A stretch of 64,000 nt of DNA from a virus. Within the stretch, counting starts at the first letter, position 1; the number at the start of each line of letters is the position of its first letter. Where the stretch lies: positions 1 through 64,000 of the IMG/VR virus record IMGVR_UViG_3300017749_000005, one strand, 5' to 3'. Below the pieces are notes generated by a model, which did not search any database, had not been told where the DNA came from, and was given only the letters and a program-made list of their open reading frames with translations. The translations under genes were made by a program, and so were the position numbers. Positions 1-64,000 of the stretch are shown piece by piece.

Positions 1-1
1 T

Positions 2-406
2 ATTTGGGAGCGTATGGCAGATGATAAGGGTAAAGTCAGATCCAACTATGGTTGGCAATGGCAACGCAATAATCAAATAGATAAGGTAGTTAAGTTGTTG
101 AAAGAAAAGCCTGATACTAGAAAAGCATCTATAAGTATATATGATGCTAAAGAGTTTGATACTTACACTAACGATACTCCTTGTACTTATGCTGTCAACT
201 TTACGATAATGCATAACAGATTAAATATGTCTGTTGTAATGCGATCTAACGATCTGTGGTTTGGTTTCTGTAACGATCAATATTGTTTTTCAATGTTACA
301 TAAAATGATTGCAGACGCGTTGTCTATGGATCAAGGAACGTATTACCATTTTGCTCAGAATTTTCATATATATAAAAAACAATTAAAAGATCATGCTGGA
401 TACTAA
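2..406 (+). CDS. dNMP (dCMP-type) hydroxymethylase of the thymidylate-synthase superfamily, T4 gp42-like; C-terminal part only, the 5' end lies outside the window
   Basis: The frame is open from the window edge (IWERMADDKGKVRSNYGWQW...). Motifs SNYGW, PDTRK, TPCTY (catalytic Cys), MRSNDLWFGFCND and NFHIY match my recollection of T4 gp42 (SNYGW / MRSNDVVFGFRND / LHVY) better than canonical ThyA (RSxDxxLGxPFN). An Asp, not Asn, sits at the base-discriminating position. Confidence 0.75.
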   Translation: MWERMADDKGKVRSNYGWQWQRNNQIDKVVKLLKEKPDTRKASISIYDAKEFDTYTNDTPCTYAVNFTIMHNRLNMSVVMRSNDLWFGFCNDQYCFSMLHKMIADALSMDQGTYYHFAQNFHIYKKQLKDHAGY

Positions 407-1211
407 TAAAAGATATCATTTATATCATATACCGGGTAAAAAGATAGGTGTTACCTGTAATCTTAATAACCGGGTTACTAAACAACAAGGATATAAAAAT
501 CATGAATATGAGGTGTTAGAATCATCTAATGATATAAATTATGTATCTTTGAGAGAACATGAGTTACAAGAGGAGTATGGTTACATAAAAGACATGAGAC
601 CTTATTCAGAAGTAGTTAAATCTAGAATTAAAATTAAATCAAATAAAATGAGTAACAAAAAAATAGTAACTTCAAGTAGTGCAACAACTACTTTTCACTG
701 CCCAATAGTAGATCTTAGATCACATCTACTAACTAATCGAGAACATAAGTGGGAAATAGAAGAAGGTAACACTGTTTCATTAAATCAATCAAATATTGAT
801 TGGATATTAAAAAATGCTAACAGGTCTCAATTTGGAGATGATAAATGCTACATATATAACAAAGCATTTATAGATCAAATGGATGAAATGGTTGAGGTTG
901 ATCCAATAATGCAAGATAGGTTTTATCTAATACGTTCTTGGGCAGTTGAAAAAGGTATATACAAAAGTGGCGATTCAAAAACGCAATATGTTAAATTAAT
1001 GGAAGAAGCAGGTGAGTTAGCTAAAGCTCTACTCAACAGAGATGAACCTGAAATTATCGATGCTATCGGTGATATGGTTGTAGTGCTAACAAATCTAGCT
1101 AAGCTAGAAGGCTTTGATATTGAAGACTGTATTGACTCTGCATATAATGTTATTAAAAGCAGACAAGGTAAAATGGTTAATGGAACATTTGTAAAAAGAG
1201 AGTCGTTATGA
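393..1211 (+). CDS. Fusion protein: N-terminal degenerate GIY-YIG-like module plus C-terminal MazG-type NTP pyrophosphohydrolase
   Basis: The 272-aa ORF overlaps the upstream stop. The N-terminus (YHLYHIPGKKIGVTCNLNNRV...E..YGY) resembles GIY-YIG. The C-terminus (EEAGELAKALL...IIDAIGDMVVVLTNLA) carries the MazG EExGE / D motif pair. Confidence 0.6.
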   Translation: MLDTNKRYHLYHIPGKKIGVTCNLNNRVTKQQGYKNHEYEVLESSNDINYVSLREHELQEEYGYIKDMRPYSEVVKSRIKIKSNKMSNKKIVTSSSATTTFHCPIVDLRSHLLTNREHKWEIEEGNTVSLNQSNIDWILKNANRSQFGDDKCYIYNKAFIDQMDEMVEVDPIMQDRFYLIRSWAVEKGIYKSGDSKTQYVKLMEEAGELAKALLNRDEPEIIDAIGDMVVVLTNLAKLEGFDIEDCIDSAYNVIKSRQGKMVNGTFVKRESL

Positions 1212-1504
1212 GTAAATCAGAATTTTCAAAGATAGAGTTTAGAGATCCAGTCGTAAGACGAGTGGTAGAGAAATTTGTAGACAGATCAAATGTAGGGTTT
1301 GCTAAGTATGGTAGATCATTAGATGGTGAAAGAAGAGGTGGTCATAAAGACTTAGTTGGTTATCTAAATGATATACAAGAAGAGTTAATGGATGCAGTGC
1401 TATACATACAGGCTGCACGTGAGGAACTATCTGATCTTCGTGAAGATGAACTTGTTCGTAAGCTAAAAGAAAATTATGGCGAAGAAGCGATATTCGAAGA
1501 TTAG
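1208..1504 (+). CDS. Small all-alpha (MazG-like) nucleotide pyrophosphohydrolase-like protein
   Basis: 98 aa with an ATGA start/stop overlap to the upstream gene. The pattern FAKYG...LNDIQEELMDAVLYI resembles short phage MazG-like proteins. The functional call is weak. Confidence 0.4.
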   Translation: MSKSEFSKIEFRDPVVRRVVEKFVDRSNVGFAKYGRSLDGERRGGHKDLVGYLNDIQEELMDAVLYIQAAREELSDLREDELVRKLKENYGEEAIFED

Positions 1505-1955
1505 AAGAAAGAAAGGTCCAGTAACAGCTAGGAAGGTAATACACGATGGTGTTACCTTCGCTTCTGGCCTTGAGAAATATATGTACATCGCATTAAAAAA
1601 AGCAAAACTTAAATTTAAATATGAAGGAGAAAATTTTACACTGGTTGAATCGTTTAACTTTAACCGTGCAGCTCATGAGCGCCAGAATAATGGAAAAGGT
1701 GAGTATATTGATAGAGGCAATAAAAAAGTTCTAGGTATAAAATATACACCTGATTTTGTAGGTGAAAACTTTATAATAGAAACAAAAGGTAGAGCTAATG
1801 ACTCTTTTCCTATGAGATGGAAATTATTTAAAAGACATCTTATAGAGACAGGTGACAATAGGCTACTATATAAACCACAGACCAACAAGGAGTGTGACAG
1901 AACTGTAGAATTAATATTGAAAAAGCAAACATGGGATTATTTGAACAAAGAATAG
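1476..1955 (+). CDS. PD-(D/E)xK family nuclease (DUF1064-like / resolvase-like)
   Basis: 159 aa. YTPDF...IIETKG gives a D...ExK catalytic arrangement. The basic N-terminus and overall layout resemble DUF1064 phage nucleases. Confidence 0.45.
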   Translation: MAKKRYSKIRRKKGPVTARKVIHDGVTFASGLEKYMYIALKKAKLKFKYEGENFTLVESFNFNRAAHERQNNGKGEYIDRGNKKVLGIKYTPDFVGENFIIETKGRANDSFPMRWKLFKRHLIETGDNRLLYKPQTNKECDRTVELILKKQTWDYLNKE

Positions 1956-2890
1956 CATACAAGCCTTTTGAGTACCCTGAGTATTATACTGAGGGTTGGC
2001 TGAAACAAGCTCAAGCATTTTGGTTACACACAGAAATACCAATGTCAGGAGATGTTAAAGATTGGAATGAAAGATTAACACCTGAAGAGAAAAACCTAGT
2101 AGGTAATATACTATTAGGTTTTGCACAGACAGAGTGCGCAGTATCGGATTACTGGACACAAAATGTAGTATCATGGTTTCCAAAACATGAGATACAGCAG
2201 ATGGCTATGATGTTTGGTTCGCAAGAAACAATACATGCAGTAGCATATAGTTATTTAAATGAAACATTAGGACTTGATAATTTTGAAGCATTTTTACACG
2301 AGCCTGCAACGGCTCAGAGATTTGATAATCTCGTTGGATACGAAGGAACCGAAAAACTTGGGATTGCACGATCGCTTGCAATCTTTTCCGCTTTCGCAGA
2401 GGGTGTTAGCCTTTACAGTGCTTTTGCTGTTTTATATTCTTTCCAAATGCGTAACCTACTTAAAGGGATAGGTCAGCAGATGAAATGGAGTGTGAGAGAT
2501 GAAAGTCTTCACAGCAAAATGGGTTGTAGGTTATTTAACCATATGTGTGAGGAAGATTCTGGATTAAGAAGTGATACTGAAGGAGCAATTAAACTTGCTG
2601 CACAAGCTATGGTTGAGTTAGAAGAGAACTATATAGACAAGATGTTTGAGATGGGTGACATCGAAGGTATTAAGTCATATGATTTAAAACAATTCATAAG
2701 AAAAAGATGTAACGAAAAGCTAAGAGAGTTAGGTTATACTGATATGTTTACTTTTGATGAAAAGGCAGCAGCAGAACTTGATTGGTTTTATCATCTTACT
2801 GGTGGTCATACACATACAGACTTTTTTGCAATGAGACCAACTGATTATAGCAAAGCTAATGAAGGTGAAGATTTTGAAGATATTTGGTAA
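1931..2890 (+). CDS. nrdB: Ribonucleotide reductase class I beta subunit
   Basis: 319 aa with di-iron/tyrosyl radical motifs QETIHAVAYS, FAEGVSLYSAF and RDESLHS, and the acidic C-terminal tail EDFEDIW. Confidence 0.92.
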   Translation: MGLFEQRIAYKPFEYPEYYTEGWLKQAQAFWLHTEIPMSGDVKDWNERLTPEEKNLVGNILLGFAQTECAVSDYWTQNVVSWFPKHEIQQMAMMFGSQETIHAVAYSYLNETLGLDNFEAFLHEPATAQRFDNLVGYEGTEKLGIARSLAIFSAFAEGVSLYSAFAVLYSFQMRNLLKGIGQQMKWSVRDESLHSKMGCRLFNHMCEEDSGLRSDTEGAIKLAAQAMVELEENYIDKMFEMGDIEGIKSYDLKQFIRKRCNEKLRELGYTDMFTFDEKAAAELDWFYHLTGGHTHTDFFAMRPTDYSKANEGEDFEDIW

Positions 2891-2902
2891 ACAAACATAT
2901 AT

Positions 2903-4603
2903 ATGACTAGTAGTAATAGATGGATTAAAGGAGAAGATTACCCTGCGTGGGCAGATGGTGATGTTTATAAGAAAACAATTCAAGGAGGTTATTTACTCCC
3001 TGATGAGACACCACGTGATGCATACAAACGTGTTGCAACAGCCGTCTCGAGACGTTTAGACAAGCCAGAGATGGCAGATAAATTTTTTGAATATATATGG
3101 AACGGTTGGTTGTGTTTGGCATCCCCTGTGTTGTCTAATACAGGCACAGACAGAGGCTTACCAATTAGTTGTTTCGGTATAGACGTAGCAGATTCAATAT
3201 ATGATATTGGTACTAAAAACCTAGAGATGATGTTATTAGCTAAACACGGTGGAGGTGTTGGTATTGGTATTAACCAAATCAGACCTGCAGGTGCAAGCAT
3301 TACAGGTAATGGAACGTCTGACGGAGTAGTACCATTTTGTAAGATATATGATTCAACTATATTAGCTACAAACCAAGGATCAGTGAGACGAGGTGCTGCA
3401 AGTGTTAACTTGAATATTGAGCATGCTGATTTTGAGGAGTGGTTAGAGATTAGAGAACCAAAGGGTGATGTAAACAGACAATCACTTAATATGCATCAAT
3501 GTGCTGTGATTGGTGATAAGTTCATGCGTAAGCTTAGTTCAGGTGATAAAGTTGCTAGAAGAAAGTGGAGTTCGTTGTTACAGAAACGTAAAGCAACGGG
3601 TGAGCCATATGTAATGTTTAAAGGTAATATAAACAAAGTAAATCCTCCAGCATATAAAGATAATGCTTTGAAGGTATTTATGACAAACATATGCTCTGAG
3701 ATAGCATTGCATACAGATGAGAACCATAGCTTTGTATGTTGTTTATCTAGTTTAAACCTAGCTAAGTATGATGAGTGGAAAGATACAAATCTAATATATG
3801 ATAGTACTTTCTTCTTGGATGGTGTAATGGAAGAGTTTATACAAAGAGCTAAGGGTTTAAAAGGCTTTGAAAACGCTGTTAGATCTGCCGTAAAAGGTAG
3901 AGCTGTAGGTCTAGGTGTTTTAGGTTGGCATACATATCTACAAGAAAAACATCTACCATTTGAAGGATTATTAGCACAACATGAAACACGAAGAATATTT
4001 AGCCAAATTAAAATCGAAAGTGAACGAGCTAGTATGGCTCTCGCTAATCAGTACGGGGAACCGCTCTGGTGTGTTGGTACGGGATTTAGGAATACTCATC
4101 TTCGAGCTATCGCTCCTACTGTTAGCAATAGTAAGCTTAGTGGCAATATTAGTCCCGGCATTGAGCCTTGGGCTGCTAATGTATTTACTGAACAGAGTGC
4201 AAAAGGGACTTTTATACGTAAAAACCCTACTCTGGAAAAGTTCTTAGATAAGTTAGGTAAGAATACTAGTGAAGTTTGGGAGAAGATATTAGCTGACGGT
4301 GGATCCGTTCAGGATGTCAAAGAACTTGACGATGATGCTAAAGAGGTATTTAAAACTTTTAAAGAGCTTAACCAACTAGAGATAGTTAATCAAGCGGGTA
4401 TAAGGCAACAATATATAGATCAAAGCGTTAGCTTGAATCTAGCTTTCCCATCTCAAGCAGATCCTAAGTTTATAAACAAAGTACATCTTGAGGCTTGGAA
4501 AAAAGGTATTAAAACCTTATATTATATGAGAACTGAGTCAGTTCTGCGTGGAGACATAGCTGAAAAAGCTATGGATGAAGAGTGTTTGAGTTGTGATGGC
4601 TAA
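2903..4603 (+). CDS. nrdA: Ribonucleotide reductase class I alpha subunit, short form without ATP-cone
   Basis: 566 aa with the active-site NICSEIAL (Cys-Glu) motif, LSSLNL, SLNLAFP, and the C-terminal redox shuttle CLSCDG. It lies immediately downstream of nrdB. Confidence 0.9.
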   Translation: MTSSNRWIKGEDYPAWADGDVYKKTIQGGYLLPDETPRDAYKRVATAVSRRLDKPEMADKFFEYIWNGWLCLASPVLSNTGTDRGLPISCFGIDVADSIYDIGTKNLEMMLLAKHGGGVGIGINQIRPAGASITGNGTSDGVVPFCKIYDSTILATNQGSVRRGAASVNLNIEHADFEEWLEIREPKGDVNRQSLNMHQCAVIGDKFMRKLSSGDKVARRKWSSLLQKRKATGEPYVMFKGNINKVNPPAYKDNALKVFMTNICSEIALHTDENHSFVCCLSSLNLAKYDEWKDTNLIYDSTFFLDGVMEEFIQRAKGLKGFENAVRSAVKGRAVGLGVLGWHTYLQEKHLPFEGLLAQHETRRIFSQIKIESERASMALANQYGEPLWCVGTGFRNTHLRAIAPTVSNSKLSGNISPGIEPWAANVFTEQSAKGTFIRKNPTLEKFLDKLGKNTSEVWEKILADGGSVQDVKELDDDAKEVFKTFKELNQLEIVNQAGIRQQYIDQSVSLNLAFPSQADPKFINKVHLEAWKKGIKTLYYMRTESVLRGDIAEKAMDEECLSCDG

Positions 4604-4640
4604 AGGCTAAAAGTTATAACTATATGCTATACATAATACT

Positions 4641-4668
4641 AAGCCGGTCATAACGATCGGCTTTTTTT
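4641..4668. terminator. Intrinsic terminator between convergent modules
   Basis: AAGCCGGTC-ATAAC-GATCGGCTT is a 9-bp stem with one mismatch, followed by T7 on the + strand. It lies between the nrdA stop and the last leftward ORF. The + direction is canonical; the - direction has only a weak U tract. Confidence 0.8.
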
Positions 4669-4801
4669 ATTGCTTCTTCATTGATTTAATCTTACCTTTT
4701 TTATTAGGTACACAGTTAGGCACATTACGACCACCTTTTTTCTTCATACCGACCATTTGGTAACCTTTCCAACAAGGTCCTTTTTTTCCTTTCTTTTTCA
4801 T
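4667..4801 (-). CDS. 44-aa basic Cys-motif mini-protein (MKKKGKKGPCWKGYQMVGMKKKGGRNVPNCVPNKKGKIKSMKKQ)
   Basis: Below the ORF-track cutoff. The ATG at 4801 overlaps the stop of the upstream gene (4798), and the ORF ends at the terminator. The PCWKGY...VPNCVP pattern recalls small proteins I have seen in marine viral genomes; this is from memory only. Confidence 0.5.
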   Translation of the reverse strand: MKKKGKKGPCWKGYQMVGMKKKGGRNVPNCVPNKKGKIKSMKKQ

Positions 4802-4959
4802 TTTTTTTGTTTGTATGGGAATAAATTATTTAATATATTTTTTCTATGGTCACAACCGCATGGAATGTTTAATCCTTCAGAAACTTTATCAACCATACTC
4901 TTTATTCCGGTTTTTTGAGTAAACTTACCTATAGTGTCTCCTAATCCTTTTGATCTCAT
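4798..4959 (-). CDS. 53-aa protein with GLGDTI...CGC motif
   Basis: The track ORF 4798..5028 is trimmed to the internal ATG at 4959 (MRSKGLGDTIGKF...). That ATG lies 5 nt after the stop of 4964..5212. The longer form would overlap the neighbour by 65 nt. Confidence 0.55.
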   Translation of the reverse strand: MRSKGLGDTIGKFTQKTGIKSMVDKVSEGLNIPCGCDHRKNILNNLFPYKQKK

Positions 4960-4963
4960 AGTA

Positions 4964-5212
4964 TTAACATTTCCATCTTCTACGTGCTGCTCTACCTCTT
5001 TCACTAGTCCAACTCTTTGATCTAGCACAAAAAGCTTTTCTTCTTTTAGCAGCTTTACTACCTTTTTTAACTTTTCCAGTAACAGCTGTTTTTAATTTGC
5101 TACCAGGGTTTTTCTTTCTATATGCAGCAACACCTTTAGCTGTCATACCCGCACCTTCTTTAGTACTCCTAAAGTTTCTACCCTTACCTTTAGTTGTTTT
5201 TCTAATAGCCAT
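4964..5212 (-). CDS. Highly basic 82-aa protein (K/R-rich)
   Basis: The start abuts the stop of the upstream gene. About a third of residues are K/R by eye (KGKGRNFRSTK..KKGSKAAKRRK..RRRWKC). Function unknown; possibly nucleic-acid binding. Confidence 0.6.
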   Translation of the reverse strand: MAIRKTTKGKGRNFRSTKEGAGMTAKGVAAYRKKNPGSKLKTAVTGKVKKGSKAAKRRKAFCARSKSWTSERGRAARRRWKC

Positions 5213-5679
5213 TATTTACAAGTACAATTACATTCAGTACAACAATCAGTCACACTAATACTGACAAAGTCAGCATCACTCATTTTTTCGTATAACCTCT
5301 TAAATGCTGGTCCTGAGCTAGTTAAGTTATTATCTTCATTAAATCTATTTGATTTAACTGAATCACCTACCAAAAGGCATCCATCAGTATGATCATCATC
5401 GTTTCCTATATGAATATATACATATTGAAAACCTAGTACATCTTGAAGCATAAAGTGAAAATCAAACCAAGGATATTTTTTACGGTATTTTTCAGTTAAT
5501 CCACTAATCACCTCACGCTTTTCAACTTTATAAGTTCCAGCAGGTATCCTAGTTTCACCTTTTACCTTCTCAGCACGATACTCATCCTCTAATGTAAAGC
5601 ATTCAAACTCTCCATCAACAAACATTAATCCTAATGTAGTATCACTTTGACCACTAAATCGTTTTAGTTCTAATTTCAT
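5212..5679 (-). CDS. DUF5675-like protein, putative cell-wall-acting enzyme (L,D-transpeptidase-like H...GC motif) with Cys-rich tail
   Basis: 155 aa. The N-terminus TLGLMFVDGEFECFTLED, then IPAGTYKV and YIHIGNDDDHTDGCLLVG, match my memory of the DUF5675 family. The tail DCCTECNCTCK is unusual. The gene sits next to a TM protein at the end of the late module. Confidence 0.45.
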   Translation of the reverse strand: MKLELKRFSGQSDTTLGLMFVDGEFECFTLEDEYRAEKVKGETRIPAGTYKVEKREVISGLTEKYRKKYPWFDFHFMLQDVLGFQYVYIHIGNDDDHTDGCLLVGDSVKSNRFNEDNNLTSSGPAFKRLYEKMSDADFVSISVTDCCTECNCTCK

Positions 5680-5996
5680 TATCTATCTTTTTTACTGTAA
5701 AGGTCTTTTTGTAAATCTTCTACATGATTCCTAAGATCCTTAACATCTTGTTCTAAGTCCTTAACATGATCTAACATCCAAGCATGATTTAAATCATACT
5801 CTGTTCTATCTATGGCTGCGGGTGGCATTGATTTAGCATCTTCAATATCCATCTGTAACTTTACATACATGCTACCCAATGTAAATACTGCAGCTATGAT
5901 TAAACCTATTGATTTCAGTGTTAAGTGAAAATCAGGCTTACCATCTCCATCTACATCAACTCCCATATTTGTACTCCCTCCTAATTCTTTTGCCAT
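5679..5996 (-). CDS. Single-pass membrane protein with C-terminal coiled coil (holin/spanin-like candidate)
   Basis: 105 aa with one hydrophobic helix (IGLIIAAVFTLGSMYV) followed by a charged helical tail. It is start/stop coupled to the DUF5675-like gene. Confidence 0.4.
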   Translation of the reverse strand: MAKELGGSTNMGVDVDGDGKPDFHLTLKSIGLIIAAVFTLGSMYVKLQMDIEDAKSMPPAAIDRTEYDLNHAWMLDHVKDLEQDVKDLRNHVEDLQKDLYSKKDR

Positions 5997-6024
5997 ATTT
6001 TTAATTTTTTGTATATTGTTATTA

Positions 6025-9000
6025 TTACTTGTTTTTCTTGTTATTTATATATTCCTCAATTTCTTTGTCACTTAAATTGAAATCTCTTTTTAATCTTATT
6101 CTTAATCCTTTTTGTTTTTTAGTTAATGGCTTGAACTTATTACCTTTTCTTTCTTCCTCAGTAGCATTTAGCTCCCACTCAGACCATCCCATCATTAAAA
6201 ATGGTCTTTTCCAGTTTTTAGTGTCTGTGTCAAAAGCTTTTTCAATATTATTGTATTTTCTAAAAACTCTATCTAATGGTATGTTAAAAGCACCTGCCAT
6301 AACTTGACCTCCAGCTAAATAAGCTGGATTTTTTAAACTAAAACCTCTTTCTTTTATTTCAGCCATATTATAATCAAATGTTAATCCTGCTGATCTGAGT
6401 TTTGCTATTTTAGAATCTACTGGTGGAGACATATCTAGAAGTCTCAATCCAACATCAGCAAACTCTGTTTTTTTCTTATTATTTTGTTTGTGTATTTCTA
6501 ACATTATGTTTTTTAAAGTAGAAGCACCAGCACCAGCTATACCCATTCCTTTTAATAAACCATCAGCCATTGCATTAGCAAGTCCTAAGTGTTTTTTCTT
6601 AGAAGTAATATCATCTGTTTCTTCAAACAAACCAACAAATAAAGCATTTTGTGCAGCACTAAACATAATATTTTGAATAGCACTATAGTATATTATTTTA
6701 GAAACGTGTTCTTTCCAATCACCTCTACCATTTCTTAAGTCTGATAATGATTTATCCATTATTCTAACATACTGTGCAGGTGTATTTCCAAATGCCAAAA
6801 CTAAACGACCAAGAGTACTAGCCTGCTGTTGAGATATTAAATCAGGTCTACTAGACTGTTGAGATTGTTCCGTAACCTCTCTAAAATCCTCAAAAGCTCT
6901 ATCCTTAGCAGACCTTTCATTTAAACCTTGTTTTAAATATCTATTAAGTCTGTTTCTATAAAAAGTTGCTCCACCTGTAGCAATCGCAAAACTATCAGCA
7001 TACTTTGTAGGTGCAAATCCTTTTTGTAATATATACTTTAACGCACCTTTTATTTTATTTTTAGAAGTAGCAGCGGCATCAGCTATTTCTGATTCACTAA
7101 CATTTATCTTTAAACCACCTCTTCTTTCTACTAAAAAATCAGAATTAAATATGGTAGTAAAATCTTTCCAATATTGCTTTTGATTAGCTATAGCTTTTCC
7201 AGCAGCTAAAACATTATTGTCACTCCAGTTTATATAATTTATACTTGATAAAGTTTGTAATGCTGCCGATCTTGAATTAAGAAACATAATAGCACCAACA
7301 GAATTATTTAACCAATCTATAGCTAGGTTTTCTAACCTTGCACCTTTACCGCTAAACATGTTAATTTTGTTCCTACCAGTTTTCATTCTTTCCAAAGAAT
7401 TTTCTAAAGCCTCTCTGTGATTAGAACCTAATATAGCTTGTATTTTATTTAAATTATCTTCACTAAAAATTATATCAACATTAGCTTGCCATTCTTCTAA
7501 ATGCTTGGCTCTTCCATTTTCGTTTAAGCCTTTTAGTAAATCAGTTGTTATAGTACCAGTTTCCCAATTTTCACCTGGTTCAACATAACCTTCTCCCTTG
7601 CCCATTTCAATAAGCTTATCAGCAAAATATTGAAGCTGTGGATTAGAAGAAACATACTCACTTAACCTTCTTACTTGACCCTCGTTTAAGCCAGTTGTTG
7701 TATTACCCTGCTTGTTCCATATATAAACTCTAACAGCATCTTGATTTGAAAATATATTTTTACTTAAACCCTCTATCTTAGCCTTGCTAGTTAAATCTGG
7801 TATTAAACCTTTTAACTCCTTTTTTAAAGCAGCAAAATCATTAGTCATTGCAACTCTATCTGCATCAATATTTCTATTTGCTATTGCAAAAGGTCTTACT
7901 AAATTTTTTTGTATCCAATTTTCAGCTGCATCACCAACTATACCCTTACCTTTTAATGGTTGTAATAAACCTCTAAAGTCCTGAGCAGACCAAGCCATTA
8001 ACTTTAGCTTATTAGCATCAGCACCCAACTTGCTAGCCTCTATTTTAGAAAAAACTTTTTCTTTTGGTACACCAAATTTGTTTTCTATAGCTGTATTTAA
8101 TTCTTTACTTAAATTTTCAGATGCTAATGTAACTTTTTCAACCCTTCTTTGTCTGTCTATTTTTTCTGCTTCTCTCAATAAAAGTATTTGATTTGTTTTA
8201 CCATTAACAATAGGAACATTTAAATTTTTTGATACTCTTGTAACTTCTTTAGCTCTTTTAGCAAGTTTATCTTGTATCAAACCTAATTCTTTAAGTGACT
8301 CAAATATACCTATTTTTTCTTTTAGTATAATATCATAAGTTTTGCCAGTTTTAAGATCTAAAGTTGTCTCAGCATATGCTTGAGTAATCATTACATTTTC
8401 AGCACTCATTTGAGCTGTATTTTTAAGAGCAGTGCCTAAATTACCACCAAATTCTGGACTATCTATTATTTTCTGTAAAGCAGATCTTATTATACTTATC
8501 TTATAAGAATCTGCTAATTTATTAAAATCATCAGAACGAAGTTCTTTTTCACCTAAACTTTTTAACATTATATCAAAGAAATTAGCATTAAAATTAAGTG
8601 TTTGAAGTTCATGCTCTGTATAAACTCTAGACTTTAAAAAAGCTCTTTGCTTAGCAGTTGGTAAGTCTACAAATTTTTTTCCTTTTAATGAATCTGGATT
8701 CTTAGCTGTTTCAATTTGTTTATTCAACCATTGATTATATTCAACACCCAAAGATTTTATATCAAAAGATTCTATAGAAACACTTGTCATTTCTCCTAAA
8801 GCTCTAATAACACCTGTTTGTATACTAGAGTTTCTTTTAAAAAATTGAGCAATAAACGTTAAAGATTTAACTTTACCTTCTATAGTTTCTTTACTATTTA
8901 CATGCTTAAATAAAGCATTATATATTAATTTTAAAGCTTTTTTATTTGATTCAATTGTTTTTTCAAAATTAGCGTTATTGGCTCTACCACTTATACTTTC

Positions 9001-12000
9001 TCTTATAGCGGCTGCTATTTTAGGATATGCAGATGGTTTTATATTACCGTTTGAATCTAAATTATTATAATCTTTTAATTGAGTTATTAATCTTTCCTTT
9101 ACATTTCTAAAGTCAACTATTTTTAAATTTTCTAAACCTTTAGTAGATTCTTTAATATTTATTTTTTTAATAAAATTATCTGATTCTTTAGCACTTAATA
9201 CTCCTTTCAAAAAAGCATTTCTTAAACCAACTATAACCTTACCATTTTTAAATAATAGTTCTTTAGGTAGCATTAGAATAACTTCATTTACGTTATCTAA
9301 ATATGCCTTTTTTTGTTCAGGTTTACTCAAATCAAGCTCTGATGATACATTTTCTAATAATTCTTTTTTACCTGGATTACGTAATATTGCCTCTTGAATT
9401 ACTACATCATAACCAGATTTTCCTTCTTCAATTTTAGTTATATATTCGTAAGGTTGTTGGTCTATATCACTTAATGCTTTTTTAGCTAACTTTTGTGCTG
9501 CTATAAAAGCTTCCTTTACATTAAAGTTTTTTGAGTCAACAACATTATTTAAGATATCTATTATTTTATCTTTAGATTTATCTGTTGATATTAGATCTTT
9601 TATTTTACCATAAGCTTCTACAATAGCATCTTGCTTACTTTTTAAATAATTTTCATTATCTGGTTTAATTCTAATATTAATATCATTAACTTTACTACTT
9701 AATTCCTCAAAAGCCTCTGTTACTAATTTTTGACTTGCTAAGCTCTCAGGTAAACTACCCTTAAAACCCTCAAGTATATTTTCTAATTTTAAGTTTTCTA
9801 ATTTAGATCTATTAGTGCTATACAGAAACTCTTGATAAGTACTATTGCTTAATACTTCTCTGAACTTTTGATTAGAATATGTTCCACCTATCATTTCACC
9901 CAAAGATATTATTCTTTTAGCGGATTGCTGATTAGTATCTCCTTCTTTAAATATTGCATCTACTAAAATTTTACCAGTAGAATCTAATACCTTTTCTCTA
10001 ATTTTAACACCAGCACCTTTTTGGCTTTTAGTCATACTAGAAGGAGCTGTACTAAACTTTGCTCTACCAACCTCTGCAAACAAGCTTGGAAACGATTTAG
10101 CTGCATTTGTTACTGCTAAGTTCTCTGGGTTAAGACTTTTAGGCACTAACTCATAAATCTTTGATGCATTTTTTTCTATTATCTCTTTTTGTCTCTTTAA
10201 TTCTTTAGCACCTGACTTACCAGTTAAATCTAACGCTTCAAAAATAGCTTTTTTGCCTATATCAGCTGTAGCTTTTTGTATTTCTTTGTGACCAAGAGTC
10301 TCAATAGGTGTTGACTCTATTACTTCCTTTATCCTACTAACCATTTCAACATTAGATTTAGAACTAATTTCAAGTTCTTGTTCTACTGTTTTACCTTTTG
10401 TTGTTTTACCTTCTACGTTAGCGTATGTATCTACTTCTTTAAATTCGTAAGTATCTAAATCTATTTTAGACTCAGTAATTCTAGCTGATATATCTTCACC
10501 TGTTACTTTAGTAAGCTCTAACGCTTTATTGAAGTATTCAGGTGCTCTAATTTCTAATGTTTTTAAAACTGTTTTAGTAAGAGGCTGTTTAGTTGGATCA
10601 TAGTTTTTAACTATAGAACTAATACCTCTTGCTCCATACATCATCTCTATAGCCACTGAATAAGCTTTGCTATTAGGATCTGATATACTACCAAAATTAC
10701 CCATACCATTACGGTTAGCATAAGATGTAATTAAGCTTTGAGTTATTGCAGCAAAATCTCCAAAATCACTTTTTTCATTTGGTTGTTGAAACTCTTTAGT
10801 TATTTCTTCTTTTGATTTACCTTCTGCAACTAGTTTTTCGTATTTATTTTGTATTTCTTTAGAAGCCTCAATATTTTCAGGTGTTGATTGTTCTTTATCT
10901 AATTTTTCAGATTGTAATCTTTGTTGCTTAGGTCCAAACTCAACAGCTTCAACATGCTCAGCAAAACTTGATTTTATATTCAATAAAGGATTATATCCTT
11001 TTAAAGTGTTATTTGTAAAATTATATAAAAAATCAATTACATCTTTCTGCCTACTTAATTCAGGAACAAACTCTTTACCAATAGATTGTTCCATATTCTT
11101 TTGTATGACTTTTTTAACATTAGTATATCCCTCACTGTTAACAATGAAGTCTCGCATACCTGGCTCTGCTAAAAACTCTCCAGCATAAGCCATCATTTCT
11201 TCTAGCTTTACTTCTTTTTTAATGGATTTTCTATCTTTTATTTCTTGTAATACAGTTTTACCACTAGGTAGTTTTATTTGACTTAAAGCACCTTCTAGTT
11301 GAGATTGAAATTGTTTCTTGGCTTTTATATTTTTACCAAAAACCATGTCAGCTGCTGCATGTATTACTTCGTGAGGTACAACACCTGCTCTTTCCGCATA
11401 TACCGTATTTATAGTTATAGTCCCTCCTTTACCCGTACCATCAGACTTAAACTCAGCTTGGTTTTTACTTTCTGTTTTTTTATTTATAACTTCAACATTC
11501 AAGTTATAACCTTGCATTTTAAAAAAATTTGCTTGAGGCTTTAATAATTCTTCATATGCTCTCTTAGAAGTTAATGGATTAGAAAATCTTTCAGCCTTAG
11601 CTATTATATCAATTCTAGATTGTGCTTGTGTATATATATCAGCGTATCTCTTTTCAGCTTTTACATTTCCATTTTTTTGAGCTTTAGCCATTAAAATTAT
11701 AGAAGAATTTCTAATTTCAACAAGTCCCTCATTAGTTTTAAAGTCTAAAGATTTAGCATCTTTAAATGGTAACATAGCACCAAATGTCATACTAATAAAA
11801 CCTCTTTGTAAGAGATCTCTCATATCTTTTTTTCCTTCAAAATAATCGTTGAACTGTTCATCCATGAAATCAGTAAATGATTCATCATAAAGAAGTTCAT
11901 CCACAGCTGCTCTACCTATTTTAGAGGCTTCAGATGCAGTTACAAATCCAATAGAACCGCTAGATATTTTTGTAAAAAAATTAACTATATTGCTAGCTGT

Positions 12001-13758
12001 TTTAGGTGTAAGCTTACCTAAGATTTGTTGGGTTGCACCAAATGTAGATCCTTCAGAAGCCAAACCACCTATAAGCTGAAATTCAACATCTGTTATAGCT
12101 AGATTCAATAACGTATTGCCAAATGCCGCTATAGGATTAGCTCTTACTGCCGTATAACCAGCTGCTGCGGCAAATTCTTTTATAGCTTCCTTTGTTGGTC
12201 TTACTCCTTTTTTTAATTTAGAAGCAACATTAACTATTTTACCAGCCTTGTTAGTATACCTAATAGCAGAAGCAGCTTTATTTAATCTTACTAAAGCTGG
12301 AATTAATGTCATGCCTAAATTTTTGCCCGAACCTAAAAATGCTAACTCTCCTATTGCCATTACCATACCAGGTGTCTCAGTTGCTAATTGTTCTGAAAAA
12401 TCAACTCTAGAATATTCTTTATCCTCTGGAGATAATTCTTTACCAGCTGAAAGTAATAAATTTTCAACAGCATTTATTTCTTTTCTAGGTGTGCTTTCTA
12501 AGCCTCCATAAGGTATTAAATCTATACCAAAGAAAGATAATTTACTAGCACTATCAACCATCTCAGTTAAATCTGACTTTTCAATGTTTCTAAGCGATTT
12601 ATTCTCTATGAATGCATGATTCAAAGCTTTTCTTTCTATTTCTATTTGTTTATTTATATCTTTAAATTTAACTAAAGCTTTCTCAAAATCTTCTGCTGAA
12701 CCATCAAACGTAACAGGTTTTAGTGAATCATCTGATTCATTTAAATATGTACTGTATTTTAATACATCTTTATATTTAACATCTTTATATATGAAATTAC
12801 CATCTTCTTGTTTAGTTCCAGTATAACCCATACCCTGCATAAACATATTTAACTGAGTTCCACCTTCAGATATATAATCACTAGTTTGACGACCCTTTAA
12901 TTTAAAAGCTACTCTATCTTCGACGTTGCTATTATAAAGACTTTCTAAGGTTGACTCATCTTGTTTTACTCTAAGTTCAATAAGTTTTTCAACCTCACTT
13001 GTAACTTTTTGTTCTTCTCCAAAATTACTTATTATTACTTCTTTAAAGTCATCTAAAACTATAATCTCTTGTTCTAGATCGGGTAAACCAACAGCCCCAA
13101 CGCCACCGGATGCCATTGATGTTACTTTATTTAAATCTTTCTTAATTTTATTTTCTTCTGATTTTTTTTTATTTAAAGTGTTAATACTTTGTTCATACTC
13201 TTTTCTATCAGCTTCGGTTTTTGGGCTATTTCTATATTTCGATGCTAAAATGGCTTCAGGACTAGCAGTTTCATCATCTTCAATAGTTTGATCTACTACA
13301 TCATAGTATGATTCGTTATCTTTTATAGCCTCAAAAAGGTTTTCGTCTCTTATTAATTTATACTCATCCTCACTTTTCTTAGCTATCCTACTAGATATCA
13401 TTTCAGTTACATCAGATTTTTTGAGAGATTTAAAATCATTCTCTACATCTCTCATATACCAAGGATTGATACCTATGGATCTTCTGATTTTATCTGAAAC
13501 TTCTTCTAGTTTATCTTCATCTTTAAATATATCAGCAAAACTATCCGTATCAGCATAAGACCTCATTAAATTTTCATCACTAAAAACTTCATCATCTAAA
13601 AAACTGTTGAACTTAACAATATCCTGCTTATATTCAGTTGAAGATTTTCTAATATCTTCATCAGACATAGCAGGTTTGTTGCTAGATTTATCCTCATCAA
13701 AAGAAGTACCAATTATATTATCTATAATACCTAAGGGATTAAACTTACTTTCTGGCAT
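6025..13758 (-). CDS. Giant 2577-aa virion-associated protein with zincin HExxH motif (candidate ejected / polyvalent internal protein)
   Basis: One uninterrupted 7.7-kb ORF. HEVIH lies at aa 796-800 (nt 11359-11373). The protein is K/E-rich and helical, with no fibre-like repeats. It is the last and largest of three consecutive internal-protein-like genes, a T7 gp14/15/16-like position. Confidence 0.6.
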   Translation of the reverse strand: MPESKFNPLGIIDNIIGTSFDEDKSSNKPAMSDEDIRKSSTEYKQDIVKFNSFLDDEVFSDENLMRSYADTDSFADIFKDEDKLEEVSDKIRRSIGINPWYMRDVENDFKSLKKSDVTEMISSRIAKKSEDEYKLIRDENLFEAIKDNESYYDVVDQTIEDDETASPEAILASKYRNSPKTEADRKEYEQSINTLNKKKSEENKIKKDLNKVTSMASGGVGAVGLPDLEQEIIVLDDFKEVIISNFGEEQKVTSEVEKLIELRVKQDESTLESLYNSNVEDRVAFKLKGRQTSDYISEGGTQLNMFMQGMGYTGTKQEDGNFIYKDVKYKDVLKYSTYLNESDDSLKPVTFDGSAEDFEKALVKFKDINKQIEIERKALNHAFIENKSLRNIEKSDLTEMVDSASKLSFFGIDLIPYGGLESTPRKEINAVENLLLSAGKELSPEDKEYSRVDFSEQLATETPGMVMAIGELAFLGSGKNLGMTLIPALVRLNKAASAIRYTNKAGKIVNVASKLKKGVRPTKEAIKEFAAAAGYTAVRANPIAAFGNTLLNLAITDVEFQLIGGLASEGSTFGATQQILGKLTPKTASNIVNFFTKISSGSIGFVTASEASKIGRAAVDELLYDESFTDFMDEQFNDYFEGKKDMRDLLQRGFISMTFGAMLPFKDAKSLDFKTNEGLVEIRNSSIILMAKAQKNGNVKAEKRYADIYTQAQSRIDIIAKAERFSNPLTSKRAYEELLKPQANFFKMQGYNLNVEVINKKTESKNQAEFKSDGTGKGGTITINTVYAERAGVVPHEVIHAAADMVFGKNIKAKKQFQSQLEGALSQIKLPSGKTVLQEIKDRKSIKKEVKLEEMMAYAGEFLAEPGMRDFIVNSEGYTNVKKVIQKNMEQSIGKEFVPELSRQKDVIDFLYNFTNNTLKGYNPLLNIKSSFAEHVEAVEFGPKQQRLQSEKLDKEQSTPENIEASKEIQNKYEKLVAEGKSKEEITKEFQQPNEKSDFGDFAAITQSLITSYANRNGMGNFGSISDPNSKAYSVAIEMMYGARGISSIVKNYDPTKQPLTKTVLKTLEIRAPEYFNKALELTKVTGEDISARITESKIDLDTYEFKEVDTYANVEGKTTKGKTVEQELEISSKSNVEMVSRIKEVIESTPIETLGHKEIQKATADIGKKAIFEALDLTGKSGAKELKRQKEIIEKNASKIYELVPKSLNPENLAVTNAAKSFPSLFAEVGRAKFSTAPSSMTKSQKGAGVKIREKVLDSTGKILVDAIFKEGDTNQQSAKRIISLGEMIGGTYSNQKFREVLSNSTYQEFLYSTNRSKLENLKLENILEGFKGSLPESLASQKLVTEAFEELSSKVNDINIRIKPDNENYLKSKQDAIVEAYGKIKDLISTDKSKDKIIDILNNVVDSKNFNVKEAFIAAQKLAKKALSDIDQQPYEYITKIEEGKSGYDVVIQEAILRNPGKKELLENVSSELDLSKPEQKKAYLDNVNEVILMLPKELLFKNGKVIVGLRNAFLKGVLSAKESDNFIKKINIKESTKGLENLKIVDFRNVKERLITQLKDYNNLDSNGNIKPSAYPKIAAAIRESISGRANNANFEKTIESNKKALKLIYNALFKHVNSKETIEGKVKSLTFIAQFFKRNSSIQTGVIRALGEMTSVSIESFDIKSLGVEYNQWLNKQIETAKNPDSLKGKKFVDLPTAKQRAFLKSRVYTEHELQTLNFNANFFDIMLKSLGEKELRSDDFNKLADSYKISIIRSALQKIIDSPEFGGNLGTALKNTAQMSAENVMITQAYAETTLDLKTGKTYDIILKEKIGIFESLKELGLIQDKLAKRAKEVTRVSKNLNVPIVNGKTNQILLLREAEKIDRQRRVEKVTLASENLSKELNTAIENKFGVPKEKVFSKIEASKLGADANKLKLMAWSAQDFRGLLQPLKGKGIVGDAAENWIQKNLVRPFAIANRNIDADRVAMTNDFAALKKELKGLIPDLTSKAKIEGLSKNIFSNQDAVRVYIWNKQGNTTTGLNEGQVRRLSEYVSSNPQLQYFADKLIEMGKGEGYVEPGENWETGTITTDLLKGLNENGRAKHLEEWQANVDIIFSEDNLNKIQAILGSNHREALENSLERMKTGRNKINMFSGKGARLENLAIDWLNNSVGAIMFLNSRSAALQTLSSINYINWSDNNVLAAGKAIANQKQYWKDFTTIFNSDFLVERRGGLKINVSESEIADAAATSKNKIKGALKYILQKGFAPTKYADSFAIATGGATFYRNRLNRYLKQGLNERSAKDRAFEDFREVTEQSQQSSRPDLISQQQASTLGRLVLAFGNTPAQYVRIMDKSLSDLRNGRGDWKEHVSKIIYYSAIQNIMFSAAQNALFVGLFEETDDITSKKKHLGLANAMADGLLKGMGIAGAGASTLKNIMLEIHKQNNKKKTEFADVGLRLLDMSPPVDSKIAKLRSAGLTFDYNMAEIKERGFSLKNPAYLAGGQVMAGAFNIPLDRVFRKYNNIEKAFDTDTKNWKRPFLMMGWSEWELNATEEERKGNKFKPLTKKQKGLRIRLKRDFNLSDKEIEEYINNKKNK

Positions 13759-13766
13759 ATTTTTTT

Positions 13767-15326
13767 TTATTGAAATATTGATGGTGTATTTAAAAAAGAA
13801 CCTTCAAAGTGAGATACAAGTTGATTTGCAAGGCTACTTAAACTATTTGTTAATAAAGGATCAGAAGCATCAGTATATTCAACATTGCCCTCTGAATCTG
13901 TAGGAAATCTTCCATTAACAGAGCTTATTATCCAATATTTACTGGGTTTACCAGGAACCTCTTGTTCAACTATTTTCTTTTTACTAGTTCTAAATTCTTC
14001 TAGGTCAAGACTATTTATAATTTTTTGAACATAAGCTGGATTATTGTTTTTATTTTTTCCAAATGTTACATCAGACTTTAAATCAAAGGATTGATCAAAT
14101 TTACTTATAGCTGAGGTAATAGCAGTATTTACTTTTTCAGTGGCAAAATTAATTCTTTTATCTTTAGCACTAAGTTCAGTACCTGATCCAGGATCGTCTG
14201 GATTATTAGCTTTTGCTTCAGCATCTAAAAACTTTTGAGACTTAGCATTATGAATTTGTGTAGCTTGACTAATATTTAGCTTTAATCCATTCACTTGCTC
14301 TTGAGCAACAATATCCTTAAAATATTCATAAGCTTCTTCTTGATTTTTTTTATAGCTTTCACTAGGGTTATCAACAACCTTAAGATTGTCTTTATGCATT
14401 TTAAGCTCAAGTAATTGATATTCAGAGCCTTCGTTTGTAAATCTATTTTCTAATGATCTATAGTATCCATTATCGTTTCCATTTATACCTAGATCATCAA
14501 ACATAAAAGATAAAGCTTCGTTATTATCTAATGATTTTTTAAATCTTTCTTTTTGCTCACTATAAAAATCTTCACCAAATTTTCCCGGAGGTATTATCAT
14601 GTTTTCATAATCCACACCTACATTTAATCTTATTTTTTCAATTTGCTCTTTAAAATACTTAGCCTCAGCTTTTGCTGGTTTTTGATATGAAAAATCTTGG
14701 TCAATTCCACCATCTTCGTTTATTTTAAGTTTTTTGTTACCTAGAATATTATTTTTAATTGTTTCAAATAGATCTGGATTAGTAACATAATTAGCTTTAC
14801 TATAGTTTTTTAAGCCTTCTTCAGTAAATTCACTCGCATCTACTCTCATTTTATTGATATCTGCAACAACTCTTTGTATTTTATTTAGTGATAGTTGCTT
14901 TCTGTAATTTAATTCATTTTTTTCTTCTTGAGATATAGTGCCACTTTCAAGTTTACCAATAATATCAGAGTATTCATTTCTAACACTAGATACATAATCA
15001 TGTAATACAGCTTTTTGATCAGGATTTAATCCTTCTGGGTCAATTTTAGCATATGATTTATTAAAATCTTTCATGTATTTCTCTATGTTAGCATCATGTA
15101 GTTTTTGTAAATCTTGCTCGGATTTAGCAGCAGCATCTTTAACTGCTTTTTTAGCCGCTTTTTCTTCTTGACCCATTTTATACAATGCATTAAATGGTTT
15201 TTCAAAATCATCCATTGCATCATACATTCGTTGATCACCTTGTACTTTTGACTGAGCTATATCTCTTGCCCCTGTTATCAAAGCTTGATTAGTACCACCA
15301 CCACTTAATTGTCTTCTTCTAGCCAT
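13767..15326 (-). CDS. 519-aa coiled-coil-rich virion internal protein candidate
   Basis: K/E/D/N-rich helical sequence between the A/Q/G-rich membrane-like protein and the 2577-aa giant. The call is positional only. Confidence 0.4.
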   Translation of the reverse strand: MARRRQLSGGGTNQALITGARDIAQSKVQGDQRMYDAMDDFEKPFNALYKMGQEEKAAKKAVKDAAAKSEQDLQKLHDANIEKYMKDFNKSYAKIDPEGLNPDQKAVLHDYVSSVRNEYSDIIGKLESGTISQEEKNELNYRKQLSLNKIQRVVADINKMRVDASEFTEEGLKNYSKANYVTNPDLFETIKNNILGNKKLKINEDGGIDQDFSYQKPAKAEAKYFKEQIEKIRLNVGVDYENMIIPPGKFGEDFYSEQKERFKKSLDNNEALSFMFDDLGINGNDNGYYRSLENRFTNEGSEYQLLELKMHKDNLKVVDNPSESYKKNQEEAYEYFKDIVAQEQVNGLKLNISQATQIHNAKSQKFLDAEAKANNPDDPGSGTELSAKDKRINFATEKVNTAITSAISKFDQSFDLKSDVTFGKNKNNNPAYVQKIINSLDLEEFRTSKKKIVEQEVPGKPSKYWIISSVNGRFPTDSEGNVEYTDASDPLLTNSLSSLANQLVSHFEGSFLNTPSIFQ

Positions 15327-15343
15327 TTTATTTTTTTTAATAT

Positions 15344-16168
15344 TTATTTGTCTTTCAAAAAATCTAGATTTACATAATATGGGTTGTTTTTAGGATCTGA
15401 TCTAAATGGATCAATAAGCCCTGCCTGTAAATTACCATTATAATTTTGGAAGCCTACACCAACGCTTGGTGCTGTAATAGGCGCTGATGTTAAACCTGAC
15501 ATATCTGGCATAGCTTGGTTAATAGCACCATTAAACTTAGTAAAATCTTCAGCAAAATCTCCTCCTGCTTTTTTAGCTGCAGCAACTCCACCAATAACAC
15601 CTACACCGGATTGAATTCCACTCATTAATTCAGCTTCAGCATTTGCTTTTTGTGCATTAGCACCAGCTAATTGTTGCTGTGCCATACCTAACATTGTACT
15701 TGTTTTTCCATACTCTAAAGATCTAGCTTGCCCCGCTCCTTGAGCCTTCATAGCTTGTACCTTAGAAGCCATCTGAGCCGACGCCATTGAATTCTGTCTC
15801 TCTTGTTGACCTATAGATATAGATGCTTTCTGAGATGCTACATTAGCTCTACCTTGCGATGCTTGAGCTAAAGCTGCTATACCAGAACTACCAGCAGAAG
15901 CTTTAAGCGTTGATAAAGTATCAGCTTGATTAGCTCTTATTGCATTTTGTTGAAACTTAGCTTGCTCTTGATTAATAGTTAAATCCTCCATAGAATTTTC
16001 CATACCCTCATACAAATTAGAGGTGTCTAGAGATTCATAAGCCCTCATCATTTTTTGCTCTTTTTCTTCAGCTTCTTGTCGAGCATCTTTAGCTTTCTTA
16101 TTTTTTATTCCCGCTATCGTTATTTGTGTGGCAGCACCAACACCTGCTGCAATTGCTACAAAGGACAT
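15344..16168 (-). CDS. 274-aa Ala/Gln/Gly-rich protein with hydrophobic termini (internal virion / membrane-inserting candidate)
   Basis: The N-terminus FVAIAAGVGAATQITIAGI and the later GIQSGVGVIGGVAAA are hydrophobic Gly/Ala segments. The middle is low-complexity AQ-rich. Confidence 0.4.
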   Translation of the reverse strand: MSFVAIAAGVGAATQITIAGIKNKKAKDARQEAEEKEQKMMRAYESLDTSNLYEGMENSMEDLTINQEQAKFQQNAIRANQADTLSTLKASAGSSGIAALAQASQGRANVASQKASISIGQQERQNSMASAQMASKVQAMKAQGAGQARSLEYGKTSTMLGMAQQQLAGANAQKANAEAELMSGIQSGVGVIGGVAAAKKAGGDFAEDFTKFNGAINQAMPDMSGLTSAPITAPSVGVGFQNYNGNLQAGLIDPFRSDPKNNPYYVNLDFLKDK

Positions 16169-16172
16169 ATGT

Positions 16173-16661
16173 CTATATTTTATTTGTTAATAATTCAAAT
16201 TCTTTTGCTGTTATTAAAGGATCACTAAAGTCCTTAGCTATAACATCTTCTTCTACTTCATCAACCGTTAGCTTGTCAGTTGCGTGTACTGTAGTAAATA
16301 TACAATCAGTATGTGTGTATATTACTCTTTTTGTTCCAACCTTAGTTATACCTTGATAAGGTGCTCTTAGGTTAACTACACCATCTTCTGTTAAGATAGA
16401 AAGTTCTCCTCTCATTAAAAAGAAAGGATGATCTTTTTTGTGTATTTTTGTTACTATAATTTGACCGGCTGGAGTGAATATCTCTCTAATATAACAACCA
16501 TCCGTGAATGTGTGTTTCAAAGGATTAGTTTTCTTTTGTTCTTCATCACTCATCCATAAATTTTCATTGTAACCTTTTTTTTCTAACTCTGCTACTTTAT
16601 CTCTAAAGGTAGTAAGTTTTGATATAGTATCTTCTGGATCAACTAATTTACTTGATTTCAT
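16173..16661 (-). CDS. Hypothetical protein, possible small beta-barrel (cupin-like)
   Basis: 162 aa. IHKKDHPFFLMRGELSILTEDG...GTKRVIYTHTDCIFTTVH resembles a cupin strand pattern. This is weak. Confidence 0.3.
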   Translation of the reverse strand: MKSSKLVDPEDTISKLTTFRDKVAELEKKGYNENLWMSDEEQKKTNPLKHTFTDGCYIREIFTPAGQIIVTKIHKKDHPFFLMRGELSILTEDGVVNLRAPYQGITKVGTKRVIYTHTDCIFTTVHATDKLTVDEVEEDVIAKDFSDPLITAKEFELLTNKI

Positions 16662-16689
16662 ATATTATTATAGTTACATTGTTTAGCAA

Positions 16690-17040
16690 CTATTTACTAT
16701 TAATAGATATTTCTGATCCAACAGCAAACAGCTCTATTTCTTCATGCGAATCATTACTCATAACAACTTCAGCAAAATATCCTTTAAGCGAAGATAAGTT
16801 AGCTTTATTATCTTTTGTAAATAATATAAAATCAGTTGCATTAGGTCTTTGTGCTATTTCTGATATATTACAAGTAACTGTATCTCTATTTCTATCAACA
16901 GACGTTATAGAAGTACATTCACCTATAAGTATGGGATCTCCAGATATGTCTTCAGTTATAACTGATCTGTAAATGGTATCTCCGACTTGTATAGATGAAT
17001 TGATTGATTTGTTAAATTTTAAACTTATTGAGTCTGGCAT
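16690..17040 (-). CDS. Hypothetical virion-module protein (116 aa)
   Basis: A compact ORF 5 nt downstream of the 2638-aa gene, in the same orientation. No recognisable motif. Confidence 0.5.
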   Translation of the reverse strand: MPDSISLKFNKSINSSIQVGDTIYRSVITEDISGDPILIGECTSITSVDRNRDTVTCNISEIAQRPNATDFILFTKDNKANLSSLKGYFAEVVMSNDSHEEIELFAVGSEISINSK

Positions 17041-17044
17041 ATTT

Positions 17045-20000
17045 TTAAGGTTCTACTTGTAGAGTTATTTGAGGATTTAATCTTAAAACAGTGGTTGATG
17101 ATACTGTTGAACTAAGATTGAATACAGCATTAAAAGTTAATGTTCTTGATTGGTTTCCAGCATTACCAGAAAATGATGATGTAAATATAAAGTTATTTAT
17201 AGTTGTAGTAAAACCCAATGTTGATGGTCCTAATGCTAATCCTATCATATTAATAGTATTACCATGAAAAGTACCAGTAACAGAACCACTACCTGAGATT
17301 TGACCTGATGAACCTACCGCAACTTTTTTAGGCGTAAAAGTAAAAAAATCAATATAAAAGCTAGATGAAAATGTTTTTTGTATAAATATATCTGTTACAG
17401 TAGCATTATTATTATTTTGAGTACTACCTATTGTTGCTGTTAATATACTATTTAAGTTAATTGGTATTTGTAAATCATTAATTCCATATTTAGATACAGA
17501 TATTCTACCTTGTAATATATATTTATTTCCAGCACTTGTAGATGAAAGAGATTCAGTTAAATCTTCAAAGTTAAAATCCCAAAATGGATCATTTGCTGAT
17601 AAACTAGCATTTATAATGATACTAGAACCTACTATACTGCTTTGAAAATCATTAGGATTTGAACCATTCAAACCAACTGCATTTACCACAAAAGAATTAC
17701 TACTTATAGAACTTATAACATAAGTATCATCAAAAGAGCTCGAAGAAACTAGCATACCTATTGCAACATTAGAATCTAAAGTAGCTGTTAAAGTAAATGT
17801 TCTTGAAGAAGTGTTATAAGAACTTACTGATGCTTCAAATTCTTCAGGCTTTAAATCACTATTTGTTATTGGCAATGCATTGGTAGTTTTTGCTAATAAA
17901 GCTGTTCCTTCAGCTTTTGCTATAACTCTGAAAAATACTTCAGAAGCAAATGAACCTGGTACTGGTTCTCCATATGCATGATATTGTCCATTGTCTCCAA
18001 AAGTCAGTTCAGCTGCATCAGCTATAGCTACATTTGCAAAACTAGAGTTTTTAGGAACTTTATCTATATTTATTGTTGTTTTAGATCCATCACTACTAGT
18101 AGATACTACTCTAGTATATGCTTGTATATTGTTACCAAAAACAAGCATACCTGGTTTTATCTCTGAGTTAACAGCACTAAGTACTATACTATCAAGTCCA
18201 GAAGCATGACCATTAGAGTCAACAACAGTTGCATCATTTAAGTTTCTAAGCTTAACATAGTTATTAGAATCTGTTCCAGTAGCTGTAGTAGAATTAGTGT
18301 TAGTAGCCACAATACTTATTGTAGGTAATTTGTATTGATGTACAAGAAAAGATGCATGTACAACATTATTATTACTATCTCTTGTGTTTATTGCGCTTCC
18401 AGAAAAATCACTACTAAGTAATCCACTTACAATATTATTGTTAATAACATTGATTGGTCTTATAAAATAATTAAAACTATTAGTTGTAGAACTTTGGTCA
18501 TATTTTATAGTTATAGGATATCTACCTGAATCAGGAAGAAGTAAAATTGTTTCTGCCGCTATTGATTTAGTAGAGACAAACTCTGTACCATTCCAGTATT
18601 GTTTAAGGTAAATGTTTTGACCTATGCTTGGACTAATATTTCCGCTTGAGCCTAGTATTATAAATGCTGTTATTATGCCTGTAATACTATTTACACTGGT
18701 ATAGTTAATATAACTTCCAGGTGGAAACATTGCACCAGTTATTTCCATTTTAGGTCTTGGTGTTGCTGTTAAATTACCAAAAGTAGCATGAACAATACTT
18801 GTAGTTGTTTGAGAAAACGTGGCTAATGTACAAGTTACTTCATTACTAAAAGTAAAATAAGGATTAACTTTAGAAACATAGCCAGTAGATCCACTAACAA
18901 TCATTGTTCTATCTTCTCCTTTATTTAATATTGTTTTATTTGTTCCATCGAAAGAAGTAAGTTCTGAAACACCAGGATCAAAAACCTCAGCAGCAGTAGC
19001 TGTTAGCGTTATAACATCTTGTGTTGGATTATTAGTTCCAAAAACATATTTTACCTGTACTGTAACTTTAGCAGAAGTAAAAGTTAAAGTTGTTCCAGCT
19101 TCTATTGATTTAGCGGCACTTAAGGTTAAGCTTGAGTTATTTATAGCAGCAACTCTAATATTTTTACCTAAATTAACACCTGTAACAGCCATACCTACTT
19201 CTATGAGGTTGTTTGTTCCACTCAAAGTTACATTTACACTGTTAGAAGAACCTAGAGCAGTATCTTGAGTTGTGGTTGCCCAATTGTTAGTTATAGTATA
19301 ACCACTTATGTCATTATCATCTTGTTGTTCTATAATACCGCTAATACTACTAGCTGATGGGAAAAAATAATTATCCGAAGCTATAAATATTTTTGCAAAA
19401 ACTAACATTGGAGCGGTATTGTATATACCGTGATTGTTTTGAAATCTTCCTAAATCCCTAGAATCTGTTGTAGTATTTGTTTCATGTGTGTTATAAAAAC
19501 CAGAAACAGAATAGTATATAGGCGTTGCAACTCCTGTTAAATCATTAACATATGATTGATCAGAGCTAGGGTGATTTATGGAAAAGCTAAAAGTTGCAAT
19601 AACATTTTTTCCATCTTGCAAAAAAGTAACAGCGTTAGATCCTCTTAACACACTAGCACCCATTTGATAAGCAAATATTTTGTAACCTAAAACAGGTTCA
19701 ATTGTTAATTGAACATTAGCAATAGCGCTACCAGGTTCTCCATATATTACTTTAGTATCACTAACAATTGTATTATGGTTAGAAGATGCATTAGTCATTG
19801 ATACTGTAATTTTCTTTTGAGTTATAACAGTATCACCAGTCATTAGAGTAAAAGTACCTAATCCTTGCACAGACAATTCCTTAGTATCTATATTTGAAGA
19901 TGAGGTAACATCTCCCGTAATAAAATTACTCCATAAACCTTCTTTTTCTTTAAATGATAAAACATTACCAGATTGTATATTTGTTTTAACAGAGGATCCA

Positions 20001-23000
20001 GTCCAACCTTTAATATAAGATGTTGTAAGTTCTGCTATTTGGTTTGAATTATAACCCGATTTTTTGAGTTTATCTAGAGTAGTTCCCGCTGCTATAGTAA
20101 TATTACTTGATAATGATTGACCTGACGAGTTTTTTGTTATTACTCCAGAATATGTATAATATCTTGAGCTACTTCCTTCGTAAGATATAGTTTTATATTC
20201 TTTAACTATAGATGGTTGATCATTAATTAATAATGTTACTGAGGAATTATCTGTTGTTATTATTTCTAAATTAGCTGAATTACCTATAGTTATGCTGGAT
20301 GATAATGTTATTTGAGTATTTAAAGCTTTATTAGGTACTAACTGTTCTTCTCCAGCTCTACCCATTATTATTGTTTTACCATTCTTAGGTGCGCCAGTAC
20401 TTTCTTGAAGTGAAGGATTAATATTAGAGTTATTAAAACTTAAAGTGTAAGAAGGTGGATTATTTGGTACATCATCACTTAAGTTAGTATTGTTATAGCT
20501 ATAGCTAGCTTTATTTATTACAACACCATCTATATAAACTTCAACTTCTTTCTGTATTGAAGGTCTAACGTTAAAACCAGAAGATTCTAAAACATTAAAA
20601 CTAACTATAGATCCATTACCAGTGAATTTAACTGACTCATTAAATACAGGTATTATAGGTACTGTTATAGCTGAAACAGTTACATCTCCATTTACAGCTT
20701 CGTCTATTATATAATCTCCAACCTTTATATTAGCAACACTAGGTTGTGTGCCTAAGTAAAGAGTTGTACCACTAGAAACACTAGTTCCCTCTACACACAA
20801 ATGTTGATAAAAAGAGTTTCTTCTAGTATTATTATGACAATACAAACGCCCGTACTTAAATGTAAAATAATTATTATTTAGAGAAAAACCAGCTTCAGGT
20901 AAGAAAGACTTAAAAGAAGTCCAACCATCAACTCTTTCGTCAAAACTTAAAGTATAATCACTTAGTGTTATATTGTATAGTCCTTTCTTTTCATTGTATG
21001 TACCTATTATTGAATTAGACAACAGTAGATTGTCATTAAACCAATCAGTCATACCTTTGGATGATACCTCTGTTATACCATCTCTAGAAAGCCTTAAAAC
21101 AGCTCCTCTAGCTTTGTCAGAAAAATAAATCCTATAAGCGTGAGATACAAAAGATTCAGGGTTTTTAGATATTCCAAACTCACCTAAATAAGGTATTGCT
21201 TGGCCTAATACTCTATTTGTTGAAAGTAAATTAGGATTTCCATCAGCATTAAATAAAGCATCTTTATTTGCTAATATTTTTAAAACTTTATCTTCACAAA
21301 AAGCTATTAAATCAGTATCTCTTACGTGTAGTTTTTGTATACTACCATACTCTGGATTTAAATCCTTAGTTATTTTCTCAGCCATTAAAAACTGATTTAA
21401 CCTATTAACGCCACCAGTAGAATTAAATATGCCTGAATATATAATACTACTTGGTTTTATTTCTTCTTTGTATTTTTCATTTAATACTGTTGACACTATA
21501 GGCCCTTTGTCTATAGTCATAGCATTAAAATCATCTCTTAACCTATTAGACTCTACTCCTTGCCCAAAACTATAACAATTAAACCAATCTAGAGTATGTT
21601 CTTGGCCATGTACTTGATTTTCAGCTATAATAATAGAAGCTGCGTTTGCATTGTAAGCAGTTTCACCTATTTTTATATTGAAAGAATATGAATCATCTGC
21701 TGCTGTAAATACTAGAGTTTGGCCAGCTAATAAACTACCATTATTTAATGGGGATAATATTATTTTATTTTTGCTTGAAGAATAAAAGCTAACAATTGTA
21801 TTATTTGCTATACCAGTTTGACCCGCTAAAGTAGTTACTTTTAAACCAGTTTTTAATATAGGTATTGCACTCGTAGCTTCATTATATATGTCTATGTCAA
21901 TAGACTCTAGTGGCTCAGTTTCAAATATTGCTGGATTATCAGAAGATATATCAGTCTCATCTAAACTTTCAGTTGAAACTAATTTTCTTAGTATATTTAT
22001 TTGAGTTATTCTTCCCTTAAGTTCATTAGCTCCAGTAATATTATATCTAAAGTCGTCATCGTAGGTTTTTGTAATACCATCTACTTTTTCAAATTCAATA
22101 GTATAGTTTCTTCTTTTACCAGCTGTTCTTTTTTTTCTTGAATTATTTTTATGTCTATAGTTATGCTCTACTGTAGCACTTTTAACTCTATAAGGACTTC
22201 CAACTTCTCCTGCCTCATTTTGAAATTGTATTATAGTACTTTTATTTTGAGTTAGTTCTTTTTCAAAAGCGTTAACAGTAAAATCTGGTTGATGACTAGT
22301 GTCTTTGTCTCCAGGAAGATCAACTCCAGCTAAATATATAGTAAAACTATTTCCTCCTAATTCTGGATGTCTCGGTGTATTACTTACATCACCCGCACCT
22401 TTTGGATCTGTCCAACAAAATTCTGACTTACTACTTTTTTTGTCACCTTGGGGATCACTTGAAGCAGCTTCTACTATTTGTTGATCTCTAACTATTACAT
22501 ATTCAGTTACTACTGAAGGAAATGTTTCTACAATTGAAGTATCAAATAAGTTGTCTCTATTTATTTTAGCAAAAAATCTTCCAAAAAATTCCGACTTATT
22601 TTTTTTGGTCTTACCAAATATATTTATACTATATTCTTCACCACCATTGCCATTACTGTTTAAAAAAACAGATGTTGTACCTTCTTCAGAACTAGTGGCT
22701 AACAGCGTTTCGCTTTCTGATTCATCAAAAGAGTTTTTTAGCTCTACTTGATATATCTCTAAACCATTAGCATCAGTTTTTCCTGTTCCTCCACCTTTTT
22801 TAATATCATACTTTTTCGTTATACCATTAGATGTTGTTATTGCTATAGAATTTTCAGAATTAAAACTTCTATAAAAAGTAGGATTTTCTACATCGGTAGG
22901 ACCTAAAAATTGAAAACTTATAGACTTAACCCTTGGTTCATTGTTTAATCCATTATTATAAATACTTTTAACAGTAGCCACGGATAAAGATTTTAACTCT

Positions 23001-24961
23001 TCAGATATATAACTAGGTACTTCGTTTGATATATCTAATATTTTATATTTACCCGGTTCGCTTACAAATGTATCTTTGTCGTGTTGCTTTTTAAGGTAGA
23101 TGTAAGAATCTACTGTTATTTTATTTCTTTCCGAAGAAGGAAACGAAAGCCAAACATTGCCGTCTTCAGCTAAATAAAACCTGTCTAAAGCTAGATTATA
23201 ATATTCGCTAGAACTTTCTTTTATAAAATACTTAAAGTGAGTAGCAAAAGCAGGAGCTAAGTTACTTAATCTACATTTTAATGAATTTTTTTTATCTGCA
23301 TCACTTTTTTGTACCTTAACAGCTGCATCTTTATTTGTAAATACTGGTGTTTCTCTACCATATTTATCTAAATAAACAACACCTGTTTGATATGTTCTTT
23401 GTGATTTTAATGATTTTTCTGGATACCCAATTGTTGATATTTTATTAGATATTATTTTAGTGAAAATATCAGGAAGTCTAGTATTATCTATGTTATAACC
23501 TTGTTTGTAATTACCATATAATACTCTATTTGAACTTATTTCTTGAGATTTAGCTGTTAATGGAATAGCATCCCAAGGTCTAAGTATTTGATTAGACTCT
23601 ATTATATCACCTACTATTTCGTTAGTTATATTATATGGAAACTTAGATTCAACGTCTTCTGCTTTTATTCTATCAACTACAAATATGTTATCATTATTAG
23701 ATTCTTTGTATAAAAGCTCTACCTCAACAACACCATTAGCTATTTTTTCTATACTATCTAATGTTAATATTCTTGTTGTATTTATCATTCCAACGTTAAA
23801 TCCATCAGAAGATTTATACTTAAATTCAGATGGAAGAAAAGCAATTTCAGAAAATGGAGATAGTGTTGAATACTCTCCGTCTATATATTTCCATCTATGT
23901 GAGAATCTTACAAATTTATTCTCAAATAAAGGCTCGTCTTCCTTAAGAGAAATATCCCATTTTTTAGTACCAAAAGGAACTTCATCTGGTATTGATTGTA
24001 TACTAGCTTTTAATGTTTTAAAATTATTTTCTTCATCAACTATGGACACTGTTATTTCGTAGTATTTATCACCATTTATGGGATCTTCAACTTCATGAGT
24101 CAACTTTAGTCTATCTTTAAGACGATAATCACCTTGAATATTTAAATTTATAGTAATTATATCACCTGGTTTTAGATTAACTGTATCACTATTTCCAGTA
24201 GAGGTAAAAGAAGCGATATTACTTGATAAAGGTCTTGTTGTTGTACCTAGTCCAGTTCTTTTTGAAGAGCTAAAAGATATTTTTGGTGCATAGTTTGGTG
24301 AAAGCTTAATAGCTGTAATATCTGATTCTATAAAATCAGAAAAATTATTTAAGCTAAAGCCTTCTTCTGCTGTATTTAACACTGGATACTTAGTATGTGT
24401 TTCAAATTGAGCAGCTCCATTAACAGTACAACCTGCTTTAAAAGTTTTTATATTTATTTTTTTAGGTTCTGTTTTGTTGTCAGTCCACAATAACAGTCCA
24501 TTTATGATATTAATGCCTGTTATTAAGTTGTCTTTACTAAAATTAAGTATGTTTTTTACATCAACAAGTACTGGCTGAATTTCATCTGTTATATCGTTAT
24601 ATTCAAGTATTGCGCTTGCGGTATTAATACTACTACTATCTATGTTTGTGTATGAGTAAGTTATAAACCAATAAACTTTATCATTTTGAGTGTCTACTAT
24701 ATGCCCAACACAAAAGGGATTATGCAAATCAAAATAATTTGAGTCTGCGGTCCATTTGTCAAGTACTTTTGTAATTGGATTGTAATACTTTCCAGTCTTT
24801 AAACTAGTACCTATTACGTTTTGCACGGTTCCAACGTTGGATCCATCAGATGTAGCTATCTCTATATTTTGAGCATCTCTATACTCTCCATTAGGCAACA
24901 GCCTCTCATCAAGATCTTTATTCATACGACCTTTACGAAAGTGATGTTTTAATTCCGGCAT
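17045..24961 (-). CDS. Giant 2638-aa tail-associated structural protein (nozzle / tubular-B-like N-terminal part fused to a long beta-rich extension)
   Basis: One uninterrupted 7.9-kb ORF downstream of capsid and adaptor-size genes. The N-terminus GRMNKDLDERLLPNGEYRDAQNIE, LLWTDN, and the later DGWTSFKSFLPE..YFTFKYGRLYCHNN resemble podovirus tail-hub proteins as I recall them. The C-terminal ~1400 aa is S/T/N/G-rich, beta-like sequence. Confidence 0.55.
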   Translation of the reverse strand: MPELKHHFRKGRMNKDLDERLLPNGEYRDAQNIEIATSDGSNVGTVQNVIGTSLKTGKYYNPITKVLDKWTADSNYFDLHNPFCVGHIVDTQNDKVYWFITYSYTNIDSSSINTASAILEYNDITDEIQPVLVDVKNILNFSKDNLITGINIINGLLLWTDNKTEPKKINIKTFKAGCTVNGAAQFETHTKYPVLNTAEEGFSLNNFSDFIESDITAIKLSPNYAPKISFSSSKRTGLGTTTRPLSSNIASFTSTGNSDTVNLKPGDIITINLNIQGDYRLKDRLKLTHEVEDPINGDKYYEITVSIVDEENNFKTLKASIQSIPDEVPFGTKKWDISLKEDEPLFENKFVRFSHRWKYIDGEYSTLSPFSEIAFLPSEFKYKSSDGFNVGMINTTRILTLDSIEKIANGVVEVELLYKESNNDNIFVVDRIKAEDVESKFPYNITNEIVGDIIESNQILRPWDAIPLTAKSQEISSNRVLYGNYKQGYNIDNTRLPDIFTKIISNKISTIGYPEKSLKSQRTYQTGVVYLDKYGRETPVFTNKDAAVKVQKSDADKKNSLKCRLSNLAPAFATHFKYFIKESSSEYYNLALDRFYLAEDGNVWLSFPSSERNKITVDSYIYLKKQHDKDTFVSEPGKYKILDISNEVPSYISEELKSLSVATVKSIYNNGLNNEPRVKSISFQFLGPTDVENPTFYRSFNSENSIAITTSNGITKKYDIKKGGGTGKTDANGLEIYQVELKNSFDESESETLLATSSEEGTTSVFLNSNGNGGEEYSINIFGKTKKNKSEFFGRFFAKINRDNLFDTSIVETFPSVVTEYVIVRDQQIVEAASSDPQGDKKSSKSEFCWTDPKGAGDVSNTPRHPELGGNSFTIYLAGVDLPGDKDTSHQPDFTVNAFEKELTQNKSTIIQFQNEAGEVGSPYRVKSATVEHNYRHKNNSRKKRTAGKRRNYTIEFEKVDGITKTYDDDFRYNITGANELKGRITQINILRKLVSTESLDETDISSDNPAIFETEPLESIDIDIYNEATSAIPILKTGLKVTTLAGQTGIANNTIVSFYSSSKNKIILSPLNNGSLLAGQTLVFTAADDSYSFNIKIGETAYNANAASIIIAENQVHGQEHTLDWFNCYSFGQGVESNRLRDDFNAMTIDKGPIVSTVLNEKYKEEIKPSSIIYSGIFNSTGGVNRLNQFLMAEKITKDLNPEYGSIQKLHVRDTDLIAFCEDKVLKILANKDALFNADGNPNLLSTNRVLGQAIPYLGEFGISKNPESFVSHAYRIYFSDKARGAVLRLSRDGITEVSSKGMTDWFNDNLLLSNSIIGTYNEKKGLYNITLSDYTLSFDERVDGWTSFKSFLPEAGFSLNNNYFTFKYGRLYCHNNTRRNSFYQHLCVEGTSVSSGTTLYLGTQPSVANIKVGDYIIDEAVNGDVTVSAITVPIIPVFNESVKFTGNGSIVSFNVLESSGFNVRPSIQKEVEVYIDGVVINKASYSYNNTNLSDDVPNNPPSYTLSFNNSNINPSLQESTGAPKNGKTIIMGRAGEEQLVPNKALNTQITLSSSITIGNSANLEIITTDNSSVTLLINDQPSIVKEYKTISYEGSSSRYYTYSGVITKNSSGQSLSSNITIAAGTTLDKLKKSGYNSNQIAELTTSYIKGWTGSSVKTNIQSGNVLSFKEKEGLWSNFITGDVTSSSNIDTKELSVQGLGTFTLMTGDTVITQKKITVSMTNASSNHNTIVSDTKVIYGEPGSAIANVQLTIEPVLGYKIFAYQMGASVLRGSNAVTFLQDGKNVIATFSFSINHPSSDQSYVNDLTGVATPIYYSVSGFYNTHETNTTTDSRDLGRFQNNHGIYNTAPMLVFAKIFIASDNYFFPSASSISGIIEQQDDNDISGYTITNNWATTTQDTALGSSNSVNVTLSGTNNLIEVGMAVTGVNLGKNIRVAAINNSSLTLSAAKSIEAGTTLTFTSAKVTVQVKYVFGTNNPTQDVITLTATAAEVFDPGVSELTSFDGTNKTILNKGEDRTMIVSGSTGYVSKVNPYFTFSNEVTCTLATFSQTTTSIVHATFGNLTATPRPKMEITGAMFPPGSYINYTSVNSITGIITAFIILGSSGNISPSIGQNIYLKQYWNGTEFVSTKSIAAETILLLPDSGRYPITIKYDQSSTTNSFNYFIRPINVINNNIVSGLLSSDFSGSAINTRDSNNNVVHASFLVHQYKLPTISIVATNTNSTTATGTDSNNYVKLRNLNDATVVDSNGHASGLDSIVLSAVNSEIKPGMLVFGNNIQAYTRVVSTSSDGSKTTINIDKVPKNSSFANVAIADAAELTFGDNGQYHAYGEPVPGSFASEVFFRVIAKAEGTALLAKTTNALPITNSDLKPEEFEASVSSYNTSSRTFTLTATLDSNVAIGMLVSSSSFDDTYVISSISSNSFVVNAVGLNGSNPNDFQSSIVGSSIIINASLSANDPFWDFNFEDLTESLSSTSAGNKYILQGRISVSKYGINDLQIPINLNSILTATIGSTQNNNNATVTDIFIQKTFSSSFYIDFFTFTPKKVAVGSSGQISGSGSVTGTFHGNTINMIGLALGPSTLGFTTTINNFIFTSSFSGNAGNQSRTLTFNAVFNLSSTVSSTTVLRLNPQITLQVEP

Positions 24962-24964
24962 ATT

Positions 24965-26116
24965 TTAGTGTTTAATTTGCTTTGATTTATTTCTCATTAT
25001 TTGAGTTATTTCCTCGGACTTGAGGTTAGATAGTCTAAGTTTTGCAACTCTTTTAGAAGCAAACTTTTCTTTCTTTAATCTATTAACCAGATATTCAGGT
25101 ACATTAGATTTAGTTGCAACTATGGCATGTATTAAATATTTATACATTGCATCCTCTGCAAACTTATGTATAACCATCTCGCTATCGGTTCCGAGACCAT
25201 CAGTTATATATTTTAATGTTACAGTTTTATATGCTATACCAGAGCTAAAATACATAACACCTTTAAGCGGATCTATAAAAAAAGATCCATTTAACTGAGC
25301 ATATTCAGGTGTTAAACCAAATTTTTTACCTGACAAAGGTTGATCTATAGCATTTAAATTATTTTTATCCTCTTCAGCACTTGACTTAATTCCACCTGAT
25401 TTATAAGTATCCCAAGTTGTTGAATCAAATGATTTTTGAAGATTTCCAGCACTGTCATATATATATTTAAAATTAGAATCTTGCAATATAGCTAATGGAT
25501 TACTAGTATTTCTAGTAGGATATATTATTCTTTCAACACCAGACGAGTCTTTCCATGTTAATTTTACATAATTAACATAGTCTTGAGGTAGTGGCATTGT
25601 GAGTGATGGAGGTATTTCTATTTCTTGAGATTTAGTTGATTTAAAAGTGTCATAACTAAACTCTTGTATTGCTCTTTGAGCATGAAATGCTATGTCAGAT
25701 CTTTTAACTTTTGTAACTATTTTGTCTTCACCCACATAGGATACAATAAAGTTACTTATAACATCATCTATACCTATAAACTGGTAATTACCATATTGTT
25801 CGCTTGCACCAACTTGTCTTACTAATATCTTATTATTTGTTATAGGAGCTGCATTAGCATTATTATTTACCGCTACTTGTAGTGTTAAATTAATACTAGC
25901 AAACAAAAACGTTAATACTCCAGTATTAGCCACATATGAGTAATTAGCTGGGTTTATTAATTTATCACTTATAAAAACTTCAAAATCAGATTTTGCAGAA
26001 GGTAAAGGATCAAAATGTAATGTATTTAATGTAAAAGCAAACGTTGTACTATCACCAGTGAATGTTTGCGATTGATTATAGTATGATTCTTGAGTTGTTG
26101 TTCCTAATAATCCCAT
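24965..26116 (-). CDS. 383-aa structural-module protein
   Basis: Tightly packed between the adaptor-size gene and the 2638-aa gene. No motif recognised. Confidence 0.5.
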   Translation of the reverse strand: MGLLGTTTQESYYNQSQTFTGDSTTFAFTLNTLHFDPLPSAKSDFEVFISDKLINPANYSYVANTGVLTFLFASINLTLQVAVNNNANAAPITNNKILVRQVGASEQYGNYQFIGIDDVISNFIVSYVGEDKIVTKVKRSDIAFHAQRAIQEFSYDTFKSTKSQEIEIPPSLTMPLPQDYVNYVKLTWKDSSGVERIIYPTRNTSNPLAILQDSNFKYIYDSAGNLQKSFDSTTWDTYKSGGIKSSAEEDKNNLNAIDQPLSGKKFGLTPEYAQLNGSFFIDPLKGVMYFSSGIAYKTVTLKYITDGLGTDSEMVIHKFAEDAMYKYLIHAIVATKSNVPEYLVNRLKKEKFASKRVAKLRLSNLKSEEITQIMRNKSKQIKH

Positions 26117-26119
26117 TTA

Positions 26120-26836
26120 TTATGCTTTTTCTTGTTGTACATTCTTTATTTCTTCTTGAGAAGATATTTGGTATAAACTAGGATCTTTTATAACAACGCC
26201 AGCTAAAGTTAATATTTTAATAACTAAAACAGTTTCTTCTGACTCGTGTAATTCAAAACTAACACTATTGTTAGCATTATTTAAAGTTTCACCACCCACT
26301 ATAGTATATCCCCAAGAAACCTCAATTGGTTTTTTAATATAATTATATGACAGATTTGTCATGGTTAATGTAGATGGAAATACCTGAATAGACGTAGATG
26401 TTTTATCTATAAATATTGGTCTTTTTGCTGATGGATGAGTTAATGGAGATAGATGTATATTTGTTAACTCTTTTTTAGTTACCTCTTCAACTTCATAATC
26501 AATACCACTAACAGTATAATAAACCTCACCTAATTTATATATATTAGATTCTTTAGTTATAGTATTAGTATCACTAATATCATTAGATACAACAGGGTTT
26601 TTGAAGACTTTAAATATCTCCATTTTTTCTTCTAGTAAATCTACAGAATCAGAGTACTCATTTTCATAAGTTGGTAATCTACTCAACTGACCCAAATCAT
26701 AAAAGTATTGATTAAAAATATCTAATTGTGCTTGGTTAGCTAACAAGTTAAACTCTAAAGGTGTTATATAACCTCTTTGTTCTTTATTAGACATAGCCAA
26801 TACTCTTTGATATACCGTATCTATATTTACTGCCAT
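26120..26836 (-). CDS. 238-aa structural protein, possible tail adaptor / tubular-A-like (positional)
   Basis: Its position two genes after the capsid gene and its size are compatible with a podovirus gp11-like protein. No strong motif. Confidence 0.35.
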   Translation of the reverse strand: MAVNIDTVYQRVLAMSNKEQRGYITPLEFNLLANQAQLDIFNQYFYDLGQLSRLPTYENEYSDSVDLLEEKMEIFKVFKNPVVSNDISDTNTITKESNIYKLGEVYYTVSGIDYEVEEVTKKELTNIHLSPLTHPSAKRPIFIDKTSTSIQVFPSTLTMTNLSYNYIKKPIEVSWGYTIVGGETLNNANNSVSFELHESEETVLVIKILTLAGVVIKDPSLYQISSQEEIKNVQQEKA

Positions 26837-26855
26837 AATTTTTTATTTTGTATTA

Positions 26856-26883
26856 GTTAGGTCACCATTATAGATGACCTAAC
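26856..26883 (-). other. Intergenic 9-bp-stem hairpin (GTTAGGTCA-N10-TGACCTAAC)
   Basis: A perfect 9-bp stem in the 60-nt gap between 26897.. and ..26836. No U tract follows it in the - sense, so it is not a canonical terminator. It may be an RNA processing or stability element. Confidence 0.3.
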
Positions 26884-26896
26884 TTCTACATGGATG

Positions 26897-27715
26897 TTAC
26901 TCCTTTAATCGTTTCTCAATATTAGAGTATATTTCCATACCCTCATCTGTTTTAAAGAAAGCTGCTAAAGCAGAATATGGATGTTCATCAAAAGGAACAG
27001 TCATAATTTTTCTTCCATTACTACCCCAAGTAAAATTTCTTTGATCTTGTGATAGATTAATAATACCACTTTCAGTAGCTTTTATACCAAAGTTTCTTAA
27101 TTGAACATTATCATCAGAAACCAACTCTAAGAACAAATCTGGGTTTGACTTAGCAAACAGCAGTAAATCTCTCTTAAGCTCCTTAGAACTCATCTTATCA
27201 ACTTCAGATCCAACCTCTACACGCATAACAGCTTCAGCCATATCTATGTCTAAGTTCTTAGCGGCGTTTAAAGCATCAATTTGCATTTCTAGATCTACTA
27301 ATTCGTCTTGTGCTATTTTTGAAGGTATAAATTCTTCAAATTCACTGTCTTTTTGTGGGTGGTAAAGTGATAGTAGTTTTTGAAGAGTAGTTTTTTCTCT
27401 AGAAACAAATAATACTCCATTTTCAAATACTATTCTACCTAACAAATGATCACCTTTCATTTCATCAACAAATGGTGTTTTTTGATTTATAGTATACTTT
27501 AATTCTCTTTCATAACCCTTTTCTTCATCAAACCAGTATATACCACTAGTTTTCATTGCATATGTCAAGGGTGATAAATTATGTTTTAATATATATTGCC
27601 TATCTTTTATTTCCCAAGAGTTTCTATTAACTTCTTTTGTTTTTCTAATAGGTAGTTCTTGCTCAAGAACACCAGTATCCACCGATGATTCTTTAATTAC
27701 TTGTTTTTTAGCCAT
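26897..27715 (-). CDS. 272-aa protein downstream of the capsid gene (head-associated candidate)
   Basis: The track ORF is trimmed to the ATG at 27715 (MAKKQVIKESS...). The longer form would run through the post-capsid terminator hairpin. Confidence 0.55.
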   Translation of the reverse strand: MAKKQVIKESSVDTGVLEQELPIRKTKEVNRNSWEIKDRQYILKHNLSPLTYAMKTSGIYWFDEEKGYERELKYTINQKTPFVDEMKGDHLLGRIVFENGVLFVSREKTTLQKLLSLYHPQKDSEFEEFIPSKIAQDELVDLEMQIDALNAAKNLDIDMAEAVMRVEVGSEVDKMSSKELKRDLLLFAKSNPDLFLELVSDDNVQLRNFGIKATESGIINLSQDQRNFTWGSNGRKIMTVPFDEHPYSALAAFFKTDEGMEIYSNIEKRLKE

Positions 27716-27740
27716 AATATGATATAATATAATAAGTGTA

Positions 27741-27771
27741 AAAATTACCCTCATCCATTAGACGAGGGTAA
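27741..27771 (-). terminator. Intrinsic terminator/attenuator immediately after the major capsid gene
   Basis: In the - sense: TTACCCTC-N11-GAGGGTAA (8-bp stem) followed by TTTT. It lies 20 nt after the capsid stop codon. Confidence 0.7.
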
Positions 27772-27790
27772 TTATTATAATAATTGTTTG

Positions 27791-29233
27791 TTATTTAATT
27801 AACATGAAGTTATTAGCCCCTTGAGTAACCAAACATCTTTCAGAGAGGTAATGTACTTCCATTACATCTTTTCCAGAAGTTTGTGCTCCAACAGAACCAG
27901 TAACCCAAGTCTTAAGTTTACGGTCATCGGTCTCAGAAGATCTATAACGAACATGCAAGAAAGGACGTTTTAAATTCTTTCCTAGTTGCTCATCATAAAC
28001 AGTAGAAGTACCAGCTGGTACAATTACACCACGAATAGCACCTGTGCCAGAGTTTGCATTAATAAATCCTCTAGTTCCCTTGTCATTCAAATACTTCCAA
28101 TCAGTCTTATAAAAATCATAAGATCCTCTACGGAAACCTGAAAAACCAAGATTTAATGCCATGTCTTCAGAGTTATCAAAAACTCCAAAAGAAGTGCCAT
28201 TAGCAACGTGAGCATTTACTCCACCTAACATGTCATCAACTAAAAGTGCTGTTGATCGGTTCAAGAACATCATATTCTCTTCAATAGCACCTTGTGAATC
28301 AAAAGTAGCTAAAATAGAATCAAAATTACCTAAATTAGCTGCAGCTGATCCACTTCCAGTATTATTTACGTCAGTAGTCACATGGCCACGAGCTGTAATA
28401 GCAGCAAATAATCCTTCAGTACCACTTTCTCCAGCGCCTTTATCAGTACCACCGATTGCTCCGGCAGTTACATCATTTAGCTCACTTTCCATCATAGACA
28501 TTTCAAGATAATCAGCAAACCTAGCTCTAGTATCACCTTCAGCTTTCAAGTACCATAAGTATCCTGACTGACCTTCTTCTCCAGTAACCTCAACCCAACC
28601 AATGGCTGATGTATCAGAACCAGAAACTTCATAGAAGTCCTTCATAATAAGATGCTTATTTGAATAACTCTTAAACTGAGGAGCATTAGCTGAATCTCTT
28701 CCATCTGTTCCTTTATTAAATTCAGAACCAAATACTAATAGATGAACGACAGCACTATCAGCAAAAGCAGATCCAGTACCTAAATTTGCTATTCCGTAAG
28801 GAAGAACAGTTATTCTTGCAGCACCTGCAGTTCTAACTGAAACATAAGCTTTTATAGTTATGTTACCATCAGAAATCATTACTGTATCACCCACTCTAAT
28901 ACCGTGATCAGTTGTTACACCGTTTCCATCTACGTCGTGTGTGATATCTATTGTATTACCAGCTGCGGATACTACTGCTGCTTTATAAGCCAAGTGTAGT
29001 CTACCTTGCTCTGACCAGACTACACTGTCTGACTGCGAGGCTTCTTCAGCTCCAATCTGAGATAAAAATCCAGAAATTGTCCTTTTTCCATAAATCTCAG
29101 CTTCTTTTTCCATTAAATCTGGTAGGTACTGTTGTTCCCAACCAGTTGAACCATCTGTGAAATCAAGATAGTTAGTTGATAGTGTTTGTTTGCGTGGTGC
29201 CGCGTCGGGCCCAGCTGCGCTTGTTATTGACAT
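27791..29233 (-). CDS. Major capsid protein
   Basis: 480 aa, directly after the scaffold-like gene in the order terL-portal-scaffold-capsid. Local GC and codon quality are higher than in neighbours, and a terminator follows. Confidence 0.75.
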   Translation of the reverse strand: MSITSAAGPDAAPRKQTLSTNYLDFTDGSTGWEQQYLPDLMEKEAEIYGKRTISGFLSQIGAEEASQSDSVVWSEQGRLHLAYKAAVVSAAGNTIDITHDVDGNGVTTDHGIRVGDTVMISDGNITIKAYVSVRTAGAARITVLPYGIANLGTGSAFADSAVVHLLVFGSEFNKGTDGRDSANAPQFKSYSNKHLIMKDFYEVSGSDTSAIGWVEVTGEEGQSGYLWYLKAEGDTRARFADYLEMSMMESELNDVTAGAIGGTDKGAGESGTEGLFAAITARGHVTTDVNNTGSGSAAANLGNFDSILATFDSQGAIEENMMFLNRSTALLVDDMLGGVNAHVANGTSFGVFDNSEDMALNLGFSGFRRGSYDFYKTDWKYLNDKGTRGFINANSGTGAIRGVIVPAGTSTVYDEQLGKNLKRPFLHVRYRSSETDDRKLKTWVTGSVGAQTSGKDVMEVHYLSERCLVTQGANNFMLIK

Positions 29234-29245
29234 AGTTGTATGTTT

Positions 29246-30517
29246 TTATTTTTTAAACTTAAATTTTAATTTAGAAGAATCATCACCTAACACTTTAAAC
29301 TTCAATCCACTAGAATTAACTGAACCAGCAAGATCTTGTCTTGGATTCATATCGATGTTCTTAGACTTGGCTATACTTTGTTTTAAAGCATCAGCTTTAC
29401 CTTGTTCGTAGAAATGGCTTGCAATAGCATCTGGATTCATTGCTGTAAATAAAGATTTATGATAACCCTTAGCATCTGACATTTCATTCTTATCGTTTAG
29501 AAACTTTCTAACAAAATTATTAATGTCACTCTGGGTACTCTTAACCTTATCAGCTTCCTTCACGTTAAATCTATATCTCTTTTCACCAACATTATATTCA
29601 AAACCTTTGAATTCGTTAGAGAAAACTTCATTAGTTTTCTTTTGAAATAATGATTTTTGCTTTTCAGCTATCTTAGTATTATTTTCTGACTCTTTATTAT
29701 AACGATTGAAGAAATCAATTGCTTTTTGCTGCTCAGGTGCTAACTTAGAACCCATTTTGATATCTTCATAATATTTAGACTTTAACCCGTCTAGATGGCT
29801 TTTAGCATTAGCTACTTGCTCTTTTAATGCTAATTTTTTTCTTTTAATATCTCTTTCATCATCAATATCTTCATCATAAGAAAAATTATCATTCATCAAA
29901 AAATCAATCTCATCATTATCTAAATGAGGCTTTGTTGATTTGTAATATTCTTTTAATAATTGATTTTGATCTAAAGAGGTGTAATCTTGATTTAGCTTAA
30001 CATAATCTTCTAAGCTTCCTCCAGTTTCTTTCATGAAGTCAACAACCTTCTGTATATTTTCAGGTAAATCTTCTCCAGTTTGTTTTTGTTCTTCTACAGC
30101 TTCCTTAACCTCATCGATTAGTTCTTCTGTTTGTTCTTTTACTTCCTCGTCAGTTATCTCCTCGAGAACGCTGTCTTGCTCATCCTTGGAAACTTGTTCT
30201 TTATTTTCTTCTGAGGCTTGATCTGTGGCATCTTGTTTTCCCAACTCTTCGATTGGTGCTGATGATCCATCGGATGTTTCTGGTTTTTCTGTTGCATTTT
30301 CTTCTTTTTGCTCTTCTTTAGTAATCACATCTTCTTGAGATTTCTTAATCTCCCTAAGATCTATTTTAATAGTTTCTTCTTTTTGTTTTTTCATAGATGG
30401 TTTTTTCTTAACCTTAAATTCAGGTTCTTTATCAACCACCTCATCTTTTACTTGTACTTCTTTATTTTCAGTTGTAGTGTCTACAACCTCTTCTAGTTGT
30501 TCTTTTTTCTTAGCCAT
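29246..30517 (-). CDS. Scaffolding protein
   Basis: 423 aa, extremely acidic and K/E-rich helical sequence, located between the portal and capsid genes. Confidence 0.6.
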   Translation of the reverse strand: MAKKKEQLEEVVDTTTENKEVQVKDEVVDKEPEFKVKKKPSMKKQKEETIKIDLREIKKSQEDVITKEEQKEENATEKPETSDGSSAPIEELGKQDATDQASEENKEQVSKDEQDSVLEEITDEEVKEQTEELIDEVKEAVEEQKQTGEDLPENIQKVVDFMKETGGSLEDYVKLNQDYTSLDQNQLLKEYYKSTKPHLDNDEIDFLMNDNFSYDEDIDDERDIKRKKLALKEQVANAKSHLDGLKSKYYEDIKMGSKLAPEQQKAIDFFNRYNKESENNTKIAEKQKSLFQKKTNEVFSNEFKGFEYNVGEKRYRFNVKEADKVKSTQSDINNFVRKFLNDKNEMSDAKGYHKSLFTAMNPDAIASHFYEQGKADALKQSIAKSKNIDMNPRQDLAGSVNSSGLKFKVLGDDSSKLKFKFKK

Positions 30518-30547
30518 AATATAATATAATAAAAAATTTAAAAAAAA

Positions 30548-32974
30548 TTACTTAGGATCAAAAGCACCCATATTAAAACCACCTTTCATCACATCATTAC
30601 CTGATGATTCAAAGTTTTTAGGAGGTTTTTGATTAGTTCTTTGATCTATTAACTCTGATTGTTGACTTGCTTGTATTTTAGTTCTTTCATCTTTTCTGTC
30701 TTCTTTCTGAGTTTCTTTACCTTTAGTAGCTTCAACTTCCATTTTTCGCAGTTGCATGTTTAACTGAAATTCTAGTTGCATTAATTGCTTTTTTAACTGA
30801 GCTTCCTGATTCATTTTTTTAGACTCTAATTGAGATTTAACCTGCTCTAATTCTGTATTTATAGCTACTAAAGATTGTTGCTTTCTTATATCAGATTGAG
30901 CAGCTGCTTCTTGAGATCTAGCGTTTGCATCTGCCTGTGCATTAATATTTTGTTGTTGTATTAATTGATCTCTTTCTTGTTTTTTCTTTCTTCTAATTTT
31001 TAATAATTGATTAGCTAGTTTTATATTTTTTATTTCTCTAAGATCAATAGCATCCTCAAGATCTATACCTTTCTGCGCTACAGCAACTTGTATATTGTTT
31101 TCTAACATCTGTTTTTCCTCTTCATCAGGTGTTAGTTCTATAAATACACCAAAGTCATGTAGATGCAAGTTAGAAATTTCTTCCAGCGTTGCTACACTAT
31201 GTACTCCTATACTTTGTATAAAAGCTTGTTTAGCAGGTGAGTATTCTATTATATCAGATATTCTAAGAGAAAGTCCTTCAGCTAATTCAGATGTTAAAAA
31301 TAAACCAGCATCTAGTATATGTCTTGTTGCAACGTTAGAATTTGCAGCTGCTAGCTTTTGAATACCTACTAAAGCATCTTTACTTGGCATACTACCATCT
31401 CTAGCTTCGTTTAATCCAGTTACATCTCTTATCATTTGTAGATAATAGTTATAAGTTTGTATTAAACTCTGCATTTTAGCCCCACCATTACCACTTGCTA
31501 TTTCTTGTATAGGCACTTTTCCTGGATTCATATCACCTTCAGATGTAAGAGATCTGCCTATAATACTACCTGTTTGAAAAAACATATTTAGTGCTTCTTG
31601 AGGATTGTAGTTTGTTCCGTTACCTAAATCAACTTCTGCTATACCATCAGCATCTAAATAAACACCATCAGGTATCATTCTAGACATAACCTGCTGTAAC
31701 TTAAGATGAGTTAACTGAATCATATCAGCAAAACCAGTTATTCTACCAACTAAAGACTCTATTTTACCATTATACATTCTGGGAGCTACTATAGAATAAT
31801 TCATTTTAACTTTTGAACTATCACTTTTTGGCCTCATCATGTTTTTAGCCATCTCCCATTTTAATAACTTTTTAGTACCTAAAACCAAAGCTCCTTCATA
31901 TAAAACCTCTAGTGATCTAGATACTTTTTCAAAGTTTTCATCTAATAGTTCTTCTGGAGGATTAAAAGTATCATCTTTTACTATAACCTTGCTAGCACCT
32001 GACCCAGTTGTTTTAACTTTATAAACTTCATTCATATAAGTTTTATAATTAAAATATAAAACTTCTATTTGGTTTCTATCTACGTAACTATCGTTTAAGT
32101 GCGTTCTACTATAACCATTTTTCTTAGAGTGAGGTTGTTCCATTATATCTCTAAGATCTTCTTCTGATAGTTCTGGAAATTCTTTTTTTAACTCATTGAT
32201 AGGTATAACCTTAACTTCACCAGCATAATATATGTCTTCAAAATAAGGAGACTCTGTATAAGAATAAACAAGGTTTGATGGATCAACATATTCAACCTTA
32301 ACTCCTTCTGATTTAGAAAAAGTATTTTTAACAGCACCTATACCAATAACTGTTAAATCTTGATTAACTCTTTTTCTAGTTAATTCATATCTGTTTTTAT
32401 CTAAAATAGTATTTATAGCCTGTTCTTCTGCTAACTCAACAGATTGCTTGTAAGATAATTGCATGTGTAAATCCAGTTCTTCTCTTGATCCAGGTAATTC
32501 TTCTTCTGTTGTATTAGATGTATCTACACCTGTTTGATCAAAAACAAACTTAGTCATATCCTTTGTTCTCATATCAACTAATATATCTTTCATATATTTA
32601 GTTCTCTTGTGTAATCCATAGGGATCTTGAGAGTAAGCTTTTATATCATATGTTCTCTCTGATATACCATTAACAACTATATCAACAAATTTAGTTATAA
32701 TAGGTACTGGCTTCCAGTCTAGGTTTAGATAAGATAAATCACCATTTATAGATAATTCATCTTTATATTTCTGTATAGATTGTTCACCTCTAGAGTATAA
32801 TCTTAACCTATGAAAACTAGTTTCGTTACTTTTAAACCTGTTAGTGCCTGATTCAGATCCAAACCATTCGTTTTCAATAGCTTTACCAACTTCAAGTCCA
32901 TACTCAAAGCTAACTTTTTCAATATCACTTACCGTTTGACTAGGAAATAAATTTTTGTTAATTGACTCGGCCAT
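30548..32974 (-). CDS. Portal protein with long C-terminal helical extension
   Basis: 808 aa, immediately downstream of terL. The last ~150 aa are Q/K/E-rich coiled-coil-like sequence. Confidence 0.7.
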   Translation of the reverse strand: MAESINKNLFPSQTVSDIEKVSFEYGLEVGKAIENEWFGSESGTNRFKSNETSFHRLRLYSRGEQSIQKYKDELSINGDLSYLNLDWKPVPIITKFVDIVVNGISERTYDIKAYSQDPYGLHKRTKYMKDILVDMRTKDMTKFVFDQTGVDTSNTTEEELPGSREELDLHMQLSYKQSVELAEEQAINTILDKNRYELTRKRVNQDLTVIGIGAVKNTFSKSEGVKVEYVDPSNLVYSYTESPYFEDIYYAGEVKVIPINELKKEFPELSEEDLRDIMEQPHSKKNGYSRTHLNDSYVDRNQIEVLYFNYKTYMNEVYKVKTTGSGASKVIVKDDTFNPPEELLDENFEKVSRSLEVLYEGALVLGTKKLLKWEMAKNMMRPKSDSSKVKMNYSIVAPRMYNGKIESLVGRITGFADMIQLTHLKLQQVMSRMIPDGVYLDADGIAEVDLGNGTNYNPQEALNMFFQTGSIIGRSLTSEGDMNPGKVPIQEIASGNGGAKMQSLIQTYNYYLQMIRDVTGLNEARDGSMPSKDALVGIQKLAAANSNVATRHILDAGLFLTSELAEGLSLRISDIIEYSPAKQAFIQSIGVHSVATLEEISNLHLHDFGVFIELTPDEEEKQMLENNIQVAVAQKGIDLEDAIDLREIKNIKLANQLLKIRRKKKQERDQLIQQQNINAQADANARSQEAAAQSDIRKQQSLVAINTELEQVKSQLESKKMNQEAQLKKQLMQLEFQLNMQLRKMEVEATKGKETQKEDRKDERTKIQASQQSELIDQRTNQKPPKNFESSGNDVMKGGFNMGAFDPK

Positions 32975-32978
32975 ATTT

Positions 32979-35189
32979 TTACTTTATTATTGTTGATGAG
33001 CTTCCTTCGTTTTTATATCTTGAAAAGCTAATATTTATATTTTGTTTTTCTCTTTTAACATTAGGTGCATATAAATTTCTATTGCAAGCCATAACAGCTA
33101 AACCTGAACTTATTGCTGCATCAAATTTTGTTCTATTATTTATATCAAATCTAGACCAATCATTTAATGTTCTATTGAAATATATATCGCCGTAGTTGCC
33201 ATTAGTTTTTAAACCAACGTGTTCTTGTATGTACATCTCAATAGCTGCTGCATGTGCTTGCCTAATGTCCTCACTAGAGTTGGGTATGCCACCAATCTCT
33301 TTTTCTGTAGTAGATAATTTGTTCCAACTTCTATCAGGTCTGTTCATAGAATAACCTCTATAACCTCTACGTCTTAAATAATATAAAAGTCTAGGTTTGT
33401 TATTCTCAGCTAGTATTGGCATACCATAAAATATTAATGCCATCAAAACATCTTCAAAGAACATCTCAGCAGTCTGAGGTCTAGCAATGTATTCTAAGAA
33501 AAAGTGATTAGGAGGAGCATCTTCCATGGAAAATTTGGTGAGTCCATGCAGTGCTCCTTTGGAACCTAGCCCGTCGACCGTCCCCGAAATATCATAACTA
33601 TCACATCCAAATGCACCCATATGCTCGTTGCCCGGTGTCTTATAACCGTTACGTTCAACAACTCTATTTTGTAAGTGAGCAGGTGGTATCCAACTTATTT
33701 TGAACCTACCTTTTGGGTCTGGATAAAATATAACTTGTGAATCTTTAATACCGTTAACCCATTGAAAACTGCCTGTGTTAACTACTGAAGATCCTGATAT
33801 GTCTTCATTATAATCTATTTGTTCGTATATTTTAGTTAAGTTAAATATACTATTCTTAGTTTCATCTCTAAACGCGTGTTCCTCTGTTCTAGGAAACTGT
33901 CTATAAAATTCATTTAATGCATCTGGATCATTTTTTAAACCATCAACTTCATTTTGCCAATGCTCTAATATACCAATGTCTATGTATTCACCAAAAGGTC
34001 CTTTTACCTCATTGTCTGGTGTATCAAAAACAGGGTAACCATATTCATCTATAAATCCTTCATAGTTCCACTCCATTGGAATAAACAAACTATAAAGACC
34101 AGAACTTGTTTGCCCGTTTTTATTTCTTTTTTCTACGTTGGAATCTCTGTATAGTTTCTTAAAATTCTCACCACCTTTGTCTAAAGCATTAGACGTGGAT
34201 CCCATCATACATTTACCTATTACTCTACTACCTAATCTTAACGTTGTTTTGGTGACACGCCAGTTATTGAGTATGTTGTTCGGCCTTTCCCACTTCCCTG
34301 ATTCATCATGAACGAGGAGTTTGAGTTTCTCTCCATCGTAGGAGTTATCACCCGTGTTCTTCCAGTCGATGGTTGTGTCCAAGCCTTGTAGATCTTCTGG
34401 TTTGTCAGTACTCGTGATACTCCGTCTTGTAAGTTTTGATGCTGGGACTCTGAAAGCAAGCTCTGTTTTAGGTCTATCCATACCGTCTTGGATCGGTTTA
34501 AAGAAGAACGGGTAGTTGACGGATATTGGCACGACTTTGTCAGTGAACATCTTTTTAGCATCGGGACCAGACTTGGACAAAATCCCGTAGCGTGCATCAC
34601 TGGATATTGTTGCCAGGTTAACGGTTTCACCACTCGCCATGAAAGAGAACCCTGACCGTCTATTCTTAAGGTAACACATTCCATAACATCGTACATCGGC
34701 CTTACAGGCTTCCCAAAATATATAGAATAATCTATTGGCCTCGCGAAAGTCTGGTTTCCCGACGTCAATCTTACTCCACTGCAAGTACATGTAATGAGAG
34801 CCAGTAATATAAGTAGAAATATTGTTGTTATAATACCATAAGCCTTCATCTCTAATTTTGAACTCATCTTCTATATATTCTATGTATCTCTCTTTAAAGT
34901 CGTTAGGATATTCTTTCCAATCAAATATGGTTTTAATTTTACTTAATTCCTTAGGATATTCTTTTGGTTCGAACTTGTTGCTTTTAAACTTTACTATAGC
35001 TTCAGCTTTTGGCAAAGCAATTTTTAATCCTTGTATGCTATACACATCGCCGATTTTGCCTGTCTTACTAATAACAACAACATCATGCTCTTTGTTATAA
35101 CCGTAATTCCATTTCTTGGTTCTGTTGAGTCTAGATATAGTACTTTTCTTTATTGGTTCTATAACCTCATATAAAGTTTGTTCGTACAT
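32979..35189 (-). CDS. terL: Terminase large subunit
   Basis: 736 aa. It has a Walker-A-like LKNRRSGFS, a Walker-B-like KLLVHDESGKWE, and a C-terminal nuclease-like GAFGCDSYD. It sits upstream of the portal gene. Confidence 0.8.
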   Translation of the reverse strand: MYEQTLYEVIEPIKKSTISRLNRTKKWNYGYNKEHDVVVISKTGKIGDVYSIQGLKIALPKAEAIVKFKSNKFEPKEYPKELSKIKTIFDWKEYPNDFKERYIEYIEDEFKIRDEGLWYYNNNISTYITGSHYMYLQWSKIDVGKPDFREANRLFYIFWEACKADVRCYGMCYLKNRRSGFSFMASGETVNLATISSDARYGILSKSGPDAKKMFTDKVVPISVNYPFFFKPIQDGMDRPKTELAFRVPASKLTRRSITSTDKPEDLQGLDTTIDWKNTGDNSYDGEKLKLLVHDESGKWERPNNILNNWRVTKTTLRLGSRVIGKCMMGSTSNALDKGGENFKKLYRDSNVEKRNKNGQTSSGLYSLFIPMEWNYEGFIDEYGYPVFDTPDNEVKGPFGEYIDIGILEHWQNEVDGLKNDPDALNEFYRQFPRTEEHAFRDETKNSIFNLTKIYEQIDYNEDISGSSVVNTGSFQWVNGIKDSQVIFYPDPKGRFKISWIPPAHLQNRVVERNGYKTPGNEHMGAFGCDSYDISGTVDGLGSKGALHGLTKFSMEDAPPNHFFLEYIARPQTAEMFFEDVLMALIFYGMPILAENNKPRLLYYLRRRGYRGYSMNRPDRSWNKLSTTEKEIGGIPNSSEDIRQAHAAAIEMYIQEHVGLKTNGNYGDIYFNRTLNDWSRFDINNRTKFDAAISSGLAVMACNRNLYAPNVKREKQNINISFSRYKNEGSSSTIIK

Positions 35190-35467
35190 TATTTAGACCT
35201 CCTTTCAGCAAAGCCACCAAACGATACATCCTTATCTGTATCAACAGGTACTTTATTTTCTAATATATTCTCTTCCTCTTGTATTCTATTAAGTATTTCA
35301 AATGCATCAAAGATAGCTAGTTTCTTAGTCGCTGCTGCATTCTTTAGTCTATCAGCAGATATATCGTCATCTGAATCAACTATTGCCTCCTTGGCTACCT
35401 TAATTAATTCCTCAACTGCTACTTGCCCAGCTTGGATTATATTCCTCTTCGTTTCCTTGATATTCAT
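35189..35467 (-). CDS. 92-aa helical protein directly upstream of terL (small-terminase candidate, weak)
   Basis: Its stop overlaps the terL start. The protein is helical and acidic. The assignment is positional only. Confidence 0.3.
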   Translation of the reverse strand: MNIKETKRNIIQAGQVAVEELIKVAKEAIVDSDDDISADRLKNAAATKKLAIFDAFEILNRIQEEENILENKVPVDTDKDVSFGGFAERRSK

Positions 35468-36017
35468 ATTTGATTGAAATAAAATTAGTCATAACTCTGT
35501 ATAGTCTTTCACCATCTATTACAAATTCATATTCACTGTTAGGTAGAAATCCTACAAGATCACCATTGTTTATACCGTAACTAATTAACTCATCGTTAGT
35601 TAGTTTCATAACACCTGTTAATGGTTTCTCCTTATCAATATCAAATTTACCGTCTTGATGTATGGGCTTTACAAAGCAAAACCCTTTTATAGCGTACCAC
35701 TTATTATTTCTTTTGTAAGAAAAGATTTGATCCTCCCTAACACAATAAGTGTTTTCATCTAGAAAACTTCTACTATTTTTTTCTTCACCGTGCACGTTAT
35801 GCCATCTTCTAAATACGTTATGATGAACTATAATCTCATCACCTACTTGTAATTCAGTTTCTATAGCTAATGGTAAATGTTTTATAACTGCTTCTCTACT
35901 AACGTATTGATGATTAAAAATCTCTGTATTTAATACAAGTTCTTTATCACCAACTTTCTTAGTGTTGTTGTATCTAGTATTCTTTGGTTCGATTATAAAA
36001 TCATAAATACTCTTCAT
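35412..36017 (-). CDS. Hypothetical 201-aa protein
   Basis: Tightly coupled ORF of unknown function. Confidence 0.5.
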   Translation of the reverse strand: MKSIYDFIIEPKNTRYNNTKKVGDKELVLNTEIFNHQYVSREAVIKHLPLAIETELQVGDEIIVHHNVFRRWHNVHGEEKNSRSFLDENTYCVREDQIFSYKRNNKWYAIKGFCFVKPIHQDGKFDIDKEKPLTGVMKLTNDELISYGINNGDLVGFLPNSEYEFVIDGERLYRVMTNFISIKYEYQGNEEEYNPSWASSS

Positions 36018-36295
36018 TAATACTGTAGATTATACTCAACAGATACAGCCATATTTTTATTAAAGTCTTTCCATATCAAAACATCTTTTTCTTTCTTGAT
36101 ATAGATACTGTACTTATCGTCTTCTTCTATAATATTACAAATTGTATGCCCTCCGTAGACCTCTTGGCCCACGGAGTAATGCATAGCTTCATTTTTATAA
36201 TCTTTACCAATACTAATTTTACGTATTAGCTTGCTGCTCATCTTCTTTAATTGGTTCATAAGTTCCATCTTGAATATTGATAGATACTTTACCAT
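36017..36295 (-). CDS. Hypothetical protein (start ambiguous; internal ATG at 36241 reduces overlap with the upstream gene)
   Basis: The 92-aa track ORF overlaps 36219..36479 by 77 nt. The MSSKLIRK start at 36241 would leave a 23-nt overlap. Confidence 0.4.
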   Translation of the reverse strand: MVKYLSIFKMELMNQLKKMSSKLIRKISIGKDYKNEAMHYSVGQEVYGGHTICNIIEEDDKYSIYIKKEKDVLIWKDFNKNMAVSVEYNLQY

Positions 36296-36479
36296 ACTCT
36301 TTCTCTAACTTATCCTGTATTTCTTTCAACACTGTTTGGCTAGTAGCTAACTCATGAAGCATGTTATGCTTTTGAGTTTCCAACTGTCCAATCTGTAATT
36401 GACCTTGATTAATTATATTGACCCTACCTTGTAGTTCTTTTAACTCGTCTTCTTTAATTTTTAATACTATATCTTCCAT
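36219..36479 (-). CDS. 86-aa coiled-coil protein
   Basis: Heptad-like, E/K/Q-rich sequence. It is the first gene after a 47-nt gap. Confidence 0.45.
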   Translation of the reverse strand: MEDIVLKIKEDELKELQGRVNIINQGQLQIGQLETQKHNMLHELATSQTVLKEIQDKLEKEYGKVSINIQDGTYEPIKEDEQQANT

Positions 36480-36526
36480 TTTACTTTGTTTTATATGATT
36501 AAATTTAATTTACTTATAAATAGGTA

Positions 36527-36859
36527 TTACACACCAATTGTTTTTGTTACTACTGTTGGCGTGATTTTCTCTGCTATCTGAGCATTGATGCTATTTCTAA
36601 TAGATTCAACTTGCTCATCACCGAGTGCTGTTTGCACCCAAGCAATTACATCTTCTTCAGTTATATCAGCGAAAGCTGTAAAGGTACTCAAATCCTCAGT
36701 ATCTAAAGAGACTACTCCATAAGAATCTCCTGTATTCTTATCTTCCGTATCATCAACACCAGTTAGTCTCCAGTGTACATTAAAGATTACGTCTGCTTTA
36801 TCATCCTTCTTAGGATATGTATCAACTGTTTTACAGTTCCATGTATATGCTATCACCAT
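36527..36859 (-). CDS. Member 3 of a tandem triplicated small-protein family
   Basis: Trimmed to the ATG at 36859 (MVIAYTWNCK). It shares YTW..., FTAFADITEEDVIAWV and PTVV with the two upstream paralogues. Confidence 0.6.
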   Translation of the reverse strand: MVIAYTWNCKTVDTYPKKDDKADVIFNVHWRLTGVDDTEDKNTGDSYGVVSLDTEDLSTFTAFADITEEDVIAWVQTALGDEQVESIRNSINAQIAEKITPTVVTKTIGV

Positions 36860-36869
36860 TGTTTTTTGT

Positions 36870-37214
36870 TTAAATTTCATCCTCACCACCCCAAGGATTT
36901 GATTTTACTACTGTTGGTGGATTTTTTTGTGTTTTTATTTGAGAGGCTATATCAGCCTTAATGCTTACTAAGTCTAACTTTGGTTCTACCCAAGCCGTAA
37001 CTTGTTCTTCAGTTAAGTCAGCAAATGATGTAAATGAATCAGAGCTAGGTGCGTTAATTTCTACTGCACCTATAGCATATCCATGAAAATCTTCGCTATC
37101 AATAGTCTCTTTGCCAGTATACATATAGTGAATAATTTTCACTACATCTTGTAAGTCACCCTCTGTAGGTGCTGCATCGATATTTTTTATTGATAATTCG
37201 TATGATATAGCCAT
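36870..37214 (-). CDS. Member 2 of a tandem triplicated small-protein family
   Basis: 114 aa with DSFTSFADLTEEQVTAWV..KNPPTVV. Confidence 0.6.
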   Translation of the reverse strand: MAISYELSIKNIDAAPTEGDLQDVVKIIHYMYTGKETIDSEDFHGYAIGAVEINAPSSDSFTSFADLTEEQVTAWVEPKLDLVSIKADIASQIKTQKNPPTVVKSNPWGGEDEI

Positions 37215-37215
37215 A

Positions 37216-37578
37216 TTAATCTGTTTCTGGTCTAGGTGCTTCGTCCAAATCTTCCTCCTTTACCCAAGTAGGTGTATAATCATCGCTCTTAGGTGCTTTT
37301 TTATCTTCAATAATTTTTGCAATCATCTCTTGCATATGATCTACAGGATGATTTGCTTTTGCCCATTCAATTATTTCAGCCTCCGTTAATTTATCTATAG
37401 CTATGAAGCTATCTGAATTAGGTGCTCCAACTGGAACTGCTCCATCAAAAACTCCCTCGTTCCCATCAGAATCAACTCCCTTGTATTTAAACTTAATTCC
37501 TGTTACGACATCATCTAATCCATTTAGCGATGGTGCTTTTTTAAGTCCTGTTATAGTCCATGTATATGTTGTTGCCAT
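37216..37578 (-). CDS. Member 1 of a tandem triplicated small-protein family
   Basis: 120 aa with YTWTITGLKK...DSFIAIDKLTEAEIIEWA. Confidence 0.6.
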   Translation of the reverse strand: MATTYTWTITGLKKAPSLNGLDDVVTGIKFKYKGVDSDGNEGVFDGAVPVGAPNSDSFIAIDKLTEAEIIEWAKANHPVDHMQEMIAKIIEDKKAPKSDDYTPTWVKEEDLDEAPRPETD

Positions 37579-37582
37579 TGTT

Positions 37583-40021
37583 TTATTGTTTTAATAATTC
37601 GACCTCTGCTTTTAGATCGGTAATTTGTTGTGATAATTCTTGAATTGCTTTTGTAAGTACTGGAATCAAACTATTATCCATTATTGATTTATTGCCCTCA
37701 TGCCCACGAACTGCTTCTGGCAGTACCTCTTCAAGTTCTTGAGCAATAAAACCTATTTGTTTTACTTTAGATTTAGTTTCATCTTTCCAATAAAATCTTC
37801 TTGGTTTTAAACTATTTACTTCTGATAAACCATAGCTACTATCCTCTATATTTTTCTTGAATAATCGATCAGATGAGTTACCATGACCATTGTAGAAGGT
37901 TACATATCTACTTGCCTCACAAGCAAATGCTAGAGTATTACCCTGCATAAATAAAAATCGTCTTCCAACAGTACTTCCTCCAGATACTCTAGAGTAAAAA
38001 TATGTTTGAGTACTTGAGGCTGCTACTATGAAAGCTGATGAACTACCATCGGTTCTTTCTCCTTGAAAAATACAAGTACCACTATATCCTATGTGTATCG
38101 CTCTTGCTCCACTTCTAGTACTTATTGAACCTCCATATATGTAACCATCACTATCTGTCAATTTTATATAGTTAGCAGTTTGGAGTGTATATATATTACT
38201 AGTACTTGCTGGATCAACATAGTATCCAGTGTTATTTAAATCATACATAAGTCTTGGTCTTATTGATGACCCATCGTACTCAACATAATCACCACCCACG
38301 CACTTTATTCTCCAACTACTTCCTGAATTTAAAAAACCAAAATTACCACTCGTATCATAATATAAGATACCACGAACAGTAGAATTATGATTATCTCTAA
38401 GTTTAATACCTTGACCTCCAGCTCCTCCTCCTATGTTGAAATAACCCTGAGCATCACTGTACCAATGTGTTACAGTAGCTTGGTTGTATAAACCAGTGTT
38501 AGCGTTGTGGTTTCTAAGCCAAGAATGACTGTATATTTCAGTTCCTTGGATTATGTTTAAGCGTGAAGTACTATTTGCATCAATGTAATAGTTAGTATCG
38601 TTTGAGTCATAAAATATAGGGGCTCTTAGTGAAGAACTAGCTATTCCTATACTATTAATATTTATAGTGTTGTTTTCTCCTAGATACATTGTCTGAGTAC
38701 TACTATGACCATAGTAATGTTGTGATTGAGCAACATAAAATGATGTATCCCATCTTACAGCATTTACTTGATGATTTTTACCTGATCTAATCTTTAAAGT
38801 CTCAGTTAAAGAAGCAAAATCTCCATAATATGATGTATCATTTGAGTCGTAGAATATTGGAGCTCTGTAAGAGCCAATAGCATATCCATTTCCGCTAACA
38901 TCAAAACCACCAACGGTTTGTCCAGAAGTTGTATTGTAAAAATGAAATCCTGTTGTACCTAATAATTGAGATGAAGTTCTTATACCAACATACCATTGTG
39001 AACCGCTATTCCTGTAGTTCCACATGGCTTCATAATTACCATTAGAGTATACTTGAGGATATTGATGAACCCCAGTCTCATATAGTTGAAGTCCAGTTCC
39101 AGCACTTCCGCTACCTCCTGTTAAGGTTAAAGTACCACTCATTGTACCACCAGAGAGTGGTAGAGCGTAAGAGCTGTAGTTTCCAGTATGTATTGCGGTT
39201 TGTCCTGTGCCGCTTACATATATAGTTAACTCACCATTATTTGCTTTTTTTAAATCCCAGCCACCCCATTCGGATGCTAATAATCCGTAATGACCTCCTT
39301 CTCCATACAATTGCATTTTAAAAGTACCACCACTATCCTTTAATACAATTCCAGCTGCTCCTGTAGCTGCTGAAAGAACTTCAGCGTTGTTAGAGTTGTT
39401 ACCGTTACTTAATTTGTAACCATTACCCCAAGTTAAATCACCACTTAGAGTACCGTTAAAAGTATAGTTATTAGCACTAGCAGCTATACCATCTAGCTTG
39501 GTTTTTAATGTTGTCGTAAAGTTTTTCTGAGTTAAACCACCGTCACCAACTGCAATAGCAGATGTATAATGAGGTGCAGCAGTATTGGTAGCACCAGTGG
39601 CTATGCCATCTAATTTACCCTTTAACGTATTAGTAAAGTTGTTTTGTGTTAAACCACCATCACCAACAGAATATGTAGTGTTAGTATCTGTTGAACTTAT
39701 AGTACCGTTTGATGCAATTGCTATATTAGTTCCTGCTGTTAAAGCACCTATAGCTCTAGCGTTGGTAAAGAATAACTTATTACCCTCTGTTATATTAGTA
39801 GTATTTAGTGTTGGCATCGTAAAAGACATAACACCAGTGCTATTATTATAACTCAAAGATCCCGTTGCACTAATTGCAGCTCTAGCATTAGCAGTAGTAA
39901 AAAAAGTGTTTGTACTACCATCACCTATATGATCTAGTGTTATACCATGGCTACTATGCAAGTGACCTTGAGTTATCGAACCAGTCTCTATAAAATCTCC
40001 TGTTACTTTAGTTAATCCCAT
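37583..40021 (-). CDS. Tail fibre/spike protein with C-terminal S74-type intramolecular chaperone domain
   Basis: 812 aa. VGDGGLTQxNFTxTLKxKLDGIA occurs twice and the FYDSNDTxYY-type motif three times. The C-terminus SDRLFKKNI...IGFIAQELEEVLPEAV...coiled coil is the endosialidase-like autoproteolytic chaperone signature. Confidence 0.8.
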   Translation of the reverse strand: MGLTKVTGDFIETGSITQGHLHSSHGITLDHIGDGSTNTFFTTANARAAISATGSLSYNNSTGVMSFTMPTLNTTNITEGNKLFFTNARAIGALTAGTNIAIASNGTISSTDTNTTYSVGDGGLTQNNFTNTLKGKLDGIATGATNTAAPHYTSAIAVGDGGLTQKNFTTTLKTKLDGIAASANNYTFNGTLSGDLTWGNGYKLSNGNNSNNAEVLSAATGAAGIVLKDSGGTFKMQLYGEGGHYGLLASEWGGWDLKKANNGELTIYVSGTGQTAIHTGNYSSYALPLSGGTMSGTLTLTGGSGSAGTGLQLYETGVHQYPQVYSNGNYEAMWNYRNSGSQWYVGIRTSSQLLGTTGFHFYNTTSGQTVGGFDVSGNGYAIGSYRAPIFYDSNDTSYYGDFASLTETLKIRSGKNHQVNAVRWDTSFYVAQSQHYYGHSSTQTMYLGENNTININSIGIASSSLRAPIFYDSNDTNYYIDANSTSRLNIIQGTEIYSHSWLRNHNANTGLYNQATVTHWYSDAQGYFNIGGGAGGQGIKLRDNHNSTVRGILYYDTSGNFGFLNSGSSWRIKCVGGDYVEYDGSSIRPRLMYDLNNTGYYVDPASTSNIYTLQTANYIKLTDSDGYIYGGSISTRSGARAIHIGYSGTCIFQGERTDGSSSAFIVAASSTQTYFYSRVSGGSTVGRRFLFMQGNTLAFACEASRYVTFYNGHGNSSDRLFKKNIEDSSYGLSEVNSLKPRRFYWKDETKSKVKQIGFIAQELEEVLPEAVRGHEGNKSIMDNSLIPVLTKAIQELSQQITDLKAEVELLKQ

Positions 40022-42081
40022 TATCCTTCTAGTGTTTCAATTCTACTTTTTAAATCTTCTATTATGGTTTGTTGTTCTTGGATTGCTTTGGTTAAAATTG
40101 ACGTGATTTTATCGTAGTTAACTGCTTTGAGTTTGCTTAAATTATTTTCAGTAACAACCTCAGGAACAACCTTTTCTATTTCTTGAGCAACGAATCCAAT
40201 TTCTCTTGTTGTTCCGTAATCATTATCTATCCAATAAAAGGAAACTGGATTTAATTTTAAAACTTCGTTTATACCATAGTTTAAATTAGTAATATCTTTT
40301 TTCAAAGAAATATCTGATGATGCAGTTGTCAACATTCCCCCCGATGTTACATTTAAGGATGTTATAGAGCTAGATGCATAGTATGGTAAACTAATTGAAC
40401 CAGTATGATCCCAAGTTTGCAGATACCTTGAGTCTGTATAATTATACAATACAACCCTATTAGGTTCGTTATTTATGCCACACAAGTCGACACCGTTACT
40501 TCCATGACCTTGAAATAATACTCTTCCTGTGGCTATATCACCTCCATTAGCATTTATTGCAACACCAGAATAATTTTTACCACCTGCATTTGATGCATAA
40601 TTGTTTGCACTAAAATGTAATTTAGCAGTAGGTGAAGTAATTCCAATACCCACGTTTGCATCATTTTTTACAAATAATCCTGTACCACTATTTGTATATA
40701 CCGCAAAGGAAAATGCATTAGATGAGTTAGCAGTTGTGTCTATCGAAACTCCATATGGACCAGTACCAGTATTAATAAACTGAGCTGTCCACTCAGAATT
40801 TGCACTTTGAAGAACTCTAAATTTAGTTGTGTTAGTTCCAGTACCTATAGCCACTTGCCCACCCGAAGCAATGCGCATTTTTTCACTTCCTCCAGCCCAA
40901 AATACCCAATCTTGTGGAGAATCTAAATAACCATGTTGCGCTCCTGATATATAAATACCATCATAACCTACTTTAGTTGATCTATTAAAATTAGTATCAT
41001 ACCAATTTTGTATTCCACCTATAACTTGTAGTTTTTGAGTTCCACTTCCTGTTGTGTTTACTTTGACTACACCCCCCGATGAGATGGTGAGTTTTGGAGT
41101 TGCACTTGCTCCTGCTGCATTTGTTGCAAATACTAAAGCTTGCCCATTACTTCCACTAGTATTTTTAGCAGAGATATATGAATATCTACCCGTACTTATA
41201 ATATCATTTGTGTGAGCAGCAAACGCTAATCTAACTTCTGTATTAGTTGTAGTTGATTTATTAACTAAAAAAGCAGCAACTTCTGCATTTCCTGCATTTG
41301 TTGTTGTATGTATTTGTAACTTAGAACTAGGCGAAGTAGTTCCAATACCCACATTGCCGTTATTGAAGTTGAATTTAGTTGCATAAAACTCCATCGGTAT
41401 ATTAGCAGTAACAGCATCATTAACAGCATTAAGTCTTACAGCTGTATTGTCTGCAACACCAGTTGATATTGAAAAGTTAATATTGGTTCCTGATTTTACT
41501 TGCAATGGGTATTGTGGAACAGTAGTTCCAATACCCACGTTGCCAATGCTACTTATAACTAAGTCAGTATTAAATGCAGAGTTATATGAGTTTCCTAAAT
41601 ACAGATAATTACCTGCATCATTCCATTTTAAAAACCCAGCACCACCACCACCTGTACTTTCACCTATCCAAATTTCAGCGTTTGCACTTACTACGTTTAT
41701 ATTACCGTTAAAGTTAGCACGACCACTAAAAGTCTTTACACCACCAATCGTCTGATTACCAACAGTATAAACACCGTTAGTTACAGTTCCTGCGTTACCA
41801 GATATAGTTGTTTGATCACCTGTGTTTGTACCGCTTTGCCCTACAAGATATGTTTGATCTATAGCTGTACCATTCCATACACCACTTGATATTGTACCTA
41901 ACTCAGTAATATCTAATGCATTGATTCTTGCTAGTGTTTCATCACCTGTATTTGTACCACTCTGACCAACTAAATAAGTTTGGTTAATAGCAGTTCCTTG
42001 CCACACACCAGTACTTATTGTACCCACTGTAGTTACTCCACTTGAATCTAATATACGTGATGTTATTTTAGTTAATGCCAT
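40021..42081 (-). CDS. Tail fibre protein with C-terminal S74-type intramolecular chaperone domain
   Basis: 686 aa. There is an N-terminal ~39-aa internal duplication (GTISxGVWxGTAIxQTYLVGQSGTNTGD, twice). The C-terminus is SDISLKKDI...IGFVAQEIEKVVPEVV...coiled coil. Confidence 0.8.
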   Translation of the reverse strand: MALTKITSRILDSSGVTTVGTISTGVWQGTAINQTYLVGQSGTNTGDETLARINALDITELGTISSGVWNGTAIDQTYLVGQSGTNTGDQTTISGNAGTVTNGVYTVGNQTIGGVKTFSGRANFNGNINVVSANAEIWIGESTGGGGAGFLKWNDAGNYLYLGNSYNSAFNTDLVISSIGNVGIGTTVPQYPLQVKSGTNINFSISTGVADNTAVRLNAVNDAVTANIPMEFYATKFNFNNGNVGIGTTSPSSKLQIHTTTNAGNAEVAAFLVNKSTTTNTEVRLAFAAHTNDIISTGRYSYISAKNTSGSNGQALVFATNAAGASATPKLTISSGGVVKVNTTGSGTQKLQVIGGIQNWYDTNFNRSTKVGYDGIYISGAQHGYLDSPQDWVFWAGGSEKMRIASGGQVAIGTGTNTTKFRVLQSANSEWTAQFINTGTGPYGVSIDTTANSSNAFSFAVYTNSGTGLFVKNDANVGIGITSPTAKLHFSANNYASNAGGKNYSGVAINANGGDIATGRVLFQGHGSNGVDLCGINNEPNRVVLYNYTDSRYLQTWDHTGSISLPYYASSSITSLNVTSGGMLTTASSDISLKKDITNLNYGINEVLKLNPVSFYWIDNDYGTTREIGFVAQEIEKVVPEVVTENNLSKLKAVNYDKITSILTKAIQEQQTIIEDLKSRIETLEG

Positions 42082-42091
42082 GTTTTATTTT

Positions 42092-44788
42092 TTAACCTAT
42101 TTTTACAGCTACCCAACTATTACCATTTTCCATTATTTTCCATACTTTTCCAACTGATATTTTATATTGTTCAAAAGTTGGATTAGTAACTGCTTCACCA
42201 GTTATTTTTCCATCAGAAGATGCTACTGGAATTATGTAATCTCCTACACTTGCACCTGTTACATTACAAGGAACTTGACCAGAAAAAGCGACTCTATCTA
42301 CTTTAATTCTTGCTTCTTCTATATCATCTTCATCTTCACTTTCTATACCCCAAATATCACCTCCAACAAAAGATGGATCTGTTGATTTAATAACAAAAGA
42401 AATAGCATCACTAAAAATATTAGTTAATAAACAATCAGAGTTAATACCTACAACATCACCTTTACTTATATCATCAGTAATGGCTTTTGTCATGTATTCA
42501 GCATAGTCATTTCCACTTACATTAACAGTTCCTGCCGCACTAATAGATCTAGATGTTGAATTAGTTCCTCCTATTTTTAAACAAGTAGCAGGAGTATTGT
42601 TATAGCCCATATCACTTGCTTGAACTACTAAACTAAATCTTCCTGTTGTTGATGACCCAGCATATAAAATTCCACCATTAACAGAAGCACCTTTATTAAA
42701 ATAATGTGTACCAGTTATGTCAGATGCTGAACCACCTATAATATTACCATTTGATACAAAAAGTTTACCTGTTTTTACGTCTACGTCACCCCCCGATGTG
42801 ATGCGCATTTTTTCAGAACCTTTTATATTAATTCTAAGATCAGCACCCGCACCCCCTTGCCCACCATCATCAACACCAATGTATAATCCATCTCCTTGAT
42901 TTCTTATATTATGATAATAAGATTGTCCCGTTTGTCCAAGTATTAAACCCGATGTACTTGTTGCTATTATTGTAGTTTCACCAGTAGATGAGATGAGAAG
43001 TTTTCTAACTCCTCCGTTGGTTCTAAATTCGTGTGTATCACTATCAATATATAAAATTTGACCCGATGTGTTTATTATTCTAGCATAACTTGATTGTCCA
43101 AACAACAAAGCACTTGTTGTGCCATTACCTTTTAACGTAACATCACCCCCCGATGAGATGACAAGTTTTGCTGATCTACCTGTAACATTATTTGAAGGTG
43201 ATGTAAATGTTGCTACCTCCCAACCATTATCGGTAACCAACATACCAAAATTATTATTACCAGTACTACTACCATCACCGAGTCCTCTGGTTAATTTTAT
43301 TCCGCTATACCATCCTGCTGAAGATTTTGTAACTAAAAAAGTATTATTACCCGTACCACTACCTACTTCAATCAAACTTGATCCTCCAACTTTAAATTGT
43401 TCAGAACCATTAGTTGTTTGAACTACAAACCTACCAGCATTATCTGCTCTTAACTGCCAATCAGTAGATGTGTTGTTTAGTTGTATGTATTTTGTATCTG
43501 CTAGGCTTACATTACCACTAAAAGTAGCAGCGCCCGTCCCACTATTTACTCGAAAGTATTCCACCGTGCCACCGCTATTTGATACACTAAATAATGGATA
43601 ATTGTTTGCAGGACTTGATGCATCTTTTATTCGTAATCCATACGGATTAGTTCCGTTTGTATTTTGAAATTCAGCAATAAAATCAGTACTTGATTTACTA
43701 ACGGATAATTTACTATTAATAGTTAAGTTTCCCGTTAAAGTTCCACCCGCTAATGGAAGTTTAGTAGCTATAGAGTTTGTTACCGTTGTACTGAAGTTAG
43801 CATCGTCACCTAAAGCTGCAGCTAGTTCATTTAACGTATTTAGTGCGGCAGGTGATGAATCTACTATATTAGAAATACCTGTAGTTACAAAAGCAGTTGT
43901 TGCTAACTGTGTAGTATTAGTTCCTGCTGATGCTGTAGGTGCAGCTGGGACACCTGTAAAGGTTGGTCCAGCTAGATTTGCTTTTAAAGCTAAAGCATCA
44001 AACACAGCATTTTGTGATGGTGCTATAGCGGTAGTACCATTATTAATAGCATCTGCTACCTTAGCATCTGTATAAGCTGTTGTTGATATTTTAGTTGAGT
44101 TATTACCTGCTGACTGAGTAGTAGCGGTTGTGGCGGTATTTATAGTACCGTTGAGATCTCCAAGAAAAGTTGTTGCTGATAATGTACCATCAGCGGCTAC
44201 AACAGTATCAAATGTTATAACCTCTATATCAGATCCTGAGGGTGGAGCTGAAGAAAATTGTAAGGTTGTTCCGGATATAGAATAAGTATCTTTGTGTTGA
44301 TAAACACCGTTTATGTAAACTTGTGTAACCTTTTCATCTGAAACAGTTTGTGATAATGTAAAGTTTTGACCGCTAGTACCAGATATAGCGTCACCAGGTA
44401 CAAATTCATCTAACTTAATTACAGCTGTAGCATTACTAGCTATTGCAGTTGCAAAAGTAATGACTTCTACTTTAGATCCTACATCTAAACCAGTATCAAA
44501 TGTTAACGTAGTACCACTAACAGTGTAACCTGCTTTAGCCTGGTATGCACCATCTATATATACTTGCGTTTTGTTTTCTGCATCAACAGTATTACTTAAT
44601 GTAAAAGCAGTTTGATTAGCTGTAGCTGTAAATTGATCGTCATGGATGACTGTAGCTCCAGATCCTGCTTGAACCCAATTAGTACCTGAACCAGTTGATG
44701 ATAATACTTGGCCGCTAGCACCTAAGTCACCACTAGAGTCTTTTAACCCAGCTGTTGGGTGTATGTCACTTAAAAACTTTTGAGCCAT
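42092..44788 (-). CDS. Tail fibre protein with C-terminal Peptidase_G2-like intramolecular chaperone domain
   Basis: 898 aa. The N-terminus has GQVLSSTGSGTNWV. The C-terminus SGNDYAEYM...VGDYIIP..GKITG resembles the phi29 pre-neck-appendage type IMC domain. Confidence 0.65.
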   Translation of the reverse strand: MAQKFLSDIHPTAGLKDSSGDLGASGQVLSSTGSGTNWVQAGSGATVIHDDQFTATANQTAFTLSNTVDAENKTQVYIDGAYQAKAGYTVSGTTLTFDTGLDVGSKVEVITFATAIASNATAVIKLDEFVPGDAISGTSGQNFTLSQTVSDEKVTQVYINGVYQHKDTYSISGTTLQFSSAPPSGSDIEVITFDTVVAADGTLSATTFLGDLNGTINTATTATTQSAGNNSTKISTTAYTDAKVADAINNGTTAIAPSQNAVFDALALKANLAGPTFTGVPAAPTASAGTNTTQLATTAFVTTGISNIVDSSPAALNTLNELAAALGDDANFSTTVTNSIATKLPLAGGTLTGNLTINSKLSVSKSSTDFIAEFQNTNGTNPYGLRIKDASSPANNYPLFSVSNSGGTVEYFRVNSGTGAATFSGNVSLADTKYIQLNNTSTDWQLRADNAGRFVVQTTNGSEQFKVGGSSLIEVGSGTGNNTFLVTKSSAGWYSGIKLTRGLGDGSSTGNNNFGMLVTDNGWEVATFTSPSNNVTGRSAKLVISSGGDVTLKGNGTTSALLFGQSSYARIINTSGQILYIDSDTHEFRTNGGVRKLLISSTGETTIIATSTSGLILGQTGQSYYHNIRNQGDGLYIGVDDGGQGGAGADLRINIKGSEKMRITSGGDVDVKTGKLFVSNGNIIGGSASDITGTHYFNKGASVNGGILYAGSSTTGRFSLVVQASDMGYNNTPATCLKIGGTNSTSRSISAAGTVNVSGNDYAEYMTKAITDDISKGDVVGINSDCLLTNIFSDAISFVIKSTDPSFVGGDIWGIESEDEDDIEEARIKVDRVAFSGQVPCNVTGASVGDYIIPVASSDGKITGEAVTNPTFEQYKISVGKVWKIMENGNSWVAVKIG

Positions 44789-44798
44789 ATTATTTTAT

Positions 44799-45992
44799 TT
44801 ATGCTACTTTGATTATAAGCACTCTAATATCATTACTTGTTGGTGCTACTGCAAAACTTACAGTAACAACATTAGTGCTTGTTCTAACTACATCAGCAAT
44901 AACAGTGTCGTGAGTGCTATTGTCGTACAACTGAACAATAACAGATTCTGTACCCAGATTATGAGTTACAGTATATGATGCGTTTGAACCATCACCTATA
45001 TCTGTGGCAAACGTGTGATTACTTAATGAAGAAACAGTACCAGTAACATCTCCAGTAACATCTCCAGTAACGTCTCCAGTTAAATCACCAGTTACATTTC
45101 CCGTTAAGTTACCTGTTACGTTTCCAGTTACGTTTCCAGTTACATTTCCCGTTACGTTTCCAGTATGGACTCCGCTTGTGTTACCAGTTATATTACCAGT
45201 AACGTTACCTGTTAAATTTCCTGTAACATCACCTGTTACATCCCCTGTTATATTACCAGTAACATCTCCAGTGACATCACCAGTTAAGTTACCATGAAAT
45301 GACGTAGCTTGTAAAGGTTTATTAGCTGTTAACTTTGATGTAGAGTTTATCCAAGTAAACGTAGGTGTAGTGCCTGAACTCCAAGCACCAAAAGTCAATC
45401 CTGCCCCATCTGCGGCAGATGCTGTTGTTGCATTTTTACCTACAGTAATATTTAAATCTTCAACATCTAATGTTGCTGTGTTTAAAGTTGTTGTAGTTCC
45501 AGAAACAGTTAAGTTTCCATCAACAATAACACTTCCTCTAAAATTAACTATATCACCTGCATCAGCACCTATAGTTATAGTTTCATCTGCTGATCCACTT
45601 GAAGATTCAAGACTATTTAACAAACTTAATATATCTGAGTTGGCAACAGTTACTTCAACTGTGTTGGCTGTACCATGACCTAATGTTATACCACTTCCTC
45701 CAGTTATAGTAAAAGTTGGAGTTTTAGGTACTCCATCTTCATTTAAAGTTAAAACACCATTTGAACTACTAAAAGAATAAGTTGCACCTACTTTTATGAA
45801 AGTGCTACCATTGTATATTTTAAGTTTATTTTCACTAGTATTGTAATAAACTTGACCAACTTGAAAAGCTGAGCCAATACCATCATTAGCTGATGGATTA
45901 CTAGATCTTGGATGAATTACTGAATTGTTTATAAAAGACTTTTCTACGGAATTTCCATTTAAGTCTATATTAGATAAATATTTTAACGCCAT
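44799..45992 (-). CDS. Fibre-like protein containing 21 tandem G-[DN]-[VLI]-T tetrapeptide repeats
   Basis: 397 aa. The N-terminus MALKYLSNIDLNGN is similar in style to neighbouring fibre N-termini. The repeat block is GNLTGDVTGDVTGNIT...GDVTGDVTG. Confidence 0.65.
   Translation of the reverse strand: MALKYLSNIDLNGNSVEKSFINNSVIHPRSSNPSANDGIGSAFQVGQVYYNTSENKLKIYNGSTFIKVGATYSFSSSNGVLTLNEDGVPKTPTFTITGGSGITLGHGTANTVEVTVANSDILSLLNSLESSSGSADETITIGADAGDIVNFRGSVIVDGNLTVSGTTTTLNTATLDVEDLNITVGKNATTASAADGAGLTFGAWSSGTTPTFTWINSTSKLTANKPLQATSFHGNLTGDVTGDVTGNITGDVTGDVTGNLTGNVTGNITGNTSGVHTGNVTGNVTGNVTGNVTGNLTGNVTGDLTGDVTGDVTGDVTGTVSSLSNHTFATDIGDGSNASYTVTHNLGTESVIVQLYDNSTHDTVIADVVRTSTNVVTVSFAVAPTSNDIRVLIIKVA
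45042..45293 (-). repeat. 21 tandem copies of a 12-bp in-frame repeat (coding for GxVT)
   Basis: Read directly from the sequence: AGTAACATCTCC / AGTTACGTTTCC variants run head to tail, with two degenerate units (GNTS, GVHT) in the middle. Confidence 0.9.
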
Positions 45993-45998
45993 ATTCTT

Positions 45999-46727
45999 TT
46001 AGTTTATATAAGCAACACCTCTTATAGGTGAAGCAAATTTTATAGTTAATTGATTAATGCTATTGTATGTAACTTCACCAATAACTAAATCACCGTCTAC
46101 TTCGTTAGCAGTAGGGTCGCATTCCACTATTGAAACGCTTGGATACTTACCCATGTTGTGATTAACTGTCCACGTATTGCTAGAAGAGCTCTGAGTGTGG
46201 AGTATGTTTTTATCACCGGCTGAAAGTACACTAATTGAATATGATTTTAAATTATTTAAATTTCCGTTGCTACTAGCGTGAGTTAATGATAAATCATAAA
46301 AATTAGTTTCGCTAGAATCTTGAGTTATTGCTGTTACGTTATAAACGCCAAACTGATCTTGATCTTCTGTATCAGCTATTATTACATTAGCATCTAAAAA
46401 AGTGTTTATGAAGTTTACAGCAGGGTTATCAAAACCGTTAGGAAATTTACTTATTTTTACTGTTGTTATACTGGATAAAGCCACAACAGAAGCTCCACCA
46501 GAACTAAAACTTATAGTACCAGGTTGTCTAAAACCCGTACCGTTAAATGAGTTATCATGATAAACATAAACAATTTGACCTCCTACACCACCAGAATTTG
46601 TAGCTCGAAGATATTTACTTATATCACTAAGCTGAAAATTCTTCGTAGCACCTCCAGAATTAGATCCTATAAACTTATCTGTTTTTTCTACAGTAGTATC
46701 ACTTACATAGGTTGATATTCTAGCCAT
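45999..46727 (-). CDS. 242-aa fibre-module protein sharing the MARISTY N-terminal domain with 51057..53696
   Basis: The N-terminus MARISTYVSDTTVEKTDKFIGSNSGG..KNFQLSDISKYL aligns with MARISTYIRDIEISADDIVIGSEYNG..KNYRMSDLQEFF of the 879-aa fibre. Confidence 0.6.
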   Translation of the reverse strand: MARISTYVSDTTVEKTDKFIGSNSGGATKNFQLSDISKYLRATNSGGVGGQIVYVYHDNSFNGTGFRQPGTISFSSGGASVVALSSITTVKISKFPNGFDNPAVNFINTFLDANVIIADTEDQDQFGVYNVTAITQDSSETNFYDLSLTHASSNGNLNNLKSYSISVLSAGDKNILHTQSSSSNTWTVNHNMGKYPSVSIVECDPTANEVDGDLVIGEVTYNSINQLTIKFASPIRGVAYIN

Positions 46728-46733
46728 TTAGTT

Positions 46734-47180
46734 TTATTTTGCGCTTGTTCCGTAATAATAAGCAAAGATGTTACTTATAACAACACCTTCTACCATACCC
46801 ATAAGATGAACAAACAAATCGTTATCAGTTACAGTAGGTACATACACAACCGCATATATTATAAAAGCAAATGACATTAAACCAACTATTCCGGTTAATG
46901 TCATCATAAAGTCTTTCTTGCCAGTTTTAGCAACTTCTATTTCCCTATTTCTAGCAGAGTCTCTATCAGCTACTTCTAGTTTATACATTTCAGCGTGTTG
47001 CTTGTGTAATACTTTTTTATCTTCAACAGATATCTTAGGATCACTATCTATCATTTTACCTACCATACTAAGTACTCCAGCATCTGGTAATAGATCACCT
47101 GCAACATCCAATATCTTAGGTGCTAAACTTTTCAGCAATCCACCTAATTTAGTATCTTTAAATTTTTTCTTTTCGCTCAT
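46734..47180 (-). CDS. Membrane protein, holin candidate (amphipathic N-terminus plus two C-terminal TM helices)
   Basis: 148 aa. The TM segments are LTGIVGLMSFAFIIYAVVYV and MGMVEGVVISNIFAYYY. The layout is reminiscent of 3TM/GTA-type holins. It is coupled by an ATGA overlap to the upstream gene. Confidence 0.4.
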   Translation of the reverse strand: MSEKKKFKDTKLGGLLKSLAPKILDVAGDLLPDAGVLSMVGKMIDSDPKISVEDKKVLHKQHAEMYKLEVADRDSARNREIEVAKTGKKDFMMTLTGIVGLMSFAFIIYAVVYVPTVTDNDLFVHLMGMVEGVVISNIFAYYYGTSAK

Positions 47181-47617
47181 CTATCTTTGTCTTTTATCAT
47201 ATCATCTATGGCTTTATTCATAACCTTATCTGTATATGATTTATTTTTATGAAAAACACTTCTATCTGAAAAAGGTAAGTCTTCCTCTGCTAAAAGTATC
47301 CTGTAAATTCTACTTATCACTTGACTGCATTTAAATGAAGTTTTAAATATACTATACTTTATAGTAGTTCTATTACGTTGTCTCCATACTTCAATCCAGC
47401 CTTGCCGCTTTAACCTTTCCCACCGATGCTTATCCCACGTATAAGTATAAATACCATCCATAAACTCATTACGAGTAAATCTACCTTTACAGTCTAAATA
47501 TATAAGTAACTCTAAATCAGCGTCTTTTAAACCATAAGTCTTACAAGCCCATTTTCTAACAAGCCTATAATACTTAAGTAAATTAATTTCACGTATATCT
47601 GATGAGTTTAACTTCAT
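47177..47617 (-). CDS. Hypothetical 146-aa protein (possible winged-helix)
   Basis: Coupled by ATGA overlaps on both sides (groES upstream, TM protein downstream). No firm motif. Confidence 0.45.
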   Translation of the reverse strand: MKLNSSDIREINLLKYYRLVRKWACKTYGLKDADLELLIYLDCKGRFTRNEFMDGIYTYTWDKHRWERLKRQGWIEVWRQRNRTTIKYSIFKTSFKCSQVISRIYRILLAEEDLPFSDRSVFHKNKSYTDKVMNKAIDDMIKDKDR

Positions 47618-47871
47618 TCAACTAAAACAACGTCCGATATTTTTATTACTTTATATAACTTGTCTTTATAGTCAATACCGTGACCCGCATGCTTATCGTA
47701 GAATACGATATCGGATTTTTCAATACCTTCTACCTTATCTCCACAACTTATTATTCTAGCTTTAATGTATCTATTATCTACATCTGTTTTTTCAGTAAAT
47801 ATAAGTCCAGCAATTTTTTTTTGCTTTTCTTTTATATCATCTACTATAAGGTAATAATTAATCGCTTTCAT
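47614..47871 (-). CDS. groES: Co-chaperonin GroES (Cpn10) homologue
   Basis: 85 aa. YYLIVDDIKEKQKKIAGLIF..ARIISCGDKV..SDIVFYDKHAG..YKVIKISDVVLV follows the Cpn10 pattern (mobile-loop region, then the VGD-type hairpin). It overlaps the groEL stop by 14 nt. Confidence 0.75.
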   Translation of the reverse strand: MKAINYYLIVDDIKEKQKKIAGLIFTEKTDVDNRYIKARIISCGDKVEGIEKSDIVFYDKHAGHGIDYKDKLYKVIKISDVVLVE

Positions 47872-49420
47872 TTGTCCTCATGTTAGATATAACACAATCA
47901 GCAGATACAATAGTAGACACTACGCTTAAAGCATTTTTTAATGCAGTTTTAGTAACAAGCACTGGGTCTATAATACCAGCCTTTATCATATTTACTGGTT
48001 TACCAGATACTACATCTATGCCAAATCCTTTTTTAACAGAAGTTACAGAGTCTGAGATACCAGCATTATCTAATATCGTGTAGTGAGGAGCCTTGATAGA
48101 CTCAAGTATAATTCTTTCGCCCTCGTTATCATGTGCTATACACTGTGATGCATTAAGCAATGCTACACCTCCACCAGCAACAATTCCTTCTTTCAAAGCC
48201 GCTTTAACTGCATATATTGCGTCTTCAACTCTATCTTTTTTTTCTTTTAATTCAACCTTAGAGTCAGCACCTACTTTTATGATTCCTACTGAACCTGATA
48301 GCATCGCTAATCTTTGATCTAACTTCTTTTTAATAAAACCGTTCTTTTCTTTTTTAATTAAAGATTTAACTTGTTCTACTCTTTCTTTTACATCTAAGTC
48401 TTGCAAAGTTGTAATAACTGTTGACTTATTATCAGTTACAGCTTTATTAATTCTACCTAGTACGCTAGGATCTATAAAGTCCATATCATCGCCAAGTTCC
48501 TCATTAATGACCTTGGCGCCAGTCAAGAAAGCTAAATCATCAATAGTATCTTGCTTAGTAGGTCCAAAGCCTGGTAAATCAACAATATTAACATTAATAT
48601 TACCTTTAACTTTATTCATAAGTAAAGCAGACTTTACCTGCTGATCTACTTGAGCCACTATCAATAAACTCTTATTACCTTTTATAATGAACTCTAAGAC
48701 ATTTTGTATCTTTCTTATGTTACTTATCTCTGATGAGACAATTAACACCATAGGGTTATCTAAAACAGCCCTCTGCTTGTCTTTGTCAGTTATGAAGTGT
48801 GGGGATGTTAATGGACTTTCAAATTGTATTCCGTCTACAACTTCCACGTAGGTTTGATCTGTTTCAGATTCTTCCATAAGTACAACACCATCTGCTCCAA
48901 CCTTATTGTATGCTTCGGATATTATACCACCTAATATAGGGTCGTTGTTACAAGATATAGATGCAACGCTATTTAGCATTGAATCTTTAACTTTTATACA
49001 CTCGTCATCTAAATATTTATTTATTTTAGATAGACCTGTGTTCATGCCATTTTTAATATCTCTTATAGAGATATTATTATCAGCGTCATTGACGTTATGT
49101 AATAGTGATTCAGCAAGGACGATGGCAGTTGTTGTGCCATCCCCTGCTTCTTTCACTGTGTTTCTAGAAGCCTCTTTAATTAGAGTTGCTCCTATATTTT
49201 CCACTGGATCAAACAAGACAACCGATTCTGCTACGGTTACTCCGTCTTTTGTGATCACTGGATTTCCTCTTGCATCCTCGTAAATTACGCATTTACCAGA
49301 AGCACCAAGTGTGGACTTAACTGCTTTAGCAAGTTTATCCACCCCGGTTGATATTCTATTTTTAGCTTGGTCGCCAAAGTTTAAATCCTTGACGATTTCG
49401 CTAGGTTGATTATATTCCAT
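47858..49420 (-). CDS. groEL: Chaperonin GroEL (Cpn60) homologue, lacking the C-terminal GGM tail
   Basis: 520 aa. VKDLNFGDQAKNRISTGVDKLAKAVKSTLGASGKCVI...PVITKDGVTVAESV...EAGDGTTTAIVLAESL is collinear with the canonical GroEL equatorial domain, including the ATP-binding DGTTT. Confidence 0.9.
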   Translation of the reverse strand: MEYNQPSEIVKDLNFGDQAKNRISTGVDKLAKAVKSTLGASGKCVIYEDARGNPVITKDGVTVAESVVLFDPVENIGATLIKEASRNTVKEAGDGTTTAIVLAESLLHNVNDADNNISIRDIKNGMNTGLSKINKYLDDECIKVKDSMLNSVASISCNNDPILGGIISEAYNKVGADGVVLMEESETDQTYVEVVDGIQFESPLTSPHFITDKDKQRAVLDNPMVLIVSSEISNIRKIQNVLEFIIKGNKSLLIVAQVDQQVKSALLMNKVKGNINVNIVDLPGFGPTKQDTIDDLAFLTGAKVINEELGDDMDFIDPSVLGRINKAVTDNKSTVITTLQDLDVKERVEQVKSLIKKEKNGFIKKKLDQRLAMLSGSVGIIKVGADSKVELKEKKDRVEDAIYAVKAALKEGIVAGGGVALLNASQCIAHDNEGERIILESIKAPHYTILDNAGISDSVTSVKKGFGIDVVSGKPVNMIKAGIIDPVLVTKTALKNALSVVSTIVSADCVISNMRTNESD

Positions 49421-49460
49421 TAAATTATATTAAATTAAATTGATTATTTGTTATTATATT

Positions 49461-49844
49461 TTATTTATCTCCGTATTTAGATGAGTATAAAAAATCTCCT
49501 TTAGATGCAGTACCAGATGCAGTACCAACAAGCTTTTTAGTTTTACCAGCTAGATTTGAAGCTTTAGTTTGTTTTCTCTTAAGCTTACCTGCTTTTTTTG
49601 CTTTTAATCCACCACCTGCTCTAGTTGCATTACTAGCAGTAATACCGTCTACTTTAGATTGTGCCCTAGTTGTTCTTTTTTTAGTTCTTTTGATCTTTTT
49701 AGAATTATCTACGGTTCTAACTTTAGTACCATCAGCTAGTGTTGTTTTTGTAACTCTTTTTTTCTTAGGTGCAGTTTTACTTATTTTTTGTCCATCTACA
49801 ACAGTTGTTGTTGTCCTTGCTTTTTTTGAATTTTTTCTAGGCAT
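49461..49844 (-). CDS. 127-aa extremely basic K/T/R-rich protein (histone-H1-like composition)
   Basis: Low-complexity basic sequence (KKARTTTT..KKKRVTKTT..KRTKKRTTRAQSK..KAKKAGKLKRKQTK). Confidence 0.55.
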   Translation of the reverse strand: MPRKNSKKARTTTTVVDGQKISKTAPKKKRVTKTTLADGTKVRTVDNSKKIKRTKKRTTRAQSKVDGITASNATRAGGGLKAKKAGKLKRKQTKASNLAGKTKKLVGTASGTASKGDFLYSSKYGDK

Positions 49845-49861
49845 TTTTTTATTTTTAAGTT

Positions 49862-49936
49862 TTATTTCTTTTTACTTTTCTTTTTTTTAGGTGGTCTACC
49901 TTTTTTAGTTCCGTATGTACCTTTTCCACTTGGCAT
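49862..49936 (-). CDS. Possible 24-aa basic peptide MPSGKGTYGTKKGRPPKKKKSKKK
   Basis: An ATG-to-TAA ORF fills the gap between 49948.. and ..49844, and its composition matches the neighbouring basic protein. It is very short, so speculative. Confidence 0.25.
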   Translation of the reverse strand: MPSGKGTYGTKKGRPPKKKKSKKK

Positions 49937-49947
49937 AATATTATTAT

Positions 49948-50250
49948 TTAAAATGTTTTAACTACTTTAGGGCCTTCTAAAAAAGAAAGCTTTTTCTTAT
50001 AATGCTCGATACTACCATCAATAGCAGCTTCAGCACTCTCCATTGTTTCTCTTCTTGTTACATCATGCCAAAACTTATCGTTCTGCATATCTTTATACTC
50101 GGTTTGATAAAATCCATTAGGTAGCTGAACTATCCTCCAGTTTGACTTGTCTGAAATGTACTCCAGCTGCTCTTTAACAGTTTCATCGGTCATTTGTGTT
50201 TGTTGGTTATTGCTCCATGTATTGGTGCTATAGTGTATTGCGTATGTCAT
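49948..50250 (-). CDS. Hypothetical 100-aa protein
   Basis: A clean ORF with normal composition. No motif. Confidence 0.5.
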   Translation of the reverse strand: MTYAIHYSTNTWSNNQQTQMTDETVKEQLEYISDKSNWRIVQLPNGFYQTEYKDMQNDKFWHDVTRRETMESAEAAIDGSIEHYKKKLSFLEGPKVVKTF

Positions 50251-50326
50251 TGTTTTATTGGTTTTAAATTAGGTCCTGCAATATTGCAAGGTTTCTTAGA
50301 GTATAGTTACACACTCATTTAGTTTT

Positions 50327-51055
50327 TTAACCTTCAGTTATATCTAATTGAAATGTGTCACCATCAGCAACTCTCATATTACTGAAACTAAATGTTTTAG
50401 AAAACGTTTGTCCCATACTAAAAGTATAAACACCTCTAGTATTGCTAAGGGTTCTTATTGGATTACCATCAGTATTACTTGTTCCACCATTATGCCCTAT
50501 AGTACCTCCAGAAACATTTAAAACAACATCTCCAGCATCATTAACTTGATTATTACTATTAGTGCTAGAGTCAGCCATTCTTGTTACTGTTATTGTTCCG
50601 CCTCCGGTTATGCTCTCATAGATATTTCTTCTAGAAGCAGAAGTATATCCACAACCAAATAAACAACTAGTATTTGGACCAATAGTTACGGTCTTATTAA
50701 GATATCCAGCTATGTCTAAAAAAACTTGCCAGGTCAATGTTTGGTAACCAGTAGTTCCAAAATGACCTATTAAGTTTCCACTACCAAAGTTTGAAGCACC
50801 ATATACCGATGATGAACCAGCAGGGTAACCTCTATACTGAGATGCTTTGGTTACTTGATTTAAGTTTGTTATAGTTTGACCTGCATATATAGGTTCAAAT
50901 TTAGCTGGGGTTGATAAAGATATTATTTGAGTAAATGTATTAGCACCATTTATTTGTACATTAGCTCCAGCTGCTTTTACAGCTCCTTGTATAGTTGTAT
51001 CGTCACTAGCTCCAAACATTTCAAAATCAGTATTTTCATCAGTAGGTACACCCAT
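50327..51055 (-). CDS. 242-aa fibre-associated protein
   Basis: It starts 2 nt after the stop of the 879-aa fibre gene. The sequence is G/S/T/N-rich and beta-like. Confidence 0.5.
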   Translation of the reverse strand: MGVPTDENTDFEMFGASDDTTIQGAVKAAGANVQINGANTFTQIISLSTPAKFEPIYAGQTITNLNQVTKASQYRGYPAGSSSVYGASNFGSGNLIGHFGTTGYQTLTWQVFLDIAGYLNKTVTIGPNTSCLFGCGYTSASRRNIYESITGGGTITVTRMADSSTNSNNQVNDAGDVVLNVSGGTIGHNGGTSNTDGNPIRTLSNTRGVYTFSMGQTFSKTFSFSNMRVADGDTFQLDITEG

Positions 51056-51056
51056 A

Positions 51057-53696
51057 TTACTTAAGTTTTTCTTCTATTGCTATTAATCTTTCCTCTAACT
51101 CTAGTATTGCTTTATGCATATGAGCAACAACGCCTCTATCACTCATAGATAAATAACCTTCATTATTTTCATAAACTGTATGAGGTATTGCTTCTCTAAC
51201 TTCTTGTGCTATAAAACCAGATTCTTTTTCACCGCTTTTAATATAGTTATAAGATGTAAATTGTTTTATAACATTTAAACCTTCTTTAATAGGTTTTATT
51301 TCTGACTTAAGCCTTTTATCAGAGGATATTTTAAAGTTATCAGCAGTAACATCCCCACTGGAAAGGGTTATATCACCACTAGAGAGGGTTATATCACCAC
51401 TAGAAAGTGTTATATCCCCATTAGAAACGGTCATATTACCATTCGTACCAAAAATAAAATCACCGGTATTACCTCCACTACTTACAATTTCAAAGTTTCT
51501 ACTAGAACTAGCTGAACCTGTTTGGTTGTATGAGTAAATTCTATTAGCACCTCCAGCAACACCTATAACTACTGAGCCTCCAGTTCCATTAGTCATGGTT
51601 GATCTAATTTCAAAATAATTACCTGAAGTGTTTCCACTTTGACTAAATATAGATCTAGTATTTATAACACTTGTTGTGCCTATAGATATTTGTTTTACAG
51701 AAAGAGTGTTTGAGCTAGGATTAAAAAATATACTACTACTAGTACTTGAATCTCTGCTTAAAGCATTTGCAGCACTATTGAAAAAAGGTATTTGAAAAAA
51801 ACTGTTTGCGGTGGTTGATGTTACATCTAAACTAAAAACTGTTCCAGCTAAATCAACGCCTGAATTAGCAGAGTAAGTAGTGTTTGTATCTGTTGATGCT
51901 ATTGTTATGTTATCAGCATCCGTGTGAGTTAATGTTATATTAGATCCTGCAACAAATTTTATGTCATCACTTCCACTTCCTGCACCACCCGTTGTGTTTC
52001 TTAAAATTATATCGTTATTACTATCTACGAATGATAATGTTGTAGTGTTTTGAGTATTATCATTAGCTGTCATATCATCAACAGCTAAATCTATAGTTCC
52101 ATCACCATCTTGGTAAGTTACTGAAATTCTAGTTTCAGTATTATTACTAAACATTGCACCTACTATATCTTGAACTGCTTCTGTTGATAACTGACTGTCA
52201 GTCCATGGTACATTAATAACTGCTTGGTTATTACTATTTAATTGTAGTCCATATGTTCTTCCAGCAACAGATGTTGCTGCGTTAGCAGCATTGTTTAAGT
52301 TTGTGTCGTATCTTAGTTCAATACCACCTCTTATACTACTGGTGGCAATAGGTAGTGTATAAGTCCCTGGAGGAGTAGCCCATTGATTGTCACCTCTCAG
52401 AAATGTTGACGAATTAGGTGTTCCTCCAGCAGATAAATCAGGAGCTATGGTTACGGAACCAGTTACAGCACTAAGAGCTGATAATGAAACAAAAGTGCCA
52501 TTTGATGATGTTATTGATGTTTGGACTACTTCAGCCCAAGTAGCATCTCCTCTTAAAAATTTAAGCTCTTCATTTACAGCTGGTGCAGGAACTACTCCTA
52601 CTGAACCAGCAGTGTTTTCTGAAGTATCAGCACCTCCGAATGTTGGTAGTGTTCTTTTAGTTATTTCAGTAACATGACCGTACGCGTCAGAGACAAATGT
52701 GTGTAAAACATCTACAGCATTCGTAGTTATAGATTTTGCTGTATATTCATCATGACTAATTGTTATAGTGTCATCAGCAGTTATTATAGAGCTTATAGGT
52801 ACCGATGCAAGTATGTTTAATGTATCTAAAGCTGTACCACTAGTACTATGTATATCTATAGATGTTGTGAAAGCGGGATTGCCCACAGCAGGATTATTAG
52901 TACTATCAGCTGCTATATTAAATTTATAGTCAGGTAATATATATGTGTGTATCTGCTCCTTTATTACGTGACCCTTAGCATCACTTATCACAGCATCTGT
53001 TGTAGTGGTTACACCATTACTATCAGTATTTGAAACAGGTGCTGCTGCCTTGAAAGTACTGTCGTCTTCCAACTGTTTGTTAGGCGAAATAGATGCATTA
53101 GTTCTAGATACATCATTGTGATATATAGAAACTTTATCAGCAGCTGAATCTAAGCTTAATGTACTTATCCATGCATCTCCACCACTAATAGTTAGTGTTT
53201 GTTCAAAGTTTATTGTCTGGGATTGACTATCTACAGAGCCACTACCACTGTGATTAACACTCGCATCACCAATAACATTAAAACTATACTCTTCAGGCAT
53301 AGTAAATTCAGTTAAAGTGTAATTAGTTAAATGACCAGTAGTGTTAGTAGTTACACTGGTTATAGCACTAAATATATGAGGTGTGTTACTAGTTGTACCA
53401 TTACCATAATTATCTTTAGCATATAAAATAATTCCAGGATTTGGATCTTGTTTAGTTAGTAGTTGTGCGGCGTGTTCCCAGTTTCTATGCCCATCTTCAG
53501 AATCAATTCCTATAACTATAGGTGATGATGCTGTAAAATCTCCACCACCAAAAAACTCCTGCAAGTCAGACATGCGATAATTCTTAGTAGTGTATACAGG
53601 TCTATTACTAGAATCTGTACCATTATATTCAGAACCTATGACTATATCATCAGCCGATATTTCTATATCCCTTATATATGTACTAATTCTTGCCAT
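51057..53696 (-). CDS. Tail fibre protein with C-terminal S74-type intramolecular chaperone domain
   Basis: 879 aa with the MARISTY N-terminal domain and two FLRGDxxWA motifs typical of fibres. The repeat SGDITLS occurs three times. The C-terminus is SDKRLKSEI...SGFIAQEVREAIPHTV...coiled coil. Confidence 0.8.
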   Translation of the reverse strand: MARISTYIRDIEISADDIVIGSEYNGTDSSNRPVYTTKNYRMSDLQEFFGGGDFTASSPIVIGIDSEDGHRNWEHAAQLLTKQDPNPGIILYAKDNYGNGTTSNTPHIFSAITSVTTNTTGHLTNYTLTEFTMPEEYSFNVIGDASVNHSGSGSVDSQSQTINFEQTLTISGGDAWISTLSLDSAADKVSIYHNDVSRTNASISPNKQLEDDSTFKAAAPVSNTDSNGVTTTTDAVISDAKGHVIKEQIHTYILPDYKFNIAADSTNNPAVGNPAFTTSIDIHSTSGTALDTLNILASVPISSIITADDTITISHDEYTAKSITTNAVDVLHTFVSDAYGHVTEITKRTLPTFGGADTSENTAGSVGVVPAPAVNEELKFLRGDATWAEVVQTSITSSNGTFVSLSALSAVTGSVTIAPDLSAGGTPNSSTFLRGDNQWATPPGTYTLPIATSSIRGGIELRYDTNLNNAANAATSVAGRTYGLQLNSNNQAVINVPWTDSQLSTEAVQDIVGAMFSNNTETRISVTYQDGDGTIDLAVDDMTANDNTQNTTTLSFVDSNNDIILRNTTGGAGSGSDDIKFVAGSNITLTHTDADNITIASTDTNTTYSANSGVDLAGTVFSLDVTSTTANSFFQIPFFNSAANALSRDSSTSSSIFFNPSSNTLSVKQISIGTTSVINTRSIFSQSGNTSGNYFEIRSTMTNGTGGSVVIGVAGGANRIYSYNQTGSASSSRNFEIVSSGGNTGDFIFGTNGNMTVSNGDITLSSGDITLSSGDITLSSGDVTADNFKISSDKRLKSEIKPIKEGLNVIKQFTSYNYIKSGEKESGFIAQEVREAIPHTVYENNEGYLSMSDRGVVAHMHKAILELEERLIAIEEKLK
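51345..51419 (-). repeat. Three and a half tandem 21-bp in-frame repeats (GDITLSS heptapeptide)
   Basis: Read directly from the sequence: GGTGATATAACCCTCTCTAGT-type units just upstream of the IMC domain. Confidence 0.85.
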
Positions 53697-53807
53697 TTAC
53701 TCTTTTTTATCGTTAATCATAACATGTAAAGCAGATATACCCGCTAGCAACACTATCAATATTGTTATTAAGGCAATAAAATCACCTGTATTCATTAAAG
53801 CTGTCAT
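53697..53807 (-). CDS. 36-aa single-TM mini-protein MTALMNTGDFIALITILIVLLAGISALHVMINDKKE
   Basis: Below the track cutoff. It exactly fills the gap: its start is 6 nt after the upstream stop, and its stop abuts the fibre ATG. Confidence 0.5.
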   Translation of the reverse strand: MTALMNTGDFIALITILIVLLAGISALHVMINDKKE

Positions 53808-53812
53808 TTTTA

Positions 53813-54088
53813 TTAAGTTTTTTTCATAATTTTAGTGCTAAAACCCTCTTTTTTAGTCCCTTTTCCATCGTTTCCACGATTAGCCTTAACACTTTTAAAT
53901 TTATTGTCCTTATGGTCGTAGTCCTTACCCTTCATAGATGGATTATCTCGATGCTTTTTCTGTGAATCAGCCTTTTTAGCACGCCGATCAGCCCTCATTG
54001 CCCTCTTCTTGTCACGTACCTTCTTAGCAGCCGCAGCCTTAGCACTTAGCTTTTGCTTAGGACCACCCTTTTTCTTAGGTTTTGCCAT
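53813..54088 (-). CDS. 91-aa highly basic protein; first gene of the leftward module
   Basis: Trimmed to the ATG at 54088 (MAKPKKKGGPKQKLSAKAAAAKKVRDKKR...). The track extension begins at a TTG inside the palindromic element. Confidence 0.6.
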   Translation of the reverse strand: MAKPKKKGGPKQKLSAKAAAAKKVRDKKRAMRADRRAKKADSQKKHRDNPSMKGKDYDHKDNKFKSVKANRGNDGKGTKKEGFSTKIMKKT

Positions 54089-54149
54089 AATGTTTTTACC
54101 TTTTTGTCTATAAGATACTATTACATGGAAATAACTGTTATTAATACAG

Positions 54150-54195
54150 TGTGACAATAGCCCCTTACTCTATACTATAACTACCTAATGTCACA
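54150..54195. promoter_or_regulatory. Palindromic element copy 1 (TGTGACAATAG-N24-CTAATGTCACA)
   Basis: It has terminal inverted repeats TGTGACA/TGTCACA plus TAG/CTA, and the internal sequence is about 80% identical between copies. It sits at the divergence point of the leftward and rightward modules. Confidence 0.7.
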
Positions 54196-54416
54196 GTTTA
54201 GAAATATAGGGATTTTGTATTATACCTACATTATTAAATTTACAAAGCAAAACACAAACTCTTTTTATTTACCCCACCCCCACCTACATTTCACATTTTT
54301 CATTATATTTTTTTGCGTTTACCCTTTACACCACACTACACAACAGCTACTACTATATAATTTACTTATAACTTTTTATCTTTTTTCCTCTCTTATGTAT
54401 AGCATTTTTATATTTT

Positions 54417-54441
54417 AAATACGACTCGTCATGGATAATAT
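54417..54441 (+). promoter_or_regulatory. Bipartite promoter-like motif P1: AAATACGA-CTCGTCAT-GGATAATAT
   Basis: One of 12 copies with an exact 8-nt spacer. It is preceded by the 18-mer ATGTATAGCATTTTTATA, which it shares with P5. Confidence 0.65.
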
Positions 54442-54493
54442 ATATATAATAAATAACTTATCTCTTTTTTTTAAATTAAGAATTTTATAAAAT

Positions 54494-54518
54494 AAATACT
54501 AATATAAAGGGATAATAT
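54494..54518 (+). promoter_or_regulatory. Bipartite promoter-like motif P2: AAATACTA-ATATAAAG-GGATAATAT
   Basis: It has the upstream TTTTATAAAAT extension. The ATG of 54565 lies 46 nt downstream. Confidence 0.65.
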
Positions 54519-54564
54519 AATTAATAAATAAATAAATAAATTTTAAACTTTAAACGAGAATTCT

Positions 54565-54801
54565 ATGGAAACTTTAAACATAACTACTAAAAGATTTGTA
54601 ATTCGTAAAACATTAATTGGTACTAATACCATTATAACCTTCACTACTAACAAAGGTAATAAGGTAACGTACGACCACGACAAAGTATATAACGCACACA
54701 AACAACGGTTTGAAGATATGCCTTGCTTTGCAAAATATAAATCCTATACCAATACCAATAACTTACCAGTATTTGTTAGGAATATGAAGGAGCTTGTATA
54801 A
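54565..54801 (+). CDS. Early small protein, family A (paralogue of 55817..56059)
   Basis: 78 aa. KRFVIRKTLIGTNTIITF..YDHDKVYN..KYKSYTNTNNLPVFVRN aligns along its length with the 80-aa paralogue. Confidence 0.65.
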   Translation: METLNITTKRFVIRKTLIGTNTIITFTTNKGNKVTYDHDKVYNAHKQRFEDMPCFAKYKSYTNTNNLPVFVRNMKELV

Positions 54802-54817
54802 GCTTCTTTTATAAAAC

Positions 54818-54842
54818 AAATACTATTTTAAATGGATAATAA
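54818..54842 (+). promoter_or_regulatory. Bipartite promoter-like motif P3: AAATACTA-TTTTAAAT-GGATAATAA
   Basis: Same architecture as the other copies. It is the only copy ending in A. Confidence 0.6.
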
Positions 54843-54869
54843 ATATAAATAAATATAAATAAATATACT

Positions 54870-55121
54870 ATGATAGATTATAATAATAAAATGAAAACAA
54901 TACTTGGTAACAACCTTGAGTTAATGATTAGAGATAGAGCATTCGATAGCTGCTCATACATAGATGAAGATCGTGATCAGATCTACTGCATAATAAAGCA
55001 TAGCTTTGATCTGTATAAAAACAACGACTTTGAGGACATGCTCGATGGTGCTGACGAAGTCAGTGAGTTGTATGACCGACAGTCAGAACTTTATGAAACG
55101 CAGCTACTTTTTGTTAAGTAG
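54870..55121 (+). CDS. Early small acidic protein, family B (paralogue of 55282..55554)
   Basis: 83 aa. The C-terminal half (LYKNNDFEDMLDGADEVSEL...ETQLL) parallels LYENEDFVMILDGAEATSEM...ETQLI. Confidence 0.6.
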   Translation: MIDYNNKMKTILGNNLELMIRDRAFDSCSYIDEDRDQIYCIIKHSFDLYKNNDFEDMLDGADEVSELYDRQSELYETQLLFVK

Positions 55122-55183
55122 TTGCTTATTAAAGTAAGTAAGTAAGTGCTATACACCACTGGTTAGTTATTTTTTTATAAAAT

Positions 55184-55208
55184 AAATACTAATAAAGTTG
55201 GATAATAT
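55184..55208 (+). promoter_or_regulatory. Bipartite promoter-like motif P4: AAATACTA-ATAAAGTT-GGATAATAT
   Basis: Same architecture, with the upstream TTTTTATAAAAT. Confidence 0.65.
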
Positions 55209-55281
55209 ATATAATTAAATAATATAATAATAATACCAATAAACAATTGTACGGCGATTTTGCCACAGAACCTTAAACCCC

Positions 55282-55554
55282 ATGCTTATGGAGCCGTTTG
55301 AGTTGAAAAATCCTGCATCACCTGCAGGTATGTTGGTTGCTGAATTTGGCAACTGTGTGTTTAATTTCCTGGATCATGAAGGTCTGCTAACTATCGAGTG
55401 CGAGCGAGTACACGATGGTAAGTTGTATGCGACTTTCACTCATGACCGTAGCTTATACGAGAATGAGGATTTCGTCATGATTCTGGACGGTGCTGAGGCT
55501 ACCTCAGAAATGACCACCGACCAAGGCTGGATAGAAACCCAGCTAATAGCTTAA
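55282..55554 (+). CDS. Early small protein, family B, GC-rich allele
   Basis: 90 aa. Codon usage and GC (42-48% on hand-counted lines) differ sharply from the flanks. Confidence 0.6.
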   Translation: MLMEPFELKNPASPAGMLVAEFGNCVFNFLDHEGLLTIECERVHDGKLYATFTHDRSLYENEDFVMILDGAEATSEMTTDQGWIETQLIA

Positions 55555-55664
55555 GCTAACTAGCTAAGCTAGTTTACTGCTAAGTAACCATCGCCCACCG
55601 CGATGTGTATAGCAGACCTATGCCCTTTTCATTAGAAACTAGATGCTTTAATAAATGATAATAC

Positions 55665-55712
55665 TGTGACAATAGCCTGTTACTCTATATTATATAATAG
55701 CCTAATGTCACA
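55665..55712. promoter_or_regulatory. Palindromic element copy 2 (TGTGACAATAG-N26-CTAATGTCACA)
   Basis: Same arms as copy 1 and in the same orientation. It is followed by T8 and then the 18-mer and P5. Confidence 0.7.
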
Positions 55713-55750
55713 CTTTTTTTTAATAGTAATGTATAGCATTTTTATAAAAT

Positions 55751-55775
55751 AAATACGAACCAAGTTGGATAATAT
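55751..55775 (+). promoter_or_regulatory. Bipartite promoter-like motif P5: AAATACGA-ACCAAGTT-GGATAATAT
   Basis: Same architecture. It is preceded by ATGTATAGCATTTTTATA at the same 4-nt offset as P1. Confidence 0.65.
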
Positions 55776-55816
55776 AACTGAAATAAATAATTAATTAAAC
55801 TTAAATAAATTTAACT

Positions 55817-56059
55817 ATGGCTACTACTAAATTAAATAATAAAACTACTAAAAGATTTATAATCTCCAAATCTTTAATTGGTACTAATACTATAATTACC
55901 TTTAAAAATAATAAAGGTGATGACTGTACTTATAATCATGATAAAGTATATAATACTTTAAAAGACAGATTTGAAGCAATGGCATGCTTTCAGAAGTATA
56001 AAAGCTATACTAATTCCAATAATCTACCAAAGTTTGTTAGAAATATAGAATTTGCTTAA
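55817..56059 (+). CDS. Early small protein, family A (paralogue of 54565..54801)
   Basis: 80 aa; see 54565..54801. Confidence 0.65.
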   Translation: MATTKLNNKTTKRFIISKSLIGTNTIITFKNNKGDDCTYNHDKVYNTLKDRFEAMACFQKYKSYTNSNNLPKFVRNIEFA

Positions 56060-56067
56060 CATTAGTA

Positions 56068-56108
56068 GTCAGAGAGTTTGCCTTATGGCTGCTCTCTGCT
56101 ATTTTCTA
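56068..56108 (+). terminator. Candidate intrinsic terminator
   Basis: CAGAGAG-N16-CTCTCTG, with an inner GCC/GGC pair, followed by CTATTTTCT. It lies 9 nt after the stop of 55817..56059. Confidence 0.5.
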
Positions 56109-56144
56109 TTAAATAATATATCCACTTTTTAAATAAATAAAACT

Positions 56145-56384
56145 ATGACTTTTAATAAACTACAATCACTAGTTCCTAATACTGAATTACACTATATATC
56201 TGACTCAGATGAGTTTTTCTCTGATAATAATCTTAATATGGAAAACTATAAACAATATAAATATATTCTATTCGAGTATACTATAGATAATATGAGTGAG
56301 ACTATTAACTCACTAGATTATAATAATATAAATTATAAAATAGAAACTGATGATTTTGACTTAGACTACATTTTAATAAAATAA
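56145..56384 (+). CDS. Early acidic 79-aa protein
   Basis: D/E/N/Y-rich with no Arg. No motif. Confidence 0.55.
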   Translation: MTFNKLQSLVPNTELHYISDSDEFFSDNNLNMENYKQYKYILFEYTIDNMSETINSLDYNNINYKIETDDFDLDYILIK

Positions 56385-56386
56385 AT

Positions 56387-56506
56387 ATGAATGATTTTCC
56401 TTATGGTGATTTCCTAGTAGAACTAATGCTAGCAAATACCAAATTTACCTTAGAAGAAATAAATGAGATGACTAGAGATGAAATTAACATGCACTTAGGT
56501 TATTAG
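56387..56506 (+). CDS. 39-aa ORF MNDFPYGDFLVELMLANTKFTLEEINEMTRDEINMHLGY
   Basis: Below the track cutoff. It starts 3 nt after the upstream stop and has non-low-complexity composition. Confidence 0.4.
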   Translation: MNDFPYGDFLVELMLANTKFTLEEINEMTRDEINMHLGY

Positions 56507-56517
56507 TTTTATAAAAT

Positions 56518-56542
56518 AAATACTGATAGCATTGGATAATAT
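56518..56542 (+). promoter_or_regulatory. Bipartite promoter-like motif P6: AAATACTG-ATAGCATT-GGATAATAT
   Basis: Same architecture, with the upstream TTTTATAAAAT. Confidence 0.6.
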
Positions 56543-56579
56543 ATATAAATAAATTTTAAACATTTAAACATTTACTACT

Positions 56580-56720
56580 ATGCCTAAAAAATATAACACC
56601 ATAAAAATTATATCACCTAAAAAAATACTCCTTAATAACATTGCTTTTATTAAAATCAATTCCACTCTCGAGTATAAATCTTTCATCACTTATAAAAATA
56701 ATCACTATGCGCAAGCATAG
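56580..56720 (+). CDS. 46-aa ORF MPKKYNTIKIISPKKILLNNIAFIKINSTLEYKSFITYKNNHYAQA
   Basis: It is the first ATG ORF after P6, 37 nt downstream. Below the track cutoff. Confidence 0.35.
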   Translation: MPKKYNTIKIISPKKILLNNIAFIKINSTLEYKSFITYKNNHYAQA

Positions 56721-56739
56721 TTTTTAAACTAACAGAACT

Positions 56740-57012
56740 ATGATTAAATCACTAGCGCTAGCAGCAATGCTATACACCCCACAGGTAGACTCTGTTTCAA
56801 CTGAAGTATATATGTCATCACTTGAAATGATAAGTGATATGGCAAAAGATATTAGTCATAAAAACTTTGTTAAGTCAGAAATAATAATAACACTAGAAGA
56901 CTTATCTGAGTGGATGAGAAATGATATAGATAATGAAACTATAGATCCTCGCTTAGCAGAAATATACATTAATAATTTTAACAAACTAATTAAACAAGTA
57001 AAAGAATTATGA
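56740..57012 (+). CDS. Early 90-aa protein with hydrophobic N-terminus
   Basis: The start MIKSLALAAMLYTP is signal-like. The rest is acidic and helical. Confidence 0.55.
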   Translation: MIKSLALAAMLYTPQVDSVSTEVYMSSLEMISDMAKDISHKNFVKSEIIITLEDLSEWMRNDIDNETIDPRLAEIYINNFNKLIKQVKEL

Positions 57013-57134
57013 AGCAAAATAAATACTATCACCCAGTAACAAAAGTAGAGATGTCAAGAAAAGACTACATGGAACTTATGTTTGGCAAAGAGTTTATGAA
57101 CTCTAAAGATAAAGGTACCTTAAAAGAATATTAA
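57009..57134 (+). CDS. 41-aa ORF (MKQNKYYHPVTKVEMSRKDYMELMFGKEFMNSKDKGTLKEY)
   Basis: It has an ATGA overlap with the upstream stop. Below the track cutoff. Confidence 0.4.
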   Translation: MKQNKYYHPVTKVEMSRKDYMELMFGKEFMNSKDKGTLKEY

Positions 57135-57136
57135 TT

Positions 57137-57307
57137 ATGCAACTAACTGAAAAAGAAAAAGATGTACTAGAATCAGTACTATACTATGCTAAAGAAAACT
57201 ACTATGTTCTTTGGCATGCAGGTGAGATGAAAACTAAGAGGTATGAAGAATATGCACTAGCCATAGAATCAATTAAAAAGAAGATATGGACAAGTGAAGA
57301 TGACTAA
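57137..57307 (+). CDS. 56-aa ORF (MQLTEKEKDVLESVLYYAKENYYVLWHAGEMKTKRYEEYALAIESIKKKIWTSEDD)
   Basis: It starts 3 nt after the upstream stop. Below the track cutoff. Confidence 0.45.
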   Translation: MQLTEKEKDVLESVLYYAKENYYVLWHAGEMKTKRYEEYALAIESIKKKIWTSEDD

Positions 57308-57315
57308 TATAATTC

Positions 57316-57340
57316 AAATACGAATGACTATGGATAATAT
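57316..57340 (+). promoter_or_regulatory. Bipartite promoter-like motif P7: AAATACGA-ATGACTAT-GGATAATAT
   Basis: Same architecture. The ATG of the next gene lies exactly 4 nt after the motif. Confidence 0.65.
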
Positions 57341-57344
57341 AAAT

Positions 57345-57494
57345 ATGAAAAATAAAAAATCAAATATTTTTGTAACTAATTTTGGTATGCTTACGCACTT
57401 ACTAAGCGATGGCTATTATTATGGAATAGTAGGTGTAAAAGCTAAATCTCAAGACAAGTACAATGCAGAAATTAAATTTAAATATGGAAAATAA
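57345..57494 (+). CDS. 49-aa early protein (MKNKKSNIFVTNFGMLTHLLSDGYYYGIVGVKAKSQDKYNAEIKFKYGK)
   Basis: The track ORF 57294..57494 is trimmed because its 5' part is the P7 motif itself (MDNINM is an artefact also seen at 60107 and 58077). Confidence 0.5.
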   Translation: MKNKKSNIFVTNFGMLTHLLSDGYYYGIVGVKAKSQDKYNAEIKFKYGK

Positions 57495-57726
57495 AATAGA
57501 AATACCCGCAGAACATTGGCAAAAGCTTTCAGCAGAGATACGAGAAGCAGTAGAATTGTTTCTTGAAGATGTAGCAGATAATATAAATGACTATGAACCA
57601 GACTACATACTCAGTGACAAAGGTCAAGTTGCTATACACAACATCAACTTCGGCAGTCAAGCAGACGAGTTACTAATAGATAACATACTAAACAACTACT
57701 TTAAATTAAAAGAACATGATAAATAA
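57484..57726 (+). CDS. Early protein, family C (ADNINDYEPD domain; paralogue of 58277..58654)
   Basis: Trimmed to MENKIEIP. LEDVADNINDYEPDYILSDKGQVAIHNI aligns with LDSTADNINDYEPDFEIGYNNEVSISNI. Confidence 0.55.
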   Translation: MENKIEIPAEHWQKLSAEIREAVELFLEDVADNINDYEPDYILSDKGQVAIHNINFGSQADELLIDNILNNYFKLKEHDK

Positions 57727-57883
57727 GGTTGAGCATTCAGAGTGTATAGACGCACTTGACTACTTGTCAGGTTTTATATGTGAAATGACAAGAGATAAAA
57801 AACACTACGTTACAATATTAATGAAGCGAGTGGCAAATGAGTATAATATTAAACTAGAATTTGACGAAGATGAAAAGATATAA
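57716..57883 (+). CDS. 55-aa ORF (MINKVEHSECIDALDYLSGFICEMTRDKKHYVTILMKRVANEYNIKLEFDEDEKI)
   Basis: It overlaps the upstream stop by 11 nt and fills an otherwise empty 140-nt stretch. Below the track cutoff. Confidence 0.45.
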   Translation: MINKVEHSECIDALDYLSGFICEMTRDKKHYVTILMKRVANEYNIKLEFDEDEKI

Positions 57884-58064
57884 TGTAGAACTACGACCTC
57901 ACACAGATGATGGTGATTATCACGAAGAAGATTATGAGTTTGACGACCTTGAAGAAGCAATTGCTTTTTCTAAGAAAAATAGAATTGATTTATATGCACT
58001 AACAGACTATGGCTCAGAAGGTAAAACTTATGATCCAAGAGATATAACTCACAAAATAAAATAA
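57870..58064 (+). CDS. 64-aa acidic early protein
   Basis: Trimmed to the ATG at 57870 (MKRYNVELRPHTDDGDYHEEDYEFDDLEE...). Confidence 0.5.
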   Translation: MKRYNVELRPHTDDGDYHEEDYEFDDLEEAIAFSKKNRIDLYALTDYGSEGKTYDPRDITHKIK

Positions 58065-58087
58065 ATACGAAACACTTTGGATAATAT
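58063..58087 (+). promoter_or_regulatory. Bipartite promoter-like motif P8: AAATACGA-AACACTTT-GGATAATAT
   Basis: It overlaps the stop of the upstream gene. The ATG of the next gene lies exactly 4 nt after the motif. Confidence 0.65.
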
Positions 58088-58091
58088 ATAT

Positions 58092-58274
58092 ATGAATAAA
58101 TTAACACATTTCCAAAAGCTTATGTTAACTGAATGTATAAACAGTCATTTAACTAAATTACATGATGATGTAGTAGAGTATCACGAGCAATATCCTGATA
58201 AGAATCTACTCATTGGTCCTAAATTTTACCTACAAGAAAGAGATGAAATACTACGTAAACTTAAATTAGATTAA
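58092..58274 (+). CDS. 60-aa early protein (MNKLTHFQKLMLTECINSHL...)
   Basis: Trimmed from the track ORF 58077..58274, whose first codons are the P8 motif. Confidence 0.5.
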   Translation: MNKLTHFQKLMLTECINSHLTKLHDDVVEYHEQYPDKNLLIGPKFYLQERDEILRKLKLD

Positions 58275-58276
58275 CT

Positions 58277-58654
58277 ATGAATAAACAAGAAATAGAAGAA
58301 AAGATCAAGGATCTTACTAGACAAATAGAATATAATAATACTGCTAACGAGCGAATGAGAAACCAAATAAATTCACTAAACGAAGATATTATGATACTAG
58401 AAAAACCTAAAATATTAGAAAGTGATCTTGAAATAATGATTCAAGATATAGCTGACATAGTGTCAACTATATTAGATTCAACAGCTGATAATATAAACGA
58501 CTACGAGCCTGATTTTGAAATAGGATATAACAATGAAGTTTCAATATCTAACATATGCTTAGACTATGATGCTACTGAAGATATTAAAACATATCTTCAA
58601 ACAAGATTTTATACAGTTGTACCTGACCAAACAACTGATGAAGATACTAAATAA
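58277..58654 (+). CDS. Early protein, family C (coiled-coil N-terminus plus ADNINDYEPD domain)
   Basis: 125 aa; see 57484..57726. Confidence 0.6.
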   Translation: MNKQEIEEKIKDLTRQIEYNNTANERMRNQINSLNEDIMILEKPKILESDLEIMIQDIADIVSTILDSTADNINDYEPDFEIGYNNEVSISNICLDYDATEDIKTYLQTRFYTVVPDQTTDEDTK

Positions 58655-58685
58655 TAAACTATTCATTAAAGAGTATTTATAATAT

Positions 58686-58710
58686 AAATACGATTACTTA
58701 CGGATAATAT
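58686..58710 (+). promoter_or_regulatory. Bipartite promoter-like motif P9: AAATACGA-TTACTTAC-GGATAATAT
   Basis: Same architecture, in an intergenic position. Confidence 0.65.
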
Positions 58711-58738
58711 ATATATAAACAAATAAATAAATAAACCT

Positions 58739-58969
58739 ATGGACACCACTACTTTAATTAACCTACTTAAGTCACATGATTGGTACTACCACTACAGTGA
58801 CGATCACAGCAAATGGATCAATGGCGTACAGTCACAGCGAGCTATCTATGACGCTATGGATGAACTCGGTAACACCGATGATGTAAAACAATTATATTAT
58901 GAGTATATGCCTAAGCATTTATTTGATAAAATAGAGAAGGCAAATGCTATACACGGCGAAATATTATGA
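58739..58969 (+). CDS. Early 76-aa protein
   Basis: A clean ORF 28 nt after P9. Confidence 0.55.
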   Translation: MDTTTLINLLKSHDWYYHYSDDHSKWINGVQSQRAIYDAMDELGNTDDVKQLYYEYMPKHLFDKIEKANAIHGEIL

Positions 58970-59055
58970 TTAGATTTGTAGGTACAATAGTACAAATACT
59001 ATATTTCTGTATGATAATAACACTTATTATATCAATATATAAATTCTTTTTTTAA
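58966..59055 (+). CDS. 29-aa hydrophobic peptide MIRFVGTIVQILYFCMIITLIISIYKFFF
   Basis: It has an ATGA overlap upstream and a TAATG overlap downstream, which suggests a translationally coupled micro-gene. Very short. Confidence 0.35.
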   Translation: MIRFVGTIVQILYFCMIITLIISIYKFFF

Positions 59056-59312
59056 TGATTAAACCTGAATGGCATTTTATGGAACGTGATAAAAGACTAA
59101 TAAGAATATACTCTGACATACAAGGTAGGTTGAGTATACTTCGCGAAGATCTAACAGTTGTAGACAATACACTAAAAAAACTGTTAGCTAATAAACCTAT
59201 ATATTTACAAGATATAAATACAGTACGTGATTTGCTAGGCGATGATTTGTCTGAAAGATTACAGAACTTAGTTGTAAGTGATGATTATCCACCTAATCCA
59301 AATAGAATATGA
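59055..59312 (+). CDS. Early 85-aa protein
   Basis: A clean ORF coupled on both sides. Confidence 0.55.
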   Translation: MIKPEWHFMERDKRLIRIYSDIQGRLSILREDLTVVDNTLKKLLANKPIYLQDINTVRDLLGDDLSERLQNLVVSDDYPPNPNRI

Positions 59313-59665
59313 AGCTGATAAAAGTTGTACCTAAAACTCAAGCTATGTACTATAGGTTAAAAGATAACCGCATAGGTGTGATATATCCTAACACAGGTTA
59401 TATCAGAGTAAGTCCTAGTTGGGTAAATGATCCTGACTACACTAAACATATGCAACCATATGCATTACAACGTAAGATAAACAACACTAAAAACTTAATC
59501 TTATATCAGATAAATCCTAAGAAAAAGATAACATCACCAAATGGTAATTATACTTACGTTAGGATATTGTTTGAAGACATATGGAAAATGCAACAATACT
59601 TAGAAGAATATGAAAACAAAAACTGTACTAAACAAACCGATGGAAGATATAAAACCATGCCTTGA
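59309..59665 (+). CDS. Early 118-aa protein
   Basis: It has an ATGA overlap with the upstream gene. No motif. Confidence 0.55.
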   Translation: MKLIKVVPKTQAMYYRLKDNRIGVIYPNTGYIRVSPSWVNDPDYTKHMQPYALQRKINNTKNLILYQINPKKKITSPNGNYTYVRILFEDIWKMQQYLEEYENKNCTKQTDGRYKTMP

Positions 59666-59975
59666 ATGTGGCAAAATGCATACTAGACGTAAATTCTGTT
59701 CACCATACTGTGGCTCTAAATACAGTGCTAAAAATAAAAGATTAGAAATGGGTGTAAACGATCCAGTTTTTGCAACAGCAAATATAAATGCTATCATTAA
59801 AGGTAGAGACACACCTATAGTAGACAACTCTTTTAATTTTATATTCTCAAACAAACTAGAAGATTGGTTAGGTAGTAAGAATAAATTAAGAAGAGATAAA
59901 TGGAGAGAAGCTAAAGTAAGACAGAAATTAAAAAAACAACAGCAAATAAATGGAGAAAACACCAAAACAAATTGA
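59640..59975 (+). CDS. Zinc-ribbon protein (CxxC...CxxxC) with basic C-terminus
   Basis: MEDIKPCLECGKMHTRRKFCSPYCGSKY. The start is ambiguous: ATG 59610 or 59640. Confidence 0.5.
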   Translation: MEDIKPCLECGKMHTRRKFCSPYCGSKYSAKNKRLEMGVNDPVFATANINAIIKGRDTPIVDNSFNFIFSNKLEDWLGSKNKLRRDKWREAKVRQKLKKQQQINGENTKTN

Positions 59976-60114
59976 TACAATATATTACAATGAACCTGAG
60001 TCAAGAGTTTGTAAGTATAATTTTGTTTTCTCTAATAAAATAAAAGATTGGATTTACGGTGCTCAAAGGATGAAGAATATTAAATACAAATCAAATACGA
60101 ACAAAGATGGATAA
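59950..60114 (+). CDS. 54-aa ORF sharing the F.FSNK[IL].DW motif with the preceding protein
   Basis: MEKTPKQIDTIYYNEPESRVCKYNFVFSNKIKDWIYGAQR... compares with FNFIFSNKLEDWLGSK in 59640..59975. It runs through P10. Below the track cutoff. Confidence 0.35.
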   Translation: MEKTPKQIDTIYYNEPESRVCKYNFVFSNKIKDWIYGAQRMKNIKYKSNTNKDG

Positions 60115-60117
60115 TAT
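60093..60117 (+). promoter_or_regulatory. Bipartite promoter-like motif P10: AAATACGA-ACAAAGAT-GGATAATAT
   Basis: Same architecture. The ATG of the next gene lies exactly 4 nt after the motif. Confidence 0.65.
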
Positions 60118-60121
60118 AAAT

Positions 60122-60304
60122 ATGAATGATGAAATCGAAATAAAAGTTAATAAGAGATTCATGGTAAATACTATTATACATTTATCCCTTGAATCAAATC
60201 ATATGTCACTTAGTAATGTACCAGATGTTAGAGAGTTATATGAGACTATGACCATAGATCAAGTTAAAGAAGATTTTGAACGTTTAAAAGCAATATATAA
60301 ATGA
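60122..60304 (+). CDS. 60-aa early protein (MNDEIEIKVNKRFMVNTIIHL...)
   Basis: Trimmed from 60107..60304, whose first codons are the P10 motif. Confidence 0.5.
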   Translation: MNDEIEIKVNKRFMVNTIIHLSLESNHMSLSNVPDVRELYETMTIDQVKEDFERLKAIYK

Positions 60305-60492
60305 GAACATTTAATAGATATAAAACAAATCTACGTATGCACGATGGTGATATATGGAGTTATAATACTAAAGTTGCTACAATATCTGATGGTAAGCTAA
60401 TTGTACCTAAGTGGTATTCAGTTACTACCAGCAAGCACGTTAACTATGCAGCACACCAATTAGGTTTACAAATCGTAAGAGAATATGAATAG
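60301..60492 (+). CDS. 63-aa early protein
   Basis: It has an ATGA overlap. The SYNTKVA...SVTTSKHVN pattern looks like a conserved small phage domain, but I cannot name it. Confidence 0.5.
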   Translation: MRTFNRYKTNLRMHDGDIWSYNTKVATISDGKLIVPKWYSVTTSKHVNYAAHQLGLQIVREYE

Positions 60493-60877
60493 CTTACAAC
60501 GACGGGTTTACGAAAAGCTTGAGCTTATAGTATATAAAAACCTAGATCAAGATCAACTAGACAGTTACAAAATATCATATGAAGTTATATATGGTATGAC
60601 TGCTTGTCAGTTGCCATGCTATACACTTAAAAACGCCACAGACTTCTCAATACACGAAAATTTATTCGTAGATAAAGATCTTTTTGATCAAAGAGTTGTA
60701 GATTTGTGCATAACATATTGGCCATTTAACCTTCACGTAGATACTAAAAAGCTACCTATAACTATAGCTGAGAATCAAAACCAAGGTTTAGATAATGGTT
60801 TATGTACTAAAATATTAAAGAAAATAGATAGTCTTGAAAACGACTATAATAACGATTCAATCAGAAGATTTTTATAG
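60485..60877 (+). CDS. 130-aa early protein
   Basis: A clean ORF overlapping the upstream gene by 8 nt. Confidence 0.55.
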   Translation: MNSLQRRVYEKLELIVYKNLDQDQLDSYKISYEVIYGMTACQLPCYTLKNATDFSIHENLFVDKDLFDQRVVDLCITYWPFNLHVDTKKLPITIAENQNQGLDNGLCTKILKKIDSLENDYNNDSIRRFL

Positions 60878-60913
60878 TACTATTTAGTAGTAGTGTTTAT
60901 TTAGTTAGTTAAC

Positions 60914-61001
60914 TGTAAGGTGGTGGAATTGGCAGACACGCTACCCTATCTCGGTAGTAGTAACATATGTTACTTTGGAGGTTCGAATCCTCCTCTTACA
61001 G
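60914..61001 (+). tRNA. Class-II (long variable arm) tRNA-like gene with a non-canonical anticodon loop
   Basis: Hand-folded cloverleaf. Acceptor stem TGTAAGG/TCTTACA. D arm GTG-GAATTGGCAGA-CAC (Leu-like). Anticodon stem CTACC/GGTAG with loop CTATCTC. Variable arm GTAAC-ATAT-GTTAC. T arm GGAGG-TTCGAAT-CCTCC. No CCA is encoded. Confidence 0.7.
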
Positions 61002-61019
61002 CAATTTAAATTAAAAGTT

Positions 61020-61127
61020 ATGGGATTATTAGCTTGGCAGTGTTGTCACTGTAATGCATTTAATGGAATATATAGAGTTAAATGTGGTAAATGTAATAAT
61101 AAAAAGAAAGTTAAAATGTTATTTTAA
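61020..61127 (+). CDS. 35-aa zinc-ribbon mini-protein MGLLAWQCCHCNAFNGIYRVKCGKCNNKKKVKMLF
   Basis: It has the CxxC-N10-CxxC pattern and ends 1 nt before the next ATG. Below the track cutoff. Confidence 0.45.
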   Translation: MGLLAWQCCHCNAFNGIYRVKCGKCNNKKKVKMLF

Positions 61128-61128
61128 T

Positions 61129-61308
61129 ATGGAAATTAAATTTATTTTATTCATTTACGGACTACTTATAATACTGATATTCAGTATGTTAGCTCTAAAC
61201 TGCTACAAAGACTGGGTAAATAAAAAGGAAAATTTTATTGACTTTGTGCTTTTTGCTGTGATAGATATTATTACCATCATAGCTTTCATAGCTCAATTTA
61301 TAAATTAA
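61129..61308 (+). CDS. 59-aa two-TM membrane protein
   Basis: Trimmed to MEIKFILFIYGLLIILIFSMLALN... The second helix is FVLFAVIDIITIIAFIAQFI. Confidence 0.5.
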   Translation: MEIKFILFIYGLLIILIFSMLALNCYKDWVNKKENFIDFVLFAVIDIITIIAFIAQFIN

Positions 61309-61331
61309 ATACGATTACTATAGGATAATAT
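61307..61331 (+). promoter_or_regulatory. Bipartite promoter-like motif P11: AAATACGA-TTACTATA-GGATAATAT
   Basis: Same architecture. It overlaps the stop of the membrane-protein gene. Confidence 0.65.
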
Positions 61332-61360
61332 ATTTATACAAACCAATTCAAATTTAAACC

Positions 61361-61732
61361 ATGGAAACCGAAGAAAAAGTAGCAGCCGTGCTCAATCATT
61401 ACGGAACAACAATCACACACGATTATAATGATCAAGGCAATACAGAATATGTAATGTATTCAGATATAACTAGAGATGGTTACGATTTATACGTAGCTAA
61501 ATTTAATGGCGAACCAAGTAATGGCGCTTTATATTTATCTGAGCATGTTTGCATGTATGACCATGACTTATGTCAAATACTTATACAAGAGATACGTAAA
61601 GAAGGTATTGAAATGTATATTGAGGATGATATATATGAAAAATGTCATTTTGATGATGTACTTCAAGATGAATTTTATTATCTACAAGATAATGATAAAG
61701 AGTTCTTAGATAAATATCCAATGGAAGATTAA
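61361..61732 (+). CDS. 123-aa strongly acidic early protein
   Basis: D/E/Y-rich throughout. No motif. Confidence 0.55.
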   Translation: METEEKVAAVLNHYGTTITHDYNDQGNTEYVMYSDITRDGYDLYVAKFNGEPSNGALYLSEHVCMYDHDLCQILIQEIRKEGIEMYIEDDIYEKCHFDDVLQDEFYYLQDNDKEFLDKYPMED

Positions 61733-61733
61733 T

Positions 61734-62033
61734 ATGACAGATAAAGAAAAACAAGAGATAGCAGATATTGTTATCAAAAAGATGCTTGAAGCTAAGCATA
61801 AGATGGATAAAGATTTATTTAATATAAATGATGTACTATTTACTTTACTAAATACGCAGTTGTCTCAGGAAGAGATTCTGGTTGGTGAATTAGCTAGGCT
61901 AATGACATTGATGAATTTATATGAAGACAAAGAAGAATATGAGAAGGCTGCTATAATTAAGAACAAGGTAGACAAGATCAATGATAAACTTGATCAAATT
62001 GAAGACGAAAAACGAAACAATGGTAATATCTAA
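61734..62033 (+). CDS. 99-aa coiled-coil protein
   Basis: Heptad-like, K/E/L-rich sequence. Confidence 0.55.
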   Translation: MTDKEKQEIADIVIKKMLEAKHKMDKDLFNINDVLFTLLNTQLSQEEILVGELARLMTLMNLYEDKEEYEKAAIIKNKVDKINDKLDQIEDEKRNNGNI

Positions 62034-62361
62034 AATATTAGGAATATTAATGGTTACAGCTACAGTATACAATGCTGTACCCGAACAAACAGATTCTACG
62101 CCCCTTATAACAGCCTCAGGCGCACGAATTGATGAAAGATGTCCTGAACAACACCGATGGGTTGCTGTTTCACAGGATATGTTAAAACGAGGTTATAAGT
62201 TTGGTATGTGTATCGAGGTATCAGGTGCAGGAGATTTAGATGGCACTTGGGAAATACAAGATGTAATGAACAAGAGATATACAGACTCAATAGATTTTCT
62301 TGTAGAAGATACTAGAAAATTAGGTAAGTGGAAAAACGTAAAGATTAAACTAATAAGCTAA
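62020..62361 (+). CDS. Signal-anchored 3D-domain (MltA/RlpA-like double-psi beta-barrel) muralytic protein
   Basis: Trimmed to MVISKILGILMVTATVYNAV. Then come PEQTDSTPLITASG, WVAVSQDML, and G.WEIQDVMNKRYTDSIDFLV, the Asp-containing 3D-domain pattern. Confidence 0.6.
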   Translation: MVISKILGILMVTATVYNAVPEQTDSTPLITASGARIDERCPEQHRWVAVSQDMLKRGYKFGMCIEVSGAGDLDGTWEIQDVMNKRYTDSIDFLVEDTRKLGKWKNVKIKLIS

Positions 62362-62369
62362 AATAAATT

Positions 62370-62394
62370 AAATACGAACACTACAGGATAATAT
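62370..62394 (+). promoter_or_regulatory. Bipartite promoter-like motif P12: AAATACGA-ACACTACA-GGATAATAT
   Basis: Same architecture. The ATG of the next gene lies exactly 4 nt after the motif. Confidence 0.65.
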
Positions 62395-62398
62395 TATT

Positions 62399-62887
62399 AT
62401 GAATATATTTTATTTAGACCGAGACCCAATAAAAGCCGCAAGACATCAATATAATAAACATGTTGTTAAGATGATCTTAGAATCAGCCCAGATGCTGTGT
62501 ACGGCTCACAGGATGCATATGTTGGATTATGAATGCCATCATATACCTTATAAAAAAGCACACGTCAATCATCCTTCTAGTATGTGGGCCAGACGATCAG
62601 CAGAGAATTATGCTTGGTTATACAGTCATATGATAGAGCTAGGTAAACAGTATACCATTAGGTATGGTAAAATACATAAGACAATCAAAGATTGTGAAAA
62701 AGTATTAAGTTATTTACCTGGAGGTATATTGTATACAGGTTTTGAGGATCCACCGCAGTGTATGCCTGATGAGTATAAAGATGAATGTACTGTTAAGGCA
62801 TATTGGAAATATTATGTCGGAGACAAAAAAAATGTAGCTAATCGTAATGAAACTGTTAAGACTGATATACCTAAACAGTATGTGTGA
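62399..62887 (+). CDS. 162-aa conserved-looking hypothetical protein
   Basis: The N-terminus MNIFYLDRDPIKAARHQYNKHVVKMILESAQMLCTAH and HVNHPSSMWARRSAENYAWL look like a widely distributed viral family that I recall but cannot confidently name. A distant DNA-glycosylase-like relationship is only a guess. Confidence 0.5.
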   Translation: MNIFYLDRDPIKAARHQYNKHVVKMILESAQMLCTAHRMHMLDYECHHIPYKKAHVNHPSSMWARRSAENYAWLYSHMIELGKQYTIRYGKIHKTIKDCEKVLSYLPGGILYTGFEDPPQCMPDEYKDECTVKAYWKYYVGDKKNVANRNETVKTDIPKQYV

Positions 62888-62929
62888 CAATAGGGTATTA
62901 ATATAATAGGGTAAGGGGCTAATGTCACA
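62883..62929. promoter_or_regulatory. Palindromic element copy 3 (inverted relative to copies 1 and 2)
   Basis: TGTGACAATAGGGTATTAATATAATAGGGTAAGGGGCTAATGTCACA. Its reverse complement is about 80% identical to copy 1. It overlaps the upstream stop and the first candidate ATG of the HTH gene. Confidence 0.7.
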
Positions 62930-63548
62930 TAGAAATCTTGAATATTTACATCGTAATAAAATTATATATAAGATGTTTCCAACATCGGATAAACCTACAA
63001 AAACTTTTTATTGGGGTTATTTCTTTGAACAAGGTACACATCAGTGTTATGATCTGTTTCGTAGTAAAGCTAAGATTACATCTTATAAGTCTCTTAAATG
63101 GCATATGTATGTTCTATATTATATTAATAAATCAGAGTCTGAGGTCAGCATGAAAAAAATAATAGATTATATATGCAATAAAGACAATGGATTCATTACA
63201 TTTACAGTTAAGGACAACATTAAAGACAATATGATATCTGATGTTCTTAACTCTGATTTGGATGAACCACCAAAAAATAAATTAAGAAAAGTTATATTTA
63301 AAGACTCTACTGGTTTATCTACAAAGAAGAAGTTAAAGATAGTTGGAGAGTTAATAGGTAAGTCTAAGTTGGTTAATAATGATGACATATATGAGTGTAT
63401 GTTAGAAATTAATAACTCAAATACAAGAATTACAATAGCTAACTTAGCTAGAATATTAGGTTGTTCCTCAAGAACTATTCATAGAAATATGGACAAAGAG
63501 TTAAAAAGAGAAAAGGATATACTTAATATTCAAAATGAAGAAATATAA
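62922..63548 (+). CDS. DNA-binding protein with C-terminal helix-turn-helix
   Basis: 208 aa. ITIANLARILGCSSRTIHRNMDKEL is a strong HTH. The start may instead be ATG 62973 (MFPTSDKP), because 62922 lies inside the palindrome arm. Confidence 0.6.
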   Translation: MSHRNLEYLHRNKIIYKMFPTSDKPTKTFYWGYFFEQGTHQCYDLFRSKAKITSYKSLKWHMYVLYYINKSESEVSMKKIIDYICNKDNGFITFTVKDNIKDNMISDVLNSDLDEPPKNKLRKVIFKDSTGLSTKKKLKIVGELIGKSKLVNNDDIYECMLEINNSNTRITIANLARILGCSSRTIHRNMDKELKREKDILNIQNEEI

Positions 63549-64000
63549 TATAAATACATACAGGTTATATAAAGAAGATGTTAAGCAAACTATAAAATCT
63601 CTGCCTGACGTAGATTATGAGCAATTAACTAGAAACCAATTAATAACAAAATTTATGCCTCTTGTAGAAAATATCGCTAAAAAGTTTTCAACCGCTGCAC
63701 AAGCATCAGGTACATTAGACGTACTAGATATAATACAAGAAGGTAGTGTAGGTTTAGTTAAAGCTGTAGATAGGATAGATTGGAACGTGTTTAACTTATC
63801 AGAAGATAAAGAAAAGACCATGAAGTCTTTCTTATCAAAAAGAATAAGAGGTGCAATCAGAAGATCAATAGATATGTATCGAGGTGATATGCGTATACCT
63901 GAACATAAGTTAAATGATATACGTAAGAACTTTGGTAAAGATGAGAAGATGGTTGCTATGTTCTTCAACTCTATATTTTTATCTACAGATGATACAATGG
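63535..64000 (+). CDS. Sigma-70-family RNA polymerase sigma factor, N-terminal part (continues past the window end)
   Basis: It is not in the ORF track because there is no stop in the window. My own translation is MKKYNINTYRLYKEDVKQ...MPLVENIAKKF...LDIIQEGSVGLVKAVDRID...SFLSKRIRGAIRRSIDMYRGDMRIPEH. This matches region 2.1-2.4 (DLIQEGxxGLxKAxxxFD; YAxxWIRxAI). The start overlaps the HTH gene end by 14 nt. Confidence 0.75.
   Translation, partial: MKKYNINTYRLYKEDVKQTIKSLPDVDYEQLTRNQLITKFMPLVENIAKKFSTAAQASGTLDVLDIIQEGSVGLVKAVDRIDWNVFNLSEDKEKTMKSFLSKRIRGAIRRSIDMYRGDMRIPEHKLNDIRKNFGKDEKMVAMFFNSIFLSTDDTM

Follow-up and report, generated by a model that had tools for sequence, protein, structure and literature searches.

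A conserved element at module boundaries as a putative promoter of middle and late gene blocks in a group of phages

A short element with inverted-repeat ends occurs three times at gene-module boundaries in the window (the whole stretch of 64,000 nt of phage DNA that was analysed), and one copy lies on the start codon of a gene encoding an HTH protein. What reads this element, and what does it control? The first-pass annotation suggested an operator of a dimeric regulator, with the adjacent HTH protein as the obvious candidate, or alternatively a structure acting at the RNA level.

Element copies and neighbouring genes in the window

The element pattern, TGTGACANTAG-N20-40-CTANTGTCACA, has exactly three matches in the 64-kb window, at the very places where the three copies had first been noticed (Table 1). 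None of 100 dinucleotide-preserving shuffles of the window gave a match, and the chance expectation is none. The heptamer TGTGACA occurs only four times in the 64 kb, three of them within the elements. Copies 1 and 2 are identical at 42 of 48 aligned positions. Copy 3 agrees with copies 1 and 2 at 39/47 and 39/48 positions when reverse-complemented and at only 33/47 and 35/48 as read, and its interior is therefore inverted. At arm position 8, however, all three copies have A..A as the unpaired base on the + strand. Thus simple inversion does not describe copy 3 as a whole, and the term inverted copy holds for its interior only.

Copy 1 is found where the leftward module (54088 to about 5212) and the rightward array diverge, as had been described, with 61 nt between it and the ATG of left1 (54088). 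On the - strand it reads TGTGACATTAGG...TAGAGTAAGGGGCTATTGTCACA, and its core is directed to the first late gene. The late module of the window (49 kb) contains no further copy of the element. Copy 2 has paralogous genes of 78-80 aa as neighbours, one on each side, and is flanked by AATAC...CTTTTTTTT. It originated by segmental duplication of the element together with the extended promoter and the e1/e4 gene (repeat families D6 and D7). The 67-nt extended promoter form (family D7), said to follow both copies, is present at 54395, 200 nt past copy 1, and at 55729, 17 nt past copy 2.

Copy 3 joins two genes. Its left arm holds the stop codon of the last early-array gene, immediately 5' of which is an early-type promoter motif (family D5, 62360-62404). 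Its right arm forms the first codons of the HTH gene (ATG TCA CA-), so the reported overlap with the start of this gene is borne out, as is the coupling to the sigma gene, whose ATG at 63541 is overlapped by the HTH stop codon. Relatives of the HTH protein fall into at least 7915 protein clusters, and its N-terminal MSH is invariant or nearly so. The AlphaFold2 model (pLDDT 85.6) has no fold match in PDB, and no relative is detectable among solved repressors. A full-length orthologue of the sigma factor, 253 aa long, contains regions 2 and 4; FliA and SigA are its best relatives in PDB. Judging by these domains, a sigma-70-family factor encoded next door would be a suitable candidate reader of the element.

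Table 1. Coordinates of the element copies, their promoter-like parts and the adjoining genes in the window
Feature	Position	Strand	Remarks
left1	53813..54088	-	first gene of the 49-kb leftward late/structural module
Copy 1 (class 1), 46 nt	54150..54195	-	exact pattern match; at divergence point
Copy 1 -10-like hexamer TAGAGT	54167..54172	-
Copy 1 -35-like box GTGACA	54189..54194	-	GTGACA, 16-nt spacer, TAGAGT across 54167-54194
Copy 2 (class 2), 48 nt	55665..55712	-	exact pattern match; inside early array
Copy 2 -10-like hexamer TAGAGT	55682..55687	-
Copy 2 -35-like box GTGACA	55706..55711	-	GTGACA, 18-nt spacer, TAGAGT across 55682-55711
Last early-array gene (phrog_624)	62399..62887	+	TGA stop 62885-62887 within copy 3 left arm
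Copy 3 (class 3), 47 nt	62883..62929	+	exact pattern match; core rightward
Copy 3 -35-like box GTGACA	62884..62889	+	GTGACA, 17-nt spacer, TAGGGT across 62884-62912
Copy 3 -10-like hexamer TAGGGT	62907..62912	+
Copy 3 conserved core GGTAAGGGGCTA-ATG-TCACA	62910..62929	+	from conservation profile of HTH sites
HTH-protein gene, 208 aa	62922..63548	+	Pfam HTH_11, weak
Sigma-70-family sigma factor gene	63541..64000	+	Sigma70_r2; runs off window end

Conservation and polarity of the core

The exact pattern is found in 121 copies in 118 IMG/VR stretches (90 distinct), and the HTH gene is carried by 454 contigs. Element, HTH gene and sigma gene occur together in a large clade of uncultured marine phages, whose hosts are probably Flavobacteriia, and the element keeps fixed positions there. 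All three are missing from the outgroup phages MW202828 and phi38:1, and the HTH gene was looked for in elemo phages and is absent. The copies fall into three positional classes: before the first late gene, inside the early array, and on the HTH start codon. The site orthologous to copy 1, 5' of left1, occurs at about 26 distinct loci, while the number of copy 2-type sites differs between genomes. There are only 2-3 copies per genome, and the HTH start is the sole site inside a gene. Some genomes have half-elements (the core alone) 37-38 nt 5' of the left1 ATG. Where a copy exists in the late module, its core is directed back into the 3' end of the capsid gene in one lineage (L086 type) and forward in another (L040 type).

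Judged by its sequence, the core of the element is directional, not palindromic. Its parts, in order, are the box G-Y-GAC-R, a spacer of 16-18 bp, the hexamer nAnAGT, and AAnAGGCTA-w-YGTCRCA. Sampling anchored on the HTH gene is unbiased, unlike retrieval by the exact pattern. In 80 genomes anchored in this way, the core is on the + strand in 79/79 HTH-start sites, rightward into the HTH/sigma/replication block, and on the - strand, leftward to the late block, in 77 of the 78 sites located 6-9 kb upstream. In a left1-anchored sample, which is independent of retrieval, every upstream copy found has its core facing left1. Only 5/69 HTH-anchored sites retain both arms perfect. Conservation is highest in an asymmetric block, AGTAAnAGGCTA, and the downstream arm, with the G-Y-GAC-R box 36-39 bp upstream (61/65 unbiased sites when measured from the HTH ATG).

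The upstream box of the window copies matches TTGACA at 5/6 positions. Spacers at unbiased sites, derived from the distance between the first G of the box and the ATG (HTH sites) or w (upstream sites), are mainly 16, 17 and 18 nt (21, 29 and 8 of 65 HTH sites; 25, 15 and 15 of 62 upstream sites). In the hexamer, the last T is invariant and position 2 is A in 73-80%, with 78% in the profile of HTH sites. Since the same core, downstream arm included, is kept at the non-coding upstream sites, it does not merely reflect coding. At the HTH site the start codon has a constant position in all sites compared (31 exact, 65 unbiased) and is ATG without exception. The corresponding base is variable at the other sites, where TG is even changed to CG. 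The 12 nt 5' of the HTH gene contain 7/12 G+C against a mean of 2.3, the richest of 53 window genes, which fits a leaderless start.

Proposed promoter function and its alternatives

We propose, tentatively and with somewhat less than even confidence, that the element is a sigma-70-type promoter used by host RNA polymerase with the phage sigma factor, the HTH protein or both, and that the HTH-sigma transcript is leaderless. Conservation, positions, polarity, geometry and the lack of covariation are shown by the comparison; promoter activity, the start point and the reader we infer as follows. Directional bipartite promoters would stand at the head of both long transcription units, which run out of the early region to the left and to the right. 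An A-tract would be followed by the -35-like (T)G-Y-GAC-R, the spacer, which is A/T-rich, and the -10-like nAnAGT, with the start point inside the strongly conserved block that ends the core. Copy 3 would fire rightward from a predicted start at or just before the ATG at 62922, giving a leaderless or near-leaderless mRNA that covers the HTH, sigma, recombination and replication, and RNR genes. Copy 1 and its duplicate, copy 2, would fire leftward into the structural module. The putative reader is host core RNA polymerase with the phage sigma factor, and the HTH protein would serve as co-factor or auto-regulator; the HTH protein may also be the reader itself, and co-occurrence does not separate it from sigma. 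The first sigma factor and HTH protein would come from early-promoter read-through, after which copy 3 would provide positive feedback. The downstream arm repeats the -35-like box in inverted form; it may give the same protein another place to bind, for pausing or auto-repression, or may serve as the -35 box of a weaker promoter facing the other way.

Several points speak against a promoter. Copy 2-type sites are directed leftward, antisense to the early genes at their left, and the late-module copy of the L086 type also faces the wrong way. Conservation from -9 to +8 around the predicted start, plus the following T-tract, exceeds that of ordinary sigma-70 promoters, which is unusual. One or two promoters would need to serve the entire 49-kb late module, and a sigma gene 3' of its own putative promoter requires a bootstrap. 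Note that sigma-70-like matches are at chance level in this A/T-rich DNA (64 found in the window, 68.4 expected); the resemblance rests on comparative conservation and not on any single match.

The best-surviving alternative, though an unlikely one, is that the element merely binds the adjacent HTH protein as a dimer or higher oligomer, which represses or insulates: early genes would be shut off at copies 1 and 2 and the HTH gene auto-repressed at copy 3, with the true promoters elsewhere. Copy 3, on the start of the regulator's own gene, has the classic auto-regulatory position, and an early promoter form lies just 3' of copy 2. The co-occurrence of the HTH gene with the element, arms conserved as sequence without compensatory change, and a downstream arm kept at non-coding sites although a promoter does not need it would also be accounted for, and an outgroup phage has TGTCACA-N14-TGTGACA ahead of an annotated repressor gene. 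What the comparison supports of the original operator proposal is a conserved cis-regulatory site at module boundaries that acts through its sequence and co-occurs with the HTH gene; an essentially symmetric operator is not supported. In unbiased samples the arms are unequally conserved and the dyad is often degraded. Fixed polarity into the headed operon is promoter behaviour and unexpected for a dyad operator, which needs neither this nor an asymmetric best-conserved block. Half-site centres are about 36 bp (3.5 helical turns) apart and would thus be on opposite helix faces, and no solved repressor is detectable as a relative of the HTH protein.

Less probable still is an RNA or termination signal, i.e., a transcribed hairpin with a U-tract that terminates transcription in both directions or insulates one module from the next, or a signal for processing, antitermination or translational control by occluding the HTH start codon, whose AUG would fall in the 3' arm of the stem. 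AAAA-S ... S-TTTT flanks most copy 2-type sites, and at unbiased upstream sites the element is preceded by an A-tract and followed by a T-tract. One family-type copy, located in a Salibacteraceae chromosome, has convergent genes on its two sides and flanks that are fully complementary (AAAAAG...CTTTTT). Copy 2 folds at -14.4 kcal/mol (z = -3.5), followed by C and eight T. Against this, 8% and 5.5% of shuffles fold as well as copies 1 and 3 do or better, a U-tract is missing from copy 3, the stem is A/U-rich with a loop of 24-26 nt, and a terminator scan misses the elements. A conserved RNA or DNA hairpin, including the RNA structure considered in the first-pass annotation, is not supported by the comparison of sequences. 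None of the 10 pairs of the stem is changed on both sides among 61 distinct unbiased sequences, and the covariation score is reached by all 500 shuffles. One-sided changes that break pairs are common (at arm position 3, C occurs with A and never with G), the interior has no covariation, and an Rfam search with the element gave no match. Moreover, intrinsic terminators do not evolve as invariant sequence over deep divergence.

A mobile or recombination element, either a miniature inverted repeat with TG...CA ends spread by a transposase or a target of site-specific inversion between copies 1 and 3 with their opposite orientation, is very improbable: inverted TGT...ACA-type termini, usually equal flanking bases in the exact-arm sample (C..C or G..G, which resembles a target duplication of 1 bp), near-identical loci that differ at both flanking bases together (L018 and L034), the variable number of copy 2-type sites and the chromosomal copy would suit it, but position and orientation are fixed over hundreds of diverged genomes, copies are few and genic only at the HTH start, the extra copy of the window is explained by segmental duplication with its neighbouring gene, the window shows no homologue of a serine invertase, and the early region was never seen flipped.

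Comparison with known systems

Promoters read by phage-encoded sigma factors include those of SPO1 gp28 and gp33/34, phiEco32 gp36, and the T4 late promoters (gp55). The element resembles them in that a phage sigma-70-family gene adjoins it, a phage-specific consensus heads the middle and late blocks, and the copies are few per genome with fixed orientation. It differs in its new consensus, in a conserved region that extends about 8 bp beyond the predicted start, in ending with an inverted -35-like box, and in that the regulator operon has its start codon within one copy; dependence on the phage sigma is putative here. In lambda PRM/OR, the cI mRNA is leaderless and the promoter auto-regulated. 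As in lambda, a gene for a DNA-binding regulator begins at the (here predicted) transcription start point, and the site borders divergent or temporally distinct units. Unlike lambda, copy 3 has neither a tripartite operator nor a divergent partner promoter, the downstream gene encodes a sigma factor instead of a lysogeny function, and the genome is of lytic type; leaderless initiation of the HTH gene is a prediction.

MotA-dependent middle promoters of T4 combine a MotA box at -30 with a sigma-70 -10 element. Likewise, -35 recognition could be taken over by a DNA-binding protein that the phage makes early and that acts at a box some 30-38 bp before the start, which would shift transcription to the next temporal class. 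Similarity of the HTH protein to MotA, however, is not detectable, the phage encodes a sigma factor of its own, and an AsiA-like partner is not known. The gp71 stoperators of mycobacteriophage L5, about 30 sites oriented with transcription that block elongation, are also short, asymmetric and intergenic with fixed orientation and, as may be the case here, are read by a phage HTH protein; the element differs in having 2-3 sites, at operon heads, with sigma-70-like geometry. Bidirectional intrinsic terminators share the order A-tract, inverted repeat and T-tract and, in the chromosomal copy, the place between convergent genes, but in the element the stem is weak and it is the sequence that is invariant rather than the pairing.

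Most likely, the element acts as a promoter, possibly as an operator too, that turns on the middle and late gene blocks of these phages. It would be a useful, not revolutionary, regulatory signal.

Copies of the element and their setting

The pattern TGTGACANTAG-N20-40-CTANTGTCACA matches the window exactly three times, and no match is found in any of 100 dinucleotide-preserving shuffles of the window, which bears out the three palindromic copies proposed by the first-pass annotation. The heptamer TGTGACA occurs four times in the 64 kb, three of them inside the elements. Copies 1 and 2 are identical at 42 of 48 positions. Copy 3, aligned with these two, has 39/47 and 39/48 identities as its reverse complement, and fewer, 33/47 and 35/48, in the orientation in which it is read. 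Its description as inverted therefore holds for the interior, but not for position 8 of the arms, which is A..A on the + strand in all three copies. Coordinates are collected in the table.

Positions of the elements and of features discussed with them
Feature	Sequence	Position	Strand	Remark
Copy 1	window	54150-54195		
Copy 2	window	55665-55712		
Copy 3	window	62883-62929		
HTH gene	window	62922..63548	+	sigma-70-family gene adjoins 3'
left1 ATG	window	54088		first gene of leftward late module
Early repeat family	window	54407-62404		at least 12 copies
Early repeat, examples	window	54484-54535, 55741-55792, 62360-62404		
Early repeat, T7-like copy	window	~54419-54441		reads AAATACGACTCGTCATGGATAAT
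Stretch with TTATAAATATAG	window	54196-54394		C-rich 200-nt gap
e1/e4 family genes	window	54565-54801, 55817-56059		~78-aa early proteins
tRNA-Asp gene	window	60914-61002		anticodon ATC, 89 nt
12-nt repeat array	window	45016-45315		inside ORF 44799-45992 (-)
Giant ORFs	window	6025-13758, 17045-24961	-	2577 and 2638 codons
Chromosomal copy	L142, Salibacteraceae MAG contig	6319-6365		
Outward heptamers	L126, MW202828.1 (outgroup)	10190-10217		TGTCACA-N14-TGTGACA
Half-element	L121	9416-9438		lacks upstream box

The setting first described for the copies was also recovered. Copy 1 marks the point of divergence between the 49-kb leftward module and the rightward array, and the first leftward ATG is 61 nt away. 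The extended promoter form (67 nt, family D7) comes 200 nt after copy 1 and 17 nt after copy 2. Copy 3 overlaps the start of the HTH gene: the ATG is inside its right arm, the TGA of the upstream gene falls in its left arm, and the HTH stop overlaps the ATG of the sigma-70-family gene. Copy 2 of the window arose with a segmental duplication of element, promoter, and gene (families D6 and D7).

The window is A/T-rich phage DNA with genes for GroEL, ribonucleotide reductase (RNR), terminase, portal, and tail fibre. The two giant ORFs belong to the structural module, and one of them has a match in a PHROG family of virion proteins. Among 50,697 deposited phage genomes, neither megablast (with 11 kb) nor tblastn (with the HTH protein) found a near relative. 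By terminase and GroEL, the closest cultured relatives are the Flavobacterium 'elemo' phages, Cellulophaga phi38:1, and Calle. Since all of these infect Flavobacteriia, the host of the phage is probably a member of Flavobacteriia. The HTH protein is encoded on 454 IMG/VR contigs, and HTH-related protein clusters number at least 7,915, many from ocean surveys. On a related 58-kb contig the late module runs leftward and an array of small early genes rightward, followed by HTH, sigma, ERF recombinase, an exonuclease-family gene (DUF3799), primase-helicase, thymidylate synthase, and RNR, all in the rightward direction. With this gene order, copy 3 falls on the boundary between early and middle genes, and copy 1 heads the late module.

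Several other features were observed in the window. Within the early array, ARAGORN identifies a tRNA-Asp gene with an unusual anticodon (Rfam tRNA, 40.8 bits). The e1/e4 family of early proteins, seen at many loci, has two to five paralogues per genome, and their number varies among relatives. In a structural or tail gene, a 12-nt unit (CCAGTAACATCT-like) is repeated head to tail about 18 times and encodes a protein repeat of four residues. A second promoter-like repeat family, (TTTTATAAAAT)AAATAC-N9-GGATAATATA, precedes small early genes. It does not fit the -33/-7 grammar of Bacteroidota, and one copy has 10 nt in common with the T7 promoter TAATACGACTC. A phage gene for RNA polymerase was not found. 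The two giant virion ORFs have neither RNA polymerase motifs nor PDB relatives, so a virion RNA polymerase was rejected as the reader of these early promoters. To the right of class 1 copies (those before the first late gene) there is a non-coding stretch with TTATAAATATAG 8-22 nt from the element and then GCCCCC, conserved across lineages (window and right flanks of L021, L036, L046, L049, L083, L093, and other loci). This stretch may be the first early promoter or an origin, or it may be situated close to an end of the genome. Another conserved motif, GGTGTGCCATT, is found 25-30 nt to the right of class 2 copies (those between early genes) at loci L001, L003, L007, L023, L032, L057, and L060.

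Distribution and the conserved core

In IMG/VR the exact pattern is found in 118 contig stretches, with 121 copies of which 90 are distinct. By tblastn of window proteins, the copies were sorted into three positional classes. In class 3, the ATG of an HTH orthologue (43-98% amino-acid identity) is always in the right arm and the sigma gene comes next. Class 1 copies are 37-143 nt upstream of the first late gene, and class 2 copies lie between paralogous ~78-aa early genes. Each genome has two or three copies. Across the compared phages the element, the HTH gene, and the sigma gene are jointly present or jointly absent; all three are missing from the outgroups MW202828 (63% terminase identity) and phi38:1. 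MW202828 has the same heptamers facing outward, in the divergent gap before a 'repressor protein' gene. Co-variation of arm variants between sites of one genome was not found, Y and R variants being mixed within genomes, and literature searches on the motif and on regulation in related phages were without useful result.

Among 185,579 species genomes scanned, family-type copies are confined to small or phage-like MAG contigs, with one exception. This copy is on a 1.29-Mb Salibacteraceae contig, in the 700 nt that separate a TPR-protein gene from a 142-aa ORF, two convergent host genes, with fully complementary flanks (AAAAAG...CTTTTT) and no phage genes within 4 kb. It may give a clue to the host, or to an origin of the element from something like a terminator.

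Because the exact pattern favours perfect arms, sites were re-sampled through the HTH gene. In this unbiased sample both arms are exact in 5 of 69 distinct sites. What is conserved at HTH sites, counted from the A of ATG, is a box G-Y-GAC-R whose first base is 36-39 nt ahead of the ATG, a spacer rich in A/T, and then A(-12), G, T(-10, 100%), A(-9, 100%), A, nAGG, C(-3, 100%), T(-2, 100%), A, ATG. Non-coding sites 6-9 kb upstream have the same profile followed by w-Y-GTC-R-C-A and a T-tract; HTH coding therefore does not account for the core. Half-elements of the form (G/A)GTAAnnGGCTAwTGTCAC without the upstream box were also seen, at L036, L085, and L068 (37-38 nt upstream of the left1 ATG) and at L121. 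Some genomes have a half-element at the canonical distance from the late gene and a full copy ~100 bp further upstream.

The core has a fixed direction. In 80 genomes it is on the + strand at 79 HTH sites and on the - strand at 77 of 78 upstream sites, and in a left1-anchored sample, which is independent of how the loci were retrieved, the core of every upstream copy found points toward left1. HTH-site and upstream cores thus point outward from the early region, each into the long operon that it heads. Intergenic regions of the late module yielded neither other copies nor a shared motif. Other lineages do have extra late-module copies, of which one type (as in L040) points forward to a tail-fibre gene and another (as in L086) back at the capsid gene.

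The arms show some peculiarities. Position 8 is complementary in 0 of 124 cases in the exact-arm sample and in six of eight unrelated palindromes matching the same pattern. That it is never complementary was rejected as a general rule, since T·A is present at 17 of 61 unbiased sites, and avoidance of a perfect 11-bp stem is not significant (0 observed against 1.7 expected). In exact-arm copies (L001-L118) the arms mostly have the same base on either side, read on one strand (C..C or G..G), and hardly ever complementary bases; the near-identical loci L018 and L034 differ at both flanking bases together.

Promoter, operator, and other readings

At the sequence level the element has the features of a sigma-70-type promoter, namely a -35-like hexamer, a spacer of 17 +/- 1 bp, and a -10 hexamer, and this is the reading that we tentatively favour. 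GTGACA, which matches TTGACA at five of six positions, is present in all three window copies, with 16, 18, and 17 nt between box and hexamer. In the unbiased samples the G-Y-GAC-R box is found at 61 of 65 HTH sites and 58 of 62 upstream sites, and the spacer is 16-18 nt at 58 and 55 of these, respectively. In the -10-like hexamer nAnAGT the final T (the T-7 equivalent) is invariant (100%), and A at position 2 (the A-11 equivalent) is present in 73-80%. Immediately downstream is a gene for a sigma factor that has regions 2 and 4. Scores are less decisive: the mean -10 score in the core direction is above the random mean but single sites are within the random range, and 10 kb contains 64 sigma-70-like sites against 68.4 expected, the elements being among the best-scoring but not unique. 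The cores of late-gene and HTH sites point toward the genes they would serve, but those of copy 2-type sites and of the L086-type late-module copy do not. At copy 2-type sites the core faces left, antisense to early genes lying between the site and copy 1, and to call such sites tandem late promoters is a rationalisation.

The operator reading, in which the element is nothing but a binding site for a dimeric HTH regulator, is doubtful. The two inverted half-sites TGTGACAnTAG and CTAnTGTCACA are indeed present in the window and in the 121 exact copies, and this part of the earlier proposal stands. The symmetric, non-polar conservation that goes with it does not, since few unbiased sites keep both arms, the best conservation is asymmetric, and the polarity is fixed. 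Nevertheless, the downstream arm is an inverted copy of the upstream box, conserved at non-coding sites. A plain promoter needs no such arm, and there the operator idea may be right. The arm may be a second site for the same protein, causing auto-repression or pausing. Or it may be the -35 box of a weaker promoter in the opposite direction, which is possible because the central A/T-rich part has -10-like hexamers in both directions. The HTH protein itself may be an activator, a co-factor, or an auto-repressor; co-occurrence with the element is common to the HTH and sigma genes alike. Its AlphaFold2 model, a confident one (28 sequences, pLDDT 85.6), predicts that the N-terminal part is alpha/beta and that the C-terminal part is helical and contains the HTH motif, and a fold search gave no significant match among PDB structures.

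Both ideas could be combined, though improbably, in a self-contained switch: a -35/-10 promoter in a Bacteroidota host that is read only by the phage sigma/HTH pair, with the inverted box past the start as a decoy or brake. The same protein would then bind the inverted -35 box and cause pausing or auto-repression, and one 47-bp unit would provide positive and negative feedback on a leaderless HTH-sigma operon as well as the timing of the late block.

That the element acts at the RNA level, as a structure or terminator, is quite improbable. An A-tract and a T-tract flank it as in a bidirectional terminator, and the chromosomal copy lies between convergent genes. On the other hand, an intrinsic terminator is expected to have a G+C-rich stem, a loop of 3-8 nt, and then a U-tract, and here a 10-bp stem with four G-C pairs and a mismatch closes 24-26 nt; a terminator scan did not report the elements, and a U-tract is found at copy 2-type sites only. 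When 61 distinct sites are aligned, not one of the 10 stem pairs is changed on both sides, and the covariation score was reached by 500 of 500 shuffles. C at arm position 3 co-occurs with A on the other arm, never with G, one-sided arm changes are the rule at upstream sites too, and interior pairing is at chance level. Folds are weak for copy 1 (-8.7 kcal/mol, z = -1.4) and copy 3 (-12.2, z = -2.0), and copy 2 alone stands out (-14.4, z = -3.5). An Rfam search of the element gave no match. The RNA structure offered earlier as an alternative was rejected on these grounds of folding, covariation, and Rfam search.

A mobile or recombination element is highly improbable: inverted repeats are present, with 1-nt flanking identity at exact-arm copies, but the few copies per genome keep conserved positions instead of being many, dispersed, and non-orthologous, and, as regards a hix/gix-like inversion site, orientation is fixed in 80 genomes and the window has no serine invertase homologue. 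An N4-type hairpin promoter was rejected, as it needs a 5-7 bp stem, a 3-nt loop, and a virion polymerase gene. The element thus does not show the features that define intrinsic terminators, structured RNAs, N4 hairpin promoters, transposable miniature elements, and inversion sites.

Proposed regulation and its meaning

For the favoured sigma-70-type promoter, the family's geometry predicts a start point between CTA and wTG. At copy 3 such a start would give a leaderless or nearly leaderless HTH-sigma mRNA, a layout that by analogy recalls lambda PRM with its leaderless cI gene. Three features fit a leaderless mRNA. In 31 exact and 65 unbiased sites the HTH start codon keeps its position and is ATG without exception, and at other sites the equivalent base varies, with CG in place of TG. 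Of 53 window genes, the HTH gene has the highest G+C content in the 12 nt that precede it. The late gene, unlike the HTH gene, is at a variable distance from its copy. A second leaderless gene, with left1 starting at TTG in the arm of copy 1, was rejected, since the frame is open only in the window and the arm ORF elsewhere has 4-25 codons.

In the proposed order of events, early promoters, one of them at 62360-62404, would read through into the HTH and sigma genes. The sigma factor, with or without the HTH protein, would then activate copy 3, and with it the middle genes in positive feedback, and also copies 1 and 2 for the late genes. The primary sigma factor of Bacteroidota has a different promoter grammar (TTTG at -33 and TAnnTTTG at -7), so that a TTGACA/TATAAT-like signal would be free for a phage-specific reader. 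By analogy, the element would work most like the promoters of phage-encoded sigma factors. Its consensus is new, and an inverted downstream arm is unusual for promoters of this kind.

This phage clade is very abundant in marine metagenomes and has no cultured member. As the element marks the heads of middle and late operons, temporal modules can be annotated in hundreds of uncultured genomes. It also provides a concrete target for tests of sequence recognition by a phage-encoded sigma factor in Bacteroidota, a group with atypical host promoters, and a candidate for a regulator operon that is expressed leaderless. If the element is an operator or insulator instead, the positional map would still define the regulatory boundaries of these genomes.

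Follow-up and report, generated by a model that had tools for sequence, protein, structure and literature searches.

The motif AAATACKR-N8-GGATAATAW recurs at the heads of small rightward genes in the DNA of an uncultured marine phage, and it raises the question of whether it is a promoter and, if so, which RNA polymerase reads it. The window analysed, a stretch of 64 kb, is a rotation of a 68,128-bp genome (JGI contig Ga0187217_1000006). An exact search of the window gave 12 matches, all on the + strand, with 0.00 expected by chance, and reproduced every copy listed in the first-pass annotation (Table 1). A thirteenth perfect copy (P13) lies at genome position 64301 (L003 4470-4494), about 300 nt outside the window between the sigma and ERF genes. 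Allowing two mismatches gained no further matches, and three mismatches added three, all within giant leftward ORFs, at 4.7 expected; the perfect copies are thus clearly set off from chance. Exact and mismatch searches found zero copies on the opposite strand and zero in the 49.5-kb leftward module, where an earlier scan by eye had likewise seen none, so that the 12 + 1 copies are all confined to the + strand of the rightward module. The 18-mer that P1 and P5 were said to have in common at identical offset is present as well. The placing of each copy just upstream of a + strand ORF needs one exception: P1 has no ORF behind it, and P2 follows in tandem 77 nt further on.

Table 1. Motif copies and associated genes; coordinates are those of the window unless stated otherwise.
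Feature	Range	Core	Strand	Remarks
P1 promoter	54408..54446	54417-54441	+	range is -38 to +1; tandem with P2, no ORF between; predicted start 54446
P2 promoter	54485..54523	54494-54518	+	followed by gene 54565-54801 (78 aa)
P3 promoter	54809..54847	54818-54842	+	sole copy with A at -5; followed by gene 54870-55121
P4 promoter	55175..55213	55184-55208	+	followed by gene 55282-55554
P5 promoter	55742..55780	55751-55775	+	followed by gene 55817-56059, paralogue of P2 gene (68% identity)
P6 promoter	56509..56547	56518-56542	+	followed by genes from 56580 on
P7 promoter	57307..57345	57316-57340	+	predicted +1 is A of ATG 57345; mRNA would be leaderless
P8 promoter	58054..58092	58063-58087	+	predicted +1 is A of ATG 58092 (leaderless); overlaps stop of preceding ORF
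P9 promoter	58677..58715	58686-58710	+	followed by gene 58739-58969
P10 promoter	60084..60122	60093-60117	+	predicted +1 is A of ATG 60122 (leaderless); within 3' end of ORF 59950-60114
P11 promoter	61298..61336	61307-61331	+	followed by gene 61361-61732
P12 promoter	62361..62399	62370-62394	+	predicted +1 is A of ATG 62399 (leaderless); followed by 162-aa DNA-binding-protein gene, HTH and sigma genes
HTH protein gene, 208 aa	62922..63548		+	HTH_11 match; its end overlaps sigma start by 14 nt
Phage sigma-70-family gene, 251 aa	63535..64000, off window to genome 64290		+	Pfam region 2 (residues 36-111) and region 4 (187-238); followed by P13 at 64301

Alignment of the 13 copies extends the motif on both sides. 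It comprises TATAA (-37..-33), AAATACKR (-29..-22), eight free bases, GGATAATATA (-13..-4) and T(-1)A(+1). Upstream conservation goes beyond what had been described (T-37 11/13, A-36 13/13, T-35 12/13, A-34 13/13, A-33 12/13), and the A/T block recognised earlier includes the conserved TATAA / TTACAA ending at -33; T-1 and A+1 are each kept in 12/13 copies. The spacer, formerly given as exactly 8 nt and unconstrained, is indeed rigid in length and largely but not wholly free in sequence, with T preferred at -14 and a weak A-T-A following AAATACGA. Of 255 clade instances, 98% have a purine (A 139, G 112) at position 29, 4 nt past the motif, and the ATG of the first long ORF falls exactly there in 94/559 instances (17%), neighbouring positions scoring 0-22. 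This purine and ATG signature is independent of the search pattern.

The purine at position 29 and its coincidence with start codons point to GATAAT as the -10 element, with transcription starting 7 nt downstream and about one third of the units leaderless. As a -10 hexamer GATAAT would occupy -12..-7, preceded by G at -13 and followed by ATA at -6..-4; its A(-11) and T(-7) are invariant, and the conserved purine is the predicted start. The four ATGs at P7, P8, P10 and P12 do lie exactly 4 nt 3' of the motif, and here the A of the start codon would itself be +1. Of the two alternatives offered before, nearly leaderless mRNAs or a transcribed GGATAATAT leader, the former fits these four copies better. 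The view that the blocks fit neither sigma-70 nor Bacteroidetes geometry is wrong: the -10 is canonical, and the distal element TATAA / TTACAA (-38..-33) sits at the Bacteroidota '-33' distance with a 20-bp gap to -12. Only the additional invariant block that the spacer contains, at -29..-22, is really unusual. The motif almost certainly represents a class of phage-specific promoters that is limited to the rightward module and often starts the mRNA on the start codon.

The region served is larger than the roughly 10 kb of small genes first proposed. P13 heads a replication operon that wraps to window positions 1-4603. With this operon, the HTH-sigma pair and some 30 small genes, the rightward module measures about 18.5 kb. 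Terminator-like hairpins occur at almost no junction between units, and nested read-through transcripts are for this reason more likely than the proposed division into at least 11 short units.

Homology of TerL and portal to Flavobacteriaceae phages, together with Shine-Dalgarno-like 4-mers in only 6/76 genes and A at -3 in 68% (cf. PMC6847099), supports a Bacteroidota host. The sigma-A box of such hosts is TAnnTTTG at -12..-5 (PMC9723704), and host-dependent promoters of Cellulophaga phage phi14:2 follow TTG-N20-TAnnTTTGTA. No promoter of the latter type is found on the coding strand of any intergenic region of this genome. The motif itself is not of the host sigma-A type (TAnnTTTG). A phage RNA polymerase gene was not found in the complete genome. 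The -10 of the T7 A1 promoter is GATACT. RNA polymerase of Cellulophaga baltica transcribes T7 A1 in vitro (Fig. 2c legend, 10.1101/2020.03.07.982082), so that GATAAT may be readable by the host enzyme too.

The phage encodes a candidate reader of its own. Its sigma protein has regions 2, 3.0 (RIPEH) and 4 (Pfam, NCBIfam and PDB matches). The residues of E. coli sigma-70 that read -12 are Q437 and T440; in a HMMER alignment of the phage sigma to SigB, the positions of the E. coli W-W dyad, Q437 and T440 are occupied by K-R, G and R, substitutions that would fit an altered -12 preference. The overlap with the HTH gene implies co-transcription of the two, the HTH gene is conserved beside sigma in 70 loci, and its product is a possible partner or regulator of sigma.

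The motif is common to a very abundant phage clade encoding its own sigma. Nearly all of 76 contigs with a sigma homologue (53-95% identity) that have enough upstream DNA carry 2-15 GATAATAW sites, which are all but confined to the sigma strand. Spacing is rigid throughout the clade: in 76 loci (1.2 Mb) picked only for the sigma homologue, 164 of the 168 + strand instances have the form AATACKA-N9-GATAAT, and the opposite strand has 2. Copy number is very uneven among relatives, with 3 in one (L130) as against 13 here. Sigma-less relatives with shared structural genes, MW202828.1 and a Flavobacterium elemo phage, lack the motif; this co-occurrence is essentially one evolutionary event. Each genome keeps to one -13 base and one set of upstream blocks, and these differ between lineages (AAATACGA vs CACGGACTTA at -37..-28 vs CTCACC..TTAAATAATT), which may be taken as a sign of a phage-encoded reader.

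The reading that we tentatively favour, and hold to be only just short of evenly balanced, is that host core polymerase carrying the phage sigma reads the motif. Each copy would be a promoter of sigma-70-family architecture for the host multisubunit enzyme, built from the GATAAT -10, TATAA / TTACAA at -38..-33, the invariant AAATACKR at -29..-22 and a purine start, with specificity conferred by the phage sigma. The host holoenzyme would give only a weak first round of transcription, enough to make this sigma, and the 13 copies would then drive the whole rightward module by overlapping, nested transcripts without terminators between them. Several points count against sigma as the reader. Twelve of the promoters that sigma supposedly reads stand ahead of its own gene, and in one lineage (L171, L172, L202) the HTH-sigma pair has no upstream element of its own and is reachable only from a P-type promoter, so that some reader must exist at the start of infection. 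The region-4 recognition helix SAYVRVSQLKKQAV is almost invariant across the clade while the upstream block differs completely, so that sigma region 4 is at most a possible reader of that block. The host enzyme may itself cope with this -10, given its use of T7 A1. Finally, the genes that phage sigmas serve are usually middle or late ones, and no promoter was identified in the late module of this genome.

The strongest alternative, which we regard as less likely, is as follows: the unmodified host holoenzyme (sigma-A) would read the copies as early promoters, and the phage sigma, itself expressed from them through read-through, would serve another promoter class for the leftward late module. 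The copies indeed head an early-type array and precede the sigma gene, which in the L171 lineage has no other promoter; the 20-bp gap from the -33 block to -12 is host-like, C. baltica polymerase accepts T7 A1, the DNA-reading helices of sigma are invariant where upstream blocks vary, and the motif is missing from the late module in most lineages. However, the -12..-5 block GATAATAT has only A(-11) and T(-7) in common with TAnnTTTG, and there is no TTG at -35..-33. G at -12 is kept essentially always in about 130 promoters anchored only on AAATACGA; the host-preferred T never replaces it, and the T(-12) variant is absent from the commonest 9-mers. Rigidity that includes a genome-specific -13 base is unusual for housekeeping-sigma promoters, the motif is absent from sigma-less relatives, and a search for a second promoter class for sigma found none.

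Alternatively, an extra phage DNA-binding factor could read the lineage-specific -29..-22 block and recruit host polymerase with either sigma, in the manner of T4 middle sigma appropriation. Three DNA-binding proteins are clustered at 62399-64290, and the 162-aa phrog_624 DNA-binding protein, the 208-aa HTH protein or a small protein would be candidates; the invariant 8-bp block, 9 bp upstream of the -10, is not a normal sigma region 4 site and varies between lineages as sigma does not. We consider this improbable, as MotA and AsiA homologues are absent, the recognition helix of the HTH protein varies no more than that of sigma does and better fits an equally conserved inverted-repeat element, and the factor would be needed before its own gene is transcribed.

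Still more doubtful are promoters of an unrecognised phage-encoded RNA polymerase, either virion-borne (N4, crAss-like) or T7-like. The rigid consensus of about 30 nt repeated before early genes, the two giant virion ORFs (2577 and 2638 aa) and the lack of a canonical host promoter in the genome would suit it, as would the AATACGACTC that P1 has in common with the T7 consensus. Yet this likeness sits in the free spacer of P1 and in no other copy, and the giant ORFs have neither a DFDxD motif, nor the T7-type motif set, nor a Pfam or PDB match. The 2577-aa protein resembles a polyvalent ejected protein (HExxH; homologues with toxin or methyltransferase modules), the 2638-aa protein has its match in a virion structural family, the ORFs of 686-898 aa are tail fibres, and A(-11), T(-7) and the +1 spacing form a sigma-type signature. 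That the copies are operator sites, an RNA processing or translation signal, or recombination cassettes for shuffling small genes, as repeated early-promoter cassettes do in T4-type phages, is hardly credible even though every copy lies at a gene junction: spacers differ in each copy between invariant flanks, a pattern that speaks for base-specific reading rather than gene conversion, the motif-to-ATG distance ranges from 4 to 74 nt, so that the motif is no ribosome-binding signal, dyad symmetry and hairpin are absent, and the -10 / +1 signature is promoter-specific.

Among known systems, the promoter classes of phage sigmas (SPO1 gp28 middle, phiEco32 / 7-11 gp36, T4 gp55 late) are alike in the phage-carried sigma-70-family protein and in a rigid, phage-specific, non-host consensus before many genes of one strand. 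Unlike these, the present motif heads early-type small genes upstream of the sigma gene, is tripartite with its -29..-22 block, occurs in a phage with a Bacteroidota host, is predicted to give leaderless mRNAs in about one third of units and is only putatively dependent on the phage sigma. T4 middle promoters (MotA box plus sigma-70 -10) likewise replace the canonical -35 by a box near the -10, but ours ends 9 bp from the -10, is centred near -25.5 instead of -30 and retains a distal -33-type block. T7-group polymerase promoters have a rigid repeated consensus with a constant start-site part and a lineage-specific upstream part, and P1 resembles TAATACGACTC; here, in contrast, a single-subunit polymerase gene is missing, the central 8 nt are free and the -10 / +1 geometry matches that of sigma promoters. 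PeSL cassettes of T4-type phages also place near-identical early promoters around small, fast-evolving ORFs in varying copy number, but with a stem-loop not seen here, where the reading positions alone, not the whole cassette, are conserved. Bacteroidota sigma-A promoters (-33 TTG / -7 TAnnTTTG; phi14:2 middle) agree in the 20-bp gap from distal element to -12, in A-11 and T-7, and in A-rich leaders without Shine-Dalgarno; they differ from the motif, which has no TTTG, no TTG, G for T at -12 and an extra spacer block. The predicted frequency of leaderless units is 17-31% here compared to 5.5% in F. psychrophilum.

An exact search for AAATACKR-N8-GGATAATAW agreed with the first-pass annotation in finding twelve copies (P1 to P12), all on the + strand, where 0.00 are expected in shuffled sequence. 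The 18-mer common to P1 and P5, the four ATG codons lying 4 nt past the end of the motif and the absence of the motif from the leftward module of late and structural genes (no copy across 49.5 kb) were likewise as that annotation described them. Allowing two mismatches added no site in the window, and allowing three added only three, all inside giant leftward ORFs, where 4.7 were expected; the motif family is thus sharply bounded. A thirteenth perfect copy (P13) is found beyond the window, between the gene of a phage sigma factor and the ERF gene. Numbered from the predicted start base at motif position +29, the hexamer GATAAT occupies -12 to -7 and is invariant in all 13 copies, with A at -11 and T at -7 as in the -10 hexamer of the sigma-70 family. 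T(-37), A(-36), T(-35), A(-34) and A(-33) are each shared by 11-13 of the 13 copies, T(-1) A(+1) by 12.

The same signal is widespread in a clade of related uncultured marine phages. IMG/VR contigs (40-72 kb) have more than 119 stretches with an exact 17-base pattern; these encode homologues of this phage's genes and yielded 255 unique instances. Outside the search pattern, these instances carry TTACAA at -38 to -33 (ACA in about 97%) and T at -14 (70%). Of 161 AAATACGA sites in the clade, about 130 have GATAAT after them at a fixed distance. In 76 loci picked solely for encoding a homologue of the phage sigma, the sigma strand has 168 instances, 164 of them with the spacing AATACKA-N9-GATAAT, and 2 were seen on the opposite strand; the spacing is rigid.

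The motif is very probably a sigma-type promoter with its start at motif position +29. A pyrimidine-purine step 7 nt downstream of GATAAT marks the predicted start, and the base at +1 is a purine in 98% of the 255 clade instances (A 139, G 112). In 94 of 559 instances this purine is the first base of the first long ORF, as compared to 0-22 at neighbouring offsets. A purine at +1 together with a spike of ATG codons at that base is the signature expected of a transcription start. Judged from the sequences, the A of the ATG would be the first base of the mRNA in about 17% of the clade units and in 4 of the 13 units of this phage; in Flavobacterium psychrophilum leaderless mRNAs make up only 5.5% (PMC9723704).

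The window comes, in rotated form, from a 68,128-bp genome (JGI contig Ga0187217_1000006), and the 4.1 kb beyond it hold the rest of the sigma gene, followed by genes for ERF, an exonuclease and a primase-helicase. With P13 and these genes, the rightward module spans about 18.5 kb: it starts at 54.2 kb, passes the window end and stops at window position 4603. The leftward 49.5 kb encode terminase, portal, tail fibres, GroEL/ES and two giant virion ORFs. TerL and portal group the phage with podoviruses of Flavobacteriaceae: MW202828.1 (TerL identity 63%, portal 53%), Flavobacterium elemo phages (45%, 42%) and, with TerL below 60% and not itemised, the Cellulophaga phages Calle_2 and phi40:1 (portal 37%), Cellulophaga phages of the phi13:2 group (28%) and Tenacibaculum phage Gundel_1 (26%). 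A Maribacter phage is also among the matches (identities not itemised); a search for near-identical cultured relatives found none. Shine-Dalgarno-like 4-mers precede only 6 of the 76 genes of the whole genome, and the regions before the 76 start codons are rich in A (68% at -3, 62% at -6, 63% at -12). Such A-rich, Shine-Dalgarno-poor starts are the Bacteroidota pattern (PMC6847099) and support the host assignment. GTDB genomes queried with the sigma for a host gave no match, and queried with the motif gave mostly single chance matches and small phage fragments binned in unrelated MAGs.

Compared with promoters of Bacteroidota sigma-A, the motif shows both differences and a likeness. The flavobacterial box is TAnnTTTG at -12 to -5 (PMC9723704), where the motif instead has GATAATAT; the TTG at -33 is missing as well, the positions -38 to -33 being occupied by TATAA in the window and by the TTACAA block in the clade. 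Middle promoters of Cellulophaga phage phi14:2, ascribed to the host polymerase (10.1101/2020.03.07.982082), read in its genome as TTG-N20-TAnnTTTGTA (g070: TTG-N20-TA). Among about 130 promoters anchored on the upstream block only, practically every one retains G(-12), and T(-12) is absent from the commonest forms. Nevertheless, 20 bp separate the end of the distal block (-33) from the hexamer start at -12, as in host promoters, and the earlier claim that the motif fits neither the sigma-70 nor the Bacteroidetes geometry is therefore incorrect. A sigma-70-type -35 hexamer 16-18 bp above the -10 element was not found: no hexamer is conserved at -35 to -30, the conserved blocks being -38 to -33 and -29 to -22. 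The promoter architecture is largely explicable; what is really odd about it is the invariant 8-bp block from -29 to -22. Canonical host promoters (TTG-N17-22-TAnnTTTG) are absent from the coding strand of every intergenic region of the whole genome. A lone TAGATTTGTA, considered as a host promoter, is not conserved in close relatives.

As the reader of this promoter class we tentatively propose the phage sigma, while giving it a little under an even chance. The protein (251 aa) has regions 2, 3.0 and 4, matches Pfam Sigma70_r2 and r4, NCBIfam RpoD_Cterm and the PDB structures of SigA, SigB and FliA, and exceeds the cut-off of the NCBIfam sigma-70 superfamily model TIGR02937. In E. coli sigma-70, Q437 and T440 read position -12. 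The SigB alignment places K-R, G and R of the phage sigma where E. coli sigma-70 has the W-W dyad, Q437 and T440, and with the latter two altered to G and R a changed -12 preference of the phage sigma is plausible. The sigma family comprises more than 8000 metagenomic proteins, Tara included (E <= 1e-6), and has no member among cultured GenBank phages. Across the 76 sigma-bearing contigs, GATAATAW is present on the sigma strand in nearly all with enough upstream DNA. MW202828.1 and the elemo phage share the structural module and have neither sigma nor motif, and a search of the elemo phage for a tiling motif found none at all; this co-occurrence is effectively a single evolutionary contrast. 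The -13 base and the upstream blocks are uniform within a genome and different between lineages (types AAATACGA, CACGGACTTA at -37 to -28, and CTCACC-nn-TTAAATAATT), which points to a phage-encoded reader. The -13 base tracks the sigma subclades, though confounded by phylogeny.

Several observations weaken the assignment to the sigma. Its gene lies downstream of the promoters. Its region-4 helix hardly varies, yet the upstream blocks change completely, without co-variation between the two; the helix of the adjacent HTH protein, nearly invariant too, shows no co-variation either. In the L171 lineage and relatives, the sigma occurs without any other upstream element. Phage sigmas classically serve the late module, and for that module no promoter was found: a search for a second, late class gave nothing convincing, a conserved leftward 100-aa gene being preceded only by a small hairpin and an A/C-rich leader. 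Finally, the -10 element of the T7 A1 promoter is GATACT. Cellulophaga baltica polymerase is reported to transcribe T7 A1 in vitro (10.1101/2020.03.07.982082), which also tells against the sigma. Reading of the motif by the host holoenzyme, the main alternative, is somewhat less likely in our estimate.

A joint reading, which we judge unlikely as a whole, would amount to a new recognition mode on Bacteroidota RNA polymerase that combines an altered phage sigma, a second reader, start-codon firing and a virion factor. The phage sigma, its -12-reading residues replaced by G and R, would use the G(-12)ATAAT -10 element, a further factor would read the lineage-variable 8-bp spacer element at -29 to -22, and firing precisely on the start codon would give leaderless mRNAs. 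Because the genome is without host-type promoters, the first round of transcription would need a virion-borne factor. Taken by itself, the notion of an extra factor reading the middle block is improbable; against sigma appropriation in the manner of T4, no homologue of MotA or AsiA was detected with Pfam and PHROG among the 40 small proteins.

Reading by a cryptic phage polymerase is very improbable. The complete 68-kb gene set has no RNA_pol family or motif set, and the 40 small proteins include no polymerase family. As to a virion polymerase, DFDxD in any frame gave only a chance match in a 79-aa ORF. In a sequence-level search, the giant ORFs had no T7-type motif set and no Pfam, PHROG-polymerase or PDB match; the ORFs of 686-898 aa are tail fibres. 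A crAss-like phage with a virion polymerase was rejected on the lack of DFDxD, the 68-kb genome and a TerL that groups with Flavobacterium/Cellulophaga podoviruses. A T7-like promoter was rejected as well. The genome lacks a polymerase gene, only the free spacer of P1 shows the resemblance, and T7-type promoters are conserved contiguously from about -17 to +6, whereas the motif has 8 unconstrained central positions. That the motif is not a promoter at all is very improbable as well.

Whichever factor reads the promoters, the division of the array into at least 11 short transcription units, as first proposed, found no support: intrinsic terminator-like hairpins are almost absent between copies, which makes overlapping read-through transcripts likelier than short units. 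Copy number differs greatly from relative to relative, with three at the array head in the related stretch L130 versus 13 in this phage. In a few lineages a leftward copy stands back to back with the first rightward copies.

The closest known systems are the promoter classes of the phage-encoded sigmas SPO1 gp28, phiEco32 gp36 and T4 gp55 and, in geometry, Bacteroidota sigma-A and T4 middle promoters. None of them has this consensus, the -29 to -22 block or the systematic start on ATG predicted here. Within the literature covered, a search for the motif strings and for promoters of Cellulophaga and Flavobacterium phages found no description of the motif. The marine clade to which the phage belongs is uncultured and very abundant, and the promoter model of three blocks plus start site allows early units to be delimited in hundreds of contigs, leaderless genes to be predicted and metatranscriptomes to be mined for 5' ends. 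Bacteroidota have atypical transcription signals and scarce genetic tools; an orthogonal sigma-promoter pair working on the flavobacterial core enzyme would, if true, be useful. A constant -10 element with lineage-specific upstream blocks is moreover a natural series for the evolution of promoter specificity.

Coordinates of the promoter motif and of neighbouring elements (window positions unless another source is named)
Feature	Position	Strand	Remark
Motif copies P1 to P12	within 54417-62394	+	
Motif copy P13	4470-4494 of stretch L003		
Lone TAGATTTGTA	58971		
Inverted repeat TGTGACA(A/T)TAG - ~21 nt - CTA(A/T)TGTCACA	54150-54195, 55665-55712, 62883-62929		
ATG of the HTH gene	62922		
8-mer GCTATACA	54396-54403 (-), 55148-55155 (+), 55606-55613 (-), 55730-55737 (-)		9 further sites
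Non-coding stretch between divergent modules	54196-54416		220 nt
Leftward promoter copy with leader in a relative	1990-2075 of stretch L158	-	
Palindrome GTGTCGTTAACGACAC, examples	739-762, 1258-1281, 2590-2613 of stretch L002 (MW202828.1 43000-60850)		
tRNA-Asp call	60914-61002		89 nt, anticodon ATC
2577-aa virion ORF	6025-13758	-	no family match; HExxH near residue 795
Paralogous small genes	54565-54801, 55817-56059		behind P2 and P5

Further elements were noted. The left arm of the third inverted repeat contains the stop codon of a 162-aa gene, and its right arm the ATG of the HTH gene that precedes the sigma gene. At the HTH gene start the repeat is kept in nearly all of 70 related loci, including lineages with another promoter motif, and it also occurs at the head of the leftward module. 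Its arms co-vary, and G-T / T-G changes would keep a + strand RNA hairpin. Probably the repeat serves as operator of the HTH protein, or it forms a hairpin that masks the start codon. The 8-mer GCTATACA occurs 13 times where 2.9 are expected (0 of 100 shuffles reach 13), and its complement is part of the 18-mer of P1 and P5. In the relatives L186, L197, L139, L151 and L154 it lies at a fixed short distance upstream of promoters. The + strand of the non-coding stretch between the modules is C-rich (ccccacccccacc). In some relatives a leftward promoter copy precedes, in this order, a G-rich leader (about 110 nt), the inverted repeat and a gene for a basic protein. The non-coding stretch could be a structured leader or a small RNA gating leftward transcription; Rfam gave no match in the window, this stretch included.

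MW202828.1, the closest GenBank relative, lacks the HTH gene in addition to the sigma gene and carries the perfect palindrome GTGTCGTTAACGACAC in at least 16 copies, just before each rightward small-gene start codon, which is a different solution in the same genome position. The tRNA-Asp call of ARAGORN may reflect a tRNA-like element that is degenerate or atypical; no tRNA in the window reaches the gathering score of Rfam. Of the 2577-aa virion ORF only the C-terminal ~660 aa are conserved. Its homologues (2100-3900 aa) carry zeta-toxin, AAA or DNA-methyltransferase modules, by which the predicted protein looks like a polyvalent ejected protein. The paralogues behind P2 and P5 share 68% identity; no other small genes of the array are conserved so widely, matches being present in 60-68 related stretches.
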